IMG/VR virus record: IMGVR_UViG_3300042731_004196
Coordinates: 1 to 37,056 of that record
Length of the DNA: 37,056 bases
Reading direction: 5' to 3' (one strand)
Origin: a virus
The position numbers and the translations under genes were made by a program. Below are positions 1 to 37,056 of this stretch, piece after piece. The notes beneath the pieces are model-generated. The model was given only the letters and a program-made list of their open reading frames with translations, did no database searches and was not told the origin of the DNA. The number at the start of each line of letters is the position of its first letter. Within the stretch, counting starts at the first letter, position 1.

Positions 1-90
1 GGGATGCGGACCAGAGGGATGCGGACCAGAGGGATGCGGATCGGAGGGATGCGGACCAGAGGGATGCGGATCGGAGGGATGCGGACCGAG
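1..90. repeat. 15-bp tandem repeat array, 6 copies (GGGATGCGGACCAGA; variants ending ATCGGA or ACCGAG)
   Basis: Direct reading gives units at 1-15, 16-30, 31-45, 46-60, 61-75 and 76-90. The same unit recurs at the right end of the window. Confidence 0.95.
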
Positions 91-694
91 GAGAGGGCAG
101 ATGTAGCAGTCAACCTGCCGGGTGAGAGGCGCCCGAGGATTACACTCGCGCACACACACTGGCGGCGAGACGGTGCCCGTAAAAAAAAGTTAAGAATGGG
201 TCATTCATCACATTTTGCGGGCTCCGAGCTGTATTTAGGGCCTCTGGCGACAGACCCTTTTTTCTCTTACAAATCAGGTTACACTGTGGCACACTGGACC
301 CTATTCTCTACACCCTGGTGTGCGAAATCTGCCTGTAATCTCCACATCCTAGTGCAATCCTCACGCGCGCTCGCACACAGAGAAACCCTGGTGTAATCCA
401 CCTCTTGCCAACCTGCCGAGTACGGTTTGCTTTTAACTTGAATTCATACAAGCAGTCTCTCGAAATAACCACCATGTGCCCGCACGGAAACCAGATGGCG
501 CGGTTTCCAACTCGGGCAACCCTACTCTCGACGGTCCTCGCCCTGCCGCCGCCGGTCGGTGGGCGTAGCTCTACGCCCCCCGCCTACTGCCGGGCGCAGC
601 CGGCGTATTGGGCGACCTACGTAACCGGACCGAAGCGAGCCTGCGAGCGGAGGGTCCGAGTTTACGCGGTTGTTAGATTTTTCCTTCTCGGGAC

Positions 695-723
695 TTGACT
701 TTATATATATGTATACATATACT
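695..723 (+). promoter_or_regulatory. Early promoter P1: TTGACT-17 nt-TATACT, with a 16-bp perfect palindrome (706-721, TATATGTATACATATA) in the spacer and -10 region
   Basis: -35 at 695-700 and -10 at 718-723. An AT-rich TTGTTAGATTTT motif sits at 670-681. The first + strand gene starts 48 nt downstream. Confidence 0.6.
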
Positions 724-770
724 AGACTTAACGGTTAGGGAATAAGCCCGCCGGGACCAGGAGACGAAAA

Positions 771-941
771 ATGCTTACCACTGACACCCTGCACGACACC
801 ATCGTAGTCTGCGACACCGAGGGCGGAACCTGGTGGCCGGATGAAGACGCCGAGTCCGAGATTAACGCAGCCGCAAACCCGGAAGCCAAGGCTATCGAGA
901 TTTGCGATCAGGAGCCGGATCGCGGGACCTGGATGCAGTGA
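771..941 (+). CDS. Hypothetical small, strongly acidic protein (56 aa); first early gene
   Basis: ATG 771 is preceded by AGGAG (758-762). About 14 D/E versus 2 K/R. The stop overlaps the next start (GTGA at 938-941). Confidence 0.55.
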   Translation: MLTTDTLHDTIVVCDTEGGTWWPDEDAESEINAAANPEAKAIEICDQEPDRGTWMQ

Positions 942-1114
942 GATCGAAGGCCCTCAAGGCCGCTCAGGTGAAATACCTGAGCGGCAAGCCGAAGCCGATC
1001 ACATTTCGGCTAGACGGCGGGCCGCGCGAAAAGCTTAGAGCGCAGCAGCAGGATAGTGAGAGCGAAAATCAGACTGCAAAGCGCCTGCTGCTGGATGCCC
1101 TGGCGAAAATCTAA
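938..1114 (+). CDS. Ribbon-helix-helix (CopG/Arc-like) DNA-binding protein, 58 aa
   Basis: GTG 938 is coupled to the upstream stop. PITFRLDGGPREKLRAQ...TAKRLLLDAL fits a beta-strand/helix/helix RHH pattern. Confidence 0.6.
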   Translation: MRSKALKAAQVKYLSGKPKPITFRLDGGPREKLRAQQQDSESENQTAKRLLLDALAKI

Positions 1115-1121
1115 CGACCAG
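1111..1121 (+). repeat. Half copy (CTAACGACCAG) of the conserved 3'-end element
   Basis: Matches the first 11 nt of the element at 2920-2941. Its TAA is the stop codon of the RHH gene. Confidence 0.6.
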
Positions 1122-1135
1122 ATAGGAGTTTTGCT

Positions 1136-1804
1136 GTGAGCAAAGCGAATCCGCAAGAACGTGTTGTTAGGCCACGTTTGCTCGACCTGTACTGTTGTGC
1201 GGGAGGCGCTGCGATGGGCTACTACAATGCAGGATTTGATGTGGTTGGCGTTGATATTTGCCACCAGAAAAACTACCCGTTTGAGTTCCATCAGGCCGAT
1301 GCGCTGGAGTTCTTGCACCTGCGCGGCCACGAGTTTGACGCGATACACGCAAGCCCGCCGTGCCAAGCCTACAGCGAAACCAGAAAGATACAGCGCAACG
1401 AACACCCGGATCTGATACCGCCGACACGTACAGCACTGCAAAAGCTTGGCTTGCCGTGGGTAATCGAGAATGTGCCTGGGGCGCCGCTTATAAACCCGGT
1501 GATGCTGTGCGGGGCAATGTTTGGGCTACGCACATACCGGCATAGGCTGTTTGAAACGAGCTTACCGATAACTGTGCCGGCACACCCGGAGCACACCGCG
1601 CCACAAGCGAAGATGGGGCGACCGCCGAAAGCTGGCGAGTTTATCCACGTGGTTGGCAACTTTCCTGGTGTGGATTACGCACGAAAAGCGATGGAGATTG
1701 ACTGGGCGAATAGGAACGAAATGGCGCAGGCGATACCGCCAGCCTACACCGAATATTTAGGGCGGCAACTTCGAGCGGCGCTGATGCTGCGACAAGCGGC
1801 TTGA
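1136..1804 (+). CDS. DNA (cytosine-5) methyltransferase, compact 222-aa form
   Basis: Motif I DLYCCAGG, motif IV SPPCQAYS, motif VI VIENVPG, an RxR-like YRHRLFE and a motif X-like AQAIPPAY. GTG 1136 follows TAGGAG. Confidence 0.88.
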   Translation: MSKANPQERVVRPRLLDLYCCAGGAAMGYYNAGFDVVGVDICHQKNYPFEFHQADALEFLHLRGHEFDAIHASPPCQAYSETRKIQRNEHPDLIPPTRTALQKLGLPWVIENVPGAPLINPVMLCGAMFGLRTYRHRLFETSLPITVPAHPEHTAPQAKMGRPPKAGEFIHVVGNFPGVDYARKAMEIDWANRNEMAQAIPPAYTEYLGRQLRAALMLRQAA

Positions 1805-1965
1805 TTTGCCCGGTTAGATTGGGCTCTCCAGTTGGCGCACAGCGTCAGGAGTTCCGCGCGACGCTTTACGGGTATACGAACTTCGACGCGAACGATACCG
1901 GCTTTGCGGTCTCGTTCCCGGCTAGCGTTAACGTCTTTTCGGTTTTGGCCTTTGGTGCTTGGCAT
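1744..1965 (-). CDS. Small basic protein, probable RHH-type DNA-binding protein (73 aa)
   Basis: ATG 1965 has GGAG 8 nt upstream. RERDRKAGIVRVEVRIPVKRRAELLTL resembles small plasmid/phage RHH regulators. The 3' end overlaps the MTase 3' end by 61 nt. Confidence 0.5.
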   Translation of the reverse strand: MPSTKGQNRKDVNASRERDRKAGIVRVEVRIPVKRRAELLTLCANWRAQSNRANQAACRSISAARSCRPKYSV

Positions 1966-2011
1966 GATGGTTTCTCCAGAAACGAAAAACCGCCCCGAAG
2001 GGCGGTTGCGG

Positions 2012-2233
2012 TTATGCGGCAAGTTGGGACTGGCGAATCCAGTAGAAGACCTCCCACGCTTCGACCCCTGCGGAAACGCCATTGTGGCGCATAACGCGGA
2101 TTCGGTTTTGAGCGATTCCGCTCACCCTGGAGAGCTTGCGAATCGTTACGCCAGTGCGGCGCATCATGCTGGAAATTTGCTTTCCTTCCAGTTCGCCGAA
2201 ACCACGATGAGACATGTTTTGGAATTGGTTCAT
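2012..2233 (-). CDS. Helix-turn-helix DNA-binding protein (Ner/Nlp-like), 73 aa
   Basis: ATG 2233 has GAGG 6 nt upstream. ISSMMRRTGVTIRKLSRVSGIAQNRIRVMRHNG is HTH-like. It is the first gene after the consensus leftward promoter. Confidence 0.6.
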   Translation of the reverse strand: MNQFQNMSHRGFGELEGKQISSMMRRTGVTIRKLSRVSGIAQNRIRVMRHNGVSAGVEAWEVFYWIRQSQLAA

Positions 2234-2331
2234 GATAACCTCTGGTCAGTTGTTTGGTTTCCGATTTGCTCCGGGACTCTATCCCGGTTTCGCCTCGGTC
2301 CCGACCTTTGAGCGGGCCGTTCGCTTAACTT

Positions 2332-2362
2332 GGTATCTATTATAGATACCTTACCGGTAAGG
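2332..2362. promoter_or_regulatory. Two abutting perfect palindromes (putative operators): GGTATCTATtATAGATACC and CCTTACCGGTAAGG
   Basis: The 19-bp palindrome at 2332-2350 covers the -10. The 14-bp palindrome at 2349-2362 fills the spacer of the leftward promoter. Confidence 0.6.
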
Positions 2363-2368
2363 TGTCAA
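2339..2368 (-). promoter_or_regulatory. Leftward promoter: TTGACA-18 nt-TATAAT (both hexamers consensus)
   Basis: On the minus strand, TTGACA is the reverse complement of 2363-2368 and TATAAT of 2339-2344. It drives the 2233-to-1744 operon. Confidence 0.6.
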
Positions 2369-2395
2369 GCACAAAGGTGGCGTTTCCGAAAGAAT

Positions 2396-2419
2396 CTAAC
2401 GACCGCCGTCAGCCGACGC
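2396..2419 (+). repeat. Conserved ~24-nt element CTAACGACCGCCGTCAGCCGACGC
   Basis: One of three full copies (also 2920-2941 and 5969-5994). This copy is not at the end of any ORF. Confidence 0.8.
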
Positions 2420-2472
2420 ACCAAAGGCGCGCGCGGCTTGATGAGCTTGTTAGATTTTCTTTCCCTCGGATG

Positions 2473-2501
2473 TTGACAGTACACCCGTTGGGTGTATTAT
2501 A
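2473..2501 (+). promoter_or_regulatory. Early promoter P2: TTGACA-16/17 nt-TATTAT/ATTATA, with the 17-bp palindrome TACACCCgttGGGTGTA (2480-2496) in the spacer
   Basis: -35 at 2473-2478. TTGTTAGATTTT lies at 2447-2458, the same upstream position as in P1. Confidence 0.6.
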
Positions 2502-2546
2502 TCACTCAGGGCGACGCACAACGCGAAGCCAAACCGGAGAAATAAG

Positions 2547-2723
2547 ATGCTGCTAACCAAAAGCGAAACCTACGACATTGACGCGCTGGAATTCTCGGGA
2601 TGGACTGAGGGCGACGGAAGCAGCACCGACGGGTATTCAGCATGGGCGTATTTCGACGCAGACAGGCGCTACCTCGGCCCTGATGAGTATGGTATCGAGC
2701 CAGAATTCGCGGATGCTGAATGA
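2547..2723 (+). CDS. Hypothetical small acidic protein (58 aa)
   Basis: ATG 2547 has GGAGA 7 nt upstream. 15 D/E versus 3 K/R. ATGA overlap with the following HTH gene. Confidence 0.55.
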   Translation: MLLTKSETYDIDALEFSGWTEGDGSSTDGYSAWAYFDADRRYLGPDEYGIEPEFADAE

Positions 2724-2923
2724 TCCCAGCAGAGGCCAGGCGAGCGCTGGGCCTCTCCCGCGGGGAGATGGCCCGAGCCATGGGGGTCCACCGCGAAACG
2801 TGGGCGAAGTGGGAGCGCGGAGAGCGACGACCAGATAACGCGGCCACACAACTGATGCGCCTGCTCTGCTGGCTGCGCGAGAAGCGAGGCCCGGCGCTGA
2901 CGCAGTGGCTGAGGGAAATCTAA
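2720..2923 (+). CDS. XRE-family helix-turn-helix regulator (67 aa)
   Basis: LGLSRGEMARAMGVHRETWAKWERGERRP is a typical XRE/MqsA-type HTH. It is translationally coupled to the upstream ORF. Confidence 0.75.
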   Translation: MIPAEARRALGLSRGEMARAMGVHRETWAKWERGERRPDNAATQLMRLLCWLREKRGPALTQWLREI

Positions 2924-2941
2924 CGACCAGCATCAGCCGCC
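2920..2941 (+). repeat. Conserved element CTAACGACCAGCATCAGCCGCC
   Basis: Its TAA is the stop of the HTH gene. Compare 2396-2419 and 5969-5994. Confidence 0.8.
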
Positions 2942-2957
2942 CTGCGAGGAATAAACG

Positions 2958-3179
2958 ATGACCGATGAACAGAACGCGAAACCTGAAGCAGACACCGACC
3001 CGCAGGGTCGGCTGGATGCGCTTGTTAGCTTGCTACTTCGCCGAGGCTACTACGAAGTAGACCCGCGAGTTGTAGGCGAAGGCGCTCAGCTTGTACATGG
3101 CAGGTGGTATATGCCAAGACTCGGCTGCGACACACTACAAATGGTGATAGATGAATTCGGCGACGAATTGGCAAGCTAA
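2958..3179 (+). CDS. Hypothetical protein (73 aa)
   Basis: ATG 2958 has GAGGA upstream. Coding-like composition; no motif recognised. Confidence 0.6.
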   Translation: MTDEQNAKPEADTDPQGRLDALVSLLLRRGYYEVDPRVVGEGAQLVHGRWYMPRLGCDTLQMVIDEFGDELAS

Positions 3180-3272
3180 CGGCGCTTTAACCAGCGCCAC
3201 GGCGGAGTAGAGATCGGACGCCGGAGTTTAACGCGTCTGCGTTCAAAGCATTGTTATGCGCGGGAGGTTCGC

Positions 3273-3470
3273 ATGAGGGTACAAGGCACGGCAGAAATGG
3301 GGCATGAAATCGCGCGTAGGAATGTAGACCAGGCAGTGATTCAACTTTGGCTGGCGTTGCGGGACTTGAGCGATTTCGATGACGAATACATGCGCGAAGA
3401 TGACCTGGATTTGTGGGGGAAGGTCACAGCCCACAGAGCAATACAGAATGCGTTTAATCGGAGCGCATAA
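3273..3470 (+). CDS. Hypothetical acidic protein (65 aa)
   Basis: ATG 3273 is preceded by GGGAGG. No motif recognised. Confidence 0.55.
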   Translation: MRVQGTAEMGHEIARRNVDQAVIQLWLALRDLSDFDDEYMREDDLDLWGKVTAHRAIQNAFNRSA

Positions 3471-3532
3471 CGAAAAAGCTCAGTTGTTGCGCAGGAGCGC
3501 AGCGACGGAGCAATCAACTGGAGCGACTGGTT

Positions 3533-3883
3533 ATGTGTGATTTTATTCTTAGCGTTGAAAAGGCCAATTTCCACCCGGGCGGGACAGCCCTCCGTGGCGA
3601 AGCCATGACGCCGAGTGACAGGTGCGCGCTCAAACCGAAGAAGGACAACTTCGGGCGCAAGCATGATCCAATTCGCTGGGTAATGAGTGGCGGCAGCCCT
3701 ATTACTGTGGCGCACCCGTGCAGCGCCGCCTGCCCTCTGAAAGTTCCCGCTGAAATCGGTGGGTACGGGAGCAGCTTCACTGGGCCATGCCCTGTGTGCC
3801 ACCGCATTGGCAAGCGTGCTGATGCAGGGTATGTGACGTGCCGTGAATGTGGTACTGGGTTTGAGCTAATTGATAACACATAA
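3533..3883 (+). CDS. Hypothetical protein with a C-terminal zinc ribbon (116 aa)
   Basis: CPVC...CREC pair near the C-terminus. ATG 3533 is preceded by GGAGCGACTGGTT. Confidence 0.6.
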   Translation: MCDFILSVEKANFHPGGTALRGEAMTPSDRCALKPKKDNFGRKHDPIRWVMSGGSPITVAHPCSAACPLKVPAEIGGYGSSFTGPCPVCHRIGKRADAGYVTCRECGTGFELIDNT

Positions 3884-3893
3884 CGTGAAGCCT

Positions 3894-3957
3894 AAGCCGA
3901 CCCGCGCGGCTACAGGGCTTGAAATTCCAGCCAAGAGTCGACGTGCGGGGTCGGCTT
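3894..3957 (+). other. Long imperfect hairpin (about 15-bp stem, 33-nt loop) followed by TTGTTAGCGATTTTTT
   Basis: AAGCCGACCC (3894-3903) pairs with GGGTCGGCTT (3948-3957), plus 5 more bp with one bulge. Possibly an atypical terminator or a structured RNA. Confidence 0.4.
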
Positions 3958-3991
3958 GGGGCACTTGTTAGCGATTTTTTGAGACTTAACG

Positions 3992-4627
3992 ATGAGCGAA
4001 TACCACAAGATACAAACCGTTTTTAAGCGTGACCCGGCCGCCAAGTACAGGACATTGCTGGAAGGTGACTACTCTTTGCCAGAGTTTGAATACCTCGCCA
4101 ATAACAAGTGGGTGTTCACCGAGAAGGTAAACGGGACCAACATTCGCGTTTACTGCCGCGGCGGAAAAGTGACTTTCGGCGGGAGGACTGACCGCGCGCA
4201 GATACCGGCAACACTGATTGAACGACTGAACGAGCGATTTTTGCCTCAGGTGGAACGGTTCTCCGAAGTGTGCAACGGAGCGGATGTGCGCCTGTACGGC
4301 GAAGGCCACGGCGCGAAGATTCAAAAAGATGGCGGCAATTACAGGCATGACCAGGACTTCGTTTTGTTCGATGTACTGGTTGGCGATGGGTGGTTACAAC
4401 GGCCTGACGTGGAAGACGTTGCAGGCAAGCTGGGGTTAGACGTTGTGCCGGTAGTGGGCGCAGGCACCTTGCTCGAAATGGTGGAGCAGGCAAAGGCGGG
4501 GGTTCAATCCACCTGGGGGGATTTCCAGGCCGAGGGGTATGTGGCGCGGCCTGCTATGGAACTGAGAGCGGGGGGCGGACACCGCCTGATTACTAAAATT
4601 AAATGCCGGGATTTCGTGTATCGCTAA
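3992..4627 (+). CDS. ATP-dependent RNA ligase (RNA_ligase/Rnl2-like nucleotidyltransferase fold), 211 aa
   Basis: Motif I EKVNGTN (KxNG), motif III FVLFDV, motif IV EGYVARP, motif V ITKIKCRDF. Confidence 0.8.
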   Translation: MSEYHKIQTVFKRDPAAKYRTLLEGDYSLPEFEYLANNKWVFTEKVNGTNIRVYCRGGKVTFGGRTDRAQIPATLIERLNERFLPQVERFSEVCNGADVRLYGEGHGAKIQKDGGNYRHDQDFVLFDVLVGDGWLQRPDVEDVAGKLGLDVVPVVGAGTLLEMVEQAKAGVQSTWGDFQAEGYVARPAMELRAGGGHRLITKIKCRDFVYR

Positions 4628-4667
4628 CAGTTATTTAAAAGCCGCAGGCGAGTAGATGACAACCATC

Positions 4668-4692
4668 GCCCCCGGCGGATAGAGTGATTTAT
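4668..4692 (+). repeat. 25-bp exact direct repeat GCCCCCGGCGGATAGAGTGATTTAT (copy 1), heading a ~120-nt duplicated intergenic module
   Basis: Identical to 5564-5588. The downstream ~100 nt of both copies align at roughly 75% identity by eye. Confidence 0.9.
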
Positions 4693-4790
4693 AACGCAAA
4701 TTTCAGCCGCGCCCCGCACGGTGGCCGGGGTGAGGCGCATAAGTTTCCGGCGTCGGCTGGAAATTTTGGTTAGCCACCAGTGCTCAATAG

Positions 4791-5078
4791 GTGACAAAAA
4801 TGACTGAGGCATTAACGAACTTCTCCTGGGCTTTGAACCAAATCAAAGCCGGAAAGAAGATGCAGCGGGCAGGCTGGAACGGCAAAGGCATGTTCGTGTT
4901 CCTCGTTCCAGGCTCGACTTTTCAGGTGAGCCGCGCACCGTTGCTCGGCATCTACCCGGAAGGCACCGAGATCAACTACCACGCCCACATCGACATGCGC
5001 ACCGCAGATGGCCAGGTCGTGCCCTGGCTTGCATCCCAAACGGACATCCTCGCCGATGACTGGCAGGAAGCGGCGTAA
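4791..5078 (+). CDS. DUF2829-family protein (Tad2-like candidate anti-Thoeris sponge), about 92-95 aa
   Basis: FSWALNQIKAGKKMQRAGWNGKGMFVFL ... WLASQTDILADDWQ matches the DUF2829 signature as I recall it. Start is GTG 4791 or ATG 4800. Confidence 0.78.
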   Translation: MTKMTEALTNFSWALNQIKAGKKMQRAGWNGKGMFVFLVPGSTFQVSRAPLLGIYPEGTEINYHAHIDMRTADGQVVPWLASQTDILADDWQEAA

Positions 5079-5115
5079 TGCACTGCTGCCAAGGATGGTG
5101 GCTAACGTTTCAAAT

Positions 5116-5154
5116 CAGCCGGCCCGCGTCGTTTGCGGGATCGGCTGTATTTGG
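5116..5154 (+). terminator. Putative intrinsic terminator after the DUF2829 gene
   Basis: CAGCCGgCCCGC / GCGGGatCGGCTG stem (11 bp, two bulges), followed by TATTTGG. Confidence 0.45.
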
Positions 5155-5184
5155 TGGTTATAAATAACATTGCTGAGGACTCTA

Positions 5185-5583
5185 ATGAAAACGGGAACAT
5201 GTAAACACTTCAACGGCACACAGCATGATGCTTGCGTGGCAGGCATCAATATCCGAGAAATGGCCGGCGGGGAAAATCGCGGGTGGGCACGTCGAATGCC
5301 TTGCATGAAAAGCAACGGTTCTACCGTTACCTGCAACCAGTACAGCGAGCCGACAGCGGAAGAGTTGGCAGCAGAGGAAGCAAAATGGGCCGAGATCTTT
5401 AAAAACGTGGCGCTGGTGCAACCGATAATGAGGGAGCTTAAAACCGAATATAAAGGCCAAAACCGGGATGGGGTCAGAGAGTGCCCGGTATGCGGAAACA
5501 AGCTGCATTTGGCGATATTCGCAGAGAACGGCCATGTTCACGGGATGTGCGAAACGGACGCCTGCCCCCGGCGGATAGAGTGA
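5185..5583 (+). CDS. Cysteine-rich (multi zinc-finger-like) hypothetical protein, 132 aa
   Basis: ATG 5185 has GAGGA 5 nt upstream. Motifs CKHF..C, CPVCGNKLH...NGHVHGMCETDAC. The 3' end lies inside repeat copy 2. Confidence 0.7.
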   Translation: MKTGTCKHFNGTQHDACVAGINIREMAGGENRGWARRMPCMKSNGSTVTCNQYSEPTAEELAAEEAKWAEIFKNVALVQPIMRELKTEYKGQNRDGVRECPVCGNKLHLAIFAENGHVHGMCETDACPRRIE

Positions 5584-5588
5584 TTTAT
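5564..5588 (+). repeat. 25-bp exact direct repeat (copy 2)
   Basis: Identical to 4668-4692. Here it encodes the last residues (..CPRRIE*) of the Cys-rich protein. Confidence 0.9.
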
Positions 5589-5684
5589 GACGGCCGGCGT
5601 GAGTAGCGCAGCCACGCCACTTAACGAAAACCGCCTAGCTTTCCCGCGTCTGCTCGACGCTGTGGTTAGGCGCTAGAGGACACA

Positions 5685-5972
5685 ATGAAACCAACGCAAG
5701 ACAACAATTTTGGGCGAGTGTTTGAACTGCCCGAGCAATGCCCTAAAGGTTTTCTGTTTCGGTGGCGGAAAGCCGGTGCAGATGCAGATGGTTGACTGGT
5801 TCAACCCGTGGCCGGACGGGCCGATGGTTGAAACCCGCCAGAGACGCGGGCCGAAGTGGTAGAGATGCTTCGCCTGTTCCCGATGCAGAAGAACTACGTG
5901 AAGCCGGGCCGTCGCTACACCCTCGTTACGGACTTCGGAGAGTCGCCGATGTTCGGTCACGGGCGCGCCTAA
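5685..5972 (+). pseudogene. Three consecutive short ORFs in three frames (5685-5795, 5782-5862, 5865-5972): either a frameshifted gene or tiny overlapping genes
   Basis: Each segment looks coding (36, 26 and 35 aa), but no single frame stays open. AGAGGA precedes ATG 5685. Confidence 0.25.
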
Positions 5973-5994
5973 CAACCGCCATCAGCCGACGCGC
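5969..5994 (+). repeat. Conserved element CTAACAACCGCCATCAGCCGACGC
   Basis: Its TAA (5970-5972) is the stop of the last short ORF. Third full copy of the element. Confidence 0.8.
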
Positions 5995-6007
5995 TAAACC
6001 CCTCTGT

Positions 6008-6025
6008 GGCAGCCTTCGGGCGGCC
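6008..6025. terminator. Hairpin with a TTCG loop between convergent genes (possible bidirectional terminator)
   Basis: GGCAGCC-TTCG-GGCGGCC, 7-bp stem with one mismatch and no clear T-tract. Confidence 0.3.
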
Positions 6026-6038
6026 CCTGCCCCGCCTC

Positions 6039-8456
6039 CTATTTCATCCACGCACGAGGTCTCAGCGCTTTCTTACGCGCTATGGCGTCGATCTGCAACA
6101 CCCTGGCGGTCTTCTCGGCCGCAACCATGTCCGCCCGGGCACCCTGCACCTTGCGCACAATCCAGCCGCGGCGACGGCCGTGGATACTCTCGGCGCCGAT
6201 GCGCGTCATGGCGCGGGCAAGACGCTGAGGGGTCACCCGCCCCGAAATCCAGTGTCGGCCCTTGCCGGTCTCGATCAGGGCCAATATGTCCTCTGTCGCA
6301 ATAGCGCCGTGCGCAAAAAGCCCTGTGCCCTGTGAGATTTGTTCAAGAAGCCAGACTTCCAGGCCGTCTCGGGATTGTCGCATGAGATCCTCGGTCCATT
6401 TGGTTATGGGCGGCCGCTCGCCGGGGGAAAGGTGCGATATGTCGCGAGACTGCAGCCAGTGCGCTACCCGCGCGACGCCGCCCTGCTCCAGCCACTTCCA
6501 GTAGCCGATAAACCACTGGTCCCACGCCCGCTTGGCCTCCCCAGTGTCAGGGATGCTGAGCCTGCACCACAGAGGCAGGTACCGCCGCTCGCCCGGGTCT
6601 ATGTGCAGGCACAACCGATGGTTCGTGAGCATGACCACCTGGACAAGGTTGGGGATCTCGTAGGGTCGGAGATTCTTTTCGTTCACTCGCAGGGTCAGAG
6701 GCGGCGCGGCAAGGACGCGCTTGAGCTTCTCGCCCACAATCTCGCGGTCCCGATGGTTGCCATAGTCGATCTCGTTTACGATCAGCACCTTGGTTCTTGC
6801 CAAGAAAGAATTGAACTCGCTCGCCAGCTCGCTCCCCTCGGCCACCGTCACGTTGTGCCGGCCGACTGCATCGAGCACAGGCGAGAGGAAAGAGTCCTTG
6901 CCGATGCCCTTGTCGCCGCCCAGCAGGATCCCGTGATTCACCTTGAAACCGGGTCGCTGGACGTACCACGCGAGCCGATCCAGCAGCCATTCCGCCCCAC
7001 GCTCCCCCTCCTCAAGGTCCAGAGCCCGTAGCAGGGAGAGCCAGGGCTCCACGTCCCCCGGGACCGGCTGCAGGCGGGATGGGCAGTACGAATTGTACAC
7101 GCGCACGCCTGCCCCACGGGTGATGACCCCCCTCGGCAAGCCCGGGTGATAAACCAACGACTGGGCCTGCTCGCACCTTGCATCCTTGCCCGTCAACCAC
7201 GCCTGCTCTGCGCGGGCCTTGTCGCCGTCGAACTCGCGCGCTTTCTCGACCAGGAAAGCTTCTCGCGAGATGAGGACCCCCGACCTGCGGTCGATAACCT
7301 TTGCCTGGTCCGCGATGTAGACCTCGTTGGCGGGCTCGACCGGGCGCTTCTCGCGCTTCTCACGGGCAACCCGCAGCATGGTACGCAGCAGGTCGAGTGA
7401 GATGCCGGTCGCCTTCTTGGCCTCATGCAGCAGCATTAGCACCTCGTCCTCCCCGAGCCCGCTGCACGCGATCTGGATGACCAGCTCGCGCGCCTGCCGG
7501 GAGTCCTCGACCGCGAGCCCCTGCGCCCGCAGCAGCAGCAGATCGTAGGTCGAAAGGGCCTCGGGGTCTGCCTGTGGCTCCGAAGCCTTCTTTTTCCAGT
7601 CCCGCCATGCCGCCTGCACTGTGTATTTCCACACCCACGCCCACGGGTCGCTTGCGTGGTGGGGCGGTTCCTTGCCGAACACCGCAAGGTGCGTCTCGGG
7701 TCCTATCGCCGCCATGTCCGCCAAGGTCCACCCCATTGAGAACGCGCGCAAGACGGCGTTATAGGCGTCCCGGGAGGCGTCCCCGGTCGCCCCCTCACCC
7801 CGCGTCAGGAAGCGCGCGTGGTCGGCGCCCAGGGCGCCTATGCGGGCCTTCACGTCCGCTGCGCCCAGGTCGGAGGGCTCGGGGATGGGGAATGCCTCAA
7901 TGCTGCGTTCCCGCGCGCCTTTGGACCACTCCTCACAAGCCTTCCAAAGTCGCTCGGGGATGGGTGCGGAGGGGTCGCCGTCGACCCACTGGTAGGACTC
8001 GCCGCCGACCTTGGACGGGGAGACGGCGATGTACCCACCGTCCGTCCTCATGTCCAGCCCGCCATGCGGCCCGCGGCGGGTGAAGTTTGCCAGCGTCTCC
8101 CCGCGCGCGGCCCACAGCAGGTGATGGCCCCCCGAGGGCGTTCGCTGCATGGGCCAGGGGGCCGGGGAGAGCCCGTCAAGGGAAAGGTAAGACTGCCACC
8201 CGTCTCGCCCCTCCTTATTGTCGAGGTCGAGGGCAGCCCACCCGTTGCCCATACAGATGCCGATGTTGGCGCTGGGGTAGGTCTCCCACCAGCGCTTGAT
8301 GGTTTCCTCGTCGGTGGTCGCCTCGGTGCTCCATTTGACTAGCGGTTGCTTGCCGCCGGGGGCGAGAGGGAAGACGCGAAAGCCCCATTGGGCATAGGCT
8401 AGAGCGGCTTCTGGGAGGGGTAAGTGGTTGACATAGGCAAGGTTTGTTGCCACCAT
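6039..8456 (-). CDS. Bifunctional primase-polymerase (prim-pol N-terminal domain) fused to a VirE/D5-type SF3 P-loop helicase, 805 aa
   Basis: N-terminus GFRVFPLAPGGKQPL...ALDLD...SGGHHLLW (prim-pol). Walker A GGDKGIGKDS and Walker B VLIVNEID in the C-terminal half. Confidence 0.88.
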   Translation of the reverse strand: MVATNLAYVNHLPLPEAALAYAQWGFRVFPLAPGGKQPLVKWSTEATTDEETIKRWWETYPSANIGICMGNGWAALDLDNKEGRDGWQSYLSLDGLSPAPWPMQRTPSGGHHLLWAARGETLANFTRRGPHGGLDMRTDGGYIAVSPSKVGGESYQWVDGDPSAPIPERLWKACEEWSKGARERSIEAFPIPEPSDLGAADVKARIGALGADHARFLTRGEGATGDASRDAYNAVLRAFSMGWTLADMAAIGPETHLAVFGKEPPHHASDPWAWVWKYTVQAAWRDWKKKASEPQADPEALSTYDLLLLRAQGLAVEDSRQARELVIQIACSGLGEDEVLMLLHEAKKATGISLDLLRTMLRVAREKREKRPVEPANEVYIADQAKVIDRRSGVLISREAFLVEKAREFDGDKARAEQAWLTGKDARCEQAQSLVYHPGLPRGVITRGAGVRVYNSYCPSRLQPVPGDVEPWLSLLRALDLEEGERGAEWLLDRLAWYVQRPGFKVNHGILLGGDKGIGKDSFLSPVLDAVGRHNVTVAEGSELASEFNSFLARTKVLIVNEIDYGNHRDREIVGEKLKRVLAAPPLTLRVNEKNLRPYEIPNLVQVVMLTNHRLCLHIDPGERRYLPLWCRLSIPDTGEAKRAWDQWFIGYWKWLEQGGVARVAHWLQSRDISHLSPGERPPITKWTEDLMRQSRDGLEVWLLEQISQGTGLFAHGAIATEDILALIETGKGRHWISGRVTPQRLARAMTRIGAESIHGRRRGWIVRKVQGARADMVAAEKTARVLQIDAIARKKALRPRAWMK

Positions 8457-8554
8457 GAAAGTACCTGCAGATCCTGTGACTGGTGGGGCGCGTTACAGAA
8501 AGCCCGAGGTTGCTCACACCTCGGGCTTTCGCGCGTCTGGGAAAGAGGATACCG

Positions 8555-8869
8555 CTACCGCCCGTCAAACTCCAGTTCCTCTATGAGACGGTCGAGACAG
8601 TGCCTCGCTTTCTTCACGTCCTCACGCATGGGACCCTTGGCCCCCGCACGCGCCAGATAGTTAATGGCGCTCCCCCGCAGGTACCCAATGAACCCTTCCC
8701 CGCCCAGCCAGGAGTGCATGGCGTCCCAGGGCTGTACGGCCATGTCCCTGTAATGGGTGCCCCCCACCTGCCTGTCTTTCGCTTTCATCTCAGTTTCCCC
8801 CGTCTCCGCGCAATGCGCTTTTTCACTCAGTAGGTCTTTCAAGGCCACCGCAGTCTGCTCCTTTGTCAA
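8555..8869 (-). CDS. DUF3310-family phage protein
   Basis: GGTHYRD...AINYLARAGAKG...DVKKARHCLDRLIE matches the DUF3310 pattern. TTG 8869 gives the longest ORF, but ATG 8788 (MKAKDRQVGGTHY, GGGGGA upstream) is a plausible true start. Confidence 0.72.
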   Translation of the reverse strand: MTKEQTAVALKDLLSEKAHCAETGETEMKAKDRQVGGTHYRDMAVQPWDAMHSWLGGEGFIGYLRGSAINYLARAGAKGPMREDVKKARHCLDRLIEELEFDGR

Positions 8870-8885
8870 TTCTTCCGTTATGCGG

Positions 8886-9038
8886 CTATCGAAATGCCCA
8901 CAAAAACCAATTCTTCAGCCCAAGGCGCCCGCCCCATCTTCGCGGCATCACAACCCATTCCCAGAAGTGGTGCGTCCGCGGGTATCGCAGATGCCAGTCT
9001 CTAGTCTCCATCCATTGCAAGACGTTGTATCGCCACAT
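8886..9038 (-). CDS. Hypothetical Trp-rich small protein (50 aa)
   Basis: ATG 9038 is preceded by CTGGAGCGACTTGTT, nearly identical to the initiation region of the 3533 gene. No motif recognised. Confidence 0.3.
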   Translation of the reverse strand: MWRYNVLQWMETRDWHLRYPRTHHFWEWVVMPRRWGGRLGLKNWFLWAFR

Positions 9039-9135
9039 AACAAGTCGCTCCAGCCGACCCGCTACCGCGGGCCTGGCTCATTAGTTGATTTAACGCTCCA
9101 GCGTATCGCGGTAGCGGTCGCCAGTTAGCTTTGCG

Positions 9136-9408
9136 TTATACGCACCCACCACAACAACCAAAACTTAAACCGTCTTCCAGCTTCTCGGCTATTGCTTGGT
9201 ACTCCTCTTCGGTGATTTTGTATTTGTCCAGCACATCGGCAGTCGATGCCTTGCGCTCAAACCGCATATCACCGCAAGCGTAATCTTCGGCGTTCTCTCG
9301 GTCATGGTCGTACTGCTCCCCAAAGTCATCGCTATCAGCAGCAATGCCGTTAATCTTGAACTCAGAGGTAGCGCAAAGCGCCCCGTATATCTCTAATTTC
9401 AATTCCAT
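9136..9408 (-). CDS. Hypothetical acidic, Cys-containing protein (90 aa) in a low-GC patch
   Basis: ATG 9408 is preceded by GGAGATAGAC. GC is about 50% by hand count versus 60-69% nearby. C-terminus is ..SFGCCGGCV. Confidence 0.6.
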   Translation of the reverse strand: MELKLEIYGALCATSEFKINGIAADSDDFGEQYDHDRENAEDYACGDMRFERKASTADVLDKYKITEEEYQAIAEKLEDGLSFGCCGGCV

Positions 9409-9443
9409 GTCTATCTCCAAAAATCGCGCATAATAAGGCAAAT

Positions 9444-9587
9444 TCACTCTGACCGCTCACCCGCCGCGCGCATTCGCGTCGGGCGATTTGTGGCGTTAGG
9501 CCCCTTGGTCCAGAGCCACCCTGCGCCCAGGCCCGCCAGCATCGCAGCGGGGAAACTCGCCAACCGTAATAGGTTGTCTAGGCCCAT
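9444..9587 (-). CDS. Possible small membrane protein (47 aa)
   Basis: ATG 9587 overlaps the stop of the upstream gene. Hydrophobic stretch LLRLASFPAAMLAGLGAGWLW. Confidence 0.3.
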   Translation of the reverse strand: MGLDNLLRLASFPAAMLAGLGAGWLWTKGPNATNRPTRMRAAGERSE

Positions 9588-9823
9588 GCGATTCCCCCTT
9601 TGTCTTCCGCTCTACCTGTAACCTCCTCCCAGACGGCATACGCCATCTTCAGTCTCGCGTCGGAGTAGTCGCCTCGCAGGTGGTACCTGAGGGTGTTGGG
9701 CGATATGTCCAGCATGTGGTTATTCCGCAAGCGGTTAGCCATCAAATTTACTGCAACGTTCAGATTTTTCTGGGTTTCCGCCCAAGCTCGAAATAGGTCT
9801 AGCCATTCATGGTAATCTAGCAT
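9578..9823 (-). CDS. Hypothetical protein (81 aa), possibly DNA-binding
   Basis: First gene of the leftward unit from the 9855-9884 promoter. No firm motif. Confidence 0.6.
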   Translation of the reverse strand: MLDYHEWLDLFRAWAETQKNLNVAVNLMANRLRNNHMLDISPNTLRYHLRGDYSDARLKMAYAVWEEVTGRAEDKGGIAWA

Positions 9824-9854
9824 ATACTTTACCCCGTAGGTTAAGTGTGGGTTA

Positions 9855-9884
9855 ATCTTAACCTGCGTTACGTCTAACTGTCAA
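9855..9884 (-). promoter_or_regulatory. Leftward promoter TTGACA-18 nt-TAAGAT overlapping an AGGTTAAG/CTTAACCT inverted repeat
   Basis: TTGACA is the reverse complement of 9879-9884 and TAAGAT of 9855-9860. Inverted-repeat arms at 9838-9845 and 9857-9864. Confidence 0.5.
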
Positions 9885-9897
9885 CGGGAAATTACAC

Positions 9898-10278
9898 ATG
9901 AATTACGAAGCTCTCGCACAAGCCTTCCGCCTGGCTGCCGACGCACTGGTTGCCGACGAGTCCGCGCCCGTACAAGCGGCGAACCAGCCCGCACAGGAGG
10001 CGGTCGGCACTTCGCAGCCCCCGGGGCTGTACGCAGTCCAGCCTACGCAGGCCGCTCCCACTCCCGCGCAGCCCGCTATCCCCTCCCCGACCGCTCCCGC
10101 GCCGACCGCGCAGGACGTTATTAACCTGTTCCAGCAGGTCGCACCGACGCGCCCCGATGCCAACGACGTGGTCAAGGCTGCGCTCACCGCGCACGGGTTG
10201 ATGAAGATTTCGGACGCAAGCTCGGAGCAGATCGCCAGCATCTTTGCGCAGCTCAAGGGGGCCTTCGGTGCCCAGTAA
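9898..10278 (+). CDS. Hypothetical protein with a Pro/Ala/Gln-rich central linker (126 aa)
   Basis: ATG 9898. First gene of the rightward replication operon. Confidence 0.65.
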   Translation: MNYEALAQAFRLAADALVADESAPVQAANQPAQEAVGTSQPPGLYAVQPTQAAPTPAQPAIPSPTAPAPTAQDVINLFQQVAPTRPDANDVVKAALTAHGLMKISDASSEQIASIFAQLKGAFGAQ

Positions 10279-11596
10279 ACACGCGCGCATCTCACCGAGC
10301 AGCCTGCCTTATCTGGCCCTGTGCCCGGGGCGGCTGCAAGCCATCGAGGCCCTGCCTCCGCAAGACCGTGACAGGGACACGCAGGCATCCATCGACGGCA
10401 CGCGCCGGCATGCCCTGTCCGAGTGGCGCAAGAATCACCCCCTCGACCCCTGGCCGACCGAGGTCGAGGGCTACAAGGTCACCTCCGACGACATCGCCGC
10501 GGTCAGCAAGATCCAGCAGTATTTTCTCACACACGACGCGCACCCCGCCCGGGGCCTCGATGTGCAGATGTTCCTGACCGAGGAACAGGTCGAGATTGGT
10601 CGCTGGTGCGGGCTCGACGAGGGCATCATGTGGGGCACGGCCGACACCATCATGGCCACCCGCGACATGCTGGAGATCGCCGATGACAAGTACGGGCAGG
10701 TCCAAGTCGACCCTGACAACTGGCAGAACAAAGCCTACGCGGTCGGGGCTGGTGTGAAGCTGGTCGACCCGGCAACCGGGGAGTTCTTTCCTCACTGGCG
10801 GCAGGTGCGCAACGTCAAGCTGACCATCGTGCAGCCGACCGCAGAGGACCCCATCAAGTCTGTCGTGTACCCGCTGACCGACCTGGAGACCTGGGCGCGG
10901 CAGATTGGGGACATCGCCCGCAAGGCCCTGGCGCCCGGCGCCAAGCGGGTCCCGGGGGATAAGCAATGCCGCTGGTGCGCCGCCGCTGGGGTGTGCCGCG
11001 AGCGGATGGAATCAACCGCGAAGGAGATGTTCAATATGGTAGAGCAGCCTGACACCCCCGGAATGCCGGAGCCCATCGCGTCCGTCGATTCGATTATTGA
11101 CATCGCAGAGACGCGGATGACCCAGGACCCCGAGTCCATGACCCCCGAGGAGATCGGGCGGATGCTCGATACGGCTATTGCGGTCGAGGGGTGGTTCCAG
11201 GACCTGCGCAAGCAGGCTCAGACCTTCCTGCAGGACGGCACCCCCATCCCCGGGTGGAAGCTCATTGCGGGCAAACGTTCCCGCGCGTGGAAAGAAGGGG
11301 AGGATGAGACGGCGAAAGCCCTGAAATCCCTTGGCGTCAAGATCGACGACCTCTACTCCCGCAAGCTGGTCACCCCGGCCCAGGCCGAGAAGTGCGAGGT
11401 CGGCCGGAAGCACAAGGTCATCCTTGGCGCAGATAAGGCTCGGATGCGGAAGCTCGAAGACCTCTGGTCATGGAAGGAGGGCAAGCCTGCCCTGGCGCCC
11501 GAGAGCGACCCTGCGCCAGCGGTGAACGATGCGCACTCCATGTTTGAGGCCCCCCCGCAGGAGCCCGAGCCTCAACTCACTCCCGATTGGATTTAA
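10268..11596 (+). CDS. PD-(D/E)XK (Cas4/RecB-like) nuclease, DUF2800 family
   Basis: N-terminus HARISPSSLPYLALCPG, C-terminal Cys cluster CRWCAAAGVCRE. Synteny with DUF2815 and PolA. Start is GTG 10268 (AAGGGGG upstream) or TTG 10244. Confidence 0.82.
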   Translation: MPSKHARISPSSLPYLALCPGRLQAIEALPPQDRDRDTQASIDGTRRHALSEWRKNHPLDPWPTEVEGYKVTSDDIAAVSKIQQYFLTHDAHPARGLDVQMFLTEEQVEIGRWCGLDEGIMWGTADTIMATRDMLEIADDKYGQVQVDPDNWQNKAYAVGAGVKLVDPATGEFFPHWRQVRNVKLTIVQPTAEDPIKSVVYPLTDLETWARQIGDIARKALAPGAKRVPGDKQCRWCAAAGVCRERMESTAKEMFNMVEQPDTPGMPEPIASVDSIIDIAETRMTQDPESMTPEEIGRMLDTAIAVEGWFQDLRKQAQTFLQDGTPIPGWKLIAGKRSRAWKEGEDETAKALKSLGVKIDDLYSRKLVTPAQAEKCEVGRKHKVILGADKARMRKLEDLWSWKEGKPALAPESDPAPAVNDAHSMFEAPPQEPEPQLTPDWI

Positions 11597-11600
11597 TACC

Positions 11601-12230
11601 ATGAGCACATCAGTCCGCTTGACTAACATCATCATCTGTTACCCGCATCTGTTCGAGAGGCACACCCCGCCTGGGGCCAACAAAGCCAAGTATTCGGCCG
11701 AGTTCCTGCTCGACCCGGCAGGCAACGCTGCCGCCGTCCAGGAGATCACCGCAGCCTTCCAGGCTGTCGCCACGGCCGCGGGCAAGCAGGGCATGCTGCA
11801 GTATCTGAAGTCCCCGCTGAAGGACGGGAGCCAGCTCAACCAGGAGTCGGTGATGAAGGGCAAGAAGGCCCGCCCGGAGCTGGAAGGCAAGCTGGTCCTT
11901 CGCGCCTCGGACGCCAGCTACGCGCCGGCCGTCGTCAACGCGCAAATGCAGCCGATTCCCGAGAGCAGCAAGAGCCAAATTTTTGGTGGCTGCATCGTCA
12001 ATGCCTTCGTCGATATATATTGGTCTGGCAACCAGGTCAACCCGGGGGTCTATGCTGGCCTGCGCGGGGTCCAGCTCGTCTCCAACGTCAACGTGACGCC
12101 CATCGGCGGCACGGGCGCCCTGAGCCCCGAGGAGATGTTCGAGGCAGTCCCAGGGGCGCCGCCAGCGCAGCAGCCTGCCCAGGAGCAGGGACCTTCACAG
12201 TCTGCCACGGACCAGGTGCCATGGCTGTAG
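11601..12230 (+). CDS. Phage ssDNA-binding protein, DUF2815 family (209 aa)
   Basis: VRLTNIIICYPHLFE...KYSAEFLL... pattern with an acidic/aromatic C-terminal tip DQVPWL. Position between the DUF2800 gene and PolA. Confidence 0.8.
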   Translation: MSTSVRLTNIIICYPHLFERHTPPGANKAKYSAEFLLDPAGNAAAVQEITAAFQAVATAAGKQGMLQYLKSPLKDGSQLNQESVMKGKKARPELEGKLVLRASDASYAPAVVNAQMQPIPESSKSQIFGGCIVNAFVDIYWSGNQVNPGVYAGLRGVQLVSNVNVTPIGGTGALSPEEMFEAVPGAPPAQQPAQEQGPSQSATDQVPWL

Positions 12231-12481
12231 AAAGCAAAATCCCGCCCATCGTGTCAGTGCTGCTCGGGCTGACGGAGGGCTCGTATGCACTGGCAGAGAT
12301 CATGTCTGACAAGGGGGTCAAGCCCTCCCGCGAGCAGATGTCCGAGGTGTTCGCGAAGCAGGCGGCGGTCCTGGAACACCTCACGGTCGTGTTGGCGCGG
12401 CACTTCGGGGTCTCCCAGACAGACCTGCTGAGGATGGCAGAGGGCGAGCCCGATCCTGAGACACAGGAGACCAAGCATTGA
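12221..12481 (+). CDS. Hypothetical protein (86 aa)
   Basis: ATG 12221 overlaps the SSB gene end. Its stop overlaps the polymerase start. Confidence 0.55.
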   Translation: MAVESKIPPIVSVLLGLTEGSYALAEIMSDKGVKPSREQMSEVFAKQAAVLEHLTVVLARHFGVSQTDLLRMAEGEPDPETQETKH

Positions 12482-13269
12482 CTCGCGTGCATTTCGATCT
12501 CGAAACCGCGTGCGACCTCGACCTCAAGCAGGTCGGGCTGACCAACTACGTCAACCACGAGTCGTTCCGCGTCCTGATGACCGCGTGGGCCTTCGACGAT
12601 GAACCCGTGCAGTGGGGCGAGGGGCTGGTGCGGTTCTGGGGCAAGCGCTGGCCCTCGACCTGGCACGCCTTCAACGTGCCGTTCGAGGCAGCTTGTCTAC
12701 GCCGCTACGGCGTGGGGGTCGCACTCCAGCTATGGCGCTGCACCCTGGCCCATTCCTACGCCCGCGGCTTCTCCGGCGGGCTGGACAAGGTCGGGGAGCA
12801 GGTCGGCATCGCGCAGGATGCGCAAAAGCTCAAGGAAGGAGGCCGGCTAATCAACAAGTTCTGCAAGCCCCGCCGGCCCAGCAAGTCCAATCCCGACCCG
12901 TATTGGACTGAGAAGACCGCCCCCCTGGACTGGGCGCGGTTCTGTGAGTACAACCGGCAAGACGTAGTGGCCGAGCGAGCCATCTGGTACGAGCTTAACA
13001 GGTGGCCCTGGACCCCTGAGGAGCAGCGCCTGTGGCAGCTTGACAGGGGTATCAATACTGAGGGGGTGCCCGTGGACCTTCCCATGGTGCGGAACGCCCT
13101 GAGCGTCGCTGAAAGGCTGTCAGCGGGCCTCGCGCAGGACTGCCTGCGGGTCACCGGCGGCATTGGTCCTGGACAGGTCCAGGCCCTGCTGGCGTGGTGC
13201 CGGGAGCGAGGTTACGAGGGGGAAGACCTGCGGGCTGGAACAATAGAGGAGGCGTTGAAAGGAGGTTGA
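12478..13269 (+). CDS. Family-A DNA polymerase, N-terminal 3'-5' exonuclease part (split gene, part 1)
   Basis: ExoI-like HFDLETA, plus YNRQDVVAERAIW (ExoIII-like). It ends at a TGA that overlaps the TTGACA of the insert promoter. Confidence 0.85.
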   Translation: MTRVHFDLETACDLDLKQVGLTNYVNHESFRVLMTAWAFDDEPVQWGEGLVRFWGKRWPSTWHAFNVPFEAACLRRYGVGVALQLWRCTLAHSYARGFSGGLDKVGEQVGIAQDAQKLKEGGRLINKFCKPRRPSKSNPDPYWTEKTAPLDWARFCEYNRQDVVAERAIWYELNRWPWTPEEQRLWQLDRGINTEGVPVDLPMVRNALSVAERLSAGLAQDCLRVTGGIGPGQVQALLAWCRERGYEGEDLRAGTIEEALKGG

Positions 13270-13294
13270 CATTAGGTTAATCCCAGGTTAAAGT
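13266..13294 (+). promoter_or_regulatory. Sigma70-type promoter TTGACA-17 nt-TAAAGT at the left edge of the polymerase insert
   Basis: -35 at 13266-13271 and -10 at 13289-13294. The spacer carries two AGGTTAA direct repeats (13274-13280, 13285-13291). Confidence 0.55.
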
Positions 13295-13430
13295 GACCTT
13301 ACACTGCAACCAGCAAATAGAAACGAAACAACCCCCAGCCCGGCGGGCGGCCCAAGGCCGATGGCCGGGACAGGTCAAGCGGGTAAGTGACCTGGTTCGA
13401 AATAACACCCGCAGCCAGGGCTCCGGAGCA

Positions 13431-13694
13431 CCCGGCTCCATTCGGCCCTCCTTGCCCGGAGGCCCTGGCATTTCAACCGACAGGAGATAGAGAAATGAAG
13501 CACATCATCATCATCGCCCCCCTCGCCCTCGCCCTGGTGGGTTGCGAGACGGCCCCCGAGCCCCCGGCTCCATTCGGCCCTCCTTGCCCGGAGGCCCTGG
13601 CATTTCAACCGACAGGAGATAGAGAAATGAAGCACATCATCATCGCCCCCCTCACCCTCGCCCTCGCCCTCGCCCTGGTGGGTTGCGAGACGAC
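13431..13694 (+). repeat. 132-bp tandem duplication (2 copies) covering the leader, SD, ATG and signal peptide of the lipoprotein gene
   Basis: The sequence from 13431 repeats from 13563. Copies differ by one ATC codon and extra GCCCTC units. Confidence 0.9.
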
Positions 13695-13857
13695 CCCCGA
13701 GCAGAGCCGGCGCACGGGCGCAGCTGCCCTGATGCTTGGCTCCCAGATGCAGCAGCAACAGCAGTCCTTCCAGCACCCACAGCCCGCGCCCCGGTATTAT
13801 CCGCGCAACACGCAGTGCTACCGGGTCGGCCACATGATCCAATGCCAGAGCTACTAG
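13627..13857 (+). CDS. Small lipoprotein (76 aa precursor; lipobox LVGC); in-frame alternative start at 13495 from the duplicated copy
   Basis: MKHIIIAPLTLALALALVG|C is a signal peptide plus lipobox. SD GGAGATAGAG. Gln-rich mature part with two C-terminal Cys. Confidence 0.7.
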   Translation: MKHIIIAPLTLALALALVGCETTPEQSRRTGAAALMLGSQMQQQQQSFQHPQPAPRYYPRNTQCYRVGHMIQCQSY

Positions 13858-13865
13858 GAGATAGA

Positions 13866-14069
13866 GTGAAAAAGTTCACCGCGCTCATCGACGGATACCC
13901 TGTCCGCTCCTACCTCGCGAGGTCACCAGGCGATGTCTATGCCTACGCCAGAAAATCTTTCGGGCCAGAAGGGCTCACTGTCCAGCAGGGAACAGGTTCT
14001 ACGCGCGATTGCCTGCGGGTGGAATACCCGGCAGAGGCCGGAGGGCCGCCTCGGTTGGCCAACACGTAA
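13866..14069 (+). CDS. Hypothetical protein (67 aa)
   Basis: GTG 13866 is preceded by GGAGATAGA, the same SD as the lipoprotein gene. It overlaps the 13933 ORF in another frame. Confidence 0.4.
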   Translation: MKKFTALIDGYPVRSYLARSPGDVYAYARKSFGPEGLTVQQGTGSTRDCLRVEYPAEAGGPPRLANT

Positions 14070-14145
14070 AGCCAATATCGCGCTCAGTGGGCTGCGCAAG
14101 CGGCGAAAGGCTCAGTGTCATGACGGTTGCTGGATCCTGCGGTGA
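13933..14145 (+). CDS. Hypothetical protein (70 aa), winged-helix-like C-terminal half
   Basis: REQVLRAIACG...GWPTRKANIALSGLRKR...GCWIL resembles a wHTH. Its TGA (14143-14145) overlaps an in-frame GTG 14142 of the polymerase part (GTGA). Confidence 0.35.
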   Translation: MSMPTPENLSGQKGSLSSREQVLRAIACGWNTRQRPEGRLGWPTRKANIALSGLRKRRKAQCHDGCWILR

Positions 14146-15260
14146 CCCCCGAGTGCCGGAAAGCCCTGCAGCTGCGCCTCGCCTATGCGCAATCTGCCAC
14201 CAAGAAGTTCCACGCCATCGACCGTCTGCAGCACAACGGGCGGGTCTACGAGACCCTGCAAGCCTGGGGCGCGAGCCGCACGGGCCGATGGGGCGGACGG
14301 GGGCTCCAGGTCCAGAACCTCAAGCGGCCCACCCGCGGGGTCGGGGACCCCGATCGTGCCGCCCAGACGCTCGCAGAAGACCCTGACCTGTTCGCCCGCC
14401 TCTACACACTGGAAGACCTCGGGAGCCTCGTCAGGAGTGCCATACGGGCTCCGGACGACTATAGCCTCGTGGTCTCCGACCTGTCCTCGATCGAGCCCCG
14501 CGTGCTGGGGTGGCTGACCGGCTGCGTCTGGATCAACGAGGTATTCGCCCGCGGCAAGGACACCTACAAGGCCTTCGCGGAAATGTGGCTGCGGGCGCCT
14601 TACGACGACGTGGACAAGCCAACCCGCGACCTGTGCAAGGGCCCATTCCTCGGGTTTGGCTACGGCATTGGGGCTGGCGGGCTGAAGACCTATGCGGAAG
14701 GCATGGGCGTGGAGATGTCCGAGGACCAGTGCGAGAGTGCCATCAAAACCGTGCGCAAGGTCTGCTACGAAGTGCCCCGGTTTTGGATGCAGATCGAAGG
14801 CTGCTTCCGCCTGACCGCACAGACGGGGGTGCCCACAGGCGACGGGCTAGGACTCCCTATACAGATGGAAGGGCGGTTCCTGACCATCCGCCTGCCGAGC
14901 GGACGCAAGCTGTACTACGACGCCCCGGAGGATGACCCCGAGGAAGGGCTGTCCTACATGGGGCAGAACCAGTACACCAACAAGTGGGAGCGGATTCGGA
15001 CGTATGGCGCGCGGTTGACGGAAAACCTCTGCCAGGCAATCGCTCGGGACGTCCTGGTCGAGGGGTTGTATCGCTATGCGGGCATCGGGGGCACTCTTAT
15101 CACGCATATCCACGATGAGGCGGTTGCGGTGGAAATCGAATGGGCTGCAGAAGACCGGCTCGCAGAGATGAACAGGTGCCTGTCGGAGCCCGTCCCCTGG
15201 GCTCCCGGCCTCCTGCTCGGAAGCTCGGGATACATCTCCAAGCGGTATCGGAAAGACTAG
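14127..15260 (+). CDS. Family-A DNA polymerase, polymerase domain (split gene, part 2)
   Basis: RTGRWGGRGLQVQNLKRP, motif A VVSDLSSIEPRVLGW, motif B KGPFLGFGYGIG, motif C HIHDEAVAV. Start is TTG 14127 or GTG 14142. Confidence 0.88.
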   Translation: MLDPAVTPECRKALQLRLAYAQSATKKFHAIDRLQHNGRVYETLQAWGASRTGRWGGRGLQVQNLKRPTRGVGDPDRAAQTLAEDPDLFARLYTLEDLGSLVRSAIRAPDDYSLVVSDLSSIEPRVLGWLTGCVWINEVFARGKDTYKAFAEMWLRAPYDDVDKPTRDLCKGPFLGFGYGIGAGGLKTYAEGMGVEMSEDQCESAIKTVRKVCYEVPRFWMQIEGCFRLTAQTGVPTGDGLGLPIQMEGRFLTIRLPSGRKLYYDAPEDDPEEGLSYMGQNQYTNKWERIRTYGARLTENLCQAIARDVLVEGLYRYAGIGGTLITHIHDEAVAVEIEWAAEDRLAEMNRCLSEPVPWAPGLLLGSSGYISKRYRKD

Positions 15261-15427
15261 TCCGTCAGGGCCTTAAGCCGCCTCGCGGACTCCAGCTCGA
15301 CTAGGTGCTCCAGCTGCGCGGAGACCGCGCGCCGGTCATCCTCGGCCATCTGGCGCAATTTCTCCCGGGTGCGGTGCCCCACCTTGAGGACCATCTGGAC
15401 CTTGGCAGGCTTTTCTAAGTTGCTCAT
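15257..15427 (-). CDS. Ribbon-helix-helix protein (56 aa) antisense to the replication operon
   Basis: KVQMVLKVGHRTREKLRQMAEDDRRAVSAQLEHLV fits an RHH pattern. Its stop and the polymerase stop overlap in CTAG (15257-15260). Confidence 0.6.
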   Translation of the reverse strand: MSNLEKPAKVQMVLKVGHRTREKLRQMAEDDRRAVSAQLEHLVELESARRLKALTD

Positions 15428-15456
15428 AGTGGCGTTCTCGGTTAACGTTGGGTGAA

Positions 15457-15552
15457 CACAAGATAACAGAAGAGACGGGAGAATCCAACGTGGCACAAGA
15501 TAACGGTATGGGCTTGCCGGCCAGCCACAGTTTTATTGAGATTGAGATTGAC
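15457..15552. promoter_or_regulatory. Direct repeats CACAAGATAAC x2 (15457-15467, 15494-15504) and ATTGAG x3 (15535-15552) in the RHH / VRR-NUC intergenic region
   Basis: Direct reading. Located between the divergent RHH gene and the VRR-NUC gene. Confidence 0.4.
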
Positions 15553-15566
15553 GGGGAAAACAACTG

Positions 15567-15851
15567 ATGCTCGAAAAAGACATTGAGGCGAAAGCCTGCC
15601 AGGCGGCCAAAAACCTCGGCTGGCTGGTCTACAAGTTCGCGAGCCCCGCGCGGCGCTCGGTGCCAGACCGCATGTTCATCAAACGCGGGCGGGTAGTGTT
15701 CATCGAGTTCAAACGCCCCGGGGGCAAGCTGACCAGAGGGCAGGAGCGGGAGGGCGACAGGATACGCCAGGCGGGCCTCCCGGTTTACGTCTGCGATTCC
15801 GCAGCCTCCGCGCAGCAAATCCTAGCCTTTTGGGCGCCCTCAGATGACTAA
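15567..15851 (+). CDS. VRR-NUC domain nuclease (94 aa)
   Basis: PDRMFI...VVFIEFKRPGGKLTRGQ is a PD-(D/E)xK signature typical of VRR-NUC. Synteny with the SNF2 helicase. Confidence 0.82.
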   Translation: MLEKDIEAKACQAAKNLGWLVYKFASPARRSVPDRMFIKRGRVVFIEFKRPGGKLTRGQEREGDRIRQAGLPVYVCDSAASAQQILAFWAPSDD

Positions 15852-15890
15852 GAAAAGGCGTGCGCTATACAGGCATTGGACCTTTAATGG

Positions 15891-17315
15891 ATGAAACGCT
15901 CAGACCTCTACCCTTACCAAGAGAAAGCCATCCAGCACATACTGGACCGCCCGAACGCGATGCTGTGGGAGGATGTCGGGCTCGGGAAGACTGCTCAAGC
16001 ACTCACCGCAATCTGCGAGCTGCAGGACCGCTTGCTGATCCCCGCAGCCCTGGTCATCGCGCCCAAGCGCATCATCCAGGCAGTCTGGCGGCAGGAGGCG
16101 GTGAAGTGGGAGCACACTCGCCACTTGCGCTTCAGCCTTGTGCACGGGTCAGCCGCTCGCCGTCTTGCTGCCTTGCGCCGGCGGGCGGACATCTACCTGG
16201 TCAACTACGAGAACCTGCCCTGGCTGGCGACCCAGATCAAGCACCTCTGGCTGCGCAAGGGGCACTATCCGCCCTTCCAGATGGTCATCTACGATGAGGT
16301 AACCAAGCTGAAGAACAGCCAGTCCAAGCGGGCGAAGGCGTGGGGGAAGATCCTCCCCTATTTCTCCCGCCGGGTCGGGCTCACGGGCGAGCCTGCGGCC
16401 AACGGTTACAAGGACCTGTTCGGGCAGTTCTTCGCCGTCGACGCCGGCCAGCGGTTGGGCACCAGTCTCACCGCATACCGGGAGGCGTTTCTCAAGCCTC
16501 TGGGGTACAACCAGTTCGGGTGGGCAGTGACCAAGGCAGGGCAGGAGCAAATCCACCGTCGCATCTCAGATATCACGTTAGAGCTGTCGGCCAAGGACTA
16601 CCTCGACCTACCCCCCGTCGTGAACAATCTCGTCTGGGTCGAACTGCCCTTGAAAGCCAGGGCGATCTACGACAAGCTGGAGCGGGAGTTCTTCGCAGAG
16701 CTTGACTCGGGCGCGGAGCTTGAGGCGGTCAACGAGGCCAGCAAGCTCAACAAGCTGCTGCAGATATGCGGGGGTGCGGCGTACCTCGCGGACGGGCACC
16801 ACTGGGAGGAGATCCACCGCGAGAAGATCCACGCCCTCGTAGACCTCGTAGATGAGGCAGGCGGGCGCCCGCAGCTCCTGGGGTACGCCTACGTCCACGA
16901 AGCAAAGCGGATCGCTCAAGCGTTCCCCGAGGACCCCCAGAGGCACGAGGGCGCGACCTTCCTGTCCAGCCAGCTCGGGGAGCGGGGGCTGTCAGACGTG
17001 CTACGCCGGTGGGAGCACGACGAGATCCCTCTCCTGTGCGGCCACCCGGCTTCAATGGGGCACGGCCTTAACCTCCAGGGAGCGTCCGCCTGCAGCGTCA
17101 TCTGGTTCAGCTTGCCGTGGTCGTTGGAGCTTTACAAGCAGATGAACGGGCGCCTCTTCGGCGGGCACCGGCGGCAGGGGACCTCGGTCGTCCACCACAT
17201 CCTTGCAAGGGGCACGGTGGACGAGGTGGTCTGGGCCGCGCTCCTGACCAATAGCGCCACCCAGGCCGGATTGAAAAAAGCGGTCAGCGAGTACCGCAGG
17301 AGGAAAAACCTTTAA
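15891..17315 (+). CDS. SNF2/RAD54-family (SF2) helicase, 474 aa
   Basis: YPYQEKAI, motif I DVGLGKT, motif II YDEVTKLKN, C-terminal helicase motifs GHGLNLQ. Confidence 0.9.
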   Translation: MKRSDLYPYQEKAIQHILDRPNAMLWEDVGLGKTAQALTAICELQDRLLIPAALVIAPKRIIQAVWRQEAVKWEHTRHLRFSLVHGSAARRLAALRRRADIYLVNYENLPWLATQIKHLWLRKGHYPPFQMVIYDEVTKLKNSQSKRAKAWGKILPYFSRRVGLTGEPAANGYKDLFGQFFAVDAGQRLGTSLTAYREAFLKPLGYNQFGWAVTKAGQEQIHRRISDITLELSAKDYLDLPPVVNNLVWVELPLKARAIYDKLEREFFAELDSGAELEAVNEASKLNKLLQICGGAAYLADGHHWEEIHREKIHALVDLVDEAGGRPQLLGYAYVHEAKRIAQAFPEDPQRHEGATFLSSQLGERGLSDVLRRWEHDEIPLLCGHPASMGHGLNLQGASACSVIWFSLPWSLELYKQMNGRLFGGHRRQGTSVVHHILARGTVDEVVWAALLTNSATQAGLKKAVSEYRRRKNL

Positions 17316-19363
17316 TCGGGGCGACCCTCTCCTGTCCCCATAGCGCCATGCGCGCCCAAAGTCGTCAGCAGCATTGACGTTTGCTGAATCGCGGACTGCA
17401 GGGCGTTCTTGGCCAGCGTGGATGCTTTCTCTCCTTTGGTCATGCCCTCGCGCACAAGCCTCCTGTTGCTTATGTCAAGCCCCTCGGTCAGCCATTTCAT
17501 CCCGAGCGAGGTGTCAAAAAGCTTGCTGAGTCCGCGCATCTGCGCCATGCGCCCGAGATTCGCCAACGGTCGCGCGGCAATCGCTGCGGCCACAAGCTGC
17601 CCATAGTCGTTCATGTGCCTAGCGTTCAGATCCATGACTCTAGCGAGCCGGAACATCTCAGAAGTGCGGCTTCTCCCGAACATGGCGTTCAACGTGTCCG
17701 TGTCGTACTTGCGCAAGGTCGAAAGAAACCCTCGACCAGACGACAGGAAATCGGTTACATCGTCCAACCCGCGCGCCGACTCTCTCATCAGCTTGCCCAT
17801 AAACGCGCGTTGAATCTTGGGCTTATACTCCGGCGGAATTTGACTCATGAACTTGGCGACCCGGGTCCCCGAGCGAGGGGCTACAAGGCGGTCGACTATC
17901 GCCTCGGGCTCCAAGCTCCCCACCTTCCCGGGCTCCCGCAAGATACGGTCGAAAAGCTGATCTTGCCGCCTGGTGATCTGCTTGCGGTAGATTCGATTCA
18001 GCGCCCCCGCATAAGCTCCATGCTCCGGGATGTCTTGCATGGCGTCAGATGTTGCCCGATAAAGACGGTCAATCGTTTTTTTCGCGATACCTGGGTTCAT
18101 CTCAGGCCTCGTTTGCATTGTGCGCAAACGATCCCGTAGCGCCCAGATCTGGTTCAAAGACATTTTGTCCTGGAGACCCATGAAATCTTGCAGGTGCGCA
18201 TATTCCGAGGCGCCCATCGTCATAGGCTCCTCTTGCCCTCCCTTAACGGTCGTGGGGAGACTTGTTCGGACTTCCTCAGCTATCTGCCGAATTTTATCAG
18301 TGGGGACAACTGGGACATCGGCTCCTCCGACTCGCGAGACTAAGGGGCCGTAGAGCTTACGTCCCCATTCCTTGAAACCTTCGTTGCTCGCTTGCAGTGC
18401 TTCTCGAACCGCGGCTCCCGCTTCAGCCTCGGATAGATCATCCGGCAAGTCCTTGACCAGATCCGCGACAGCTCGCTCCAGAGCCCGGATGTTCTCTCTC
18501 TTGGTTTTCGTATGCGGAAAAATGCGAGAAGCAATCCCAGACATACGGGAGGCGACAGGCACATCCGGGAGCACCTGTCCGAAAGCGGGGCGCACGCCCA
18601 TTCTCGTTGCCTCGTGCAGGACATCTGCTTGCGCGGGGGTTATATCCGCGGCGAAAGGCGCCAGGAGCCCTCCCCCCAACCTGCCGACCTGCCTGCGGGC
18701 CATCTCCCCCGGGAGGGCGTTCATCGCCCCCTCGTAGGCGAGGTCTAGTCCAATATCCCTTGGTGATTGCAAGTTGCGCCCGGTGGTAGACTCCCAAGCC
18801 TCCTGTATTCCTTTTGCCCCCATTGCCCCTATCGCCGCGCCGGCGGCAGAGCCAAGAGGACCAAGCGAAAGGCCTAGAGAGGCGCCCAATACTGCGCCTG
18901 TCGTCGGGGCCGCGGCTTGCGCGGCGAACTCCTCCATGTCCGCCAGAGAAAGCCCCGCCTCATCGATGGCTACGGGGCGGTTGCCATATTGCGCCGGGTC
19001 TATCCCAAGAGCGGATAGACCCTCGGGGCGAAGAATGTATTTCCCTCTCTTATCTTGGTACCAGTTCCCTTTTCCGGCTCGCTGGTCCAGAAGCGCGGAC
19101 ACCTCTTGGGGGTTGTCCCTTATCGCCATTTCCCGACGCAGATTGTAATCCTTGACGCCCCGGAGCATGTCCGGCCCTTGCGGCCAACCTCCGAACCCGC
19201 GGTTAAGCAGCTCCCTTCCTTGGGCAGTAATCTGGGGTAAAGCGTCTTTTGCCAAGGAGAGCGCCGACCCGATTGTTTCTGCGGAGATAAGAGGGACAGG
19301 CTGCTCGGGGTACTTCCTCCAAGGACCTTCTGCCCCCTGGTATTTCTCCCACGGCTTAGGCAT
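17312..19363 (-). CDS. Large virion (internal/ejection-type) protein, 683 aa
   Basis: Last gene of the late operon, downstream of the SLT-domain protein. No catalytic motif recognised. Confidence 0.6.
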   Translation of the reverse strand: MPKPWEKYQGAEGPWRKYPEQPVPLISAETIGSALSLAKDALPQITAQGRELLNRGFGGWPQGPDMLRGVKDYNLRREMAIRDNPQEVSALLDQRAGKGNWYQDKRGKYILRPEGLSALGIDPAQYGNRPVAIDEAGLSLADMEEFAAQAAAPTTGAVLGASLGLSLGPLGSAAGAAIGAMGAKGIQEAWESTTGRNLQSPRDIGLDLAYEGAMNALPGEMARRQVGRLGGGLLAPFAADITPAQADVLHEATRMGVRPAFGQVLPDVPVASRMSGIASRIFPHTKTKRENIRALERAVADLVKDLPDDLSEAEAGAAVREALQASNEGFKEWGRKLYGPLVSRVGGADVPVVPTDKIRQIAEEVRTSLPTTVKGGQEEPMTMGASEYAHLQDFMGLQDKMSLNQIWALRDRLRTMQTRPEMNPGIAKKTIDRLYRATSDAMQDIPEHGAYAGALNRIYRKQITRRQDQLFDRILREPGKVGSLEPEAIVDRLVAPRSGTRVAKFMSQIPPEYKPKIQRAFMGKLMRESARGLDDVTDFLSSGRGFLSTLRKYDTDTLNAMFGRSRTSEMFRLARVMDLNARHMNDYGQLVAAAIAARPLANLGRMAQMRGLSKLFDTSLGMKWLTEGLDISNRRLVREGMTKGEKASTLAKNALQSAIQQTSMLLTTLGAHGAMGTGEGRPD

Positions 19364-20708
19364 CAGACTTCCTCCCAGTTATCCAGCTTTTCAGAGTTTT
19401 CTTCAGCATCTCGATCTTGCGACGTGCTACGGGCTCGGAATCCGTCCAAGGGTCCGGAAGCATTTTTAGCGCGCGTTCCTGCTCTTTCTGCCCGATGTTT
19501 CCTGAGTCTCCAAGGCCCTTCACGATTGGAGCCATCGCCCCTTTCGTGAAGTCCATATACACTTTGTACCGGGGGTCGTCTTGCGACAGCCATTGGCTGG
19601 CGGTTTCCCCCGCCCCGGCAGCCAACCCTACTACTCCGCCGCTCTTTCCCGAGAAAATTCCCGGGGCCCCTATAAACTCATTGGTCTCAGGGTCAATCTC
19701 TCCGAAAGCAAGTGTCTCCAGCTGGTCAATCAACTGCAGGGCGGTATTGGCCTTGCCTTCCATAGAACCCGTGCCTTTGCCCTTAAAGGTGCTGATCTTA
19801 TACCGCCCCACCCCTTCGGGGACCGCGGCAAACGGATCTCCTGGAGCCCGGCTCTCGTACCCGACAATCTTGCCCTGAGAGTCGCGGAGCTCGTAATCCT
19901 GAATATCTCCTCGGTTCCCGCTCGCCTGCTGTCTCAGCTTGGCCCTCTCATGCTCCAGCTTCAGAGCATTGATGCGGTTTTGCTCGTCAAGGTAGTCCAT
20001 GCGCCGCGACTCGTAAGGACCCATCTTAGTCATCCCCAAGTCCCGCGCCCGCTGCTGATCCAGCTGGCGAGAGTGCAGCGCGTTGCGTATCCACTCCTGC
20101 TGGCTCGGAGGCGCCATTTGGCTCATGACCTGCCTCAGCGCACCTGTCTGGGCACCTCCGCCTACGCCCGCGATAATGTCCCCCAGAGCCATTGCGGCAA
20201 GCCCAGGGTGGGGAGGAGGCGCCCCAGGGGCGGACAGTCCAGGGGGCAGTGCCCCCATCATCGGAGGGAGTTGCTGATTGGGAAAAGCGCTAACAGGCAT
20301 GATGCTGCCTCCTTCATAGGCCGGACCTGGGGCGATGTCGGATACCGGAATGGTAGTGCCCCCAGCCAGCCTGGACATAACTTGCTGCTCGTACTGGTCT
20401 GTCGTCGGATGTCCTGCCGGGGCAACACCTGCGCCGTAGTATTTGCGCACGCCGCCCTCCGAGAGCAGCTTCCCTGCGTAGTCGGCCTGGGCGGCGAAAG
20501 AAGACAAGGTAGCACTCGGGTGGTAGTACGGCACAATCTGAAACGGCCCAACGGCGCGCCCGCGACCACGGGAAAGCTCCGGCCCCTTCAGATTAAGGTC
20601 CGTAGACCCTCCCGATTCCTGTTGCCAGACAGAGTTCAATAACCCCGGCGGGAGGCCATACCTCTGCTCGGTCTGCTGAACGATCCAGGAGGCCTCTTGC
20701 GGTGTCAT
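19356..20708 (-). CDS. Virion protein with an N-terminal lytic transglycosylase (SLT) domain, 450 aa
   Basis: LLNSVWQQESGGS...GRAVGPFQIVPYY contains the SLT catalytic Glu-Ser and a GxxQ motif. Confidence 0.8.
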   Translation of the reverse strand: MTPQEASWIVQQTEQRYGLPPGLLNSVWQQESGGSTDLNLKGPELSRGRGRAVGPFQIVPYYHPSATLSSFAAQADYAGKLLSEGGVRKYYGAGVAPAGHPTTDQYEQQVMSRLAGGTTIPVSDIAPGPAYEGGSIMPVSAFPNQQLPPMMGALPPGLSAPGAPPPHPGLAAMALGDIIAGVGGGAQTGALRQVMSQMAPPSQQEWIRNALHSRQLDQQRARDLGMTKMGPYESRRMDYLDEQNRINALKLEHERAKLRQQASGNRGDIQDYELRDSQGKIVGYESRAPGDPFAAVPEGVGRYKISTFKGKGTGSMEGKANTALQLIDQLETLAFGEIDPETNEFIGAPGIFSGKSGGVVGLAAGAGETASQWLSQDDPRYKVYMDFTKGAMAPIVKGLGDSGNIGQKEQERALKMLPDPWTDSEPVARRKIEMLKKTLKSWITGRKSDA

Positions 20709-20711
20709 TAT

Positions 20712-21257
20712 TCAGCCTCCGCGATATCCAAACATGCTCGGCGGCTGCGGACCTCGTTGCGCGGACATATAGTTACGGTTGAACCTCGCCCCCGGGTCCT
20801 GGAACTGATCCATCCAGAAGGGCCACAGTGGGTTCACGGACTGGTCGAAATACTCGCGCGACACGTTCCCTTCACTGCCGATGTCATAGAGCCCGTACAG
20901 GCTCGGAAGCGACAATTGCTGCTGTTGCGCTTGCTGCTGTTGCGCTTGCTGCTGCTGCTCCTGCGCCCACGGGGCATAGTCGGCGGTTGAAGGCATCCTG
21001 CCCTGCTGCACCTGGTAGACCAGGTTCTTTAGAGGCAACCCTCTCGGGTCCGTGTCGGCGTGATAACCCCACCAGGGCATGTCAAACCACCCGGTCGCCC
21101 ATAGCGGTTTGCGATCCGGCGTAAAGGTCGTGACGGTCGGTGTCGGCCCCTGCCCAGGCCATTGCGTCTGCAGCGCAACCGGCTCCGGAGGCGGCTCGTA
21201 AGGATCGGCCGCAGGCGCGTCGTTGCTGTCGCTACCACCAAAAAATGCGTCAAACAT
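20712..21257 (-). CDS. Hypothetical virion protein with a QQQQA repeat (181 aa)
   Basis: Late-operon position. EQQQQAQQQQAQQQQ is encoded by a 15-bp tandem repeat. Confidence 0.65.
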   Translation of the reverse strand: MFDAFFGGSDSNDAPAADPYEPPPEPVALQTQWPGQGPTPTVTTFTPDRKPLWATGWFDMPWWGYHADTDPRGLPLKNLVYQVQQGRMPSTADYAPWAQEQQQQAQQQQAQQQQLSLPSLYGLYDIGSEGNVSREYFDQSVNPLWPFWMDQFQDPGARFNRNYMSAQRGPQPPSMFGYRGG

Positions 21258-21274
21258 GAGTCAACTCCCCATAT

Positions 21275-22345
21275 TCAGTAAGTGTAAACGGGCGCGCCGC
21301 CTGTGGCGGTTGCCGAGCTGGTCAGCGTTCCGCCACCGGAGAGAATCGGCGCCGGAGGCCCCTGCCTCTGTCCTGCCATATACCGCCCGACCCCGTACCC
21401 CTGCAGCCCACCGGACAACGCGCTGGCAAACGGGCTGACCGAGGAGAGGCCCGCCCCTTGCTGCGCCGTGTTCCCGAAACCCTGTGTCGTCGCATACGAC
21501 TGGAATGGCGACATGGCGCCCTGTACCCAACCCAGGCGCTGCCAGGGCTCGCCGTACTGATGCTGGAAGCGCGCCATCGCATCCTGCAGCGCCCTCCCTT
21601 GGTAGCCTTCCACCTGCTGCCCCGCGACCATCATCGCCTGCGCGGGCGCAAGCTGGTTCTGGAGCATCGCCCCTGTCGCCCCCAGAGCGCCCTGCTGGGC
21701 TCCCAGGCCCTGACCATAGGCGCCGAGGTTGGTTTGCGTTTGCGCGTCCGCTATGGCGCGCTGCGTATCTCCTATGGCCCTTCCCTGCATCAGGCCGTGG
21801 CGACCCGAGCCGAGGGCATTGACTTGCAAGGCGCCCTGGTTGACCTGGGGCAGGATGTTCTCTCGCAGGTTCTGGGTCAGATTTCTCTGCGTCATCTGGT
21901 TTATCGCTTGAACGTAGGGGTTGTCCGCGATGTTGGCGGCGCCAGAGAGAAAGCCGTAGTTCTGCTGTGCACGATTCAGATAGGACTGCATCCCCGTTTG
22001 CGCAGCCCTCATCGCGGCGTTGACGCCCATTTGCGTCGGCTGGCTCGGCGCTACGTAGGTCGGTCCTGGGAAAAATGGCGTCGGCACCTGCCCCATTGCC
22101 TGCGTGCCACCAGAAAGCATTCCGAGCAGTGGCTGGACTGCGGGGTGCGGGGTTGCCTGCGACCACGTGCGCTGGCTCGATGTTGCATTGCCCGCGGCCT
22201 CCTGCGCCTTGGCCTGCTGTTTCGCAGACAGGAATGACCCGGCGGCGCCGATAGCCGCAGCCGCAATCGGAAGCCAACGGCAATGGCGCGCGTTCTCGCC
22301 GCACTCGAATTGCTCGTATTTTGCCGCGTGATTTCGCTTGCTCAT
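21275..22345 (-). CDS. Gln/Gly/Ala-rich virion protein with an N-terminal hydrophobic segment (about 356 aa)
   Basis: ATG 22345 overlaps the upstream stop (ATGA). LPIAAAAIGAAGSFL looks like a TM segment. Confidence 0.65.
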   Translation of the reverse strand: MSKRNHAAKYEQFECGENARHCRWLPIAAAAIGAAGSFLSAKQQAKAQEAAGNATSSQRTWSQATPHPAVQPLLGMLSGGTQAMGQVPTPFFPGPTYVAPSQPTQMGVNAAMRAAQTGMQSYLNRAQQNYGFLSGAANIADNPYVQAINQMTQRNLTQNLRENILPQVNQGALQVNALGSGRHGLMQGRAIGDTQRAIADAQTQTNLGAYGQGLGAQQGALGATGAMLQNQLAPAQAMMVAGQQVEGYQGRALQDAMARFQHQYGEPWQRLGWVQGAMSPFQSYATTQGFGNTAQQGAGLSSVSPFASALSGGLQGYGVGRYMAGQRQGPPAPILSGGGTLTSSATATGGAPVYTY

Positions 22346-22605
22346 AACTTTACCCAACTCATGCCGTTGTAGACGTAGACACCAGCGCCTGACCCCGGAT
22401 TCCAATTGGTCCCGTCAGCATAGGCGACCCGGCCCTCTCGTGGCTTTGGCGGCGCCTCGTGCAAAACCGGCAACTGGTGCACGCCCCGCAAGCCCTTGAA
22501 CACCTCGAAGAATTCGCGTCGAAGAAAATCCAGCAGGATCGGGTCGGCATCGACGCCTGGCACCTGCGCCGGGTAATACTGCTGGACGTGCGTCAGGTCA
22601 GGCAT
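22342..22605 (-). CDS. Hypothetical tail-associated protein (87 aa)
   Basis: ATG 22605 shares one nt with the upstream TGA. The C-terminal YADGTNWNPGSGAGVYVYNG motif is common in phage tail proteins. Confidence 0.6.
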   Translation of the reverse strand: MPDLTHVQQYYPAQVPGVDADPILLDFLRREFFEVFKGLRGVHQLPVLHEAPPKPREGRVAYADGTNWNPGSGAGVYVYNGMSWVKL

Positions 22606-24245
22606 CAGCGTAACCCCGCGTGTTCCCATTCAATGTTGATGGCGCCCAGCGTCCATCGTCCAAGCCCTTCGGACTCGACGCGCCAGGCGATGTAACGACC
22701 CGTTATCCGGGGGTCCAGGACGTGTTGGTTGTCGAGGTAGAGTTCGTGCACAGTCGGATCCCAGGTTATCTTCCCTTTTACGCTCTCCTGCCCGCCGAAT
22801 TGAACCTTCAAAGGCACCTGGTCGTTGCTGGTATCAACCAGGTCGCCCTCGACCTCGAGAATCGCCCAGTTGACCTGGGTCACCCCCTTAGCGCCCTCAA
22901 TAGGCAATGAGTCCCGTTCAACAACGCAGAGCTTTGCCGACCCGTCCGAATTTGACCCGTCGAAGGTCTGCGAAACCAGCCACCATTCGGTATCAGCCGC
23001 ATCGGATTCGTACATGAGCAGGCTCGGAGTAGAGGGCTGCTCGACGCCCTTGTTCCACGACGCACCGTCCTGGGTGTCCCACACCAGACTATCGGCAGTG
23101 CCCCAGGTCGGTGACGCGCTCGATGCGTCGGTAACGAATCCAACATCAAACCCATAGCCGTTGTTTAGTTCCAGGCGGGCGAATGTGCTCTCTTCTGAAT
23201 TGTAGACCAGCGCGAACTGGCAGAACTTCGATGCGTCAGATGTCGGATAGGCGAGATAGAGCCGATTGCGGTAAGCATCGAAAAACACCTGCGCGTTATC
23301 CCAATTCTCCTCCGCAATGGCGTCGAACATCGCATTTCGCGCATGCCCATCGAGCAGAGACCGGCTGTTTTGCCCGTCAAACAGGTAGACATCTGAGGTG
23401 GTCAACACCACAAGATGCCCGCGCATTTCGCAAAAGCCTTTTGGGTTGCGGGTGCCGATGCCACCCTTCAGCCGCGAGACCTGGTGGATATACGGTCCGC
23501 CGATCCAGCGCATGGAATACACGGCGTCTTCCTTGACGATGTAAAGCTGGTCGCGCACGTGGCAGCCGCCAACAATGACACCTTCCGTTTCGCCCAGAAT
23601 GTCGTCGCCTGCGTCGTTGGTCGCCGCAATCGTCCATGTGGTCGGCAGCGCGCCCTCCGCGGCCGAATTCGACCACCGGATCTTGTGCGGGTATTCATTA
23701 GCGCCCTCGGTCATGCCAAGCGCTACCAGGGCGTAACGGTACGCGGCAATCTCCGCGCAACGCCACGTGCTCGTCCAACCCGGAGCGGCAATCAGCACAG
23801 TCGCGGTGCCGCCCCAGTAGAACAGCCCGTCGCTGGCAGAATTGACGACCAGGATGCCGTTTAGGGTCGCAAAGGTCACACGCCCGCTTGACCAGGGGAC
23901 CGAGGCGCCCGCGGGAGTGTCGTCGTCGGTCGGCGTAATCTTCTCGCCAGTACCGTCTCCGAGAATGTCATAGGCCCAGACGTTGACGCCGTCCGAGATA
24001 ATGACCCACTGCGCCTGAGAATCATCGACCCACGAGCGGTGATAGAGCGGGCGCACGTCGAGCAGCGGCCGTGTGGCCCATGTCGTGCCCTCCCAGATGA
24101 GACGCTCGCCGGGGGATGAAGATATAGCGCCGTCCTCGGCCACAACATTACTTGCCTCAGTCAGCGCATTGAGGGGCAACAGGTTCGGTGGCACATCGGT
24201 ACTCAGACCGACTTGTCCAAGGTTTTCGATGCGTAAGTCAGGCAC
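22605..24245 (-). CDS. Tail structural protein (546 aa), probably a tail tube/nozzle-type protein
   Basis: Size and position between the fibre genes and the internal proteins. No enzymatic motif. The specific role is a guess. Confidence 0.6.
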   Translation of the reverse strand: MPDLRIENLGQVGLSTDVPPNLLPLNALTEASNVVAEDGAISSSPGERLIWEGTTWATRPLLDVRPLYHRSWVDDSQAQWVIISDGVNVWAYDILGDGTGEKITPTDDDTPAGASVPWSSGRVTFATLNGILVVNSASDGLFYWGGTATVLIAAPGWTSTWRCAEIAAYRYALVALGMTEGANEYPHKIRWSNSAAEGALPTTWTIAATNDAGDDILGETEGVIVGGCHVRDQLYIVKEDAVYSMRWIGGPYIHQVSRLKGGIGTRNPKGFCEMRGHLVVLTTSDVYLFDGQNSRSLLDGHARNAMFDAIAEENWDNAQVFFDAYRNRLYLAYPTSDASKFCQFALVYNSEESTFARLELNNGYGFDVGFVTDASSASPTWGTADSLVWDTQDGASWNKGVEQPSTPSLLMYESDAADTEWWLVSQTFDGSNSDGSAKLCVVERDSLPIEGAKGVTQVNWAILEVEGDLVDTSNDQVPLKVQFGGQESVKGKITWDPTVHELYLDNQHVLDPRITGRYIAWRVESEGLGRWTLGAINIEWEHAGLR

Positions 24246-24528
24246 CGGGGGCGCCCCGCGCGCGTTCCAGCTCGTCTACCCTGGAACGCATTGCCGCGAG
24301 TTCGCTTTCTAGGGCGCGAACCCTATCCTCAACAGTCGGCGCATTTGGGTCGGGCACGACAACGGGATCGGGGTCTTCTATGGTCCCGCCTCCCCGCAGA
24401 AACTCCTGTAAGTGTGCGTTGTGCCAAGACCGGCAGGGGAAAGGCATGTGCCACTCTTCGCCAGTGTCCAACGAAACCACCAACGAGGATCTGTCTTGGT
24501 TTGCGTACTTCGCCGCCAGAATATTCAT
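24238..24528 (-). CDS. Hypothetical protein with a C-terminal coiled coil (96 aa)
   Basis: ATGA overlap with the fibre gene stop. Confidence 0.55.
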   Translation of the reverse strand: MNILAAKYANQDRSSLVVSLDTGEEWHMPFPCRSWHNAHLQEFLRGGGTIEDPDPVVVPDPNAPTVEDRVRALESELAAMRSRVDELERARGAPGA

Positions 24529-25847
24529 AGCTCGGCGTCCAAGGCGATTGTCCCGTAGCAGCGATAAGTGCCCGCTGTTGCGTTTTTATCAACGCGAACT
24601 GAAAAAAAGTCTGCCGTGGCCACTGCGTCATTAAGGGAACAATTCGTGTATGTGAAGCTCGATAGTGTCATTGTCGGGCTCGCCCGCATTATCGGCGCTA
24701 TTTGACCAAACAAGCCGGCCATAAAACCTGCACTGGCCGCGCTGTATCTGGACCCCGACTGGTTGCCGTTAACAACCAATTTCCGGTAGTACCGACGACA
24801 AAGAGCGGTTTCTTCGGCAATCGGCCTCCGCTCGAACTCAGTCACCGCATCACCGATCTCGACCTGAACCTGCGCAATGTCGAATGTGCCGCTTTGGTTG
24901 CCGAGCGTGTCTGTCTGGCTGTCGTAAGTCGAACCGGCGTCAAGCCAAATACTAAAGGCAAGATAATCGTTACCGTCTGTCCCGAGCGTTTTCCCCGCAA
25001 TCGAGGGAATGCTTGCCGTCGCAGTGTACTTCGCCCAGGAAGTCGTTAGGGAAAACTTGGTGACACCGATTGCCGTGACGATCGTTGATGGACTGCCCCC
25101 TGTTCCGAAGCTCTGAAAGAACTCGATAGATACATCTTTCGCAGCATCAGCCTTGGCCCAGAATGAGACAGCGACCGTCTTGCCTGCCGATGTCAGCACG
25201 CTTTCAATGCGTTGCGACTTAAGGCAATAATCGCCCGCGCCGCTTCCCGTGGCCACAACCGTGCGGCTGTAATACTTCGGGTTTCCAGGAACGTCGGTTT
25301 GCCCCAAGGTAAAGGTCTGCCGAGAATGCGTCTTCGTCGTGGACCCCGAATGTGAATTCCTCCATCTGTCGTCGGACCCATACGCAGTCGTCGTTTGCGA
25401 CGTAGCGCGCTCCCAGAGGTCGAAATTACCGTTTATCAACAAATTCTTTCGCGCAGTCGCAGATGTCCCAACCCATGAGCCATCGTCGCGCAGGAACCGA
25501 CTCGATTCGGTAACGGGATCGGGAACAGGCCCTGATGTGCCCGCGCCGGCGAAAGCCACAGCCAGGGCATCGAGCGCTGCGTCCAGGTCGGTCTGATTGG
25601 CCAGCGTCCCGCCGATGTCTCCCCACTGGGTATCGACGAGTGTCGGCGTCAAGGCGACCCACGCATTGTTCTGCGAGACGTAAGCAGCCCCATCGTCCGG
25701 GTCCAGGCCCATCGCTCCAATATGAGTGCGTACGCTGGTCGGGACGGGGCTTTCACCCAGACCGTCCCACACCATGTCGAAGAGCGGCTGCATATTTCCG
25801 GCGCAAAACCGGGTCGTGTAGTCCACCACGACAGGCTTATCAGCCAT
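24525..25847 (-). CDS. Tail fibre / receptor-binding protein (440 aa)
   Basis: N-terminal fibre-type motifs (TLANQTDLDAALDAL, FLRDDGSWVG) and a beta-rich C-terminal domain. Confidence 0.72.
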   Translation of the reverse strand: MADKPVVVDYTTRFCAGNMQPLFDMVWDGLGESPVPTSVRTHIGAMGLDPDDGAAYVSQNNAWVALTPTLVDTQWGDIGGTLANQTDLDAALDALAVAFAGAGTSGPVPDPVTESSRFLRDDGSWVGTSATARKNLLINGNFDLWERATSQTTTAYGSDDRWRNSHSGSTTKTHSRQTFTLGQTDVPGNPKYYSRTVVATGSGAGDYCLKSQRIESVLTSAGKTVAVSFWAKADAAKDVSIEFFQSFGTGGSPSTIVTAIGVTKFSLTTSWAKYTATASIPSIAGKTLGTDGNDYLAFSIWLDAGSTYDSQTDTLGNQSGTFDIAQVQVEIGDAVTEFERRPIAEETALCRRYYRKLVVNGNQSGSRYSAASAGFMAGLFGQIAPIMRASPTMTLSSFTYTNCSLNDAVATADFFSVRVDKNATAGTYRCYGTIALDAEL

Positions 25848-26091
25848 CGCGCGCGCCTTCTATCGCTATCGCCTTCTCGTCGCGCCTGGCCAGCATGGCG
25901 TTGCGTGTTGACTCGATCGCCGCACCGACTGAGTAGGTCTGCTGGTAGGTGGCGACCTGCGCCTGCACCATTTCCGTGAGGGCGCAGGACTTATCGACCC
26001 GCATTTCCTGTGTGGCCTGGTTCATCTTCTGAACCTCGACCTGCCACAAGCATTGGTCGCACACATGGCCGAGGGGGCAGGTTCTCTCCAT
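25840..26091 (-). CDS. Hypothetical Cys-containing protein (83 aa)
   Basis: ATG 26091 shares one nt with the upstream TGA. CPLGHVCDQC motif. Confidence 0.5.
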   Translation of the reverse strand: MERTCPLGHVCDQCLWQVEVQKMNQATQEMRVDKSCALTEMVQAQVATYQQTYSVGAAIESTRNAMLARRDEKAIAIEGARDG

Positions 26092-26702
26092 CAGGACCTC
26101 GTGCAAAGAATCATATTCATGTGCCGCGGCACCCAGTTTCCGACAGTGCCCGTGCCTGGGTTGCCTGATGTCAGGCTGATGGGGTGCGTGTGGTTCGACG
26201 CCGTGGACATCGCAACGCCGCGCATGTCTGCCCCAGTCGTCCAGCCAACGTTTCCGTCGCCGGAAGAGTTTTCCATGTACACACGACCGCTGGTCGACTG
26301 GTGATTGTGTGCTCCGCCCCCTGCGGTATTGCCGGAAACCGGGTGCGTATGATTCGGGGTCTTGTTGTTTAGCACCGGGTCATCGGAACCAGACGTTGAT
26401 CCACCCGCATCCGCCGTCTTCTGCACCTTGACGCCATAGGTGGAGTTGACCGTAGCCCGAACCCACCCGGTGGGGGCTGCCGCCTGGTAGAACAGCAATT
26501 TCGAACCGGATTCAACGCTACCGCGATTGATTTCAGTGTCGGTAAGCGTGATAGGACCATCGACGCTCGGGAACGTCTTTTTCAAGACATTTTTGATGCC
26601 CCGAAGGTGATCGTCGCCGGCAGAACGATAGTCGGTCCCTTCGGGCCAACTGGCATTCAGTGCGTCGATGTATTTCGAGCCTGTCAGATCCTCTAGGGCC
26701 AT
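26091..26702 (-). CDS. Tail fibre/collar-type protein with HxH repeats (203 aa)
   Basis: GDDHLRGIKNVLKKTFP at the N-terminus; NHTHPVSG, GAHNHQ and NHTHPIS HxH motifs; a C-terminal PRHMNMILC collar-like ending. Confidence 0.72.
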   Translation of the reverse strand: MALEDLTGSKYIDALNASWPEGTDYRSAGDDHLRGIKNVLKKTFPSVDGPITLTDTEINRGSVESGSKLLFYQAAAPTGWVRATVNSTYGVKVQKTADAGGSTSGSDDPVLNNKTPNHTHPVSGNTAGGGAHNHQSTSGRVYMENSSGDGNVGWTTGADMRGVAMSTASNHTHPISLTSGNPGTGTVGNWVPRHMNMILCTRS

Positions 26703-26731
26703 TTTCAGCGTCTCCGGTTAAGAAGCATCTT

Positions 26732-26941
26732 TCAGTTCAGGACACAGACCGCCGCGCAAGTGCCCGGGCTGCCCCACACCACGTCACCGCCTGGGGCGCA
26801 AGATATGACGTAGCAGGCAATGGCCTGGCAACTGATCGATGAGGACTCATCATCGGGTAGCCACTGATTCGTAGTCTCACAATCACCTGCGTCTTGCCAT
26901 TGCGCGGTGTCATGTTCTTTAAGCGTCCAGCATGATGTCAT
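26732..26941 (-). CDS. Small acidic protein with 8 cysteines (69 aa)
   Basis: ATG 26941 forms an ATGA overlap with the upstream stop. No homologue recognised. Confidence 0.45.
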   Translation of the reverse strand: MTSCWTLKEHDTAQWQDAGDCETTNQWLPDDESSSISCQAIACYVISCAPGGDVVWGSPGTCAAVCVLN

Positions 26942-27549
26942 GCCGCCCTCACAACAGGACTTGATCCGATATTCTGACCCCAACCCTGTCTAATCGCCGC
27001 AGCAAGCGCCGTCTCGAACTGCGCGCGCCAATCGGGCAAGTTCTTCGCGTCTTTGGTAAAAATCGCCACCTGCTTAAGCATCCCATAGACGTATAGGTTG
27101 GCGAAGTACCGGCTCACCCAGTTCTCATCGCTATCGCTTTCCAGCCCTCGCAGGAATGCGTAGTAGTCCATATCGAACATGGCGCCGCGCGTCGGTGTCG
27201 GATACACCTCTAAGCAGTTCCCGCGCTCAATGTAGCTGTAATCCGGAATGTTCCCGCGCAGTGTCGGTGGGTATTGCTTGTAGTCTTTGCCTTCGGGGCC
27301 CACCAGAGAGCGCAACCTCGCCATGTTCGTTGGCAACGGCAGGATGTTTGTGTCCGTCGCGTACGGCTGCCCCTGCGAGTCGAGCGTCGGAATCGTGTAC
27401 TGCGTGTTGGCCTGATTGCGCGGGTGGTCGCGCAAGGCCGTATTCAGCTCGCCGTCGAGAACCGACAAAAGCGACGCCAGGTTATCGTCACTCAGCGTCG
27501 GTCGGTTGGCGAGCGTCTTTGCGGTGTCGAAGATTTGCCTGCGATTCAC
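26938..27549 (-). CDS. Virion protein, possibly a head-tail adaptor (203 aa)
   Basis: GTG 27549 is preceded by a strong AAGGAGG. Position between the head and tail genes. The role is inferred from position only. Confidence 0.55.
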   Translation of the reverse strand: MNRRQIFDTAKTLANRPTLSDDNLASLLSVLDGELNTALRDHPRNQANTQYTIPTLDSQGQPYATDTNILPLPTNMARLRSLVGPEGKDYKQYPPTLRGNIPDYSYIERGNCLEVYPTPTRGAMFDMDYYAFLRGLESDSDENWVSRYFANLYVYGMLKQVAIFTKDAKNLPDWRAQFETALAAAIRQGWGQNIGSSPVVRAA

Positions 27550-27580
27550 ATCGATAACCTCCTTGGCGCCAAGCTGCCGA

Positions 27581-27748
27581 TCATCCCCGAAGTCCCAGGC
27601 GAATAGCCTCTTCGGACTGTGCCGCCATGTGAGCGATTTCCTTCGCCCTCTCTACCCCATTCACGATTCGCCGGGCGTGAAAGTAGTCCACTTGATTATA
27701 GTCGATGTAGTCGTTCAGCCCCTTGCCTGTGAAGTCACCGTCGAGCAT
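27581..27748 (-). CDS. Hypothetical protein (55 aa)
   Basis: ATG 27748. Fills the gap in the late operon. Weak SD. Confidence 0.35.
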   Translation of the reverse strand: MLDGDFTGKGLNDYIDYNQVDYFHARRIVNGVERAKEIAHMAAQSEEAIRLGLRG

Positions 27749-27760
27749 CGATTTCAATCT

Positions 27761-28015
27761 TCATGCGGCGAATCTCGTCTGAAACTGGGTGGCGAACCAG
27801 GCCGCCTTGCGCAACGGGTGAACGGGGGGCTCCCTCGCCGTCTCGTACCCCACGATTTCGTGGCAATTTGAACAAATCACCGCGCAATATTCTCCGCGGA
27901 CTTTGGACCTCTGCACAAGCCCGCGCATCATTGCCCTAAAAGGCGCGCTGTTGCAGTTCGGGCAATTTACAAATGCCTCTGGCGCATCTTTTAACCAGGT
28001 CGCCTCTATAGGCAT
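27761..28015 (-). CDS. Zinc-ribbon protein (84 aa)
   Basis: CPNC...CSNC pair. Confidence 0.5.
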   Translation of the reverse strand: MPIEATWLKDAPEAFVNCPNCNSAPFRAMMRGLVQRSKVRGEYCAVICSNCHEIVGYETAREPPVHPLRKAAWFATQFQTRFAA

Positions 28016-28018
28016 GAG

Positions 28019-28429
28019 TTACTGTCCTTCCTGGTCAGGCGTGTCCGGCAATGCTTGGATCCCCAGGCGCCCGGCGATAATGCGGATAGCAGAGACATGC
28101 CAGGCGCGCAATTTGCCCTCTTCGACGCGCAGCGTATTGGCGACACTGATGCTGTCTTCTATCTGCTGCGACAACGATTTCAGAATCGATTTGCGGTCAC
28201 GCACCTCGGCGAGTAGTTGTTCGAGCACCGCACTTGCCCTGTTCTGTGCCGCAATACTGGCAAGCGTCATCTCGATCTGCCGGCCGCGGGCCATGGCCTC
28301 TGAGACGCGCCACTCTTCGAGCACGGTGACAACCTTTTCGGTCATCGTCACGGCAAGACCTGTGAGCGCGAGAATCACCGACACCACGGCGCCGATCCAT
28401 GCGGTGGCTTGTTTAGCGTTGTTGCTCAT
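28019..28429 (-). CDS. Membrane-anchored coiled-coil protein (136 aa); i-spanin-like topology
   Basis: ATG 28429. N-terminal TM segment AWIGAVVSVILALTGLAVTM followed by a helical, charged region. No partner lipoprotein ORF nearby. Confidence 0.55.
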   Translation of the reverse strand: MSNNAKQATAWIGAVVSVILALTGLAVTMTEKVVTVLEEWRVSEAMARGRQIEMTLASIAAQNRASAVLEQLLAEVRDRKSILKSLSQQIEDSISVANTLRVEEGKLRAWHVSAIRIIAGRLGIQALPDTPDQEGQ

Positions 28430-28436
28430 TATGTAA

Positions 28437-28697
28437 TCAGTTCGCCAGCGTCGAAATCTCGGTGGATGTAAGATCCCTGTTGTGGATGCGCGGGCCATCG
28501 ATCGATCCTTCGAACAACTCCTCATCACGTTGCCCGCCATCACGTGACCTTACGCGCACCTGCGTATTCGTGGCTACGCAGAAATACAGATATGAGCTGC
28601 CCCAAGACCATTGCCCGCGCGTTCCTGTCGATGTCGGGGTTGCCGGAGGCACCACGCAGCAATATAGATACGATCGATAGCCATTAACCAGGGCCAC
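28437..28697 (-). CDS. Hypothetical protein (86 aa)
   Basis: GTG 28697. GQWSWGSSYLYFCVATNTQVRV resembles a motif seen in small phage structural-module proteins. Confidence 0.45.
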   Translation of the reverse strand: MALVNGYRSYLYCCVVPPATPTSTGTRGQWSWGSSYLYFCVATNTQVRVRSRDGGQRDEELFEGSIDGPRIHNRDLTSTEISTLAN

Positions 28698-28851
28698 CAG
28701 CCCGGTAATAGTTGCCGACCCCTTTGGCGCAAACGCCCTTGCCGACGTGCTGGGCGAAAGGCCCCTGCACCCCGGACGTACGCAACATGACCAGCTTGTT
28801 GCCAGGCCGAGGGCATTTGAGTCGTTTCGTCCTGTTCGTCTTGTTCGCCAT
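28684..28851 (-). CDS. Hypothetical basic protein (55 aa)
   Basis: ATG 28851 has GAGG 6 nt upstream. Not in the supplied ORF track (under 60 aa). Confidence 0.4.
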   Translation of the reverse strand: MANKTNRTKRLKCPRPGNKLVMLRTSGVQGPFAQHVGKGVCAKGVGNYYRAGGPG

Positions 28852-28860
28852 ATCCGCCTC

Positions 28861-29094
28861 TCAGATTGCAGCAGTAGGGGGGTCAGCGCAACAGTCCTGC
28901 GCCAGAGCCGCTCCTCCGAGATGGGAGCCCCACCCGGCGGCCCAGGCAGCGTTCGCCTCGCTGCCAGCCTGGTGTGGGTTGGTGCTCAAAAGGTCACCGG
29001 CCACCGCAGCCGCTCGACCCTCGCAATAGGCCTTGGTGTTGACGATCCCGACATGCTGATTGGGGTGAGTGCTTCCATCACATCGATTGCTCAT
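28861..29094 (-). CDS. Hypothetical protein (77 aa)
   Basis: ATGA overlap with the upstream gene. Confidence 0.5.
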   Translation of the reverse strand: MSNRCDGSTHPNQHVGIVNTKAYCEGRAAAVAGDLLSTNPHQAGSEANAAWAAGWGSHLGGAALAQDCCADPPTAAI

Positions 29095-29408
29095 AGTTTC
29101 GCCTCGCGCGTCTTAAGTTTGCAGTAGTCCCGAAGATTGGAGAGCTCGATTAGCTCCTCCGCAGTCGGCGCGCGCCCAAGCGTGTGCCAAAGCTGCTCAT
29201 ACAATTCCATCGGGACTCCCGCTGCATGATGGTAATGTACCCCTTTCTCGTCTTTGAACCCTTTCGGGGTGTCGGCTCTCAGCGCCGCATTGCGGTCCAA
29301 GACGCCCTGTGTGCCCTTGTACCTGGTGCGCAGGGTAAATCCTGTCTCATCGGGGACAATGAACTGACGATGCGTCTCATCGTCATCGAAGAGTAGTTCT
29401 GTCGGCAT
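29091..29408 (-). CDS. Hypothetical head-module protein (105 aa)
   Basis: Immediately downstream of the major capsid gene. Confidence 0.6.
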   Translation of the reverse strand: MPTELLFDDDETHRQFIVPDETGFTLRTRYKGTQGVLDRNAALRADTPKGFKDEKGVHYHHAAGVPMELYEQLWHTLGRAPTAEELIELSNLRDYCKLKTREAKL

Positions 29409-29450
29409 GATGCCCTCCGAAAAGCCCCCGTTACCGGGGGCTTGCTCTCA

Positions 29451-30563
29451 TCAGGCGGTCATCGCAGCCGTGCGGTCAATATCCGCCACAACGCCGTTGC
29501 CCATCTCCTGCTTGTAGATCAGGGTGTAGTCCACCAGCAACAGTCTCTTAGTGGCGTCCCCGGACGAGGCCACCTTCTTGGTCTGGAAGGGACGCAGGTA
29601 CCCGGTAGCCCACAAGCTCATGTCCAGGATGAACACGTCGTCAGTGGGGAACCCGGCGTGTGCGCCGGCGCCTCCGGAGCGCTGATACCCCTGGTAGCGG
29701 TTCGGGATAATCTTCAACGCGCCGAAATCGGAAATATACACGTCGACCGAGGACTGCGCGGCCGCACCGCCGTTCGAGCGCTTCTGACCCACGTCCGAGT
29801 ACAACGCGGCAACCCGCGCACTGGAACTGAACAGGTAGGCCGACAACACTCGCTTTATCGCCGGGGACACCATAATGGTATCCGCCTCACCGCCGTTGTT
29901 GTAGATCGCCTCGATGGAAGTATCCAGCAGCGTCTGGGTCAAGGCCCGCTCAGTCCCCGCGGTCGCGGCATCGGGGATGCCGTCCGCTCCGACACCCCCA
30001 TTGGCCCCGGTCGCACCGACCAGCGCCGTGTCCTGCTCTGGGGAAGCCGCGTCACGAAAACAGGCGCGCAGACCGCCCATAAGCGGCGCGGTGTTGCCAT
30101 CCAGATCCGCAACAGCGGACACGTTGCCCGTGAGGATGGCTTCCATGTCCCTCTTGAGCGCCTTCGCGGCTTTCGCGAGCTGGTAGCTTAGCTCGGATGA
30201 GCGCCCCGCCTTGTTGACCTTATCCGCACGCCCCGAGACGATCAAAGACTTGGTGCTGATCTGGCAGGTGTTGCCAACCCGGCGGGCGTTGGAACTGGAG
30301 TCGGTGCCAATGTCGGCGCCGTCCTTAGCCGCGTTCGCGTCGTTGGGCTCGGCCAAGTCATCCTGCTGCCAGGACGTGAAGGTATCCGAGCAGCTTTCCC
30401 GCCCAATGCCAGACATGAAAGGTGCCTGAGTCGGGGAGATGTTATAGATGGCGTTCATGAAATCTTCACGAACGTTGTCCCCGGTGCGGTCCAGGAGCGA
30501 ATCGCCCCCGCCGGAGGTATCAGTCAGATCGATACGCTGGAAATAGTCTTGCGGAGCAGCCAT
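29451..30563 (-). CDS. Major capsid protein (370 aa)
   Basis: Follows the scaffold gene. FTSWQQDDLA...NTCQISTKSLIVSGRADKVNKAGRSSELSYQL..ALKRDMEAIL resembles the HK97-fold capsid family of epsilon15/BPP-1-type podoviruses, from memory. Confidence 0.82.
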   Translation of the reverse strand: MAAPQDYFQRIDLTDTSGGGDSLLDRTGDNVREDFMNAIYNISPTQAPFMSGIGRESCSDTFTSWQQDDLAEPNDANAAKDGADIGTDSSSNARRVGNTCQISTKSLIVSGRADKVNKAGRSSELSYQLAKAAKALKRDMEAILTGNVSAVADLDGNTAPLMGGLRACFRDAASPEQDTALVGATGANGGVGADGIPDAATAGTERALTQTLLDTSIEAIYNNGGEADTIMVSPAIKRVLSAYLFSSSARVAALYSDVGQKRSNGGAAAQSSVDVYISDFGALKIIPNRYQGYQRSGGAGAHAGFPTDDVFILDMSLWATGYLRPFQTKKVASSGDATKRLLLVDYTLIYKQEMGNGVVADIDRTAAMTA

Positions 30564-30579
30564 TGTGGGTTACCTCGGG

Positions 30580-31692
30580 TCATATGACCCCTAATTTATC
30601 AAACACGTTTGCGGCATCACGCACCGACCCAGTCTTGCGCAAATGTTTTTGCGCTTCCTCGATCTGCTTAGTCTTGCGTGCTGACTTCTCCGCTGGGGGC
30701 TTGCCGCCCGCAGGCACCCGGTTGGCAGTGGACACTTTCTTGCGCGAAGTGGCGATCTTTGCCTTCAGCTCGTCGTACAGGCGAGCCTTCTCGGCAAGGA
30801 TATACGCCCTGTGGTCCGCGAAGGCGTCCACCGTCTCGGCGGGCACGCCCTCGTGTTGGATCAGGTATTCACGGACCCGGGTAATGCCCTCGTCCCAGGA
30901 TTTCTGATCCTTCCACCCCATCTTGTCGGCCAGGACGTTCGCCTCGTTCAGCATGTGCTGCTGAACCTTGGCGTTCATCTTCTGCTGGCGCTGCTGCATC
31001 GCGGCGTCCAGTCTCTGCCGACGGTTTCGGATGTCGGCCAGCGCCTGGTTGTACTCCGCGACCTGCGCCGTGTACTCGACAGGGTCCTCTTTGCGCAACG
31101 AATCCCAGTCCTTGGTGTACGCAGCATTGAGCTGCGTCTCCTCTGCCGTCAGGATCTCGGCCGCCAAGGCCGCCTGCTGCTGCAAGCTGGCCTCCTGCTG
31201 CTGTTGAGCCTGTTCCCATGCCTGCTTTTCCTGAAGAAAAGCCTCTTGTTGCCGCGTGAAATGCGATTGAAGCTGGTAACCCCTGCGAAGATCCCCCAGA
31301 GATACCTCCTGCTCCTCCCCATCCACCTTGGTCTTAACGCGGACCCCTTGGGCGTCTGCGACAAAAGCGGACTCGTCGAGTCCGAAGGTGTTCGCCAGGG
31401 AGGCGAGGTCTATGGTGACTTCTTCGGTGCCTTGTGCATCGCCATCTGCGGATTGTGCGCTCGGGGGCGCGGATTCCTCGGGCGCGAGCCCGAGAGCCTG
31501 TAAAGTCGCCGGGTCAAGCGCGTCAACACTCGCCTCCCCCTCTTCTGTCCCGGGGAGCGGGGTCGCCTCTGCCTTGGGTTCCGGCGTCTTAGAAACTGAA
31601 GGGGCTGACTCTTCCCCCGGGGCGTCACCGTGCTGTTGCACGAACGCCGCCATGACATCAGTATCAGTTAATGTAGGAGCATCGTCAGCCAT
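30580..31692 (-). CDS. Scaffolding protein (370 aa)
   Basis: Acidic N-terminus, long Gln/Ala/Glu-rich coiled coil, position between the portal and capsid genes. Confidence 0.72.
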   Translation of the reverse strand: MADDAPTLTDTDVMAAFVQQHGDAPGEESAPSVSKTPEPKAEATPLPGTEEGEASVDALDPATLQALGLAPEESAPPSAQSADGDAQGTEEVTIDLASLANTFGLDESAFVADAQGVRVKTKVDGEEQEVSLGDLRRGYQLQSHFTRQQEAFLQEKQAWEQAQQQQEASLQQQAALAAEILTAEETQLNAAYTKDWDSLRKEDPVEYTAQVAEYNQALADIRNRRQRLDAAMQQRQQKMNAKVQQHMLNEANVLADKMGWKDQKSWDEGITRVREYLIQHEGVPAETVDAFADHRAYILAEKARLYDELKAKIATSRKKVSTANRVPAGGKPPAEKSARKTKQIEEAQKHLRKTGSVRDAANVFDKLGVI

Positions 31693-31747
31693 TCATAACC
31701 TCCAGCTTATACAAAGTGTAGCGAATTCAAATGTCAATGCAAGTCGT

Positions 31748-32062
31748 TTACTTCTTGAGCTTTTCCCCAAGAACCGCGTCCTGGGCGTAGCCAAGCAGCT
31801 TGCGGCGAAACTCGCGCATGACCAGAACCATCATGCGGGCGCGCAACGCCTCGTCCTCGGACAGGCGGGGGTCGCACATCCGCCGCAGGGCCTCTACTTC
31901 CATCTGGGCGAGTACCTGAGTAAGGACAGGAGCCATCACTGCTTGCCGCGCGCGAGCTCGGAAAGCTTTCAGCTCGTCCGGGTCACGGGTGTTTATGTCA
32001 AAGGAGTCCACCAGATCCTGGAAGGACTGGATCTTCTTCCCGAAGGTCACTTCGTCGTTCAT
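31748..32062 (-). CDS. Hypothetical protein (104 aa)
   Basis: Between the portal and scaffold genes. ATGA-type overlap with the portal stop. Confidence 0.6.
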   Translation of the reverse strand: MNDEVTFGKKIQSFQDLVDSFDINTRDPDELKAFRARARQAVMAPVLTQVLAQMEVEALRRMCDPRLSEDEALRARMMVLVMREFRRKLLGYAQDAVLGEKLKK

Positions 32063-34308
32063 TCCGCGCTACCTGTCTTGCTCGCCTCGATTGCCAATTT
32101 AGCCATCGTTTCCCGGGTCTCCTGGCGCAGCTTGGCCCACTCCAACTCCATCTTCTCCTGGAACCGGCGCATCTCAGACATTTGGTCAGACATCGCCGTC
32201 TTCTCCTCGAAGGCAGAATCCATCCGCTTGGTCTCCTCCTGCATCCGCGCGATCTTCATCTGCAGATCAAACAGGGCCTGCTTCTCCTGCTGCGCCACCT
32301 GCAGCTGCTCGCGCTGCATCTGCAGCTGCTCGCGCTGCATCTGCAGCTGCGCCTCCTGCTGCGCTTGCGCCGCCTGCTGCTGCTTCTGCTGCAGTTGCTG
32401 CGCCCGGACCATCTCCTGAAAGCGAGACGTGTCCTGGTTGCGGGGGTCGAGCAGGTACGACGGGCTAAGGAAAAAGTCGTCAGGGTCCCCGAGGCCCTGC
32501 ACCCGTACCATTTCGCTGACCGTGTGCGCGATCCGCTCGGGGCTGACCAGGATGCCCATTAGCCCGCCCTGTATCGCCTGCTGCTGCAGCCCGAAGACCA
32601 TCTGCAGCCCGTTGGACTTCTGCAGCTTGTCCCCGGCGCCCAGGCCCACGACTACAGTGCTATCGGTGCGCTCGACCCAGTTGCCCGGGTTAACCGTCGC
32701 CCACTTGTTACGCAGTTGCACCAGCTCGTCCTGGTCAAGGTTGCGCATCAGCACCCCGCGCAACTTGCACATCATGTCCTTGACACCCGTCTCCGCGAAG
32801 ACGCGGATCAGCATTCCGACAAGCTCCTCCTTCATGCTCAGAACCCGCTCGACCGCGTGGTTCATGCTTTCATCGGGGAGGTTGTTCACGATCGCCTGCG
32901 CATTGGGGTCCGTGCCCGTTCGCTCCGAGCGCATCTTGTCGTAGTAGTCGAGCAGCTGCTGGGCCTGCGCCCCGACCGGCTGGGTCGGTACCTCGGTCAC
33001 CGCTGTCTGGTCGTCCACCCGCCACAACGCCCCGACCCTGCGCGAAAGCAGGTCATCGAGAACCGCTGCCCCCTGGGTGACCTTCTTCGTCGGGTTATTG
33101 GTCAGGTCAAGGTTGTCTTCGAGAATGCGCAGCACCTTGGACTTGTGGTCCGCAAGCCTCTTGACCTTGTCAAATAAGGAGAGCCCATAGAACTTGTGCG
33201 CCGCGATAAAGGGGGTGGACGCGCTAAAGGGATTCTCGGGGACCTCGTAATAGTCGAGCAGAACCTCCCCGTCGTCCCCGCCAAGCACCACGAGGTAATA
33301 CTCGTCGACCCCGTCCTGGTCCGCGTCGATGTGCATGAACGAGCGGTGAATGACGTACTGCTTCTGCGACTCGTCTTGTGTGACATCATCGTCCATCTGG
33401 TTCGCGGAGCGCTCCACGTCCTCTCGCGCCCAACGCACCTCGTTGTCCTCCGAGCGGGGGATGTCGGTCGGTATCTCGTCGATCTTGTCCTCGTCGTATC
33501 CGAGGGAGACCAGATACGAGCGCGTCTTCACGACCCGGTAGTCACACCACCGCGCATCGGCAAGATCAATGCTGTCGTGGTCGAAATCGACTTGGAACGA
33601 CTCGGGCACGCAGTTCTCGATGACCGCTCGGCCGTTGGGATAGAAGCGGCGCACGGCCACATCGTAGAGCGTCTGAGAGGGTGCAGGCGCGTCCGGTGTC
33701 GGCGGAGGCAGGGGCTGGCCCGTCATCACGTCCACAAGCGGCTCCTCGCGCTCTGAGGAGCTTATCAGACGCACCTTGGACCCGTCGGAAGGGAACAACA
33801 GGTCCGCCAGCTCCGCCTCGGTCAGGTCACGGTACTCCTCCTTCTGCTGGCGTAGTGCCTCGTCCCAATAGGTGCAGAAGACCCCCGTCTTGAGCATCAG
33901 GGCATCCTTGATGTGGCAATAGAGCTTCAGAAACCCGTTGCATTTCTTCATCAAGGTGTGATGAACATAATCCGACTCGATCGCCGCCTGCTCGGTGTCG
34001 TCGGCGCTCACGGGGTCGAACCGCACCACATCGGGCGACTCGATCAGGGGCTTGAGGACCGAGGGGAGCACCCATTCGATGGTGTCAGACACGTCTGCCG
34101 AGACCGCGGTGCTCTCGTGCGCATCCGAAGGCCCGGGGGCGGCGCCTTTGTAGTAGTAGTAGGCAAGCTCCCTGTTCCTGTTCAGCTCGTCGTCCTGGGC
34201 GTTCTTGTTGGACTTGAGCCGCATCCGGGCAATCTCGTGGATTTCCTCTTCGCTCAGCCCGGGGCCATCCCCAGTCTTGAGCGCCACAACCGTCTTGTCG
34301 CTAATCAT
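32059..34308 (-). CDS. Portal protein (749 aa from ATG 34308; the longest ORF starts at 34365)
   Basis: Directly downstream of TerL and of appropriate size. C-terminal Gln-rich coiled coil (barrel-like). ATG 34308 shares one nt with the TerL TGA. Confidence 0.82.
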   Translation of the reverse strand: MISDKTVVALKTGDGPGLSEEEIHEIARMRLKSNKNAQDDELNRNRELAYYYYKGAAPGPSDAHESTAVSADVSDTIEWVLPSVLKPLIESPDVVRFDPVSADDTEQAAIESDYVHHTLMKKCNGFLKLYCHIKDALMLKTGVFCTYWDEALRQQKEEYRDLTEAELADLLFPSDGSKVRLISSSEREEPLVDVMTGQPLPPPTPDAPAPSQTLYDVAVRRFYPNGRAVIENCVPESFQVDFDHDSIDLADARWCDYRVVKTRSYLVSLGYDEDKIDEIPTDIPRSEDNEVRWAREDVERSANQMDDDVTQDESQKQYVIHRSFMHIDADQDGVDEYYLVVLGGDDGEVLLDYYEVPENPFSASTPFIAAHKFYGLSLFDKVKRLADHKSKVLRILEDNLDLTNNPTKKVTQGAAVLDDLLSRRVGALWRVDDQTAVTEVPTQPVGAQAQQLLDYYDKMRSERTGTDPNAQAIVNNLPDESMNHAVERVLSMKEELVGMLIRVFAETGVKDMMCKLRGVLMRNLDQDELVQLRNKWATVNPGNWVERTDSTVVVGLGAGDKLQKSNGLQMVFGLQQQAIQGGLMGILVSPERIAHTVSEMVRVQGLGDPDDFFLSPSYLLDPRNQDTSRFQEMVRAQQLQQKQQQAAQAQQEAQLQMQREQLQMQREQLQVAQQEKQALFDLQMKIARMQEETKRMDSAFEEKTAMSDQMSEMRRFQEKMELEWAKLRQETRETMAKLAIEASKTGSAE

Positions 34309-36008
34309 CAGCCTATGCCTCTGGGGTAGTCTAGTGTCCTGTCCGACCATCGCGCCCGTCGCCACCCGGTGTGCGTGCGCGACCCGGGGCCCGCGGTGCC
34401 CCGCGCGCGGACATCAGGGAGCCTCGCCTCGCGCCGCTCGCGCACTAGGTCAACCTGGGTCTCGTCGCGCACCGTCAAGGCCAACGTGAGCGCGTCGGCC
34501 TCGTCCGGGGAGTGCCCGAGAATCTTGATTAGATCCTTCTTCGCGATGACCTTAATCTTCCCCGCGACTTCCTCCCAGGTGATTGCCAGCAGGTCTGAGA
34601 TCAGACGCGGGTCGTCGGGTATCGCAAGCTTCTGCGGGGAGGCGGGATCCAGGGCTTCACGAAGCCGCCAGTACACCTGGGCGCGCATGTTGGAGAACCC
34701 GAACTTGTTGGACTTGTCCCGCGCCTTCGTCCCCGCCGACCCCACGTAGGCCTTGATGCCGTCCTGGTTCAAGGCATCACGCAGATGGTCGTAGACTGAG
34801 GCGCCCACCCCATTGGCGTCAATGACCACCGGGCAGGCGTCGCGCCGCAGGGGCAGCACTGTAGAGGCCACCTCCGGACCCGTGCGGGCCAGGGCGGTCG
34901 GTATCCTCTCGGGCGCCGGGAAATAGTTCCCGTAGCGCACCTGTACCACCGTGCTGTCCGTTCCGCCGCGGGCCACGTCCACCCCCATCGAGGTCATCTG
35001 TAGATTGTGCGCCGGATCTGGGCTGCGGGCGTTCAGGTCGACCCATCGCTGGGTGGCAGCGCGTAGCCAGTCCGTGGGAATGAGCTGCAGAGGCTGGTCG
35101 GTCAGGCTGACTGAGAAGTCACCGTAGAGTAGCGCCGAGCGCAGCGGCTCGGGGAGCTTCTGCAGGGTGGCGATGTACTGGGGCGTGGTGTAAGGATTGT
35201 CGGTCGGCAGGGACGGTATGAACGTGCGCGAGCGCGGGGTGATCGTCTCCACCTTCCCCCGGTTTGGGCCCTCGCAGATCTCGTGCAGGAAAGGCAGGGG
35301 GTCGGGGCACTCCATCTCGCGCCCCTCGACCGTGGCAAAGTACCGCAGCTCGCCCGGCTTGGCCGGCCCCAGCCCGCACGGGTCGCGGTACTGCGGATCC
35401 AGCCAGGGGGCGTACCGGCGCATCAGCCAGAGCCCGTTCGACCTTGAGTTGTGGCTTGTGCTCGGGGTCGGCGGGTTGGACGTGAGCACCATCCGGCACC
35501 GCTGGCGTGGGTTCACCGACCTGTTCCACGTGGACAAATAGTCGATCACGTACTCGGGGATCTGGGTGGCCTCGTCGAACGCGAGCAGGTCATGGGCGAT
35601 GCCCTGGTGGCGCTCCTCGTCGCCGGGGTTGGGCACCCCGCCGAACTCGATCAGCTGGTCGGGCTTGAGGGCTACCGAGGCGGGGAGGCGCCACTGCCCT
35701 GCCTGATTGTTCAATCCGTCCCTGGTCTTGAGCGTGCGGGCCATATCGTCGATCATGCCTCGCAGCTGTGTGGACTCGCGCCGGATGATGAGCGAGCGCT
35801 GATGCTGCGTGAGGGCCAGCCCGGCAATCAAGGCCGACTTCCCGCCTGATGCTGCCCCGCCGAAAAACAGCTCGTCCGCCTCACTGGCGTAAGCCATCGC
35901 TTGAGGCCCCGGAGCCGGAGACCATAGAGCAAAGGGCGAGTCCTCAAGCAGCTTACCAATCTTGGCAAGCTGCTCGGGGGTGTAATCCTGCGATGCTAGT
36001 TCATCCAC
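34308..36008 (-). CDS. Terminase large subunit (566 aa)
   Basis: Walker A GGAASGGKS, Walker B LLAFDEA, and a nuclease motif MGVDVARGGTDSTVV in the C-terminal half. Confidence 0.9.
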   Translation of the reverse strand: MDELASQDYTPEQLAKIGKLLEDSPFALWSPAPGPQAMAYASEADELFFGGAASGGKSALIAGLALTQHQRSLIIRRESTQLRGMIDDMARTLKTRDGLNNQAGQWRLPASVALKPDQLIEFGGVPNPGDEERHQGIAHDLLAFDEATQIPEYVIDYLSTWNRSVNPRQRCRMVLTSNPPTPSTSHNSRSNGLWLMRRYAPWLDPQYRDPCGLGPAKPGELRYFATVEGREMECPDPLPFLHEICEGPNRGKVETITPRSRTFIPSLPTDNPYTTPQYIATLQKLPEPLRSALLYGDFSVSLTDQPLQLIPTDWLRAATQRWVDLNARSPDPAHNLQMTSMGVDVARGGTDSTVVQVRYGNYFPAPERIPTALARTGPEVASTVLPLRRDACPVVIDANGVGASVYDHLRDALNQDGIKAYVGSAGTKARDKSNKFGFSNMRAQVYWRLREALDPASPQKLAIPDDPRLISDLLAITWEEVAGKIKVIAKKDLIKILGHSPDEADALTLALTVRDETQVDLVRERREARLPDVRARGTAGPGSRTHTGWRRARWSDRTLDYPRGIG

Positions 36009-36400
36009 GCCTCACCGTCGACCCGTTTGGGGTCTTTAAGCTGCTGCAAGGCGGCGATCCCTCGAATCCGCTGGGCCACCTCCTCCGGGGTCATCGTCGA
36101 CTTCTCCGAGCGGTCTGTCCAGTCGATTGCCTTGAGATCGGGCAGCGTCTTGCCGAGCAGCTTCATCTGCGTGGCGAGCACAACCTGGAGCCTGGAGATG
36201 TCCTCCTTCTGCAAGGGGACCCAGACCAGGGCGGGGGGCGGCTCCTCGGTTGCGGCGACTGCCAGAGCTTTGCCTGGGGGCGGCTCGTGGTACTGGGGCA
36301 CGTACCCGACCAGGAGCATGTACAACACCTCCTGGATGTTGTCGTGAATCGCCTGCGGATCCAGACACGACCTGTTGAAGGGTTTAACTTTTTTGCCCAT
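35996..36400 (-). CDS. Probable terminase small subunit (134 aa)
   Basis: Position immediately upstream of TerL, overlapping it by 13 nt. No diagnostic motif. Confidence 0.5.
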   Translation of the reverse strand: MGKKVKPFNRSCLDPQAIHDNIQEVLYMLLVGYVPQYHEPPPGKALAVAATEEPPPALVWVPLQKEDISRLQVVLATQMKLLGKTLPDLKAIDWTDRSEKSTMTPEEVAQRIRGIAALQQLKDPKRVDGEAWMN

Positions 36401-36504
36401 GCGGGAAAGTGTATAAGCCGGGCCGGGTTAACGCAAGGCGACCTTCGCCTCGCGCATTTCGTCTCAATCGGGGGGTGCTCTCGGACAGTGCTTTGCCTTC
36501 AGCG

Positions 36505-36708
36505 CTAGGAGGCGAGTTCTTCTCGGAGGGCCGTGATTCGCTTTCGGTCGATGTGGATTACGCGGTATCCGGTCGGCAGCAAGGCGCCTGCCTCCTGGCC
36601 CGCCTGGATCTTTCCCCGACCGACCTTGTTCTTGATGTAGAACACGCGACCAGTTGACGCATCCAGCTCGAAGAATTCGCGCAGGCGTTTACGCGTGATA
36701 GGTACAGA
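36505..36708 (-). pseudogene. Start-less ORF resembling the N-terminal DNA-binding module of phage HNH/AP2-type homing endonucleases (truncated remnant?)
   Basis: ITRKRLREFFELDASTGRVFYIKNKVGRGKIQAGQEAGALLPTGYRVIHIDRKRI. No ATG/GTG/TTG upstream in frame before the stop at 36769-36771. No nuclease domain follows. Confidence 0.35.
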
Positions 36709-36713
36709 TGTAA

Positions 36714-36749
36714 ATAGGAAATATAGGAAATATAGGAAATATAGGAAAT
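36714..36749. repeat. 9-bp AT-rich tandem repeat ATAGGAAAT x4
   Basis: Perfect copies at 36714-22, 36723-31, 36732-40 and 36741-49, in an otherwise GC-rich genome. Confidence 0.95.
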
Positions 36750-36893
36750 TTGATTTTTTACATAGAAATCAGGCGCATCCAGAATTTCAGTAAAGTGTAA
36801 GGATGTCCGGGAGCAATAGAACTTGGGTGTAAGGTTGCCTGGAAACCTGGTTTTGCGGATGTAGGTTGGTGGCCGACGTTTTTATATTCAACA

Positions 36894-36941
36894 GGGGGGG
36901 GGCACGGGGGCCTCCCCCCTCCCCCGTCGATTTCCGCCCCC
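36894..36941. repeat. G/C homopolymer cluster: G9, G5, C6, C5, C5
   Basis: G9 36894-36902, G5 36906-10, C6 36914-19, C5 36921-25, C5 36937-41. Self-complementary and G-quadruplex-prone on the minus strand. Confidence 0.85.
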
Positions 36942-37025
36942 AGGGCACCGAGAGGCACCCCTATCCCGTAACAGCGCGCCCGTGTACGGGGTTACCCACC
37001 AGGTACACGAGGCGCACAGGAAACA

Positions 37026-37056
37026 GACCAGAGGGATGCGGACCAGAGGGATGCGG
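37026..37056. repeat. Right-end copies of the 15-bp repeat; the last 24 nt are identical to nt 1-24
   Basis: GACCAGA + GGGATGCGGACCAGA + GGGATGCGG. Confidence 0.95.

Follow-up and report, generated by a model that had tools for sequence, protein, structure and literature searches.

The viral DNA analyzed here (IMG/VR virus record IMGVR_UViG_3300042731_004196, positions 1 to 37,056, referred to below as the window) carries a compact cassette on its plus strand (2473-2923) in which the gene for a 58-aa acidic protein (ORF58) is followed by the gene for a 67-aa HTH protein (HTH67) that belongs, as a divergent member, to the published Aca9 family. It is fairly probable that the cassette serves a lytic-looking, podovirus-like phage as an early operon of Aca9-type, acr-aca-like design, with ORF58 as exchangeable cargo and likely a small acidic inhibitor. 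An acr-aca architecture had been proposed in an initial annotation of the sequence, and is supported by Aca9 homology, by the sequence and register of the operator, by a variable upstream slot, and by retrieval of the founding aca9 locus. Anti-CRISPR and other anti-defence proteins are found most productively with aca-type genes as markers. Because it is the first gene under a promoter carrying the predicted site of an Aca9-family repressor, ORF58 is a good candidate inhibitor of bacterial immunity.

HTH67 (2720-2923, plus strand), a predicted autorepressor, is an XRE-type HTH protein (Pfam HTH_31, E 9e-8; HTH_3, E 2e-7) whose gene is coupled to that of ORF58 through an ATGA overlap (2720-2723), both as first annotated. 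When HTH67 was compared with the known Aca families, HMM and BLASTP searches both assigned it to Aca9. With HMMs for Aca1-10 built from the reference sequences of Shehreen et al. 2022 (PMC9410906, Suppl. S1; n = 10 for Aca9), HTH67 scored 62.4 bits (E 1.4e-20) on the Aca9 model and approximately 20 bits or less on Aca1-8 and Aca10 (20.2 for Aca6, the next best, 18.6 for Aca10, and 18.0 for Aca2). By BLASTP, HTH67 is 40-54% identical to the reference Aca9 proteins (best E 2e-17, residues 2-64), with 40-44% identity to canonical Aca9 near full length and 54% over 50 residues with one reference. The assignment extends to the relatives of HTH67: all 27 family members score highest on the Aca9 HMM (45-102 bits), including bridging homologues (P0026-P0028) that reach 92-102 bits. 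A profile search with HTH67 found a locus (L037) in which the HTH matches reference Aca9 WP_099843333.1 at 100% identity and the upstream ORF is 96.7% identical to the gene beside Aca9 WP_131138857 on the K. pneumoniae plasmid NZ_CP036439.1. The founding acrIF22*-aca9 locus, described on this plasmid by Pinilla-Redondo et al. 2020 (PMC7648647), was recovered independently by homology search. The closest relatives of HTH67 (70-88% identity) are all metagenomic, tblastn of HTH67 against INPHARED returned weak matches only (in Aeromonas phages), and blastn in distant mode found no DNA similarity between the window and cultured phages.

The AF2 model of HTH67 (pLDDT 95.7) contains four helices, and its top Foldseek matches are to the HigA2 C-terminal domain (5J9I and 5JAA, TM 0.69-0.70), followed by Aca2 and Aca10; the HigA2 C-terminal domain is also the nearest structure given for Aca9 (PMC9410906). 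HTH67 thus combines the traits of Aca9, namely homology, a small single-domain HTH_3-type protein with a HigA2-like fold, a CACC-core repeat, and a variable upstream gene. Aca10 of Pseudomonas citronellolis (PDB 7XI5; Lee et al. 2022, PMC9410881) was the initial lead for the nearest family, being the top PDB sequence match of the HTH67 profile (E 5.5e-4), and was displaced by Aca9 on the reference-sequence HMMs. Aca10 is also a small four-helix HTH, shares a TWxxWExGxRR motif with HTH67, and binds as a dimer to a 19-21-bp palindrome overlapping the acr promoter; however, the likeness is generic and at the level of the HTH (18.6 bits versus 62.4 on the Aca9 HMM), and the Aca10 operator sequence (ATACGCTCAtTGAGCGTAT) differs from that of the window.

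Promoter P2 (2473-2500, plus strand) is a near-consensus sigma-70 promoter matching 11 of 12 consensus positions, with a TTGACA -35 hexamer (2473-2478; TTGAC is invariant in the aligned related cassettes) and a TATTAT -10 hexamer (2495-2500) separated by a 16-nt spacer. The predicted operator is an unstranded Aca9-type inverted repeat (2480-2496), a perfect 7+3+7 dyad of the form TACACCC-gtt-GGGTGTA (TACACCCgttGGGTGTA) that occurs as a perfect copy only once in the window; a search of the whole window for further copies gave just 3-mismatch matches at chance level. The hexamers, palindrome, and ORFs all lie where the initial annotation had located them. The same annotation placed the palindrome exactly between the -35 and -10, and this holds insofar as the palindrome fills the spacer, but its last two bases also form the start of the -10. 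Either the promoter or the palindrome by itself is unremarkable compared with chance (5 promoter-like sites in 8 kb versus 3.0 +/- 1.8 in shuffles; 6 perfect 7-3-7 palindromes in the window versus ~3 in shuffles). The arrangement of the two is nevertheless above chance because it is conserved: the same -35/palindrome/-10 layout precedes genes for HTH homologues at 18 or more independent loci. Across 17 sites, the operator half-sites vary symmetrically through compensatory changes, and the innermost arm pair (C:G in 11 sites, T:A in 6) is complementary in every one.

Upstream of P2, 14 nt 5' of the -35, lies a T-rich, UP-element-like sequence (TTGTTAGATTTT; 2447-2458, plus strand) that may assist the promoter in the manner its name implies. 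The identical 12-mer is also found 5' of promoter P1 (670-681), copies with up to 2 mismatches number 5 in the window versus 0.8 expected, and GTTAGATTT or GTTAAATTT is kept at the equivalent place in related cassettes. In the reverse direction, a search of IMG/VR for the promoter and operator pattern gave 9 loci, in 8 of which a -10 that had not been specified follows the palindrome. A clear Aca9 homologue is present in 1 of these loci and other short XRE HTHs in 3, and 3 of the 9 end within ~700 nt downstream of the site; the result is only partly informative.

The published inverted-repeat consensus for Aca9 is TAACACCTGTCAGGTGAT, with a CACC core, and in reporter assays the promoter of Klebsiella Aca9 was repressed by Aca9 itself (PMC9410906). 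Compared with the founding aca9 locus, the window contains a homologous HTH of similar size (67 versus 69 aa; 41% identity, E 1e-15) immediately 3' of a small variable gene, and an operator with the common layout ACACC[T/C]-N3-[A/G]GGTGT in the promoter spacer. In both loci the last letter of the repeat is the first T of the -10, and the distance from the start of the repeat to the start codon of the cargo is 66 nt in the window and 65 nt in the founding locus. The differences are also clear. HTH67 belongs to a divergent subfamily from uncultured environmental phages, and its operator (ACACCC-N3-GGGTGT) departs from the published one (ACACCT-N3-AGGTGT) by one symmetric change. The window has one operator where the founding locus has two, an ATGA overlap in place of a 9-nt gap at the gene junction, a different leader hairpin, an operon that seems to run on past the aca gene, and ORF58 as cargo rather than AcrIF22*, AcrIF15, or AcrIF17. 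HTH67 very probably binds this operator and represses P2 in the phage.

The leader between P2 and ORF58 contains a covarying hairpin (GGC-GA-CGC-ACAAC-GCG-AA-GCC; 2510-2530, plus strand) that begins 2-3 nt past the transcription start, predicted at ~2507, and is included in the minimum-free-energy fold of the leader. This two-tier hairpin was defined by folding the leaders one by one, and a hand-anchored alignment followed by a covariance-model alignment was then tested. In an alignment of 13 cassette leaders, paired cells make up 90% of the total and compensatory changes are seen in 5 of the 6 pairs. Of 500 shuffles, 0 came up to the real alignment in covariation score or in paired fraction, and 5 did so in the count of compensatory pairs. 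A covariance model of the hairpin searched against 244 kb matched cassette leaders exclusively. The single-sequence fold of the leader is not significant (z = -0.9), RNAalifold on a plain MAFFT alignment of the leaders gave a 3-bp stem only, and Rfam contained no family matching positions 2200-3000. The hairpin may have a role of its own.

The gene preceding the HTH is the most variable part of the cassette. Among 28 non-redundant loci, each with an HTH homologue, the ORFs directly 5' of the HTH are all mutually unrelated, with no pairwise BLASTP match below E 0.007, and the net charge of the upstream protein is -5 or below in 17 of the 28. The cargo slot is therefore hypervariable, with a mostly acidic content, in a set of loci whose promoter, operator, and leader are conserved. 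The only one of the 28 cargo proteins with a known function is an AcrIF22* homologue, and 10 other cargo proteins had no match in Pfam or PHROGs. Many aca9 partners are still to be found (PMC7648647).

In the window this slot is occupied by ORF58 (2547-2723, plus strand), which is preceded at a distance of 7 nt by the Shine-Dalgarno sequence GGAG (2536-2539, plus strand). The very acidic composition reported for this protein was borne out (15 D/E versus 3 K/R), giving a net charge of -12. A word-indexed protein search had suggested that ORF58 is an orphan, and this was overturned by an exhaustive HMMER search, in which the family comprises at least 269 clusters at E<=1e-3, all of whose named members are called 'hypothetical'. 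The family is characterized by the motif GWTxGDG...GY..DYFD.DG.YLGPD.HGIEP, and residues W19, F36, G44, D46, and P52 of the domain are invariant. The AF2 model of ORF58 reaches pLDDT 92.7, and the family can be taken as one of real, folded proteins whose fold is predicted with confidence. The protein showed no homology in sequence or fold to characterized Acr or anti-defence proteins in Pfam, PHROGs, NCBIfam, PDB sequences, or PDB and BFVD structures; PADLOC models and tblastn against INPHARED likewise gave no match, the family profile had no match among PDB sequences (best E 0.2), and Foldseek of the model against PDB and BFVD had none either (best E >5). In 16 IMG/VR loci, members of the ORF58 family mostly lack an adjacent regulator, with an XRE HTH following 1 of them and a possible RHH following another. 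The domain also occurs fused within larger proteins, ten of which had no match in Pfam. As a small protein encoded directly 5' of an aca gene, under a strong promoter with an Aca9-type operator, ORF58 may by guilt by association have an anti-defence function, a proposal in which our confidence falls just short of even.

The cassette is located at the early end of the phage genome, and its context is that of an anti-defence neighborhood: an orphan C5 methylase, an RNA ligase, and a Tad2-like gene all lie within 3 kb. The methylase is 650 nt upstream and belongs to a separate operon under P1. Downstream on the plus strand (2958-5583) are three small ORFs, the RNA ligase (3992-4627; RNA_ligase, E 8e-20), the Tad2-like gene (4791-5078; PF11195, E 2.5e-26), and, as the last of the set, a further early ORF (5170-5583). 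P2 probably also drives these genes, including the RNA ligase and the Tad2-like gene, because no terminator-like site was found on the plus strand from 2923 to ~6018. A gene of the aca type is usually the last of its operon, whereas no terminator follows HTH67, and HTH67 may thus be a general shut-off repressor of the early operon. A second small HTH-like gene is read from a divergent promoter that contains palindromes of its own.

Under the favored reading, upon entry of the phage DNA, host sigma-70 RNA polymerase would start transcription at the strong P2 promoter, producing a transcript with a short structured leader, ORF58, and then, through translational coupling, HTH67; the downstream early genes would probably be carried on the same transcript. 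As HTH67 accumulates, a dimer would occupy the 17-bp dyad, which takes up the spacer between the hexamers and runs into the -10, excluding RNA polymerase and turning P2 off by negative autoregulation. ORF58 would be exchangeable cargo, most likely a small acidic binder-inhibitor of a host immune protein or other host protein acting early in infection.

A serious, if somewhat unlikely, alternative is that HTH67 serves as the temporal shut-off autorepressor of the rightward early operon and that ORF58 is a general host-takeover or accessory protein (e.g., one that binds a conserved housekeeping protein of the host) rather than an inhibitor of immunity. The probable extension of P2 transcription into the whole early cluster supports this explanation, as does the strong conservation of the ORF58 domain. 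ORF58 may serve a general early or host-takeover role because its family usually lacks a neighboring regulator and its domain occurs in fusions, one of which (P0047) pairs it with the domain encoded by a further small early ORF (771-941) in the window. In addition, fewer than half of the Aca-regulated genes in surveys have assigned functions (PMC13551039). However, the hypervariability of the slot before the HTH family and its bias towards small acidic proteins make the cargo pattern that of arms-race genes rather than of core early functions; the sole cargo of known function is an anti-CRISPR homologue, and the neighbors include the Tad2-like gene and the orphan methylase.

A more far-reaching proposal, which we regard as speculative and rather unlikely, is that ORF58 founds a widespread family (at least 269 clusters) of phage-encoded host-immunity inhibitors with a fold absent from solved structures, and that this Aca9 subfamily exerts control by binding both the operator and the leader hairpin. 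Only Aca2 and Aca1 have so far been shown to exert dual DNA and RNA control of acr operons; there, a DNA motif in the promoter is followed by a transcription start just downstream and a structured RNA motif right after it, with a conserved spacing to the acr start codon (Feussner et al. 2026, PMC13551039, and work cited in it). The window resembles this layout in having the covarying hairpin soon after the predicted start. The hairpin has no obvious mimicry of the operator half-site, and no RNA motif has been reported for Aca9. If the whole proposal held, the ~28 unrelated, mostly acidic cargos would amount to a list of new anti-defence proteins drawn from environmental phages.

It is highly improbable that the cassette is instead a type II toxin-antitoxin module in the HigBA/MqsRA order, with the upstream ORF as toxin and the HTH as antitoxin and autorepressor. 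The organization is similar, in that a small ORF precedes an HTH gene with a 4-nt overlap and a palindromic operator lies in the promoter, and HigA2/MqsA antitoxins have an upstream partner gene and autoregulate through palindromes. HTH67 also resembles the MqsA and HigA2 domains (TIGR03830 at 35 bits, below the cut-off; a weak PF15731 match; a TM of 0.70 to 5J9I at the top of the Foldseek matches). The toxin-neutralizing part of HigA2 is N-terminal. All 67 residues of HTH67, however, align with the DNA-binding and dimerization domain of HigA2/MqsA, leaving no spare segment or extension for neutralization. A specific pairing of toxin and antitoxin is incompatible with 28 upstream partners that are unrelated between loci, the more so as the HTHs of the closest group are 60-88% identical, and ORF58 is very acidic and matches no toxin, Pfam, NCBIfam, or PADLOC model. 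It is scarcely credible that the palindrome is the C-box or operator of a restriction-modification controller (C) circuit or of a Cro/CI-like lysis-lysogeny switch: C.BclI, C.Kpn2I, and C.Esp1396I are among the sequence and fold matches of HTH67, a C5 methylase is nearby, and the divergent promoter with palindromes drives a second HTH-like gene, but HTH67 matches C proteins more weakly than Aca9, C genes sit before their target gene and not after a variable ORF, the methylase is part of another operon, Pfam, PHROGs, and PADLOC searches found no restriction endonuclease near the cassette (downstream are small ORFs, the RNA ligase, and the Tad2-like gene), no integrase is present among the subset of ORFs that were annotated, and related cassettes lie inside one-directional early clusters without a divergent repressor.

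The cassette extends Aca9 to a divergent subfamily of uncultured environmental phages, which gains a precise predicted operator with a symmetric one-base change in specificity and a candidate 5'-UTR RNA motif. It also provides a list of ~28 unrelated, small, mostly acidic cargo proteins, with function known only for the AcrIF22* homologue. Among these cargos ORF58 stands out as the most attractive, since its family is conserved and its confidently predicted fold has no structural match. If even a few of the cargos inhibit defence systems, the set would offer a ready source of new inhibitors and tools.

At the early end of the window, the + strand carries promoter P2, whose -35 (TTGACA, 2473-2478) and -10 (TATTAT, 2495-2500) hexamers are separated by a 16-nt spacer and agree with consensus at 11 of 12 positions. 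A perfect dyad (TACACCC-gtt-GGGTGTA, 2480-2496) occupies the spacer and the first two -10 bases; the initial annotation was right to place a palindrome in the spacer, but not in describing it as exactly between the hexamers. A GGAG (2536-2539, +) precedes ORF58 (2547-2723, +), which encodes an acidic 58-aa protein (15 D/E versus 3 K/R) and whose stop overlaps, in ATGA, the start codon of the HTH67 gene (2720-2923, +), encoding a 67-aa protein with an XRE-type HTH (HTH_31, E 9e-8; HTH_3, E 2e-7). The observation of this cassette (P2, the acidic ORF, the ATGA overlap, and the XRE-type HTH) is confirmed. Promoter-like sites (5 per 8 kb versus 3.0 expected) and perfect 7-3-7 palindromes (6 in the window versus about 3 expected) are not rare taken singly, so that the argument depends on comparison between loci.

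Generic libraries place HTH67 only as XRE/MqsA-like. Aca10 (7XI5), the top PDB sequence match of the HTH67 family profile, is a weak one (E 5.5e-4) and gave way to Aca9 as the closest family once reference sequences were compared. The comparison with Aca families suggested in the initial annotation was run by BLASTP and with one HMM per family, built from the Aca1-Aca10 reference sequences in Supplement S1 of Shehreen et al. 2022 (PMC9410906), and leads to Aca9. The Aca9 HMM scores HTH67 at 62.4 bits (E 1.4e-20), versus 20.2 for Aca6, 18.6 for Aca10, and 18.0 for Aca2; identity to the Aca9 references is 40-54% over residues 2-64 (best E 2e-17), and for each of the 27 HTH67 family members Aca9 is the top-scoring model (45-102 bits). 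Independently, a profile search of IMG/VR for HTH67 relatives retrieved a locus (L037) in which the HTH has the same sequence as reference Aca9 WP_099843333.1 and the gene upstream shares 96.7% identity with that adjoining Aca9 WP_131138857 on the Klebsiella pneumoniae plasmid NZ_CP036439.1, where aca9 was defined beside an AcrIF22* homologue (PMC7648647). The AlphaFold model of HTH67 (pLDDT 95.7, four helices) best matches the C-terminal domain of the HigA2 antitoxin (TM 0.70), followed by Aca2 and Aca10; HigA2 is also the nearest structure published for Aca9 (PMC9410906). By sequence comparison, HTH67 is assigned to the Aca9 family.

The operator agrees with this assignment in layout. In its published form the Aca9 motif reads TAACACCTGTCAGGTGAT and has a CACC core important to repression (PMC9410906). 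The window site (ACACCC-gtt-GGGTGT) shares this layout and differs by a single symmetric substitution (C for T in one arm, G for A in its partner). The founding plasmid promoter reads TTGTGA-AACACACCTGTCAGGTG-TACACT and P2 reads TTGACA-GTACACCCGTTGGGTG-TATTAT; in both, the last base of the repeat is the first T of the -10, and the distance from repeat start to cargo start codon is 65 nt in the plasmid versus 66 nt in the window. Related loci supplied 17 operator sites for comparison. Every one is complementary at the three innermost positions of its arms, the innermost pair being C:G in 11 and T:A in 6; position 5 varies among three different complementary pairs. Such symmetric changes are the signature expected of a dyad-symmetric site that a dimer reads. 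More distant homologues have ACCT-N3-AGGT or GCCT-N3-AGGC variants, in the spacer in every case, and a single locus (L046) carries two operator sites. The predicted divergent operator specificity is a modestly new detail of the Aca9 subfamily of the window.

Across 28 non-redundant loci compiled with an HTH67/Aca9 homologue, the ORF directly 5' of the HTH often shares 4 nt with the HTH start. These upstream ORFs (53 to 221 aa; net charge -5 or lower in 17/28) are mutually unrelated, with pairwise BLASTP giving nothing below E 0.007, and among 10 cargo proteins tested a Pfam/PHROG function was found in none but one, which is Myb-like. In the closest group (HTH identity 70-88%) the cargo changes within a conserved frame of four elements, namely a T-rich stretch upstream, the -35 hexamer, the operator together with the -10 hexamer, and a leader some 50 nt long. 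A constant regulator and control region around a replaceable small gene is the hallmark of acr-aca loci (PMC9410906, PMC13551039), and the acr-aca architecture originally proposed is borne out by the Aca9-family HTH, the Aca9-type operator, and the hypervariable upstream slot.

The cassette layout also agrees with the operon architecture of Aca1, Aca2, Aca10, and Aca12 (PMC13551039). When folded singly, the cassette leaders share a two-tier hairpin, (((..(((......)))..))), starting 2-3 nt past the predicted transcription start (2510-2530 in the window). With 10 leaders aligned, 88% of cells are paired and compensatory changes occur in 5/6 pairs, values matched by 0/500 shuffles and collapsing in slid controls, with the covariation drawn from few sequences, 2-3 of which give most of it, and the structure derived from those same leaders. 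A covariance model from these leaders, run over both strands of 244 kb, recovered the 10 training leaders and three more cassette leaders (L109, E 0.003; L112, E 0.015; L105, E 0.12), with no match outside cassette leaders; the 13 sequences, in an alignment fitted to the model, have 90% of cells paired and 12 compensatory cells. The hairpin has no match in Rfam, and its place in the founding Klebsiella locus is taken by a different one of 7 bp. The 2026 study of those operons (Feussner et al., PMC13551039) describes leader RNA binding by Aca2 and Aca1 and reports no such motif for Aca9; in this Aca9 subfamily the hairpin is a candidate 5'-UTR motif, with a possible part in translational control, and as such modestly new.

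The window, nearly the whole of the 37.5-kb metagenomic contig Ga0373606_0000022 (JGI 3300035150), is a phage genome encoding a Prim-Pol/DUF5906 primase, an exonuclease, a split DNA polymerase, a helicase, an ssDNA-binding protein, a tail fibre, a portal, and a large terminase, and it has no DNA-level relatives among 50,697 deposited phage genomes. The polymerase ORFs (12478-13269 and 14127-15260) match consecutive parts of one PHROG profile, and the gap of about 860 nt between them, containing ORFs without clear family, could be an intervening element, or the polymerase could be naturally split. Near the contig end (1-91), the 15-nt unit GGGATGCGGACCAGA is repeated in tandem 6.1 times. The cassette sits in a small-gene cluster at one genome end. 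No terminator-like site occurs on the + strand after the HTH67 gene until about 6018, and P2 therefore probably also drives the same-strand genes that follow. A likely counter-defence cluster surrounds the cassette: an orphan C5 cytosine methylase just upstream (1136-1804), an RNA ligase (3992-4627, +; E 8e-20), and a Tad2-like, anti-Thoeris protein (4791-5078, +; PF11195, E 2.5e-26). Orphan methylases and Tad2 (the latter also by its Pfam family name) are recognised counter-defence functions, and phage RNA ligases can repair tRNAs cleaved by anticodon nucleases. That acr loci cluster with other anti-defence genes has been described (PMC7648647).

A divergent promoter (2332-2368, - strand; TTGACA-N18-TATAAT, 12/12 consensus), 105 nt from P2, has two overlapping perfect palindromes of its own, GGTATCTAttaTAGATACC covering the -10 (2332-2350) and ACCTTACCGGTAAGGT within the spacer (2348-2363). 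The outer bases (ATACCT...AGGTGT) resemble Aca9-type half-sites spaced by 8 nt instead of 3. The divergent promoter drives a weakly HTH_26-like 73-aa gene (2233..2012) ended by a strong terminator (2007-1988), after which comes a second, basic 73-aa ORF (1965..1744). Promoter P1 (669-723, TTGACT-N17-TATACT), whose spacer holds an AT-rich palindrome of 14 bp (ATATGTATACATAT), precedes ORF 771-941, ORF 902/938-1114, and the C5 methylase. P1 and P2 have an upstream block in common as far as the -35 (TTGTTAGATTTTyCyTTCyCTCGG), and the two look like paralogues with different operators. The 12-mer TTGTTAGATTTT (up to 2 mismatches) occurs five times in the window versus 0.8 expected: perfect copies precede both P1 (670-681, +) and P2 (2447-2458, +), one copy lies upstream of the divergent promoter (2391-2402, -), and two lie on the "...I-stop" ends of ORF 902-1114 (1106-1117, -) and the HTH67 gene (2915-2926, -). 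Three AT-rich viral contigs of IMG/VR (L114, L118, and L121) have TTGACA-N1-3-AYACCCnnTGGGTRT followed by a -10, with a different short XRE HTH (IPYRxxQNWExGxRE) downstream; L114 has an additional imperfect site at about +25, and the L121 cargo resembles ParB/Srx. Locus L007 has two small-ORF-plus-HTH pairs (2-426 and 1338-1744, about 900 nt between), the first HTH being an unrelated XRE, and L105-L107 carry, 0.4-0.5 kb downstream of the Aca9-like gene, a PAPS-reductase-like gene, a type recently noted within Aca-regulated operons (PMC13551039).

An initial reading of ORF58 as an orphan, after a word-indexed search retrieved itself alone, was overturned when HMMER, run exhaustively over 1.84 billion representatives, returned 269 clusters at E<=1e-3 and 19 at E<=1e-10. 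The domain of about 55 residues (L..G..YD...L.F.GWT.GDG....GY...DYFD.DG.YLGPD.HGIEP.F.; invariant W19, F36, G44, D46, and P52) stands alone (55-80 aa) or within larger proteins of up to 679 aa. In the fusion P0047 it forms the N-terminal half, and the C-terminal half is homologous to the early 56-aa ORF 771-941 (52% identity, E 2e-16), so that two separate small early proteins of the window phage are joined in another phage. Members looked up were all metagenomic "hypothetical proteins", and the confident AlphaFold model (pLDDT 92.7) found neither a sequence nor a fold match in PDB or BFVD. ORF58 is a real, folded, widespread phage protein without assigned function. At 16 IMG/VR loci with the family, a regulator is mostly not adjacent (an XRE HTH in 1, a possible ribbon-helix-helix in 1). 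In L012 (IMG/VR 3300049489_000424, 2977-3401), the member overlaps the ORF that follows it (73-79 aa; weak NikA-like match, E 0.02), whose signature SEYIRRLIAEDL is ribbon-helix-helix-like; the pair recalls the RHH-type Aca14 described in 2026.

Position and context make ORF58 a possible, still tentative, inhibitor of a host defence, the main alternative being another early, host-directed function. A HigBA/MqsRA-like toxin-antitoxin pair would have the gene order, overlap, and autoregulated palindrome in common with the cassette, but this explanation fails: HTH67 is a DNA-binding domain alone, without a neutralising segment, its partner differs and is unrelated at every locus, and ORF58 is acidic and matched no toxin or defence model. 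A restriction-modification controller or Cro/CI-like switch is not supported, as no endonuclease lies nearby, no integrase was seen among the annotated window ORFs, and related cassettes lie inside one-directional early clusters.

Under Aca9-type control, host RNA polymerase would fire P2 upon phage entry, ORF58 would be produced with the repressor alongside through translational coupling, downstream early genes would probably share the transcript, and a repressor dimer would then cover the dyad across spacer and -10, switching P2 off. Klebsiella Aca9 represses its own promoter (PMC9410906), and homology together with operator conservation makes it very probable that HTH67 does the same to P2. 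An Aca9-family operon with an unstudied cargo is supported, and the related loci supply a set of mutually unrelated cargo proteins that merit testing.

Follow-up and report, generated by a model that had tools for sequence, protein, structure and literature searches.

A co-oriented array of attC-like sites in the early operon of an SU10-like podophage flanks a Tad2-family gene and an RNA ligase gene

Analysis of a 37,056-nt viral sequence (IMG/VR record IMGVR_UViG_3300042731_004196), here referred to as a whole as the window, identified a co-oriented array of about ten sites which, judged by sequence comparison, are attC-like and of the integron type. The array spans positions 1109-5671, with one further member at 9035-9141, and forms the early, sigma-70-driven operon of an SU10-like podophage. 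Since it is not accompanied by an integron integrase it is classified as a CALIN (cluster of attC sites lacking an integrase). Within this array the segment 3992-5690 probably represents three consecutive single-gene cassettes, carrying an RNA ligase, a Tad2-family sponge and a two-Cys-cluster protein, respectively. CALINs of phages are already known. For the inverted polarity of the array and for the occurrence of Tad2 and RNA ligase genes as attC-bounded cassettes we found no description in the literature.

For the detection of the sites a covariance model (R1) was built from seven bona fide attC sites of class 1 integron plasmids only and was iterated to give a second model (R2). The reference attC of aadA1 matched the sequence immediately after aadA1 in R100 at 58/58 nt, and additional reference sites were taken from two other plasmids. 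R1 gave eight matches in the window at E<=0.04 (range 6e-6 to 0.04), clustered in the early region, and R2 lifted six sites to E-values between 3e-9 and 2e-5, E-values from these home-made models being rough. Over 27 kb of replication and structural genes R1 found nothing better than E ~2.6, and a negative control of 64.5 kb of other phage loci contained just two matches at E<0.01. The features of the analyzed region are listed in Table 1.

Table 1. Features of the early region and of the outlying site (R1 and R2, covariance models; attC-like sites are numbered S0 to S9)
Feature	Position	Strand	Evidence or remark
S0, attC-like, weak	1109-1172	-	R1 17.5 bits, E=0.04; R2 17.2 bits
DNA methyltransferase ORF	1136-1804	+	phrog_363, E=7e-42
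Divergent sigma-70-type promoters	2339-2500	leftward 2368-2339, rightward 2473-2500	flank S1
S1, attC-like, 62 nt	2394-2455	-	R1 27.3 bits, E=1e-4; R2 39.4 bits, E=7.5e-9
S2, attC-like, 113 nt	2918-3030	-	R1 32.6 bits, E=5.7e-6; R2 40.8 bits, E=2.8e-9
S3, attC-like, possible, degenerate	3174-3259	-	R2 15.1 bits, E=0.11 (weak); between orf73 and orf65
S4, attC-like, 72 nt	3465-3536	-	R1 27.9 bits, E=9e-5; R2 37.6 bits, E=2.4e-8
S5, attC-like, 96 nt	3878-3973	-	R1 25.0 bits, E=5e-4; R2 31.1 bits, E=2e-6
Stand-alone Rnl2-like RNA ligase, 211 aa	3992-4627	+	PF09414, E=8e-20; phrog_548
Repeat copy 1	4668-4696	+	21 nt of orphaned Cys-rich 3' end, S6 R' box and one base
S6, attC-like, 87 nt	4689-4775	-	R1 17.4 bits, E=0.04; R2 28.0 bits, E=1.7e-5
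Tad2-family (DUF2829) protein, 92 aa	4800-5078	+	PF11195 Tad2-like, E=2.2e-26
S7, attC-like, 64 nt	5100-5163	-	R1 22.2 bits, E=2.6e-3; R2 34.6 bits, E=1.9e-7
Two-Cys-cluster protein, 132 aa	5185-5583	+	1141 representative clusters match
Repeat copy 2	5564-5592	+	true 3' end of Cys-rich gene, S8 R' box and one base
S8, attC-like, degenerate, 87 nt	5585-5671	-	R2 only 9.9 bits, E=3.4
Solo half-site R''-L'' (GCCTAAC-N10-AGCCGAC)	5967-5998	+	opposite polarity to the array
S9, attC-like, 107 nt	9035-9141	+	R1 22.8 bits, E=1.8e-3; R2 22.7 bits

Model search and box comparison recovered both the sequence and the structure of attC in the sites of the window. Nine of the ten sites agreed with the consensus RYYYAAC/GTTRRRY of R'' and R' at 5-7 of 7 positions in both boxes, with 7/7 in both for S0 (R'' GCCTAAC, R' GTTAGAT) and S1. 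Site lengths of 62-113 nt lie within the ~57-141 nt expected of attC. In full-length alignments to the model the R-L spacer is unpaired and the L stem paired; spacer, L-box stem and the two extrahelical positions align in S2, S4, S6 and S7. On the minus (top) strand an unpaired A follows AGCCG, AGTTG or AGCAG in S2, S4, S6 and S8, and an unpaired base after the L'' triplet occupies the unpaired positions of the model in S2, S4, S6 and S7, while S1 and S5 deviate from the extrahelical-base pattern. In attC such bases, present on one arm, mark the bottom strand as the recombinogenic one. For the motif GTCGGCT-N10-GTTAG we counted 14 occurrences in the window, 2.6 being expected; they cluster at 2.4-6.0 kb and at 9.0-9.5 kb. 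The attC sites of aadA1, aadA2 and cmlA1 (59-base element) and those of Xanthomonadales carry the same boxes, CTAAC-N10-AGCCG(A)C ... G(T)CGGCT-N10-GTTAG, are of similar lengths and have the extra base at the same stem position. R1 scores of the window sites range from 17 to 33 bits and fall below the 35-80 bits typical of other viral and bacterial loci; the sites are therefore regarded as divergent or partly decayed. S8 fails the model: its R' core is GTCATAA (4/7, GTC instead of GTT) and its L boxes are altered to AGCAG/CTACT. S8, with its GTC core, and S3 are probably decaying.

All sites of the array share one orientation, with one imperfect palindrome per intergenic gap from 1.1 to 5.7 kb and one more at 9.0 kb. 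S0 abuts or overlaps the start of the methyltransferase ORF. S1 lies between the divergent promoters, which match the consensus at 12/12 (leftward) and 11/12 positions (rightward); the rightward one heads the early operon. The R box of S2 contains the stop codon of an HTH regulator gene (2720-2923), and S2 shares 74% identity across 113 nt with an element in another IMG/VR locus (L088). S4 is located between orf65 and orf116, and S5, upstream of the RNA ligase gene, contains the orf116 stop codon in its R box. The R'' box of the solo half-site likewise holds a stop codon, that of a small ORF (5856-5972), and a convergent terminator (6018-6037) follows directly.

By definition a CALIN has two or more attC sites separated by no more than a few kb, and no intI nearby; here 6-10 sites were found in 4.6 kb. 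A complete integron would comprise intI, attI and an adjacent Pc, and intI is absent from the window. A tblastn search with IntI1 against the window found no integrase (best E only 0.24), and Pfam and PHROG scans of the window ORFs revealed no recombinase. Seventeen CALINs, mostly of 2-3 sites, have been reported in 10,705 isolate phage genomes, and for phage-borne attC sites recombination into attI1 through the action of IntI1 has been demonstrated (Qi et al. 2023, PMC9892861). Like the window, these phage CALINs are attC arrays without intI, occur also in virulent phages and frequently carry DNA methyltransferases (PMC9892861). In contrast, the array described here makes up a whole early operon, has about ten sites and includes a Tad2-family gene and an RNA ligase gene.

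The orientation of ORFs relative to the attC strand is not discussed in the text of Qi et al. 2023 (PMC9892861). Integron cassettes carry their ORF on the top strand upstream of its own attC, with the 3' end by R'', and expression is from Pc beside intI/attI. In the window, in contrast, the ORFs are on the bottom-strand side, no intI or attI is present, site scores are lower and transcription starts from a phage promoter of the sigma-70 type, which runs counter to the polarity of the attC sites. The neighbouring genes lie on the strand opposite to attC at all nine gene-flanked sites, including S9 between two minus-strand genes; in the operon, the coding strand and the attC bottom strand coincide. 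The canonical layout is therefore broken, and a simple origin from expressed bacterial cassettes is excluded. The same bias is found beyond the window: the attC arrays in IMG/VR gave 70 antisense to 14 sense, compared to 25 antisense to 195 sense in bacterial control arrays.

A coding-strand-specific role of the palindromes would explain this polarity bias of viral arrays. The palindromes may now act as RNA, as intercistronic hairpins for processing, 3'-end protection or attenuation of a polycistronic early mRNA, similar to the early RNase III sites of T7, with the likeness to attC being due to descent or convergence. The placement of one element per gap in one operon, 13-24 nt ahead of the next start codon, fits this view, as do the T-run after S5 and the L-box stem of S8, which is kept on the + (mRNA) strand via a G-T/G-U pair and has a C-A mismatch on the other strand. 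Compared to shuffled sequences the intergenic regions 3884-3991 (S5) and 5079-5184 (S7) were more stable (z=-4.0 and z=-3.0, respectively), whereas 4660-4799 (S6, z=-1.2) and 5556-5684 (S8, z=0.0) were no better than shuffles. Moreover, S1, one of the best scoring sites, sits between divergent promoters in neither transcript, an Rfam match is absent, and a hairpin would need neither the conserved RYYYAAC/GTTRRRY boxes nor an unpaired spacer and fixed extrahelical bases. We therefore consider a mere RNA function rather unlikely. Repeated intergenic stem-loops also punctuate early, accessory or host-takeover genes in the PeSL cassettes of T4-type phages and at the early-gene RNase III sites of T7, where they have been suggested to aid the shuffling of modules or the processing of mRNA. 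In PeSL an early promoter accompanies each stem-loop, whereas in the window only the two promoters at 2339-2500 match well, the sole other match near a site being weak (9/12, 4656-4685); unlike the PeSL and T7 stem-loops, the elements of the window carry attC sequence and structure.

According to the original prediction, the Tad2-like gene and the following Cys-rich gene, together with the RNA ligase, form one counter-defence cassette bracketed by a duplicated module of ~120 nt. The exact 25-bp direct repeat on which this was based (4668-4692 and 5564-5588) is real and extends to 28/29 nt (4668-4696 vs 5564-5592), the chance expectation for such a pair in 37 kb being ~6e-7. The quoted motifs GGCCGGnGTGAG..GCGCA, TTTCCnGCGTCnGCT and TGGTTAG are present as well. 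An identity of roughly 75% over about 100 nt was not reproduced: past the 29-mer the modules are identical at 36/79 positions in register (46%) or at 48/84 in a gapped alignment (57%). Only the final 38 nt (4736-4773 vs 5632-5669) reach 28/38 (74%), with 7/39 in the intervening 39 nt.

The two modules are S6 (core of copy 1) and S8 (core of copy 2), each with 21 nt of the neighbouring cassette just outside the R' crossover box. The reading frame ..PRRIE* is in frame in both copies. In copy 2 it genuinely terminates the 132-aa ORF; the predicted orphan frame in copy 1 exists too, with the preceding stop just 8 codons upstream. Since proteins of the Cys-rich family end in ...C-x4-E*, the 21 coding nt of the repeat represent a genuine gene end. 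This end is orphaned at S6 and intact at S8, and the RNA ligase segment thus appears to have replaced most of an earlier Cys-rich-type gene.

The Tad2-like gene and the Cys-rich gene do lie between the modules, but they are separated by a third element (5100-5163), and a fourth (3878-3973) is found upstream of the ligase gene. Instead of a single two- or three-gene cassette with a private duplication, there is a separate boundary element for every gene, and these elements belong to a family of about ten across the early operon. The idea that the gene pair moved as one cassette by homologous recombination between private ~120-nt modules can point to the 28/29-nt repeat and the 74% block flanking the pair, and to S6 and S8 being mutual closest paralogues of equal length (87 nt, 60% identity). 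It is nevertheless improbable: S7 splits the pair, other elements bound every neighbouring gene, the modules agree poorly beyond the 29-mer, and the family matches integron attC and recurs in viral contigs and bacterial integron arrays. The more general idea of gene gain or replacement at reused boundary sequences holds. The imperfect palindrome, present in many intergenic copies, could also be a selfish miniature element (REP- or MITE-like) which spread within the genome independently of integrons. Such an origin is the least probable, as the copies share only 40-60% pairwise identity, are strictly co-oriented, lack flanking target duplications and are recovered by R1, for which no sites other than attC of plasmid integrons were used.

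Within the probable single-gene cassettes, the ligase assignment was confirmed by PF09414 (72 bits vs a cutoff of 27). EKVNGTN (with the motif I lysine), YGEGHG, FVLFDV, EGYVARP and ITKIK align to the motifs of T4 Rnl2, with which the protein has motifs I, III, IIIa, IV and V in common. The T4 Rnl2 structure 1S68 matched at E=4.6e-6 in its N-terminal domain only; the window ligase ends at residue 211, of 1S68/2HVQ the N-terminal domain alone is covered, and the C-terminal domain is missing. The adenylate-transfer step of T4 Rnl2 requires this C-terminal domain. Furthermore, the ligase is of the Rnl2 type and differs in this from the tRNA repair ligases of the Rnl1 type. An end-healing kinase/phosphatase (Pnkp partner) was not found among the 36 window ORFs scanned, which include the small ORFs only in part. 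A role in tRNA repair, as proposed initially, is thus weakly founded. A viral homologue (L077, 67% amino acid identity) has an upstream attC-like site (26.5 bits, E=2e-6), to which S5 is the most similar site of the window (61%), and a second attC-like site starting within its stop codon.

The DUF2829 assignment of the second gene holds (PF11195, 92.6 bits vs a cutoff of 25). Structures in the PDB matched by the protein are ModTad2 (8V3E/9EIB, E=1e-18), HgmTad2 (8KBI, 3e-14) and SPO1 Tad2 (8SME, 2e-12). Alignment to HgmTad2 showed conservation of the pocket residues W26, N27, G28, S79, T81 and D82, and M76, V84, W87 and L88 are conserved likewise. In HgmTad2 the pocket for the ADPR signal (W21, N22, G23, S90, T92 and D93) has been validated by mutation (PMC10680739). 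Known ligands of Tad2 sponges are gcADPR for SPO1 gp34.65, His-ADPR for ModTad2, and gcADPR plus cyclic dinucleotides for HgmTad2/AcrIIA7. The insertion by which HgmTad2 binds cyclic dinucleotides is, judged by length, short in the window's protein, as in SPO1 Tad2. ModTad2, of the same Pfam family and ~39% identical across 84 residues, is the closest solved relative; it sequesters His-ADPR of type II Thoeris without blocking type I Thoeris (ModTad2 His-ADPR paper). Therefore gcADPR is not the sole candidate ligand. Judged by its sequence, the protein may act as a sponge for immune signals of the ADPR type that are made by TIR proteins. Arguing against the cassette reading, attC flanks are absent from the Tad2-like homologues of seven other phage contigs, and DNA similarity to them ends inside the ORF.

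The third gene codes for a member of a large uncharacterised family, recognized by two clusters of cysteines (C6/C17/C40/C50 and C100/C103/H117/C122/C127). Its AlphaFold2 model is confident (pLDDT 94); no match was found in Pfam, nor in the PDB by sequence or fold.

The attC type described here is present in at least 120 IMG/VR contigs and in chromosomal integron arrays of Xanthomonadales/Lysobacterales and Burkholderiales, and is nearly missing from isolate phages (2/50,697 records). Homologues of the methyltransferase in two viral contigs (L128 and L055) adjoin attC sites. Relatives with differing cassette content were not found, the sole other contig (L003) being 100% identical; gain or loss at the G|TT junction was therefore not observed for the phage of the window.

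The operon was probably assembled, and may still be reshuffled, by a host-encoded integron integrase which acts in trans and recombines folded attC strands in a site-specific manner; homologous recombination between sites would be a possible second route. Its payload may serve counter-defence: early in infection the Tad2-like protein would sequester His-ADPR or gcADPR as the ADPR signal derived from TIR, the methyltransferase would protect DNA and the ligase would reseal nicked RNA. Tentatively, and with more doubt than for the array itself, phages might keep their own integron-type cassette pool of mirror polarity, shuffled among early operons by host integrases in trans. In such a mirror-image pool the attC bottom strand would be on the coding strand and the mobile unit would be an attC followed by a gene, with methyltransferases, Mom, the Tad2-family sponge, RNA ligase and many unknown genes as cargo. 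Through the inversion the strand active in recombination may come to lie on the non-template or lagging-strand side, which would favour folding. It would also insulate phage and bacterial pools transcriptionally, because a swapped cassette would be antisense to the promoter of the recipient.

The polarity rule is a concrete claim that can be checked across IMG/VR. If phages do trade counter-defence genes in mirror-image cassettes, attC-like sites would offer an inexpensive sequence marker by which uncultivated phages could be searched for new anti-defence genes. The window itself contains two such candidates, the two-Cys-cluster family, with its 1141 clusters, confident model and no known fold, and the domain-minimal RNA ligase. 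Integrons are bacterial platforms for gene capture, and storage of anti-phage defence systems in their cassettes has recently been demonstrated. With such mirror-image cassettes on the phage side, phages and bacteria would use one recombination machinery in their arms race, and the host integrase would be the shared engine of phage and bacterial cassette systems.

The gene boundaries in the early operon of the phage are integron-type attC sites, one per gene. The attC-like array lies in the plus-strand gene run that begins at the second promoter listed in the table. A search of the window with the 3' block shared by the areas around S6 and S8 (the attC-like sites are here named S0 to S9) returned four copies, two of them on the other strand. 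The motif GTCGGCT-N10-GTTAG was found 14 times in the window compared to 2.6 expected occurrences. These copies clustered at 2.4-6.0 and 9.0-9.5 kb and were mostly arranged as inverted pairs around a variable core. All intergenic gaps of the early operon contained the resulting imperfect palindrome, CTAAC-N10-AGCCG(A)C ... G(T)CGGCT-N10-GTTAG. Its box sequences and geometry match those of the 59-base element, the attC site of aadA1 in class 1 integrons. A 60-mer of this site matched R100 over 58/58 nt, directly 3' of aadA1 and adjacent to intI1, and was found in thousands of other plasmids as well. BLAST, which is too insensitive for attC sites, gave only chance matches of S1 to plasmids. The exact 3' arm common to S1 and a solo half-site was not found in 185,579 genomes.

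A covariance model (R1) was built from the aligned top strands of seven plasmid attC sites, i.e. the aadA1 site and six further sites from pSTM6-275 (estX, psp, aadA2, cmlA1) and a Pseudomonas aeruginosa plasmid. The textbook secondary structure of attC was imposed on this alignment. Unfiltered R1 identified eight sites in the whole window with E-values of 6e-6 to 0.04, all located in the early region or at 9.0 kb, and its best match within 27 kb of replication and structural genes had an E-value of about 2.6. Only two matches at E<0.01 were obtained in 64.5 kb of unrelated phage loci, which served as control. An iterated model (R2), built from 74 R1 matches in other loci, improved six window sites to E-values of 3e-9 to 2e-5 and added S8 and 3174-3259 as weak candidates. 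The sites ranged in length from 62 to 113 nt. Nine of the ten carried the end boxes RYYYAAC/GTTRRRY with 5-7 of 7 positions each, and in S2, S4, S6 and S7 the unpaired spacer and the two extrahelical positions aligned to the model as well. Since no integron integrase is encoded in the window, the array is by the usual definition a CALIN (a cluster of attC sites lacking an integrase), and this CALIN is the early operon of the phage.

Features located in the early region of the window and at 9.0 kb
Feature	Position	Strand	Remark
Sigma-70-type promoter, near-consensus	2339-2368	-	promoter scan; diverges from the promoter at 2473-2500
Sigma-70-type promoter, near-consensus	2473-2500	+	promoter scan; heads the run of small plus-strand genes
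S2	2918-3030		attC-like site
S5	3878-3973		attC-like site
S6	4689-4775		attC-like site
R' box of S6	4689-4695		plus-strand coordinates
S7	5100-5163		attC-like site
S8	5585-5671		attC-like site
R' box of S8	5585-5591		plus-strand coordinates
Terminator-like hairpin	6018-6037		end of the plus-strand gene run, meeting the convergent primase gene
S9	9035-9141		attC-like site

The main rival explanation is that the palindromes are hairpins with a role at the RNA level. A run of six T (3974-3985 region) begins 3 nt after S5, so that the long hairpin of this site, directly ahead of the RNA ligase gene, could also serve as an attenuator or intrinsic terminator; no such run was present at the other sites. 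The areas around S6 and S8 did not hold up as structured RNA (fold z-scores of -1.2 and 0.0), and no Rfam family was found in 2200-6100. The only Rfam match of the window at gathering level was a Proteo-phage-1 sRNA at 13333-13416 (61.3 bits, gathering score 42), directly followed by two tandem copies of a unit of about 140 nt with 89% identity (13419-13702). A sigma-70, sigma-54 or ECF promoter was rejected as a reading of the motif because of the wrong box spacing, based on inspection and a promoter scan. Within S2, a 73-aa ORF (2958-3179) starts in the long central loop and overlaps the site with its first 24 codons. Either the true start of this ORF is located later, or the loop carries a ribosome-binding site and a start codon.

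Reading the palindromes as attC sites also changes the view of the duplicated module proposed in the original prediction. The exact 25-bp repeat at 4668-4692 and 5564-5588 was confirmed and extends to 28/29 nt, with about 6e-7 such pairs expected by chance. The exact 25-mer was absent from IMG/VR. The proposed 75% identity over roughly 100 further nt was found only in the last 38 nt (28/38); in total, 36/79 positions matched in register after the 29-mer and 48/84 in a gapped alignment. The local alignment of these downstream parts was outscored by only 4 of 2000 shuffles. Furthermore, the modules do not bracket a private cassette of two genes, since each intergenic gap of the early operon has its palindrome, including S7 between the Tad2-like and the Cys-rich gene and S5 upstream of the ligase. 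The proposal of reused boundary sequences was right in spirit, with the correction that the boundaries are integron-type attC sites belonging to every gene.

From S0 to S8 (1109 to 5671) the attC top strand corresponds to the minus strand of the window, so that in plus-strand coordinates every site has its R' crossover box on the left. The 29-mer is composed of this box, a single base within the site and 21 nt beyond it. The outer 21 nt code for the final seven residues of the Cys-rich protein and its stop codon. In an alignment of 42 sequences, this stretch contains the last cysteine that is invariant in the family as well as the terminal glutamate, and it is therefore a genuine gene end at S8 and an orphaned one at S6. 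The orphan is located 41 nt downstream of the stop codon of the ligase. In the simplest scenario, a Cys-rich-type gene formerly lay beside S6 and has largely given way to the ligase segment. S6 and S8 are mutual closest paralogues, both 87 nt in size with 60% identity. S8 has since diverged: its L boxes now read AGCAG/CTACT, where a G-T pair preserves the pairing on the plus strand, and it has GTC in place of GTT as core triplet. S8 is probably no longer a good recombination site. Downstream, three short ORFs in different frames (5685-5795, 5710-5862 and 5856-5972) give 5685-5998 the look of a broken gene. The third has its stop codon within a solo attC half-site whose polarity is opposite and canonical, and the region may represent a truncated canonical cassette.

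The DUF2829/Tad2 assignment of the gene between S6 and S7 was verified (PF11195 Tad2-like, E=2.2e-26, 4800-5078). Of the solved structures matched, ModTad2 ranked first (E=1e-18, about 39% identity), ahead of HgmTad2/AcrIIA7 and SPO1 Tad2. Mutation of W21/N22 and S90/T92/D93 in HgmTad2 abolished gcADPR binding (PMC10680739), and these residues align to W26/N27 and S79/T81/D82 here. ModTad2 bound His-ADPR and blocked type II Thoeris, but did not do so for type I (bioRxiv 2024.01.03.573942). With this His-ADPR binder as closest match, the phage protein may bind His-ADPR, gcADPR or a different derivative of ADPR. The insertion which binds cyclic dinucleotides in HgmTad2 is short in the phage protein, which makes binding of such ligands unlikely.

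The ligase was likewise confirmed as RNA_ligase (PF09414, E=8e-20, 3992-4627). It aligns with the adenylyltransferase domain of T4 Rnl2 and carries all nucleotidyltransferase motifs as predicted, but lacks the C-terminal domain of T4 Rnl2. As no end-healing enzyme was present among the window ORFs scanned either, the suggested repair of anticodon-nuclease cuts is only one of the possible functions.

The Cys-rich protein (5185-5583) belongs to a family of 1141 representative clusters at 50% identity, in which eight cysteines, arranged in two groups, were invariant or nearly so in the 42-sequence alignment. No match was found in Pfam, and PHROGs gave only sub-threshold matches (E about 1e-3) to families without assigned function. 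A confident AlphaFold2 model (pLDDT 94) predicts an N-terminal Cys knot, a 30-residue helix and a three-stranded zinc ribbon; there was no profile match in the PDB and no fold match with Foldseek (best E-value 0.77). The C-terminal end of the gene product of orf116 (3533-3883) shows a zinc-ribbon-like CxxC...CxxC motif. Homologues with 46% identity were present in two IMG/VR contigs with attC arrays a few kb away.

In the IMG/VR locus L077, a ligase with 67% identity is preceded by an attC-like site (26.5 bits with R2, E=2e-6) of the same inverted polarity, and a second site begins in its stop codon at the contig end. Of the window sites, S5 was the most similar to this preceding site (61%). 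The likeness of these two sites, both upstream of homologous ligases, fits a mobile unit composed of an attC site followed by its gene. The methyltransferase at 1136-1804 shared 79% and 46% identity with homologues in L128 and L055, respectively, both adjoining an attC site. Homologues of the Tad2-like gene (75-91% identity) were located beside SSB, after ERF, after lysis genes or between portal and scaffold in other phages, and DNA similarity to these genes ended within the ORF. No attC flanks were found around the homologues in seven other contigs, hence residence in an attC cassette is not a general property of the Tad2-like gene.

The DNA of the window comes from a phage contig of 37.5 kb (Ga0373606_0000022, JGI metagenome 3300035150) encoding an SU10-type major capsid and adaptor, portal and large terminase. 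Its replication block comprises a Prim-Pol/DUF5906 primase, a PD-(D/E)XK exonuclease, an Enc34-type ssDNA-binding protein, DNA polymerase A and a helicase. At both contig ends (1-91 and 37026-37056), short repeats are arranged in tandem with a period of 15 nt and may represent assembly wrap-around or terminal repeats. No near match was present among INPHARED phages, and locus searches with the primase recovered only relatives of 30-32% from IMG/VR and JGI metagenomes. The one other contig with these genes (Logan SRR11712615) was 100% identical over 10.3 kb, so that no close relative was suited to comparing presence and absence of the cassettes. As these sources contained no relative with a different cassette content, gain or loss at the G|TT junction was not directly seen, and present-day recombination at the sites is what we infer.

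In all seven reference cassettes the ORF is located on the attC top strand. The genes beside the sites of the window were on the opposite strand at all nine gene-flanked sites, including S9, which flips along with its minus-strand neighbour genes. Using the pattern CTAAC-N10-AGCCG-N8-38-CGGCT-N10-GTTAG, attC-type sites were found in at least 120 IMG/VR contigs and at least 120 bacterial genome contigs. Among the bacteria, this type is characteristic of the chromosomal arrays of Luteimonas, Lysobacter, Xanthomonas and their relatives as well as of Burkholderiales. Many of the viral loci listed carried long co-oriented arrays. An IntI homologue spanning most of the protein was present in only two of the 120 viral loci listed (L041 and L062), and a few others gave short fragment matches. 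Several viral attC loci contained phage structural or replication genes, and some were temperate with serine or tyrosine integrases of phage type.

In both sets the site strand was determined by a profile HMM and the gene strand by the longest-ORF rule. Bacterial cassettes were sense in 195, antisense in 25 and unclear in 74 cases; for the viral IMG/VR cassettes the numbers were 14, 70 and 51, respectively. A GC3-minus-GC2 rule for the coding strand was dropped since it failed even on the bacterial control (67 to 62), and ORF length together with Pfam support was used instead. As an independent check, 63 of the clearly antisense-called viral ORFs matched 12 Pfam families, including four N6/N4 methylases, Dam, a C5 methylase, Mom, N4 gp49 and a crAss001 protein, compared to no match for the 63 longest sense ORFs of viral cassettes. 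If the antisense IMG/VR cassette ORFs are allowed to reach 30 nt into the site upstream, about one in five begins with MNELL..., a reading of ATGAATGAATTGTTAGG in the attC arm. Start codons may be provided by the attC site; alternatively, the choice of the leftmost start may have created an artefact.

We found no account of the inverted polarity in the literature searched. Among isolate phages only 2 of 50,697 INPHARED records contained attC sites of the aadA/Xanthomonadales type, one of them P1 carrying a class 1 integron, and the pattern may have gone unnoticed for this reason. Of all results of this analysis, the inverted polarity, which most of the examined viral attC arrays have in common, is the most interesting and was the least expected.

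Follow-up and report, generated by a model that had tools for sequence, protein, structure and literature searches.

A probable two-gene family-A DNA polymerase with an accessory cassette at the exonuclease-polymerase boundary of an uncultured phage

Organization of the polymerase locus

The window analyzed here is a stretch of 37,056 nt of viral DNA (IMG/VR record IMGVR_UViG_3300042731_004196, positions 1 to 37,056). The 3′-5′ exonuclease and polymerase parts of a family-A DNA polymerase (PolA) are encoded on its plus strand in two separate ORFs. The exonuclease ORF is terminated by TGA 13267-69, and the polymerase ORF opens past TGA 14121-23 in the -1 frame relative to the exonuclease ORF. 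Between the two ORFs lie 857 nt with stops in all frames, and this interval contains a predicted promoter, a structured RNA, a hairpin, a tandem duplication and a small lipoprotein gene (Table 1). The stop codons, coordinates and frames as well as the occurrence of the pentamer GGTTG at both junctions had been described in a first-pass annotation of the DNA and were all borne out when the sequence was re-read.

Table 1. Positions of features at the exonuclease-polymerase (exo|pol) boundary of the window
Feature	Position	Strand	Description
Gene for the 3′-5′ exonuclease (proofreading) subunit of a split family-A DNA polymerase	12478-13269	+	263 aa from TTG 12478
GGTTG, left copy	13264-13268	+	right copy at 14125-14129; spacing 861 nt (not 860)
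Sigma-70-like promoter, predicted	13266-13294	+	TTGACA (13266-71), 17-nt spacer, TAAAGT; 10/12 consensus; activity predicted by consensus match only
Proteo-phage-1 RNA motif (Rfam RF03044)	13333-13416	+	~38 nt downstream of the -10 hexamer
Strong hairpin	13414-13469	+	inverted repeat adjoining the end of the RNA motif, then AUUUCAA
Imperfect tandem duplication	13419-13690	+	132-nt period, 94% identity
Small lipoprotein gene	13627-13857	+	76 aa, lipobox LVGC; also a JGI gene call
Possible 67-aa ORF, doubtful	13866-14069	+	GTG start, RBS AGGAGATAGAG as in the lipoprotein gene
Alternative 70-aa ORF (orf70), JGI call	13933-14145	+	in the exonuclease frame; negative coding score
Polymerase subunit gene	14127-15260	+	377 aa from TTG 14127; alternative start GTG 14142

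Conserved domains of the exonuclease and polymerase halves

The exonuclease half, for which the JGI gene call gives 260 aa from GTG 12487, was matched by PHROG 17 'DNA polymerase' (E 4e-28). It contains a DnaQ-like 3′-5′ exonuclease domain with the acidic Exo I-III residues, which is collinear with the polymerase domain but located on a separate polypeptide, and residues D7, E9, E70, Y158 and D162 were invariant in an alignment of stand-alone homologues. In an AlphaFold2 model (pLDDT 95) this half is predicted to fold confidently as a PolA-type exonuclease domain, and the PDB entries that the model matched best were exonuclease portions of family-A polymerases (7pbk, 8oo6 and Klenow). A PDB sequence search with the fused protein gave a match confined to the motif A-B region.

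The polymerase half was matched by Pfam DNA_pol_A (PF00476; E 3e-11 over 14127-15257) and by PHROG 17 (E 5e-59). The family-A motifs A (DxxxxE), B (RxxxKxxxxGxxY) and C (HDE) are all present, and their residues D118 and E123 (motif A), R167, K171 and Y179 (motif B) as well as H329, D330 and E331 (motif C) showed no variation among the seven split and three fused homologues that were aligned. Codon usage was strong in both halves. The polymerase gene has a weak Shine-Dalgarno (SD) sequence (-3 kcal/mol) and a non-ATG start codon. An exact-protein look-up of the polymerase half, made in search of alternative alleles, returned no record.

Sequence at the junction

Removal of positions 13267-14126 (860 nt) joined the halves in one open frame of 640 codons (...IEEALKGGLLDPAVTPECRKALQLRL), as had been stated in the first-pass annotation. 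The joined 640-aa protein aligned in one piece over residues 4-640 to intact phage PolA proteins of ~675 aa. The junction proposed in the first-pass annotation is collinear with the intact proteins, and no segment is absent between the halves. The joined reading KGG-LLDP resembles KLGGTDP of the fused clade member L087. The earlier observation that the -35 hexamer creates the stop codon of the exonuclease ORF was also confirmed, since TTGACA contains TGA 13267-69.

The pentamer GGTTG was found to be less informative than had been suggested. When two junctions were drawn at random in this window, 7% of trials gave a shared 5-mer within ±6 nt of them, and owing to this chance frequency the repeat is no evidence of a target-site duplication. 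Excision between the two copies would remove 861 nt and give ...KGGCWILR*, ending at TGA 14143-45, which corresponds to an overlapping gene pair and does not restore an in-frame fusion. The T ahead of the insert and the G at its end, which had been likened to group I intron splice sites, are indeed present; the two bases by themselves do not prove a splice site.

Two further classes of insertion were rejected. For an intein, the exonuclease frame is stopped at 13267, another stop precedes the polymerase frame at 14121, and the two frames differ. For an insertion sequence or transposon, the insert gave no transposase or recombinase match, its ends lack a paired inverted repeat, and GGTTG is at chance level. 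No homing endonuclease domain (HNH, GIY-YIG or LAGLIDADG) was found in the ORFs of the insert.

Promoter, RNA motif and hairpin of the cassette

Two AGGTTAA motifs lie within the spacer and the -10 region of the predicted promoter, which is similar to a promoter at 9884-9855 on the minus strand (TTGACA-N14-AGGTTAAGAT). The Proteo-phage-1 motif downstream of it scored 61.3 bits (gathering score 42), over model positions 1-82 of 82 and without non-canonical pairs, and RF03044 was the sole match in an Rfam scan of the whole window at the gathering threshold. The P2 helix of the family covaries across 24 members, and in the window copy the loop-tail pairing of 13379-13383 with 13408-13412 is kept by a double change (GCCGG/CCGGC to GCGGG/CCCGC). 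The window carries a bona fide Proteo-phage-1 RNA. The hairpin that adjoins it is present in both the MFE and the centroid folds and could be an attenuator or a weak terminator. No terminator on the plus strand was found within 13264-14129.

The first-pass annotation had offered removal of the insert at the RNA level as one of its options. A self-splicing intron of group I or II, or another route to a single polymerase mRNA, would be compatible with the in-frame reading of the joined exons, with the T ahead of the insert and the G at its end, and with the occurrence of group I introns in other phage polymerase genes (SPO1 and T7-like phages). However, an Rfam scan of the kind proposed in that annotation, run here over 13000-14400 on both strands at E ≤ 10, matched no intron family, and Proteo-phage-1 was the only significant match. 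Moreover, the insert has its own predicted promoter, a known RNA motif, a codon-adapted lipoprotein gene and a tandem duplication. Its site is a linker and not a conserved catalytic motif, and relatives have at the same site either no insert or unrelated protein-coding cargo without an intron match. We regard splicing as extremely unlikely.

Lipoprotein gene and remaining ORFs of the cassette

The tandem duplication spans the leader of the lipoprotein gene together with its RBS AGGAGATAGAG and signal-peptide codons, and the two copies differ by substitutions and indels. Translation from the in-frame ATG 13495 in the upstream copy would yield a lipoprotein of 120 aa. The gene has a strong SD sequence (-7.4 kcal/mol) and the codon usage of the phage core genes (0.70 bits per codon, GC3 0.88). 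Its three remote homologues, likewise small lipoproteins, have the C-terminal motif C-Y-x-x-G-x-Q-x-x-C-x-S-Y in common; the predicted role is possibly a cell-surface or exclusion function. Two contigs from the public collection carry the same arrangement, including the same exonuclease and lipoprotein proteins.

The 67-aa ORF has a weakly positive coding score that fades beyond ~13945, and neither homologues nor Pfam or PHROG matches were found for it. The overlapping orf70 is probably non-coding. Its TGA overlaps GTG 14142 of the polymerase frame, and its tail ...GCWILR* is the reading that the exonuclease ORF would take after excision between the repeats. A role of orf70 as translational coupler for the polymerase gene was considered and is unlikely because of its negative coding score. 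The last ~180 nt of the insert have no clear coding signal. A shared 19-mer encoding DCLRV prompted a comparison of this tail with the exonuclease gene; the tail was rejected as a decayed exonuclease 3′ end because other tiles of the window equalled its local alignment score, as did 6 of 500 shuffles.

Split and fused polymerases among the relatives

In about 35 relatives with 46-58% identity, the exonuclease half is a stand-alone protein of ~260 aa that stops at the linker found here. Of 36 relatives of the exonuclease half with 46-61% identity, all but one are 174-290 aa in length, and in the alignment they terminate at the common point ...TI..xL.., give or take a few residues. The split forms all fall into one clade of a neighbour-joining tree, in which the window stands apart from the fused members, and among 80 IMG/VR relatives at a greater distance (≤44% identity), 76 have the fused form. 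Where both halves were visible (exonuclease identity 47-57%), the genes are separate at the linker in all contigs except L087 and L219. L087 (P0016) is fused at the linker and split ~110 aa further on, and L219 is fused as well; since these two members of the clade are fused at the linker, the split or fused state is labile.

The boundary itself varies between the relatives. In Thiohalocapsa phage MD04 (L001), where the parts are annotated as two 'DNA polymerase' CDS, the genes overlap by 28 nt, and the same overlap was found in L006 and L220. The overlap is 16 nt in L003, and L212 and L215 have the exonuclease and the polymerase in overlapping frames. Cargo of ~0.15-0.4 kb lies between the halves in L005, L088, L089, L211 and L216, and cargo of 2.37 kb in L004/L007; in L218 the contig runs on for at least 265 nt past the exonuclease stop, with no polymerase match up to its end. 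The cargo proteins of different relatives are mutually unrelated, and no HNH, GIY-YIG or LAGLIDADG endonuclease was found in the cargo ORFs of nine relatives. One relative has an IS110-type Transposase_20 domain. The cassette of the window was absent from all relatives examined, and an Rfam scan found no Proteo-phage-1 RNA in their loci.

Searches for closer relatives gave none. A megablast of 12478-15260 against GenBank phages returned nothing, single-protein locus searches of viral contigs and genomes yielded no close relatives, and a search of 5.8 billion proteins with the exonuclease half gave nothing between 58% and 100% identity. A near-identical insert-free allele, by which the true boundaries of the insert would be defined, was not found in these searches.

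As in a naturally split PolA, related genomes keep both parts as separate ORFs and share the position of the break. The option that the polymerase works as two polypeptides, raised in the first-pass annotation, is strongly supported by the clade-wide split at the same linker, by the conservation of both halves and by the unrelated genes between them in several relatives. The picture of an intact gene that was cleanly bisected is not supported, as the commonest state in the clade is a split even without an insert.

Recent insertional splitting would mean that a continuous exo-pol ancestor was broken by the 860-nt cassette, that GGTTG represents microhomology or a duplicated target, and that a tolerant linker saved the enzyme. 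It accords with the perfect in-frame fusion upon removal of 860 nt, with the likeness of the resulting linker to that of fused L087 (KGGLLDP vs KLGGTDP), with the presence of the fused members L087 and L219 inside the clade, and with the stop codon supplied by the -35 hexamer. We nevertheless consider it unlikely: most members of the clade are split there without an insert, the window is not grouped with the fused ones, GGTTG is within chance (7%), and with its spacing of 861 nt an excision would leave overlapping genes with the polymerase in the -1 frame, as found in insert-free relatives.

The frame relation in the insert-free relatives bears on recoding. A fused exo-pol protein might be made by programmed -1 frameshifting, or else by excision of the cassette from the DNA during infection. 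The polymerase lies in the -1 frame in all readable insert-free loci (L001, L003, L006, L212, L215 and L220), and L212 has no canonical start near the polymerase N-terminus. Yet in L001, L003 and L006 the polymerase starts with ATG or GTG and has GGAG 9-11 nt upstream, no X XXY YYZ heptamer was seen in their overlaps when these were read by eye, and the overlap sequence is not conserved between L001 and L006. In insert-free relatives this GGAG falls inside the conserved AETI codons. Because stops in every frame intervene between the halves of the window and of at least six cargo-bearing relatives, frameshifting cannot fuse the halves there. Excision is opposed by a cassette that has neither a recombinase nor terminal inverted repeats. 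The chance that either process operates appears very small.

Likewise, it is very improbable that the locus represents a decaying gene or an assembly chimera and that the split is biologically meaningless. In favour of such a reading are the purely metagenomic nature of the data, the lack of a clear coding signal in the 3′ 180 nt of the insert, and several frameshifts in relative L210. Against this, all catalytic motifs are preserved and both halves show strong codon usage. The two copies of the duplication are set apart by indels as well as substitutions, which would not be expected of an assembly artefact. Two contigs have these exonuclease and lipoprotein proteins in common, and the same split recurs in many independent assemblies.

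A probable two-gene polymerase with cargo at the boundary

The reading that we judge to be probable is that of a two-gene family-A polymerase with its break at the exo-pol linker, a split that predates the insert, a boundary that accumulates accessory DNA, and a cassette that is not spliced. The 263-aa 3′-5′ exonuclease and the 377-aa polymerase subunits would be made separately and would presumably assemble non-covalently to a proofreading polymerase; activity of the two-part enzyme is predicted from conservation alone in an uncultured clade. The split is most likely older than the 860-nt insert. The exo|pol boundary would be a site of accessory DNA build-up, empty in some relatives and occupied by unrelated small genes in others, and in the window it would hold a moron-like cassette made up of a host-type sigma-70 promoter, a Proteo-phage-1 leader, the hairpin, the lipoprotein gene with its duplicated 5′ end and ~180 nt of uncertain nature. 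Within this cassette, the -35 hexamer would provide the exonuclease stop codon and Proteo-phage-1 would act as a promoter-proximal leader. Because no convincing terminator follows the cassette, transcripts from its promoter, and likewise those that read through from the replication operon upstream, should run on into the polymerase gene without splicing. Since the gap holds an ordinary accessory cassette and the clade is usually two-gene, the locus would be neither an intron nor a freshly broken gene. Efficient translation of the polymerase gene after loss of the overlap-type coupling is not explained by the two-gene model.

A more far-reaching version, which we rate as improbable, is that the exo|pol boundary is a dedicated landing site for cassettes and that the sigma-70 promoter and Proteo-phage-1 were co-opted to drive or gate the polymerase subunit independently of the proofreading subunit. 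If this were true, the phage could adjust the exo:pol ratio and hence replication fidelity or timing, and the orphan RNA Proteo-phage-1, located in late-operon leaders of lambdoid phages elsewhere, would gain its first functional handle as a promoter-proximal element of the antitermination or attenuation type.

Comparison with known systems

LUZ24-like phages, OM43 phages and cyanophages already provide examples of split family-A polymerases with ORFs between the parts. The LUZ24-like phage UFV-P2 has a 'DNA polymerase part I' (3′-5′ exonuclease) and a 'part II' with ~2.1 kb and ten small ORFs between them (PMC3890496). As in the window, LUZ24-like Pseudomonas podophages (UFV-P2, LUZ24), which are cultured and viable, have exonuclease and DNA_pol_A genes that are separate and codirectional, with small unrelated ORFs in the gap; they differ in belonging to another PolA lineage, in an exonuclease part of 171 aa and in about ten intervening ORFs (PMC3890496), and a cassette of promoter plus Proteo-phage-1 is not reported there. 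A small ORF also separates the two parts of the polymerase in the OM43 phages MEP401 and MEP402 (PMC10580990), and a split family-A polymerase was described for an uncultured lineage of T7-like cyanophages (bioRxiv 10.1101/325100). In these phages, too, the split is kept across related genomes. They belong to unrelated groups, and their authors, who did not settle the mechanism, raised an intron as one possibility, whereas no intron model was matched here. Among T4-related phages, the 'genes in pieces' are reported to include a split nrdA in Aeh1 and a split gp43 polymerase (PMC2988022; Friedrich et al. 2007 PNAS). Here, too, mobile or accessory DNA divides the gene of an essential replication enzyme, which reportedly retains its function by subunit assembly; there, an intervening homing endonuclease explains the insertion, and the insert of the window has no endonuclease.

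The split-polymerase result does not overturn current understanding. It turns an apparent oddity into a documented pattern, namely an uncultured clade related to Thiohalocapsa phage MD04 with a mostly two-subunit PolA and a boundary that is a hotspot for cargo. In annotation pipelines and polymerase phylogenies the two ORFs should be joined and not be treated as a fragment or pseudogene. Additionally, the clade offers natural examples of the tolerance of PolA to splitting, which may be of some use in enzyme engineering.

Phage morons include bor and lom of lambda and the HK97-type morons (Juhala/Hendrix), and bor and T5 llp encode small envelope lipoproteins. Like these, the cassette of the window has its own predicted sigma-70 promoter and an accessory lipoprotein gene that lies between genes of a conserved module and is absent from relatives. 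The cassette is without two classic hallmarks of morons because it has no clear terminator and its codon usage is phage-like and not foreign. It differs further by its structured RNA and by its position within what is a single gene in other phages. Group I introns occur in the DNA polymerase genes of SPO1/SP82 and the T7-like phage phiI. In these cases, as in the window, the polymerase gene is interrupted by several hundred nt and the exon-joined reading is in frame; the window insert differs in that it has no covariance-model match, sits at a linker, carries its own promoter and has relatives that are split without an insert.

The Proteo-phage-1 motif reportedly stems from the 2017 screen of Weinberg et al.; its name was not found in a full-text literature search. 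In other phages the motif sits in the leader of the late operon. In Pseudomonas phage phiAH14a it is located past NinG and the next gene, ahead of the lysis and terminase genes, and in IMG/VR contigs it often lies directly behind a terminator or a tRNA. In contrast, the copy described here is in the replication module of a phage unrelated to the late-operon carriers, and essentially no genes were common to this phage and the other contigs that bear Proteo-phage-1. Its position right downstream of a consensus promoter is a new genomic context for the motif and may serve as a small clue to the function of this orphan RNA.

Structure of the polymerase gene

The two ORFs with their stop codons and differing frames, the GGTTG copies and the promoter whose -35 hexamer carries the exonuclease stop codon were all found as described in the first-pass annotation. 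The Pfam DNA_pol_A domain was detected in the polymerase half only (E 3e-11), and the PHROG 'DNA polymerase' family was matched by both halves at consecutive profile positions (670-911 and 931-1232). Deletion of 13267-14126 (860 nt) gives an open frame of 640 codons, and the fused protein was aligned in a single piece, over residues 4-640, to the intact PolA (about 675 aa) of chi-like, Smarc5-type siphoviruses. The proposal that removal of the insert yields a complete in-frame enzyme was confirmed by this alignment; since the joined protein is collinear with intact PolA across the junction and nothing is missing, the gene is not decayed.

Features of the window
Feature	Position	Strand	Details
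Exonuclease ORF	12478-13269	+	stop TGA 13267-69
GGTTG copies	13264-68 and 14125-29	+	861 nt apart
Sigma-70-like promoter TTGACA-17-TAAAGT	13266-13294	+	10/12 consensus; -35 contains exonuclease stop codon
Proteo-phage-1 RNA (Rfam RF03044), full-length	13333-13416	+	61.3 bits; gathering score 42
Strong hairpin, then AUUUCAA	13414-13469	+	inverted repeat, RNA folds
Imperfect tandem duplication, 132 nt	13419-13690	+	94% identity; 3-nt and 12-nt indels
Lipoprotein gene	13627-13857	+	ATG 13627; 76 aa; lipobox LVG↓C; codon usage matches phage
67-aa ORF	within 13866-14126	+	RBS same as that of lipoprotein gene; weak coding signal only
Polymerase ORF	14127-15260	+	other frame; opens just 3' of TGA 14121-23
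Terminase, portal, scaffold, major head, tail-fibre genes		-	
Prim-Pol primase		-	
DUF2800 exonuclease, Gp2.5-like SSB, split PolA, VRR-NUC nuclease, SNF2 helicase		+	

Both halves look functional. The acidic residues of the exonuclease together with Y158 (D7, E9, E70, Y158, D162) are invariant, and when seven split homologues were aligned with three fused ones, polymerase motifs A, B and C proved invariant too; codon usage is strongly gene-like in both halves alike. The exonuclease half was modelled by AlphaFold2 with a pLDDT of 95 as an RNase-H-like core followed by a helical region ending in helix 253-262, and the best PDB matches of the model were the exonuclease regions of phiVC8 DpoZ, E. 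coli Pol I/Klenow and phage G20c Pol I, all of them family-A polymerases. With about 37 kb, the window represents an almost entire tailed-phage genome and is identical to JGI contig Ga0373606_0000022. Decay of the gene or an assembly chimera is unlikely, given that the motifs are intact, the two copies of the tandem duplication have diverged, the same proteins occur on two contigs and the split recurs in many assemblies.

The split in related phages

The best GenBank match, at 51% identity, is Thiohalocapsa phage LS06-2018-MD04, whose polymerase is likewise annotated as two 'DNA polymerase' CDS; these break at the same linker and overlap by 28 nt without an insert. A search with the exonuclease half returned 36 relatives at 46-61% identity, all but one of them short stand-alone proteins of 174-290 aa, and in the alignment their C-termini lie a few residues past the common ...L.A.TI..xL motif. 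Every contig on which both halves are visible was surveyed for the split or fused state. Judging from these sequences, the split is the common state of this phage clade, and the junction is a hotspot for cargo; no similarity was found among the cargo proteins or between them and the insert of the window.

Junctions between the polymerase halves in relatives
Locus	Arrangement
L001 (phage MD04), L006, L220	overlapping genes, 28 nt
L003	overlapping genes, 16 nt
L212, L215	overlapping genes
L005	85-aa ORF
L088	107-aa ORF
L089	65-aa zinc-ribbon-like ORF
L211	97-aa ORF
L216	about 150 nt
L218	at least 265 nt
L004/L007	2.37 kb, four ORFs, one with IS110-type Transposase_20 domain

The more distant IMG/VR relatives (≤44% identity) have one continuous gene in 76 of 80 cases. 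In a neighbour-joining tree of exonuclease domains all split forms fall in one clade and the fused forms outside it, except for L087 (P0016), which is fused at this linker and was placed inside. Together with L219, which was left out of the tree, it is one of two clade members that are continuous across the exo-pol linker, and the split/fused state is thus labile; where the genes overlap in the -1 frame, gain or loss of one base is enough to turn either form into the other. The break in L087 (72-2193) lies instead about 110 aa further on, inside the polymerase domain, where a 63-aa ORF separates the two parts, so a second break point is tolerated in the same enzyme. Two distant relatives (L042 and L045, 34% identity) are also split, at another place and with a gap between the parts, which suggests that a different PolA lineage was split independently.

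Among the cargo genes seen at the hotspot, a single one is recombinase-like; it encodes the 380-aa cargo protein of L004 (3810-4949; also in L007 and L217), with an IS110-family Transposase_20 domain (E 1.3e-6). Additionally, the polymerase genes of L089 (6506-7477), L011, L020 and L076 are lengthened by about 0.9-1 kb of in-frame sequence that follows the equivalent of pol residue ~176, near motif B, which suggests inteins at a shared site; no Pfam domain was found in the L089 segment.

An arrangement of this kind is known. In the cultured LUZ24-like phage UFV-P2, about 2.1 kb with ten small ORFs separates polymerase part I (3'-5' exonuclease) from part II (PMC3890496), and split family-A polymerases with intervening ORFs were described in OM43 phages (PMC10580990) and one lineage of cyanophages (10.1101/325100). 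T4-like phages, too, have 'genes in pieces' (PMC2988022). The window shares the arrangement of the known split family-A polymerases, in a previously undescribed clade, and its cargo is moron-like rather than endonuclease-based. The most useful by-products of the analysis are this clade-wide split with its cargo hotspot and a new context for Proteo-phage-1 RNA.

Translation of the halves and origin of the insert

In the insert-free relatives the polymerase ATG or GTG start lies inside the end of the exonuclease gene, with GGAG, encoded by conserved AETI codons, 9-11 nt upstream, and no slippery heptamer was seen on reading the overlaps by eye. Such junctions represent ordinary translational coupling. 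Recoding cannot fuse the halves in the window or in at least six relatives with cargo, and across such cargo we infer for this uncultured clade that a two-polypeptide enzyme must suffice. In L212 (3777-3915, identical to L214; also L215) no ATG, GTG or TTG occurs in the polymerase frame less than about 75 nt from the conserved N-terminus, so that either translation starts at a non-canonical codon, or a frameshift takes place, or the sequence contains an error.

The GGTTG copies had been regarded as a possible target-site duplication around a clean bisection. Excision between them gives ...KGGCWILR* (stop 14143-45), an ORF that shares 19 nt with the beginning of the polymerase gene, which then lies in the -1 frame. 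The insert-free relatives are arranged in just this way, whereas in-frame fusion needs removal of 860 nt. For two junctions placed at random in this window, the probability of a 5-mer shared nearby is 7%, and with the 861-nt spacing GGTTG is therefore neither significant nor consistent with clean bisection. Should the repeat be meaningful at all, it would agree with insertion at a junction that had been split before. That the insert recently divided a fused ancestor, for which the fused clade members L087 and L219 speak, has a low probability.

An intron was rejected: group I and group II covariance models gave no match even at E ≤ 10, the content of the insert is wrong for one, and relatives are without any intron. 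An intein at the exo-pol junction of the window was rejected on account of the stop codons and the frame change. Of the original interpretation, the two-polypeptide alternative is thus upheld by the same split across the clade, the invariant motifs and the cargo that rules out a recoded fusion, while a bisecting or spliced insert is not.

Content and transcription of the insert

No transposase, endonuclease or recombinase (Pfam, PHROG) and no inverted repeat pairing the two ends were found in the insert. The lipoprotein has three remote homologues, also small lipoproteins, with a C-terminal C-x7-C motif; this tiny, unannotated family (68-104 aa) shares R-x-T-x-C-Y-x-x-G-x-Q-x-x-C-x-S-Y, doubled in one member. 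The tandem duplication repeats the leader of the gene, its RBS AGGAGATAGAG and the signal-peptide codons, and the copies are in frame, such that translation from ATG 13495 would yield 120 aa containing two lipoboxes. Homologues of the 67-aa ORF were not found, and a 70-aa ORF called by JGI in the same stretch has a negative coding score. As no plus-strand terminator was detected in the insert, transcription should continue into the polymerase gene.

The Proteo-phage-1 RNA is the only Rfam match of the window. Among 24 aligned family members, four of the five pairs in the P2 helix show compensatory changes, and a loop-tail pairing which is not part of the Rfam secondary structure (GCCGG/CCGGC) persists as GCGGG/CCCGC in the window copy through a double change. 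A degenerate-pattern search revealed at least 119 copies in IMG/VR (loci L090-L208), often located directly 3' of a terminator or tRNA, with a conserved hairpin after the RNA; an ORF cluster including NinG lies upstream in 76 loci. In Pseudomonas phage phiAH14a the RNA (L213, 3503-3592) is preceded by NinG and one further gene and followed by the lysis/terminase genes, which is a late-operon leader position. The window shares essentially no genes with the other phages bearing this RNA, and its copy, about 38 nt 3' of a consensus promoter in the replication module, stands in an unusual context for the family.

The insert promoter (TTGACA-N13-AGGTTAAAGT) resembles another promoter of the phage, found on the minus strand at 9884-9855 (TTGACA-N14-AGGTTAAGAT). 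The window has six copies of AGGTTAA where 1.5 would be expected, and four of these are located in the two promoter regions, as an inverted pair (9838-9864) between the divergent promoters of 9800-9884 and as a direct pair (13274-13291) in the insert promoter. The motif could be bound by a phage regulator as its operator, or else reflect a -10 context common to both promoters. Moreover, a pair of near-perfect sigma-70 promoters, arranged back to back and pointing away from each other (minus strand 12/12, plus strand 11/12), was identified at 2339-2500, in what looks like a regulatory switch region.

What the first reader, a model, noticed from the sequence alone, without database searches (positions are those of the whole stretch)
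13431..13857. Moron inside the polymerase gene: a lipoprotein gene whose leader, SD, ATG and signal peptide are tandemly duplicated (132 bp x2)
13431-13562 is repeated at 13563-13694. The copies differ by one ATC codon and extra GCCCTC (Ala-Leu) units, so the duplication has since diverged by slippage. 132 is divisible by 3. Translation from ATG 13495 therefore reads through copy 1 into copy 2, giving a 120-aa product with two lipoboxes (LVGC). ATG 13627 gives a classic 76-aa prolipoprotein (MKHIIIAPLTLALALALVG|C) with a Gln-rich, two-Cys mature peptide. Small phage lipoproteins expressed from their own promoter are typically superinfection-exclusion or receptor-blocking factors (T5 Llp and Cor-like), or o-spanins. 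Here the gene is far from any lysis-like gene.
Basis: partly seen in the sequence, partly recalled or inferred. Interest (0 to 1): 0.7.

Follow-up and report, generated by a model that had tools for sequence, protein, structure and literature searches.

The report
Orphan phage lipoprotein gene, duplicated start
A small accessory cassette sits between the two halves of a naturally split phage DNA polymerase gene: it has its own promoter, a known but unstudied structured RNA, and a lipoprotein gene with no relatives whose start region was recently duplicated in tandem; this is an ordinary kind of phage add-on gene with a few unusual details.

Summary
Bases 13430-13561 (132 nt) recur at 13562-13702 (141 nt): 127 matches, 2 mismatches, two slippage indels, and GAGC microhomology at the breakpoints. 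Both lengths are multiples of 3, so ATG 13495 gives a 120-aa product with two lipoboxes and ATG 13627 gives a 76-aa prolipoprotein.

The ORF looks coding: GC3 is 0.86-0.95, codon use matches the phage's genes, and it has a strong SD and the only credible lipoprotein signal in the window. It has no homologue in 5.8 billion protein clusters or 1.84 billion representatives.

- An Rfam Proteo-phage-1 RNA (RF03044, 61 bits) lies at 13333-13416, between a consensus-like sigma-70 promoter (13266-13294) and the duplication. A strong third hairpin follows it and is cut by the duplication's left breakpoint.
- The polymerase is split at this site across the whole clade. Relatives carry nothing there, or unrelated small ORFs. 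The insert therefore occupies a cargo hot spot and did not break the gene.
- The 11-mer AGGAGATAGAG occurs a third time, at the start of the next small ORF.

Function (superinfection exclusion is the most likely) is inferred only. This is a new member of a known kind; interest is moderate.

The parts
12478..13269 (+). N-terminal (3'-5' exonuclease) half of a split family-A DNA polymerase. Its TGA stop (13267-13269) lies inside the -35 hexamer of the cassette promoter.
   Evidence: PHROG phrog_17 DNA polymerase, E 4e-28. Aligns to residues 1 to about 265 of unsplit homologues P0006 and P0019. Nearly all homologues are stand-alone proteins of 246-290 aa.
13266..13294 (+). Sigma-70-like promoter, TTGACA-17 nt-TAAAGT (10 of 12 matches). 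Predicted transcription start is near 13301.
   Evidence: It is one of only five sites with at least 10 of 12 matches in the 37-kb window. By my reading of the ORF map, all five lie between genes at likely operon starts.
13333..13416 (+). Proteo-phage-1 RNA motif (Rfam RF03044): two hairpins separated by one base, with conserved single-stranded flanks.
   Evidence: cmscan gives 61.3 bits (gathering score 42), E 7e-9 over the whole window, with the full model matched. All five pairs of stem 2 differ from the consensus and still pair.
13414..13469 (+). Strong third hairpin immediately 3' of the Rfam motif, followed by CAUUUCAACC. The left breakpoint of the duplication (13429|13430) falls inside it, so copy 2 carries only its apical part and 3' arm.
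   Evidence: MFE -36.4 kcal/mol, z -3.24, 2 of 200 shuffles fold as well. The equivalent region of copy 2 has no significant structure (z 0.39).
13430..13561 (+). Tandem duplication, copy 1 (132 nt): distal leader, SD, ATG 13495, signal peptide MKHIIIIAPLALALVG|C (Cys codon 13543-13545) and five further codons.
13562..13702 (+). Tandem duplication, copy 2 (141 nt): the same module with ATG 13627 and signal peptide MKHIIIAPLTLALALALVG|C (Cys codon 13684-13686). It has one ATC fewer and 12 nt more in the GCCCTC run.
13495..13857 (+). Long reading frame (120 aa) that starts in copy 1 and has two lipoboxes. Residues 18-44 are the duplicated leader read in frame.
   Evidence: Translations. The copy-1 part has a codon score of only 0.05 bits per codon, as expected for ex-non-coding sequence.
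13627..13857 (+). 76-aa prolipoprotein. The 57-aa mature peptide has a Gln/Pro-rich linker and a C-terminal Cys-x8-Cys beta-hairpin.
   Evidence: GC3 is 0.95 (signal peptide) and 0.86 (mature part). Codon log-likelihood is 0.23-0.28 bits per codon in frame, against -0.4 to -0.65 in the other two same-strand frames; real genes give 0.30 +/- 0.16. It meets a PROSITE-style lipoprotein rule and is the only credible lipobox ORF in the window. AF2 gives pLDDT 77-93 for residues 52-76, with strands 62-67 and 70-75. No homologues.
13856..13866 (+). Third copy of the 11-mer AGGAGATAGAG (the others are at 13482 and 13614). It overlaps the TAG stop of the lipoprotein ORF and the GTG start of the next ORF. 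The lipoprotein ORF is therefore flanked by an 11-bp direct repeat.
   Evidence: There are exactly three occurrences in the window.
13866..14069 (+). Candidate 67-aa ORF (GTG start, shared SD). Its reality is uncertain.
   Evidence: Codon score 0.04, GC3 0.67. No family hit.
13933..14145 (+). Alternative 70-aa ORF (the JGI gene call), overlapping the 67-aa ORF in another frame. Its TGA stop overlaps GTG 14142 of the polymerase C-half (GTGA), which may indicate translational coupling.
   Evidence: Codon score -0.05. No family hit.
14127..15260 (+). C-terminal (polymerase domain) half of the split family-A DNA polymerase. The start is TTG 14127 or GTG 14142.
   Evidence: Pfam DNA_pol_A, E 3e-11. 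Aligns to the C-terminal ~370 residues of unsplit homologues. Many of the closest homologues are stand-alone proteins of ~370 aa.

Best explanation
The region 13266-14126 is an accessory ('moron-like') expression cassette. It sits in the gap between the two ORFs of a family-A DNA polymerase that is split in this whole phage clade.

Proposed workings:
- Host RNA polymerase starts at a consensus-like sigma-70 promoter whose -35 hexamer overlaps the stop codon of the polymerase N-half.
- The transcript begins with a leader of about 190 nt. The leader contains the Proteo-phage-1 RNA (RF03044) and a strong third hairpin.
- It then encodes a 76-aa prolipoprotein.

Inferred steps, from the standard lipoprotein pathway:
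- The protein is exported by Sec, lipidated by Lgt at Cys20 and cleaved by LspA.
- This leaves a 57-aa lipid-anchored peptide with a flexible Gln/Pro-rich tether and a C-terminal beta-hairpin that probably carries a disulfide.
- Expressed early from a host-type promoter, it most plausibly acts at the cell envelope to block entry of the same or related phages, working like T5 Llp or Cor. I give this function about 0.3 probability. It is the weakest part of the explanation.

The 5' end of the gene underwent a microhomology-mediated (GAGC) in-frame tandem duplication of about 132 bp. The slippage-prone (ATC)n and (GCCCTC)n runs and at least one base have changed since. The result is two identical SD-ATG modules. 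The downstream start makes the canonical prolipoprotein. The upstream start makes a 120-aa form whose first lipobox would anchor a product 47 residues longer, which contains a second signal-peptide-like segment. The duplication is most likely a recent change that is nearly neutral or raises dosage, not a designed feature.
For: - Duplication and reading frames.
- Coding signal: GC3 0.86-0.95; in-frame codon score 0.23-0.28 against 0.30 +/- 0.16 for real genes and -0.52 +/- 0.20 off frame. The leader 13301-13494 shows no coding signal in any frame.
- Lipoprotein signal: rule-based scans find only these two starts with a hydrophobic core and an SD. The N-termini of many lipoprotein HMMs match weakly.
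- Promoter: 10 of 12 matches, one of five such sites in 37 kb, all five between genes by my reading of the ORF map.
- RNA: RF03044 at 61.3 bits against a gathering score of 42, with compensatory stem 2. Hairpin 3 has z -3.24.
- Cargo hot spot: the N and C halves together cover the unsplit homologues. Stand-alone halves are the rule in the N-half search and common among the closest C-half homologues. L128, L129 and the Thiohalocapsa phage have overlapping halves and no insert. L004, L127 and L003 carry unrelated small ORFs.
- The insert is flanked by an 11-bp direct repeat.
- Structure: AF2 gives a confident C-terminal hairpin that places Cys64 and Cys73 on paired strands.
- Independent assembly: a second assembly has identical sequence, with a contig break at the expected branch point.
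Against: - No homologue exists, so conservation, dN/dS and function cannot be tested.
- No terminator was found downstream of the cassette.
- Its GC content and codon use match the rest of the genome. By the classic criteria it is therefore not a clear-cut moron.
- No read-level evidence for the duplication was available.
- Nothing links the protein to any receptor. Scores for Cor, EexN and TrbK are below threshold and confined to the signal peptide.
- The role of RF03044 is unknown. Elsewhere it sits in late or lysis operon leaders, a different context.
Confidence: 0.6

Rival explanations
1. The lipoprotein is the phage's outer-membrane spanin subunit (o-spanin), needed for the last step of lysis, and is encoded away from its partner.
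For: - It is the only credible lipoprotein ORF in the window.
- It is small and carries free Cys residues.
- A 136-aa ORF at 28019-28429 (- strand) has an N-terminal membrane segment followed by a charged stretch that looks helical by eye, like an i-spanin. It has no embedded or adjacent lipoprotein ORF.
Against: - It is not embedded in, overlapping or adjacent to any i-spanin-like gene. It lies about 14 kb away on the other strand, inside the replication module and behind a host-type promoter.
- It is absent from relatives with the same genome plan, including the Thiohalocapsa phage, where no spanin is annotated.
- Only 5 of 57 mature residues are Pro.
- The i-spanin candidate has no PHROG hit.
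Confidence: 0.12
2. The tandem duplication is not present in single genomes. It is an assembly product of two co-existing variants of a single-copy 5' region, or of chimeric reads.
For: - The two copies differ only at slippage-prone runs and one or two bases, as strain variants would.
- The lipoprotein ORF is on record on only two JGI contigs, and the one place shown is the source contig. The sequence was not found in the metagenome or viral contig collections.
- The Logan contig breaks in the repeat, which a mixture would also cause.
Against: - The junction sequence CCCGAGC|CCCCGGCTCC exists in neither single-copy form, so k-mers spanning it must come from reads (inference from how de Bruijn assemblers work).
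- The copy-specific base G at 13553 lies 8 nt from the junction and is linked to it.
- GAGC microhomology at the breakpoints is the usual signature of a genuine duplication.
Confidence: 0.1
3. The ORF is not translated. The region downstream of RF03044 is a non-coding 3' extension of that RNA, as in Pseudomonas prophages, where about 150-200 nt after the motif are conserved and non-coding. The duplication would then be a duplication of RNA structure.
For: - In lambdoid relatives the motif is followed by a conserved non-coding extension.
- The protein has no homologues.
- ORFs of this length are common by chance at 63% GC, and the opposite strand has a 155-aa ORF.
Against: - GC3 is 0.86-0.95 and the codon score is typical of real genes only in this frame, while the true leader shows none.
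- The ORF has a perfect SD spacing and a complete lipoprotein signal peptide.
- Beyond the 84-nt motif there is no sequence similarity to the lambdoid extension.
- The copy-2 region has no significant structure (z 0.39).
Confidence: 0.06
4. The main functional element is the promoter plus the Proteo-phage-1 RNA. It would act in cis (for example as a put-like antiterminator or transcript stabiliser) to drive the downstream polymerase C-half, nuclease and helicase genes now that the halves are uncoupled. The lipoprotein would be a passenger.
For: - The promoter lies 39 nt upstream of the motif.
- The core has two hairpins one base apart, close to the promoter, as described for HK022 putRNA: about 70 nt, two stem-loops, just downstream of PL (PMC9378689).
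- In prophages the motif heads long late operons and is followed by a terminator-like hairpin.
- In relatives without cargo the halves overlap and are presumably coupled. Here the C-half has a weak ribosome-binding site.
Against: - No terminator-like site on the + strand lies between the motif and position 16342.
- Relatives with other cargo (L003, L004, L127) have no such RNA.
- No sequence similarity to put was tested. The resemblance is in architecture only.
- This reading does not exclude the best explanation.
Confidence: 0.12

Closest known systems
T5 Llp and the Cor lipoproteins of phi80/N15/HK022-type phages (superinfection exclusion by receptor blocking)
   Same: A small phage-encoded prolipoprotein of about 76 aa, apparently expressed from a host-type promoter outside the lysis genes, with extra Cys residues in the mature part. 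The comparison with Llp and Cor rests on my own knowledge of those proteins.
   Different: - No sequence similarity: Cor model NF047972 scores 17 bits against a cutoff of 31, and the match covers only the signal peptide.
- No structural match.
- It is not next to a receptor-binding protein gene.
- Neither the receptor nor the host is known.
Morons of lambdoid phages (for example lambda bor): a promoter-gene-terminator unit present in one genome and absent from relatives
   Same: It has its own consensus-like promoter. It is absent at the same position in relatives. It lies between two conserved genes and encodes a lipoprotein, as bor does (the bor comparison is from my own knowledge).
   Different: - No terminator was found.
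- Composition and codon use do not differ from the host phage.
- The leader carries a structured RNA.
- The phage shows no integrase, so expression from a prophage is not established.
Rfam RF03044, Proteo-phage-1 RNA
   Same: The full-length match is above the gathering score, and both hairpins are kept through compensatory changes.
   Different: - Elsewhere the motif follows a terminator or tRNA in the late-operon leader of Pseudomonas-type lambdoid prophages. It precedes holin genes or cargo placed before them, and has a conserved extension of about 150-200 nt.
- Here it lies 39 nt after a sigma-70-like promoter in a replication module of a podovirus-like phage, before a lipoprotein gene, with an unrelated third hairpin.
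Rz1-type o-spanins
   Same: A small lipoprotein with Cys residues, and the only lipoprotein ORF in the genome.
   Different: It is not embedded in or adjacent to an i-spanin gene and is not in a lysis cassette. It sits behind an early-type promoter.
Split family-A DNA polymerases of phages (two adjacent 'DNA polymerase' CDSs, as annotated in Thiohalocapsa phage LS06-2018-MD04)
   Same: Same module order (DUF2800 nuclease, Enc34-like SSB, polymerase N-half, polymerase C-half, VRR-NUC, SNF2 helicase) and the same split point.
   Different: In that phage, and in L128 and L129, the halves overlap by 16-28 nt. Here they are 857 bp apart.

Membership tests
Bacterial prolipoprotein (type II signal peptide, PROSITE PS51257-style rule) | K or R in the first 7 residues, an uncharged hydrophobic core, a lipobox [LVI..][ASTVI..][GAS]C, and Cys at position 15-35 | tested here: met
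   Both starts pass: Cys17 for ATG 13495 and Cys20 for ATG 13627. Seven of 1,537 ORFs pass the bare rule, but only these two also have an SD and a hydrophobic core.
Bacterial prolipoprotein (type II signal peptide, PROSITE PS51257-style rule) | Lipidation by Lgt and cleavage by LspA in vivo | not testable with these tools
   Needs globomycin sensitivity or lipid labelling.
Cor exclusion lipoprotein (NCBIfam NF047972) | Whole-protein score at or above the curated cutoff (31 bits) | tested here: not met
   17 bits, E 0.0045. The match covers only residues 45-87 of the 120-aa form, i.e. the signal peptide and start of the mature part.
EexN / TrbK entry-exclusion lipoproteins (NF033894, TIGR04359) | Score at or above the curated cutoff | tested here: not met
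   20.3 versus 33 bits, and 13.3 versus 23 bits. Only the signal peptide matches.
o-spanin (Rz1-like) | Lipoprotein signal on a short periplasmic peptide | tested here: met
o-spanin (Rz1-like) | Gene embedded in, overlapping or directly following an i-spanin gene, within the lysis gene set | tested here: not met
   The neighbours are the polymerase halves. The only i-spanin-like ORF (28019-28429, - strand) is about 14 kb away and has no lipobox ORF in or near it.
Rfam RF03044 Proteo-phage-1 | Covariance-model score at or above the gathering score (42 bits) over the full model | tested here: met
   61.3 bits, model positions 1-82 of 82.
Rfam RF03044 Proteo-phage-1 | Usual genomic context: late or lysis operon leader of Pseudomonas-type prophages | tested here: not met
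   The typical context is seen in phiAH14a and in about 100 IMG/VR loci. 45 of the 51 genome-contig hits are Pseudomonas, and at least two of the other six are chance matches inside coding sequence. In the window the motif lies in a replication module.
Moron (own promoter and terminator, absent from relatives, deviant composition) | Own promoter | tested here: met
   TTGACA-17-TAAAGT at 13266-13294. This is a consensus match only.
Moron (own promoter and terminator, absent from relatives, deviant composition) | Absent at the same position in related genomes | tested here: met
   No insert in L128, L129 or the Thiohalocapsa phage. L003, L004 and L127 carry unrelated ORFs.
Moron (own promoter and terminator, absent from relatives, deviant composition) | Own terminator | tested here: not met
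   No + strand terminator-like site between 13857 and 16342.
Moron (own promoter and terminator, absent from relatives, deviant composition) | Base composition unlike the surrounding genome | tested here: not met
   GC is 0.63, against 0.64-0.65 in the flanks. Codon use resembles the phage's genes.
Group I or II intron, or intein, in a polymerase gene | Intron RNA fold, or an uninterrupted intein reading frame, between the halves | tested here: not met
   No intron family appears in the Rfam scans at gathering or E <= 1 thresholds. The N-half ends at a stop codon, and in relatives the halves are overlapping ORFs with their own starts.

The most novel reading that the evidence does not exclude
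Proteo-phage-1 is a promoter-proximal, cis-acting RNA: a put-like processive antiterminator or a transcript-protecting element. Phages would place it at the head of operons that carry cargo and late genes. Under this reading the window holds a portable 'promoter-RNA-cargo' module that landed in the polymerase split site. The module would both express an exclusion lipoprotein and restore expression of the now uncoupled polymerase C-half and helicase. This instance has a consensus promoter 39 nt upstream and no preceding terminator, which would make it the cleanest system for testing the function of this orphan RNA.
Probability: 0.1. Interest if true: 0.7.

Novelty: new member of a known kind. 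Interest (0 to 1): 0.4.

Why it matters
- It adds an orphan envelope lipoprotein to the set of phage accessory genes. The lipoprotein is a candidate superinfection-exclusion factor.
- It shows that the junction of a clade-wide split DNA polymerase serves as a landing site for unrelated small genes.
- It provides an unusually simple instance of the unstudied Proteo-phage-1 RNA, with a consensus host promoter directly upstream, that could be used to find out what this RNA does.
- The in-frame duplication of a complete translation-start and signal-peptide module is a neat snapshot of how such genes change. It is probably not a mechanism in itself.

Tried and rejected
- Homologues of the lipoprotein. 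The word-indexed search of 5.8 billion clusters, the exhaustive HMMER search of 1.84 billion representatives with the mature part and tblastn against 50,697 phage records found only the protein itself or nothing.
- Family libraries. Pfam gave only sub-threshold DUF6491 and DUF6234 hits. PHROGs, PADLOC and PDB sequences gave nothing. NCBIfam gave only sub-threshold signal-peptide matches.
- Structure. The single-sequence AF2 model has pLDDT 64.6. Foldseek against PDB and BFVD found nothing with E <= 0.001.
- Intron or intein reading of the split: rejected.
- Close DNA relatives. Megablast of 9000-18000 against phages found nothing. An exact pattern from the lipoprotein gene had 0 hits in metagenome contigs and viral contigs, so copy number could not be compared among contigs.
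- Upstream Logan contig. Looking up the polymerase N-half by exact sequence to recover it failed twice.
- The search for related loci with the C-half in viral contigs found nothing.
- Shared origin with the Pseudomonas prophage late leader. There is no similarity outside the 84-nt motif.
- Literature on Proteo-phage-1 or RF03044. No paper in the library mentions it. The source paper's main text does not mention it and its supplements are not held.
- Which of the two small ORFs after the lipoprotein gene is real. Codon and GC3 tests were inconclusive.
Full report
**1. The observation**

The window sequence shows a head-to-tail duplication.
- With an affine-gap alignment, copy 1 is 13430-13561 (132 nt) and copy 2 is 13562-13702 (141 nt).
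- There are 127 matches and 2 mismatches, one of which is the boundary base.
- There are two indels: one ATC unit, and 12 nt in the GCCCTC run.
- After the boundary base, the first 73 nt of each copy (distal leader, SD, ATG and first codons) are identical.
- The three boundaries read ..CCGGAGC|ACCC, ..CCCGAGC|CCCC and ..CCCGAGC|AGAG. The duplication therefore arose at a 4-nt microhomology (GAGC), the usual mark of illegitimate recombination or slippage.
- Both lengths are multiples of three. ATG 13495 therefore reads through into copy 2 (120 aa, two LVGC lipoboxes), and ATG 13627 gives a 76-aa prolipoprotein.

A Logan assembly of SRR11712615 (L002) has identical sequence from inside copy 2 onward.
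- Its contig begins at exactly the 31-mer that ends on the copy-specific base (GAGACGA versus GAGACGG).
- A k=31 graph would branch there if both versions are in the reads. The value k=31 for Logan is from my own knowledge.
- This fits the duplication but would also fit a mixture of variants. I could not reach the reads, and the sequence is absent from the searchable contig collections.

**2. Is the ORF a gene?**

- *Composition:* GC3 is 0.95 in the signal peptide and 0.86 in the mature part, against GC2 of 0.37-0.49.
- *Codon use:* a codon log-likelihood trained on 17 confident genes of the window gives 0.23-0.28 bits per codon in frame and -0.4 to -0.65 in the other two same-strand frames. 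Real genes give 0.30 +/- 0.16 in frame and -0.52 +/- 0.20 off frame. The leader 13301-13494 has no coding signal in any frame.
- *Start signals:* each ATG is preceded by AGGAG at the right distance.
- *Signal peptide:* both N-termini satisfy a PROSITE-style lipoprotein rule. They are the only ORFs in the window that combine this with a hydrophobic core and an SD.
- *Structure:* a single-sequence AF2 model is poor overall (pLDDT 64.6). It is confident (77-93) for residues 52-76, a beta-hairpin that puts Cys64 and Cys73 on paired strands.
- *Homologues:* none in 5.8 billion clusters, 1.84 billion representatives, phage genomes, Pfam, PHROGs, NCBIfam or PADLOC above threshold, or among solved or predicted structures.

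The ORF is therefore very probably a real gene, and it has no known relatives.

**3. What surrounds it**

The window is a podovirus-like phage genome with terminase, portal, scaffold, major head protein and tail fibres on the - strand. The + strand carries a replication module of DUF2800 nuclease, Enc34-like SSB, polymerase, VRR-NUC and SNF2 helicase.

*The polymerase is split.*
- ORF 12478-13269 is the polymerase N-half (phrog_17, E 4e-28).
- ORF 14127-15260 is the polymerase domain (Pfam DNA_pol_A).
- Together they cover unsplit homologues of 632-644 aa with nothing missing.

*The split is not caused by the insert.*
- The closest homologues of the C-half are mostly stand-alone proteins of about 370 aa. 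Those of the N-half are almost all 246-290 aa.
- In L128, L129 and the deposited Thiohalocapsa phage LS06-2018-MD04 (52% identity, same gene order), the halves are overlapping ORFs in different frames, with 16-28 nt of overlap and no insert.
- Other relatives hold unrelated small ORFs at the same place: a 65-aa zinc-ribbon-like protein (L004), an 85-aa protein (L127), and three ORFs of 59, 78 and 101 aa (L003). None resembles another or the window's ORFs.
- The junction of the split polymerase is thus a hot spot for cargo. The 857-bp insert of the window is one such cargo.

**4. Anatomy of the insert**

- *Promoter.* A sigma-70-like promoter, TTGACA-17-TAAAGT, lies at 13266-13294. Its -35 hexamer contains the TGA stop of the N-half. 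Only five sites in the 37-kb window reach 10 of 12 matches. By my reading of the ORF map, all five lie between genes at likely operon starts.
- *RNA motif.* Rfam RF03044, the Proteo-phage-1 RNA, matches 13333-13416 at 61.3 bits (gathering score 42) over the full model. All five pairs of the second stem are changed relative to the consensus and still pair.
- *Third hairpin.* A strong hairpin lies at 13414-13469 (-36.4 kcal/mol, z -3.24) and is followed by CAUUUCAACC. The left breakpoint of the duplication lies inside it, so copy 2 has only its 3' part and no comparable fold (z 0.39).
- *The two SD-ATG-signal-peptide modules and the mature coding part* follow, up to TAG 13855-13857.
- *A third 11-mer.* AGGAGATAGAG occurs only three times in the window, at 13482, 13614 and 13856. 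The third copy overlaps the stop of the lipoprotein ORF and the GTG start of a 67-aa ORF. The lipoprotein ORF is therefore flanked by an 11-bp direct repeat. I infer that it was inserted or rearranged by recombination at a ribosome-binding-site sequence.
- *Two rival small ORFs.* The 67-aa ORF (13866-14069) competes with a 70-aa ORF in another frame (13933-14145, the JGI call). The TGA of the 70-aa ORF overlaps GTG 14142 of the polymerase C-half. Codon and GC3 tests do not decide between them.
- *No terminator.* No terminator-like site follows the cassette on the + strand.

**5. What the RNA motif tells us**

- *Spread:* a pattern drawn from the motif found at least 119 IMG/VR loci and 51 genome contigs. 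45 of the 51 are Pseudomonas, and at least two of the other six are chance matches inside coding sequence.
- *Usual position:* the motif follows a terminator or a tRNA 3' end. It precedes a conserved non-coding extension of about 150-200 nt and then holin genes, or cargo placed before them.
- *In Pseudomonas phage phiAH14a:* it scores 82 bits and lies after NinB, NinG and an unknown gene in the Q position. A promoter-like site and a terminator come before it, and a holin (phrog_2359) and later the terminase follow.
- *What it normally is:* part of a late or lysis operon leader. I found no study of it.
- *The window's copy:* it shares nothing with those loci beyond the 84-nt motif. It is absent from the relatives of this phage. 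It is part of the cargo, in an atypical context directly behind a host-type promoter.
- *Resemblance to HK022 putRNA:* its two hairpins one base apart, close to a promoter, recall the description of putRNA (about 70 nt, two stem-loops, just downstream of PL; PMC9378689). This is a resemblance of architecture only.

**6. Mechanism**

*Shown by the sequence and the tools:*
- a real duplication in the assembly;
- a coding-like ORF with a full lipoprotein signal;
- a consensus-like promoter;
- a bona fide RF03044 match;
- a position in a clade-wide cargo site.

*Inferred:*
- Host RNA polymerase transcribes the cassette early.
- The 76-aa product is exported, lipidated at Cys20 and cleaved, leaving a 57-aa lipid-anchored peptide with a disordered Gln/Pro-rich tether and a disulfide-stapled hairpin.
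- It acts at the envelope. Exclusion of incoming phage, in the manner of T5 Llp or Cor, is the best guess (about 0.3), because of its size, its lipid anchor, its host-type promoter and its distance from the lysis genes.
- The upstream start would give a lipoprotein 47 residues longer, containing the translated ex-leader and a second signal-like segment. Whether this form is made, and whether the inner lipobox is used, is unknown.
- The duplication is most simply a recent event that is nearly neutral or raises dosage. The in-frame length has a one-in-three chance of arising by accident.

**7. Rivals**

- *o-spanin:* this is the only lipoprotein ORF in the genome, and an i-spanin-like ORF exists at 28019-28429 on the - strand. 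However, the gene is 14 kb away on the other strand and absent from relatives.
- *Assembly artefact:* the junction sequence is novel and is linked to a copy-specific base, which argues against it. Only reads can settle the matter.
- *Non-coding extension of the RNA:* contradicted by the frame-specific coding signal.
- *The promoter and RNA mainly serve the downstream replication genes:* this is compatible with the main reading.

**8. Novelty and verdict**

- Small phage lipoproteins with their own promoters are a known kind. This one has no relatives.
- The unusual points are its place in a polymerase split site, its RF03044 leader, and the duplicated start module.
- Split family-A polymerases are already present in deposited phage genomes, and split phage DNA polymerases are mentioned in the literature.
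- I rate it a new member of a known kind, of moderate interest. The main practical value is as a simple test bed for the unstudied Proteo-phage-1 RNA.

Noticed in passing
window 1-91 and 37026-37056: A 15-bp tandem repeat (GGGATGCGGACCAGA) has about 6 copies at the start and about 2 at the end of the window. Joined, they would make an array of about 8 copies. The window is probably a circularly closed or terminally redundant genome, and the array may be iterons or a packaging or origin element. The source contig is 37,496 bp.
   Followed up: no
window 12478-13269 and 14127-15260; L128 4001-5859; L129 4001-5622; L130 2746-4604: The family-A DNA polymerase is split between the exonuclease and polymerase domains in a whole clade. 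In relatives without cargo, the halves overlap by 16-28 nt in different frames, each with its own start codon. This could reflect a two-subunit enzyme, translational coupling or programmed frameshifting; none of these was tested.
   Followed up: partly
L126 5070-5147 (Pseudomonas phage phiAH14a, NC_074659 26320-26397): RF03044 and its conserved extension lie where the record annotates a minus-strand hypothetical protein (gp55, 26084-26614). That CDS is probably a mis-annotation over a non-coding late-leader RNA.
   Followed up: partly
L007-L125 (IMG/VR loci with RF03044): Between the RNA motif and the holin, many prophages carry unrelated extra ORFs. This resembles the Q-to-S cargo site of Stx phages (comparison from my own knowledge). 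In several loci a tRNA gene ends immediately before the motif.
   Followed up: partly
window 4791-5078, 3992-4627, 1136-1804: The early region encodes a Tad2-like (Thoeris anti-defence) protein (E 2.5e-26), an RNA ligase (E 8e-20) and a C-5 cytosine methylase-like protein.
   Followed up: no
window 2339-2368 (-) and 2473-2500 (+); ORFs 2012-2233 (-) and 2720-2923 (+): A divergent pair of near-perfect sigma-70 promoters (12 of 12 and 11 of 12 matches) is flanked by a small minus-strand ORF that ends at a strong terminator (1988-2007) and by a plus-strand Xre-type HTH gene. This looks like a repressor/Cro-type switch, although no integrase was found.
   Followed up: no
window 28019-28429 (-): A 136-aa ORF (from the internal Met) has an N-terminal membrane segment and a charged, helical-looking remainder, like an i-spanin. 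It has no lipoprotein ORF inside or beside it and no PHROG hit.
   Followed up: partly
window 14142-14145: The TGA stop of the 70-aa ORF overlaps a GTG start of the polymerase C-half (GTGA). The annotated TTG start at 14127 has only a weak ribosome-binding site.
   Followed up: partly
window 32287-32385, 20916-20958, 36714-36749: Further short tandem repeats are present: 18/21-bp CTGC-rich units where the portal ORF lies, a 15-bp unit (2.9 copies), and ATAGGAAAT in four copies near the end of the window.
   Followed up: no
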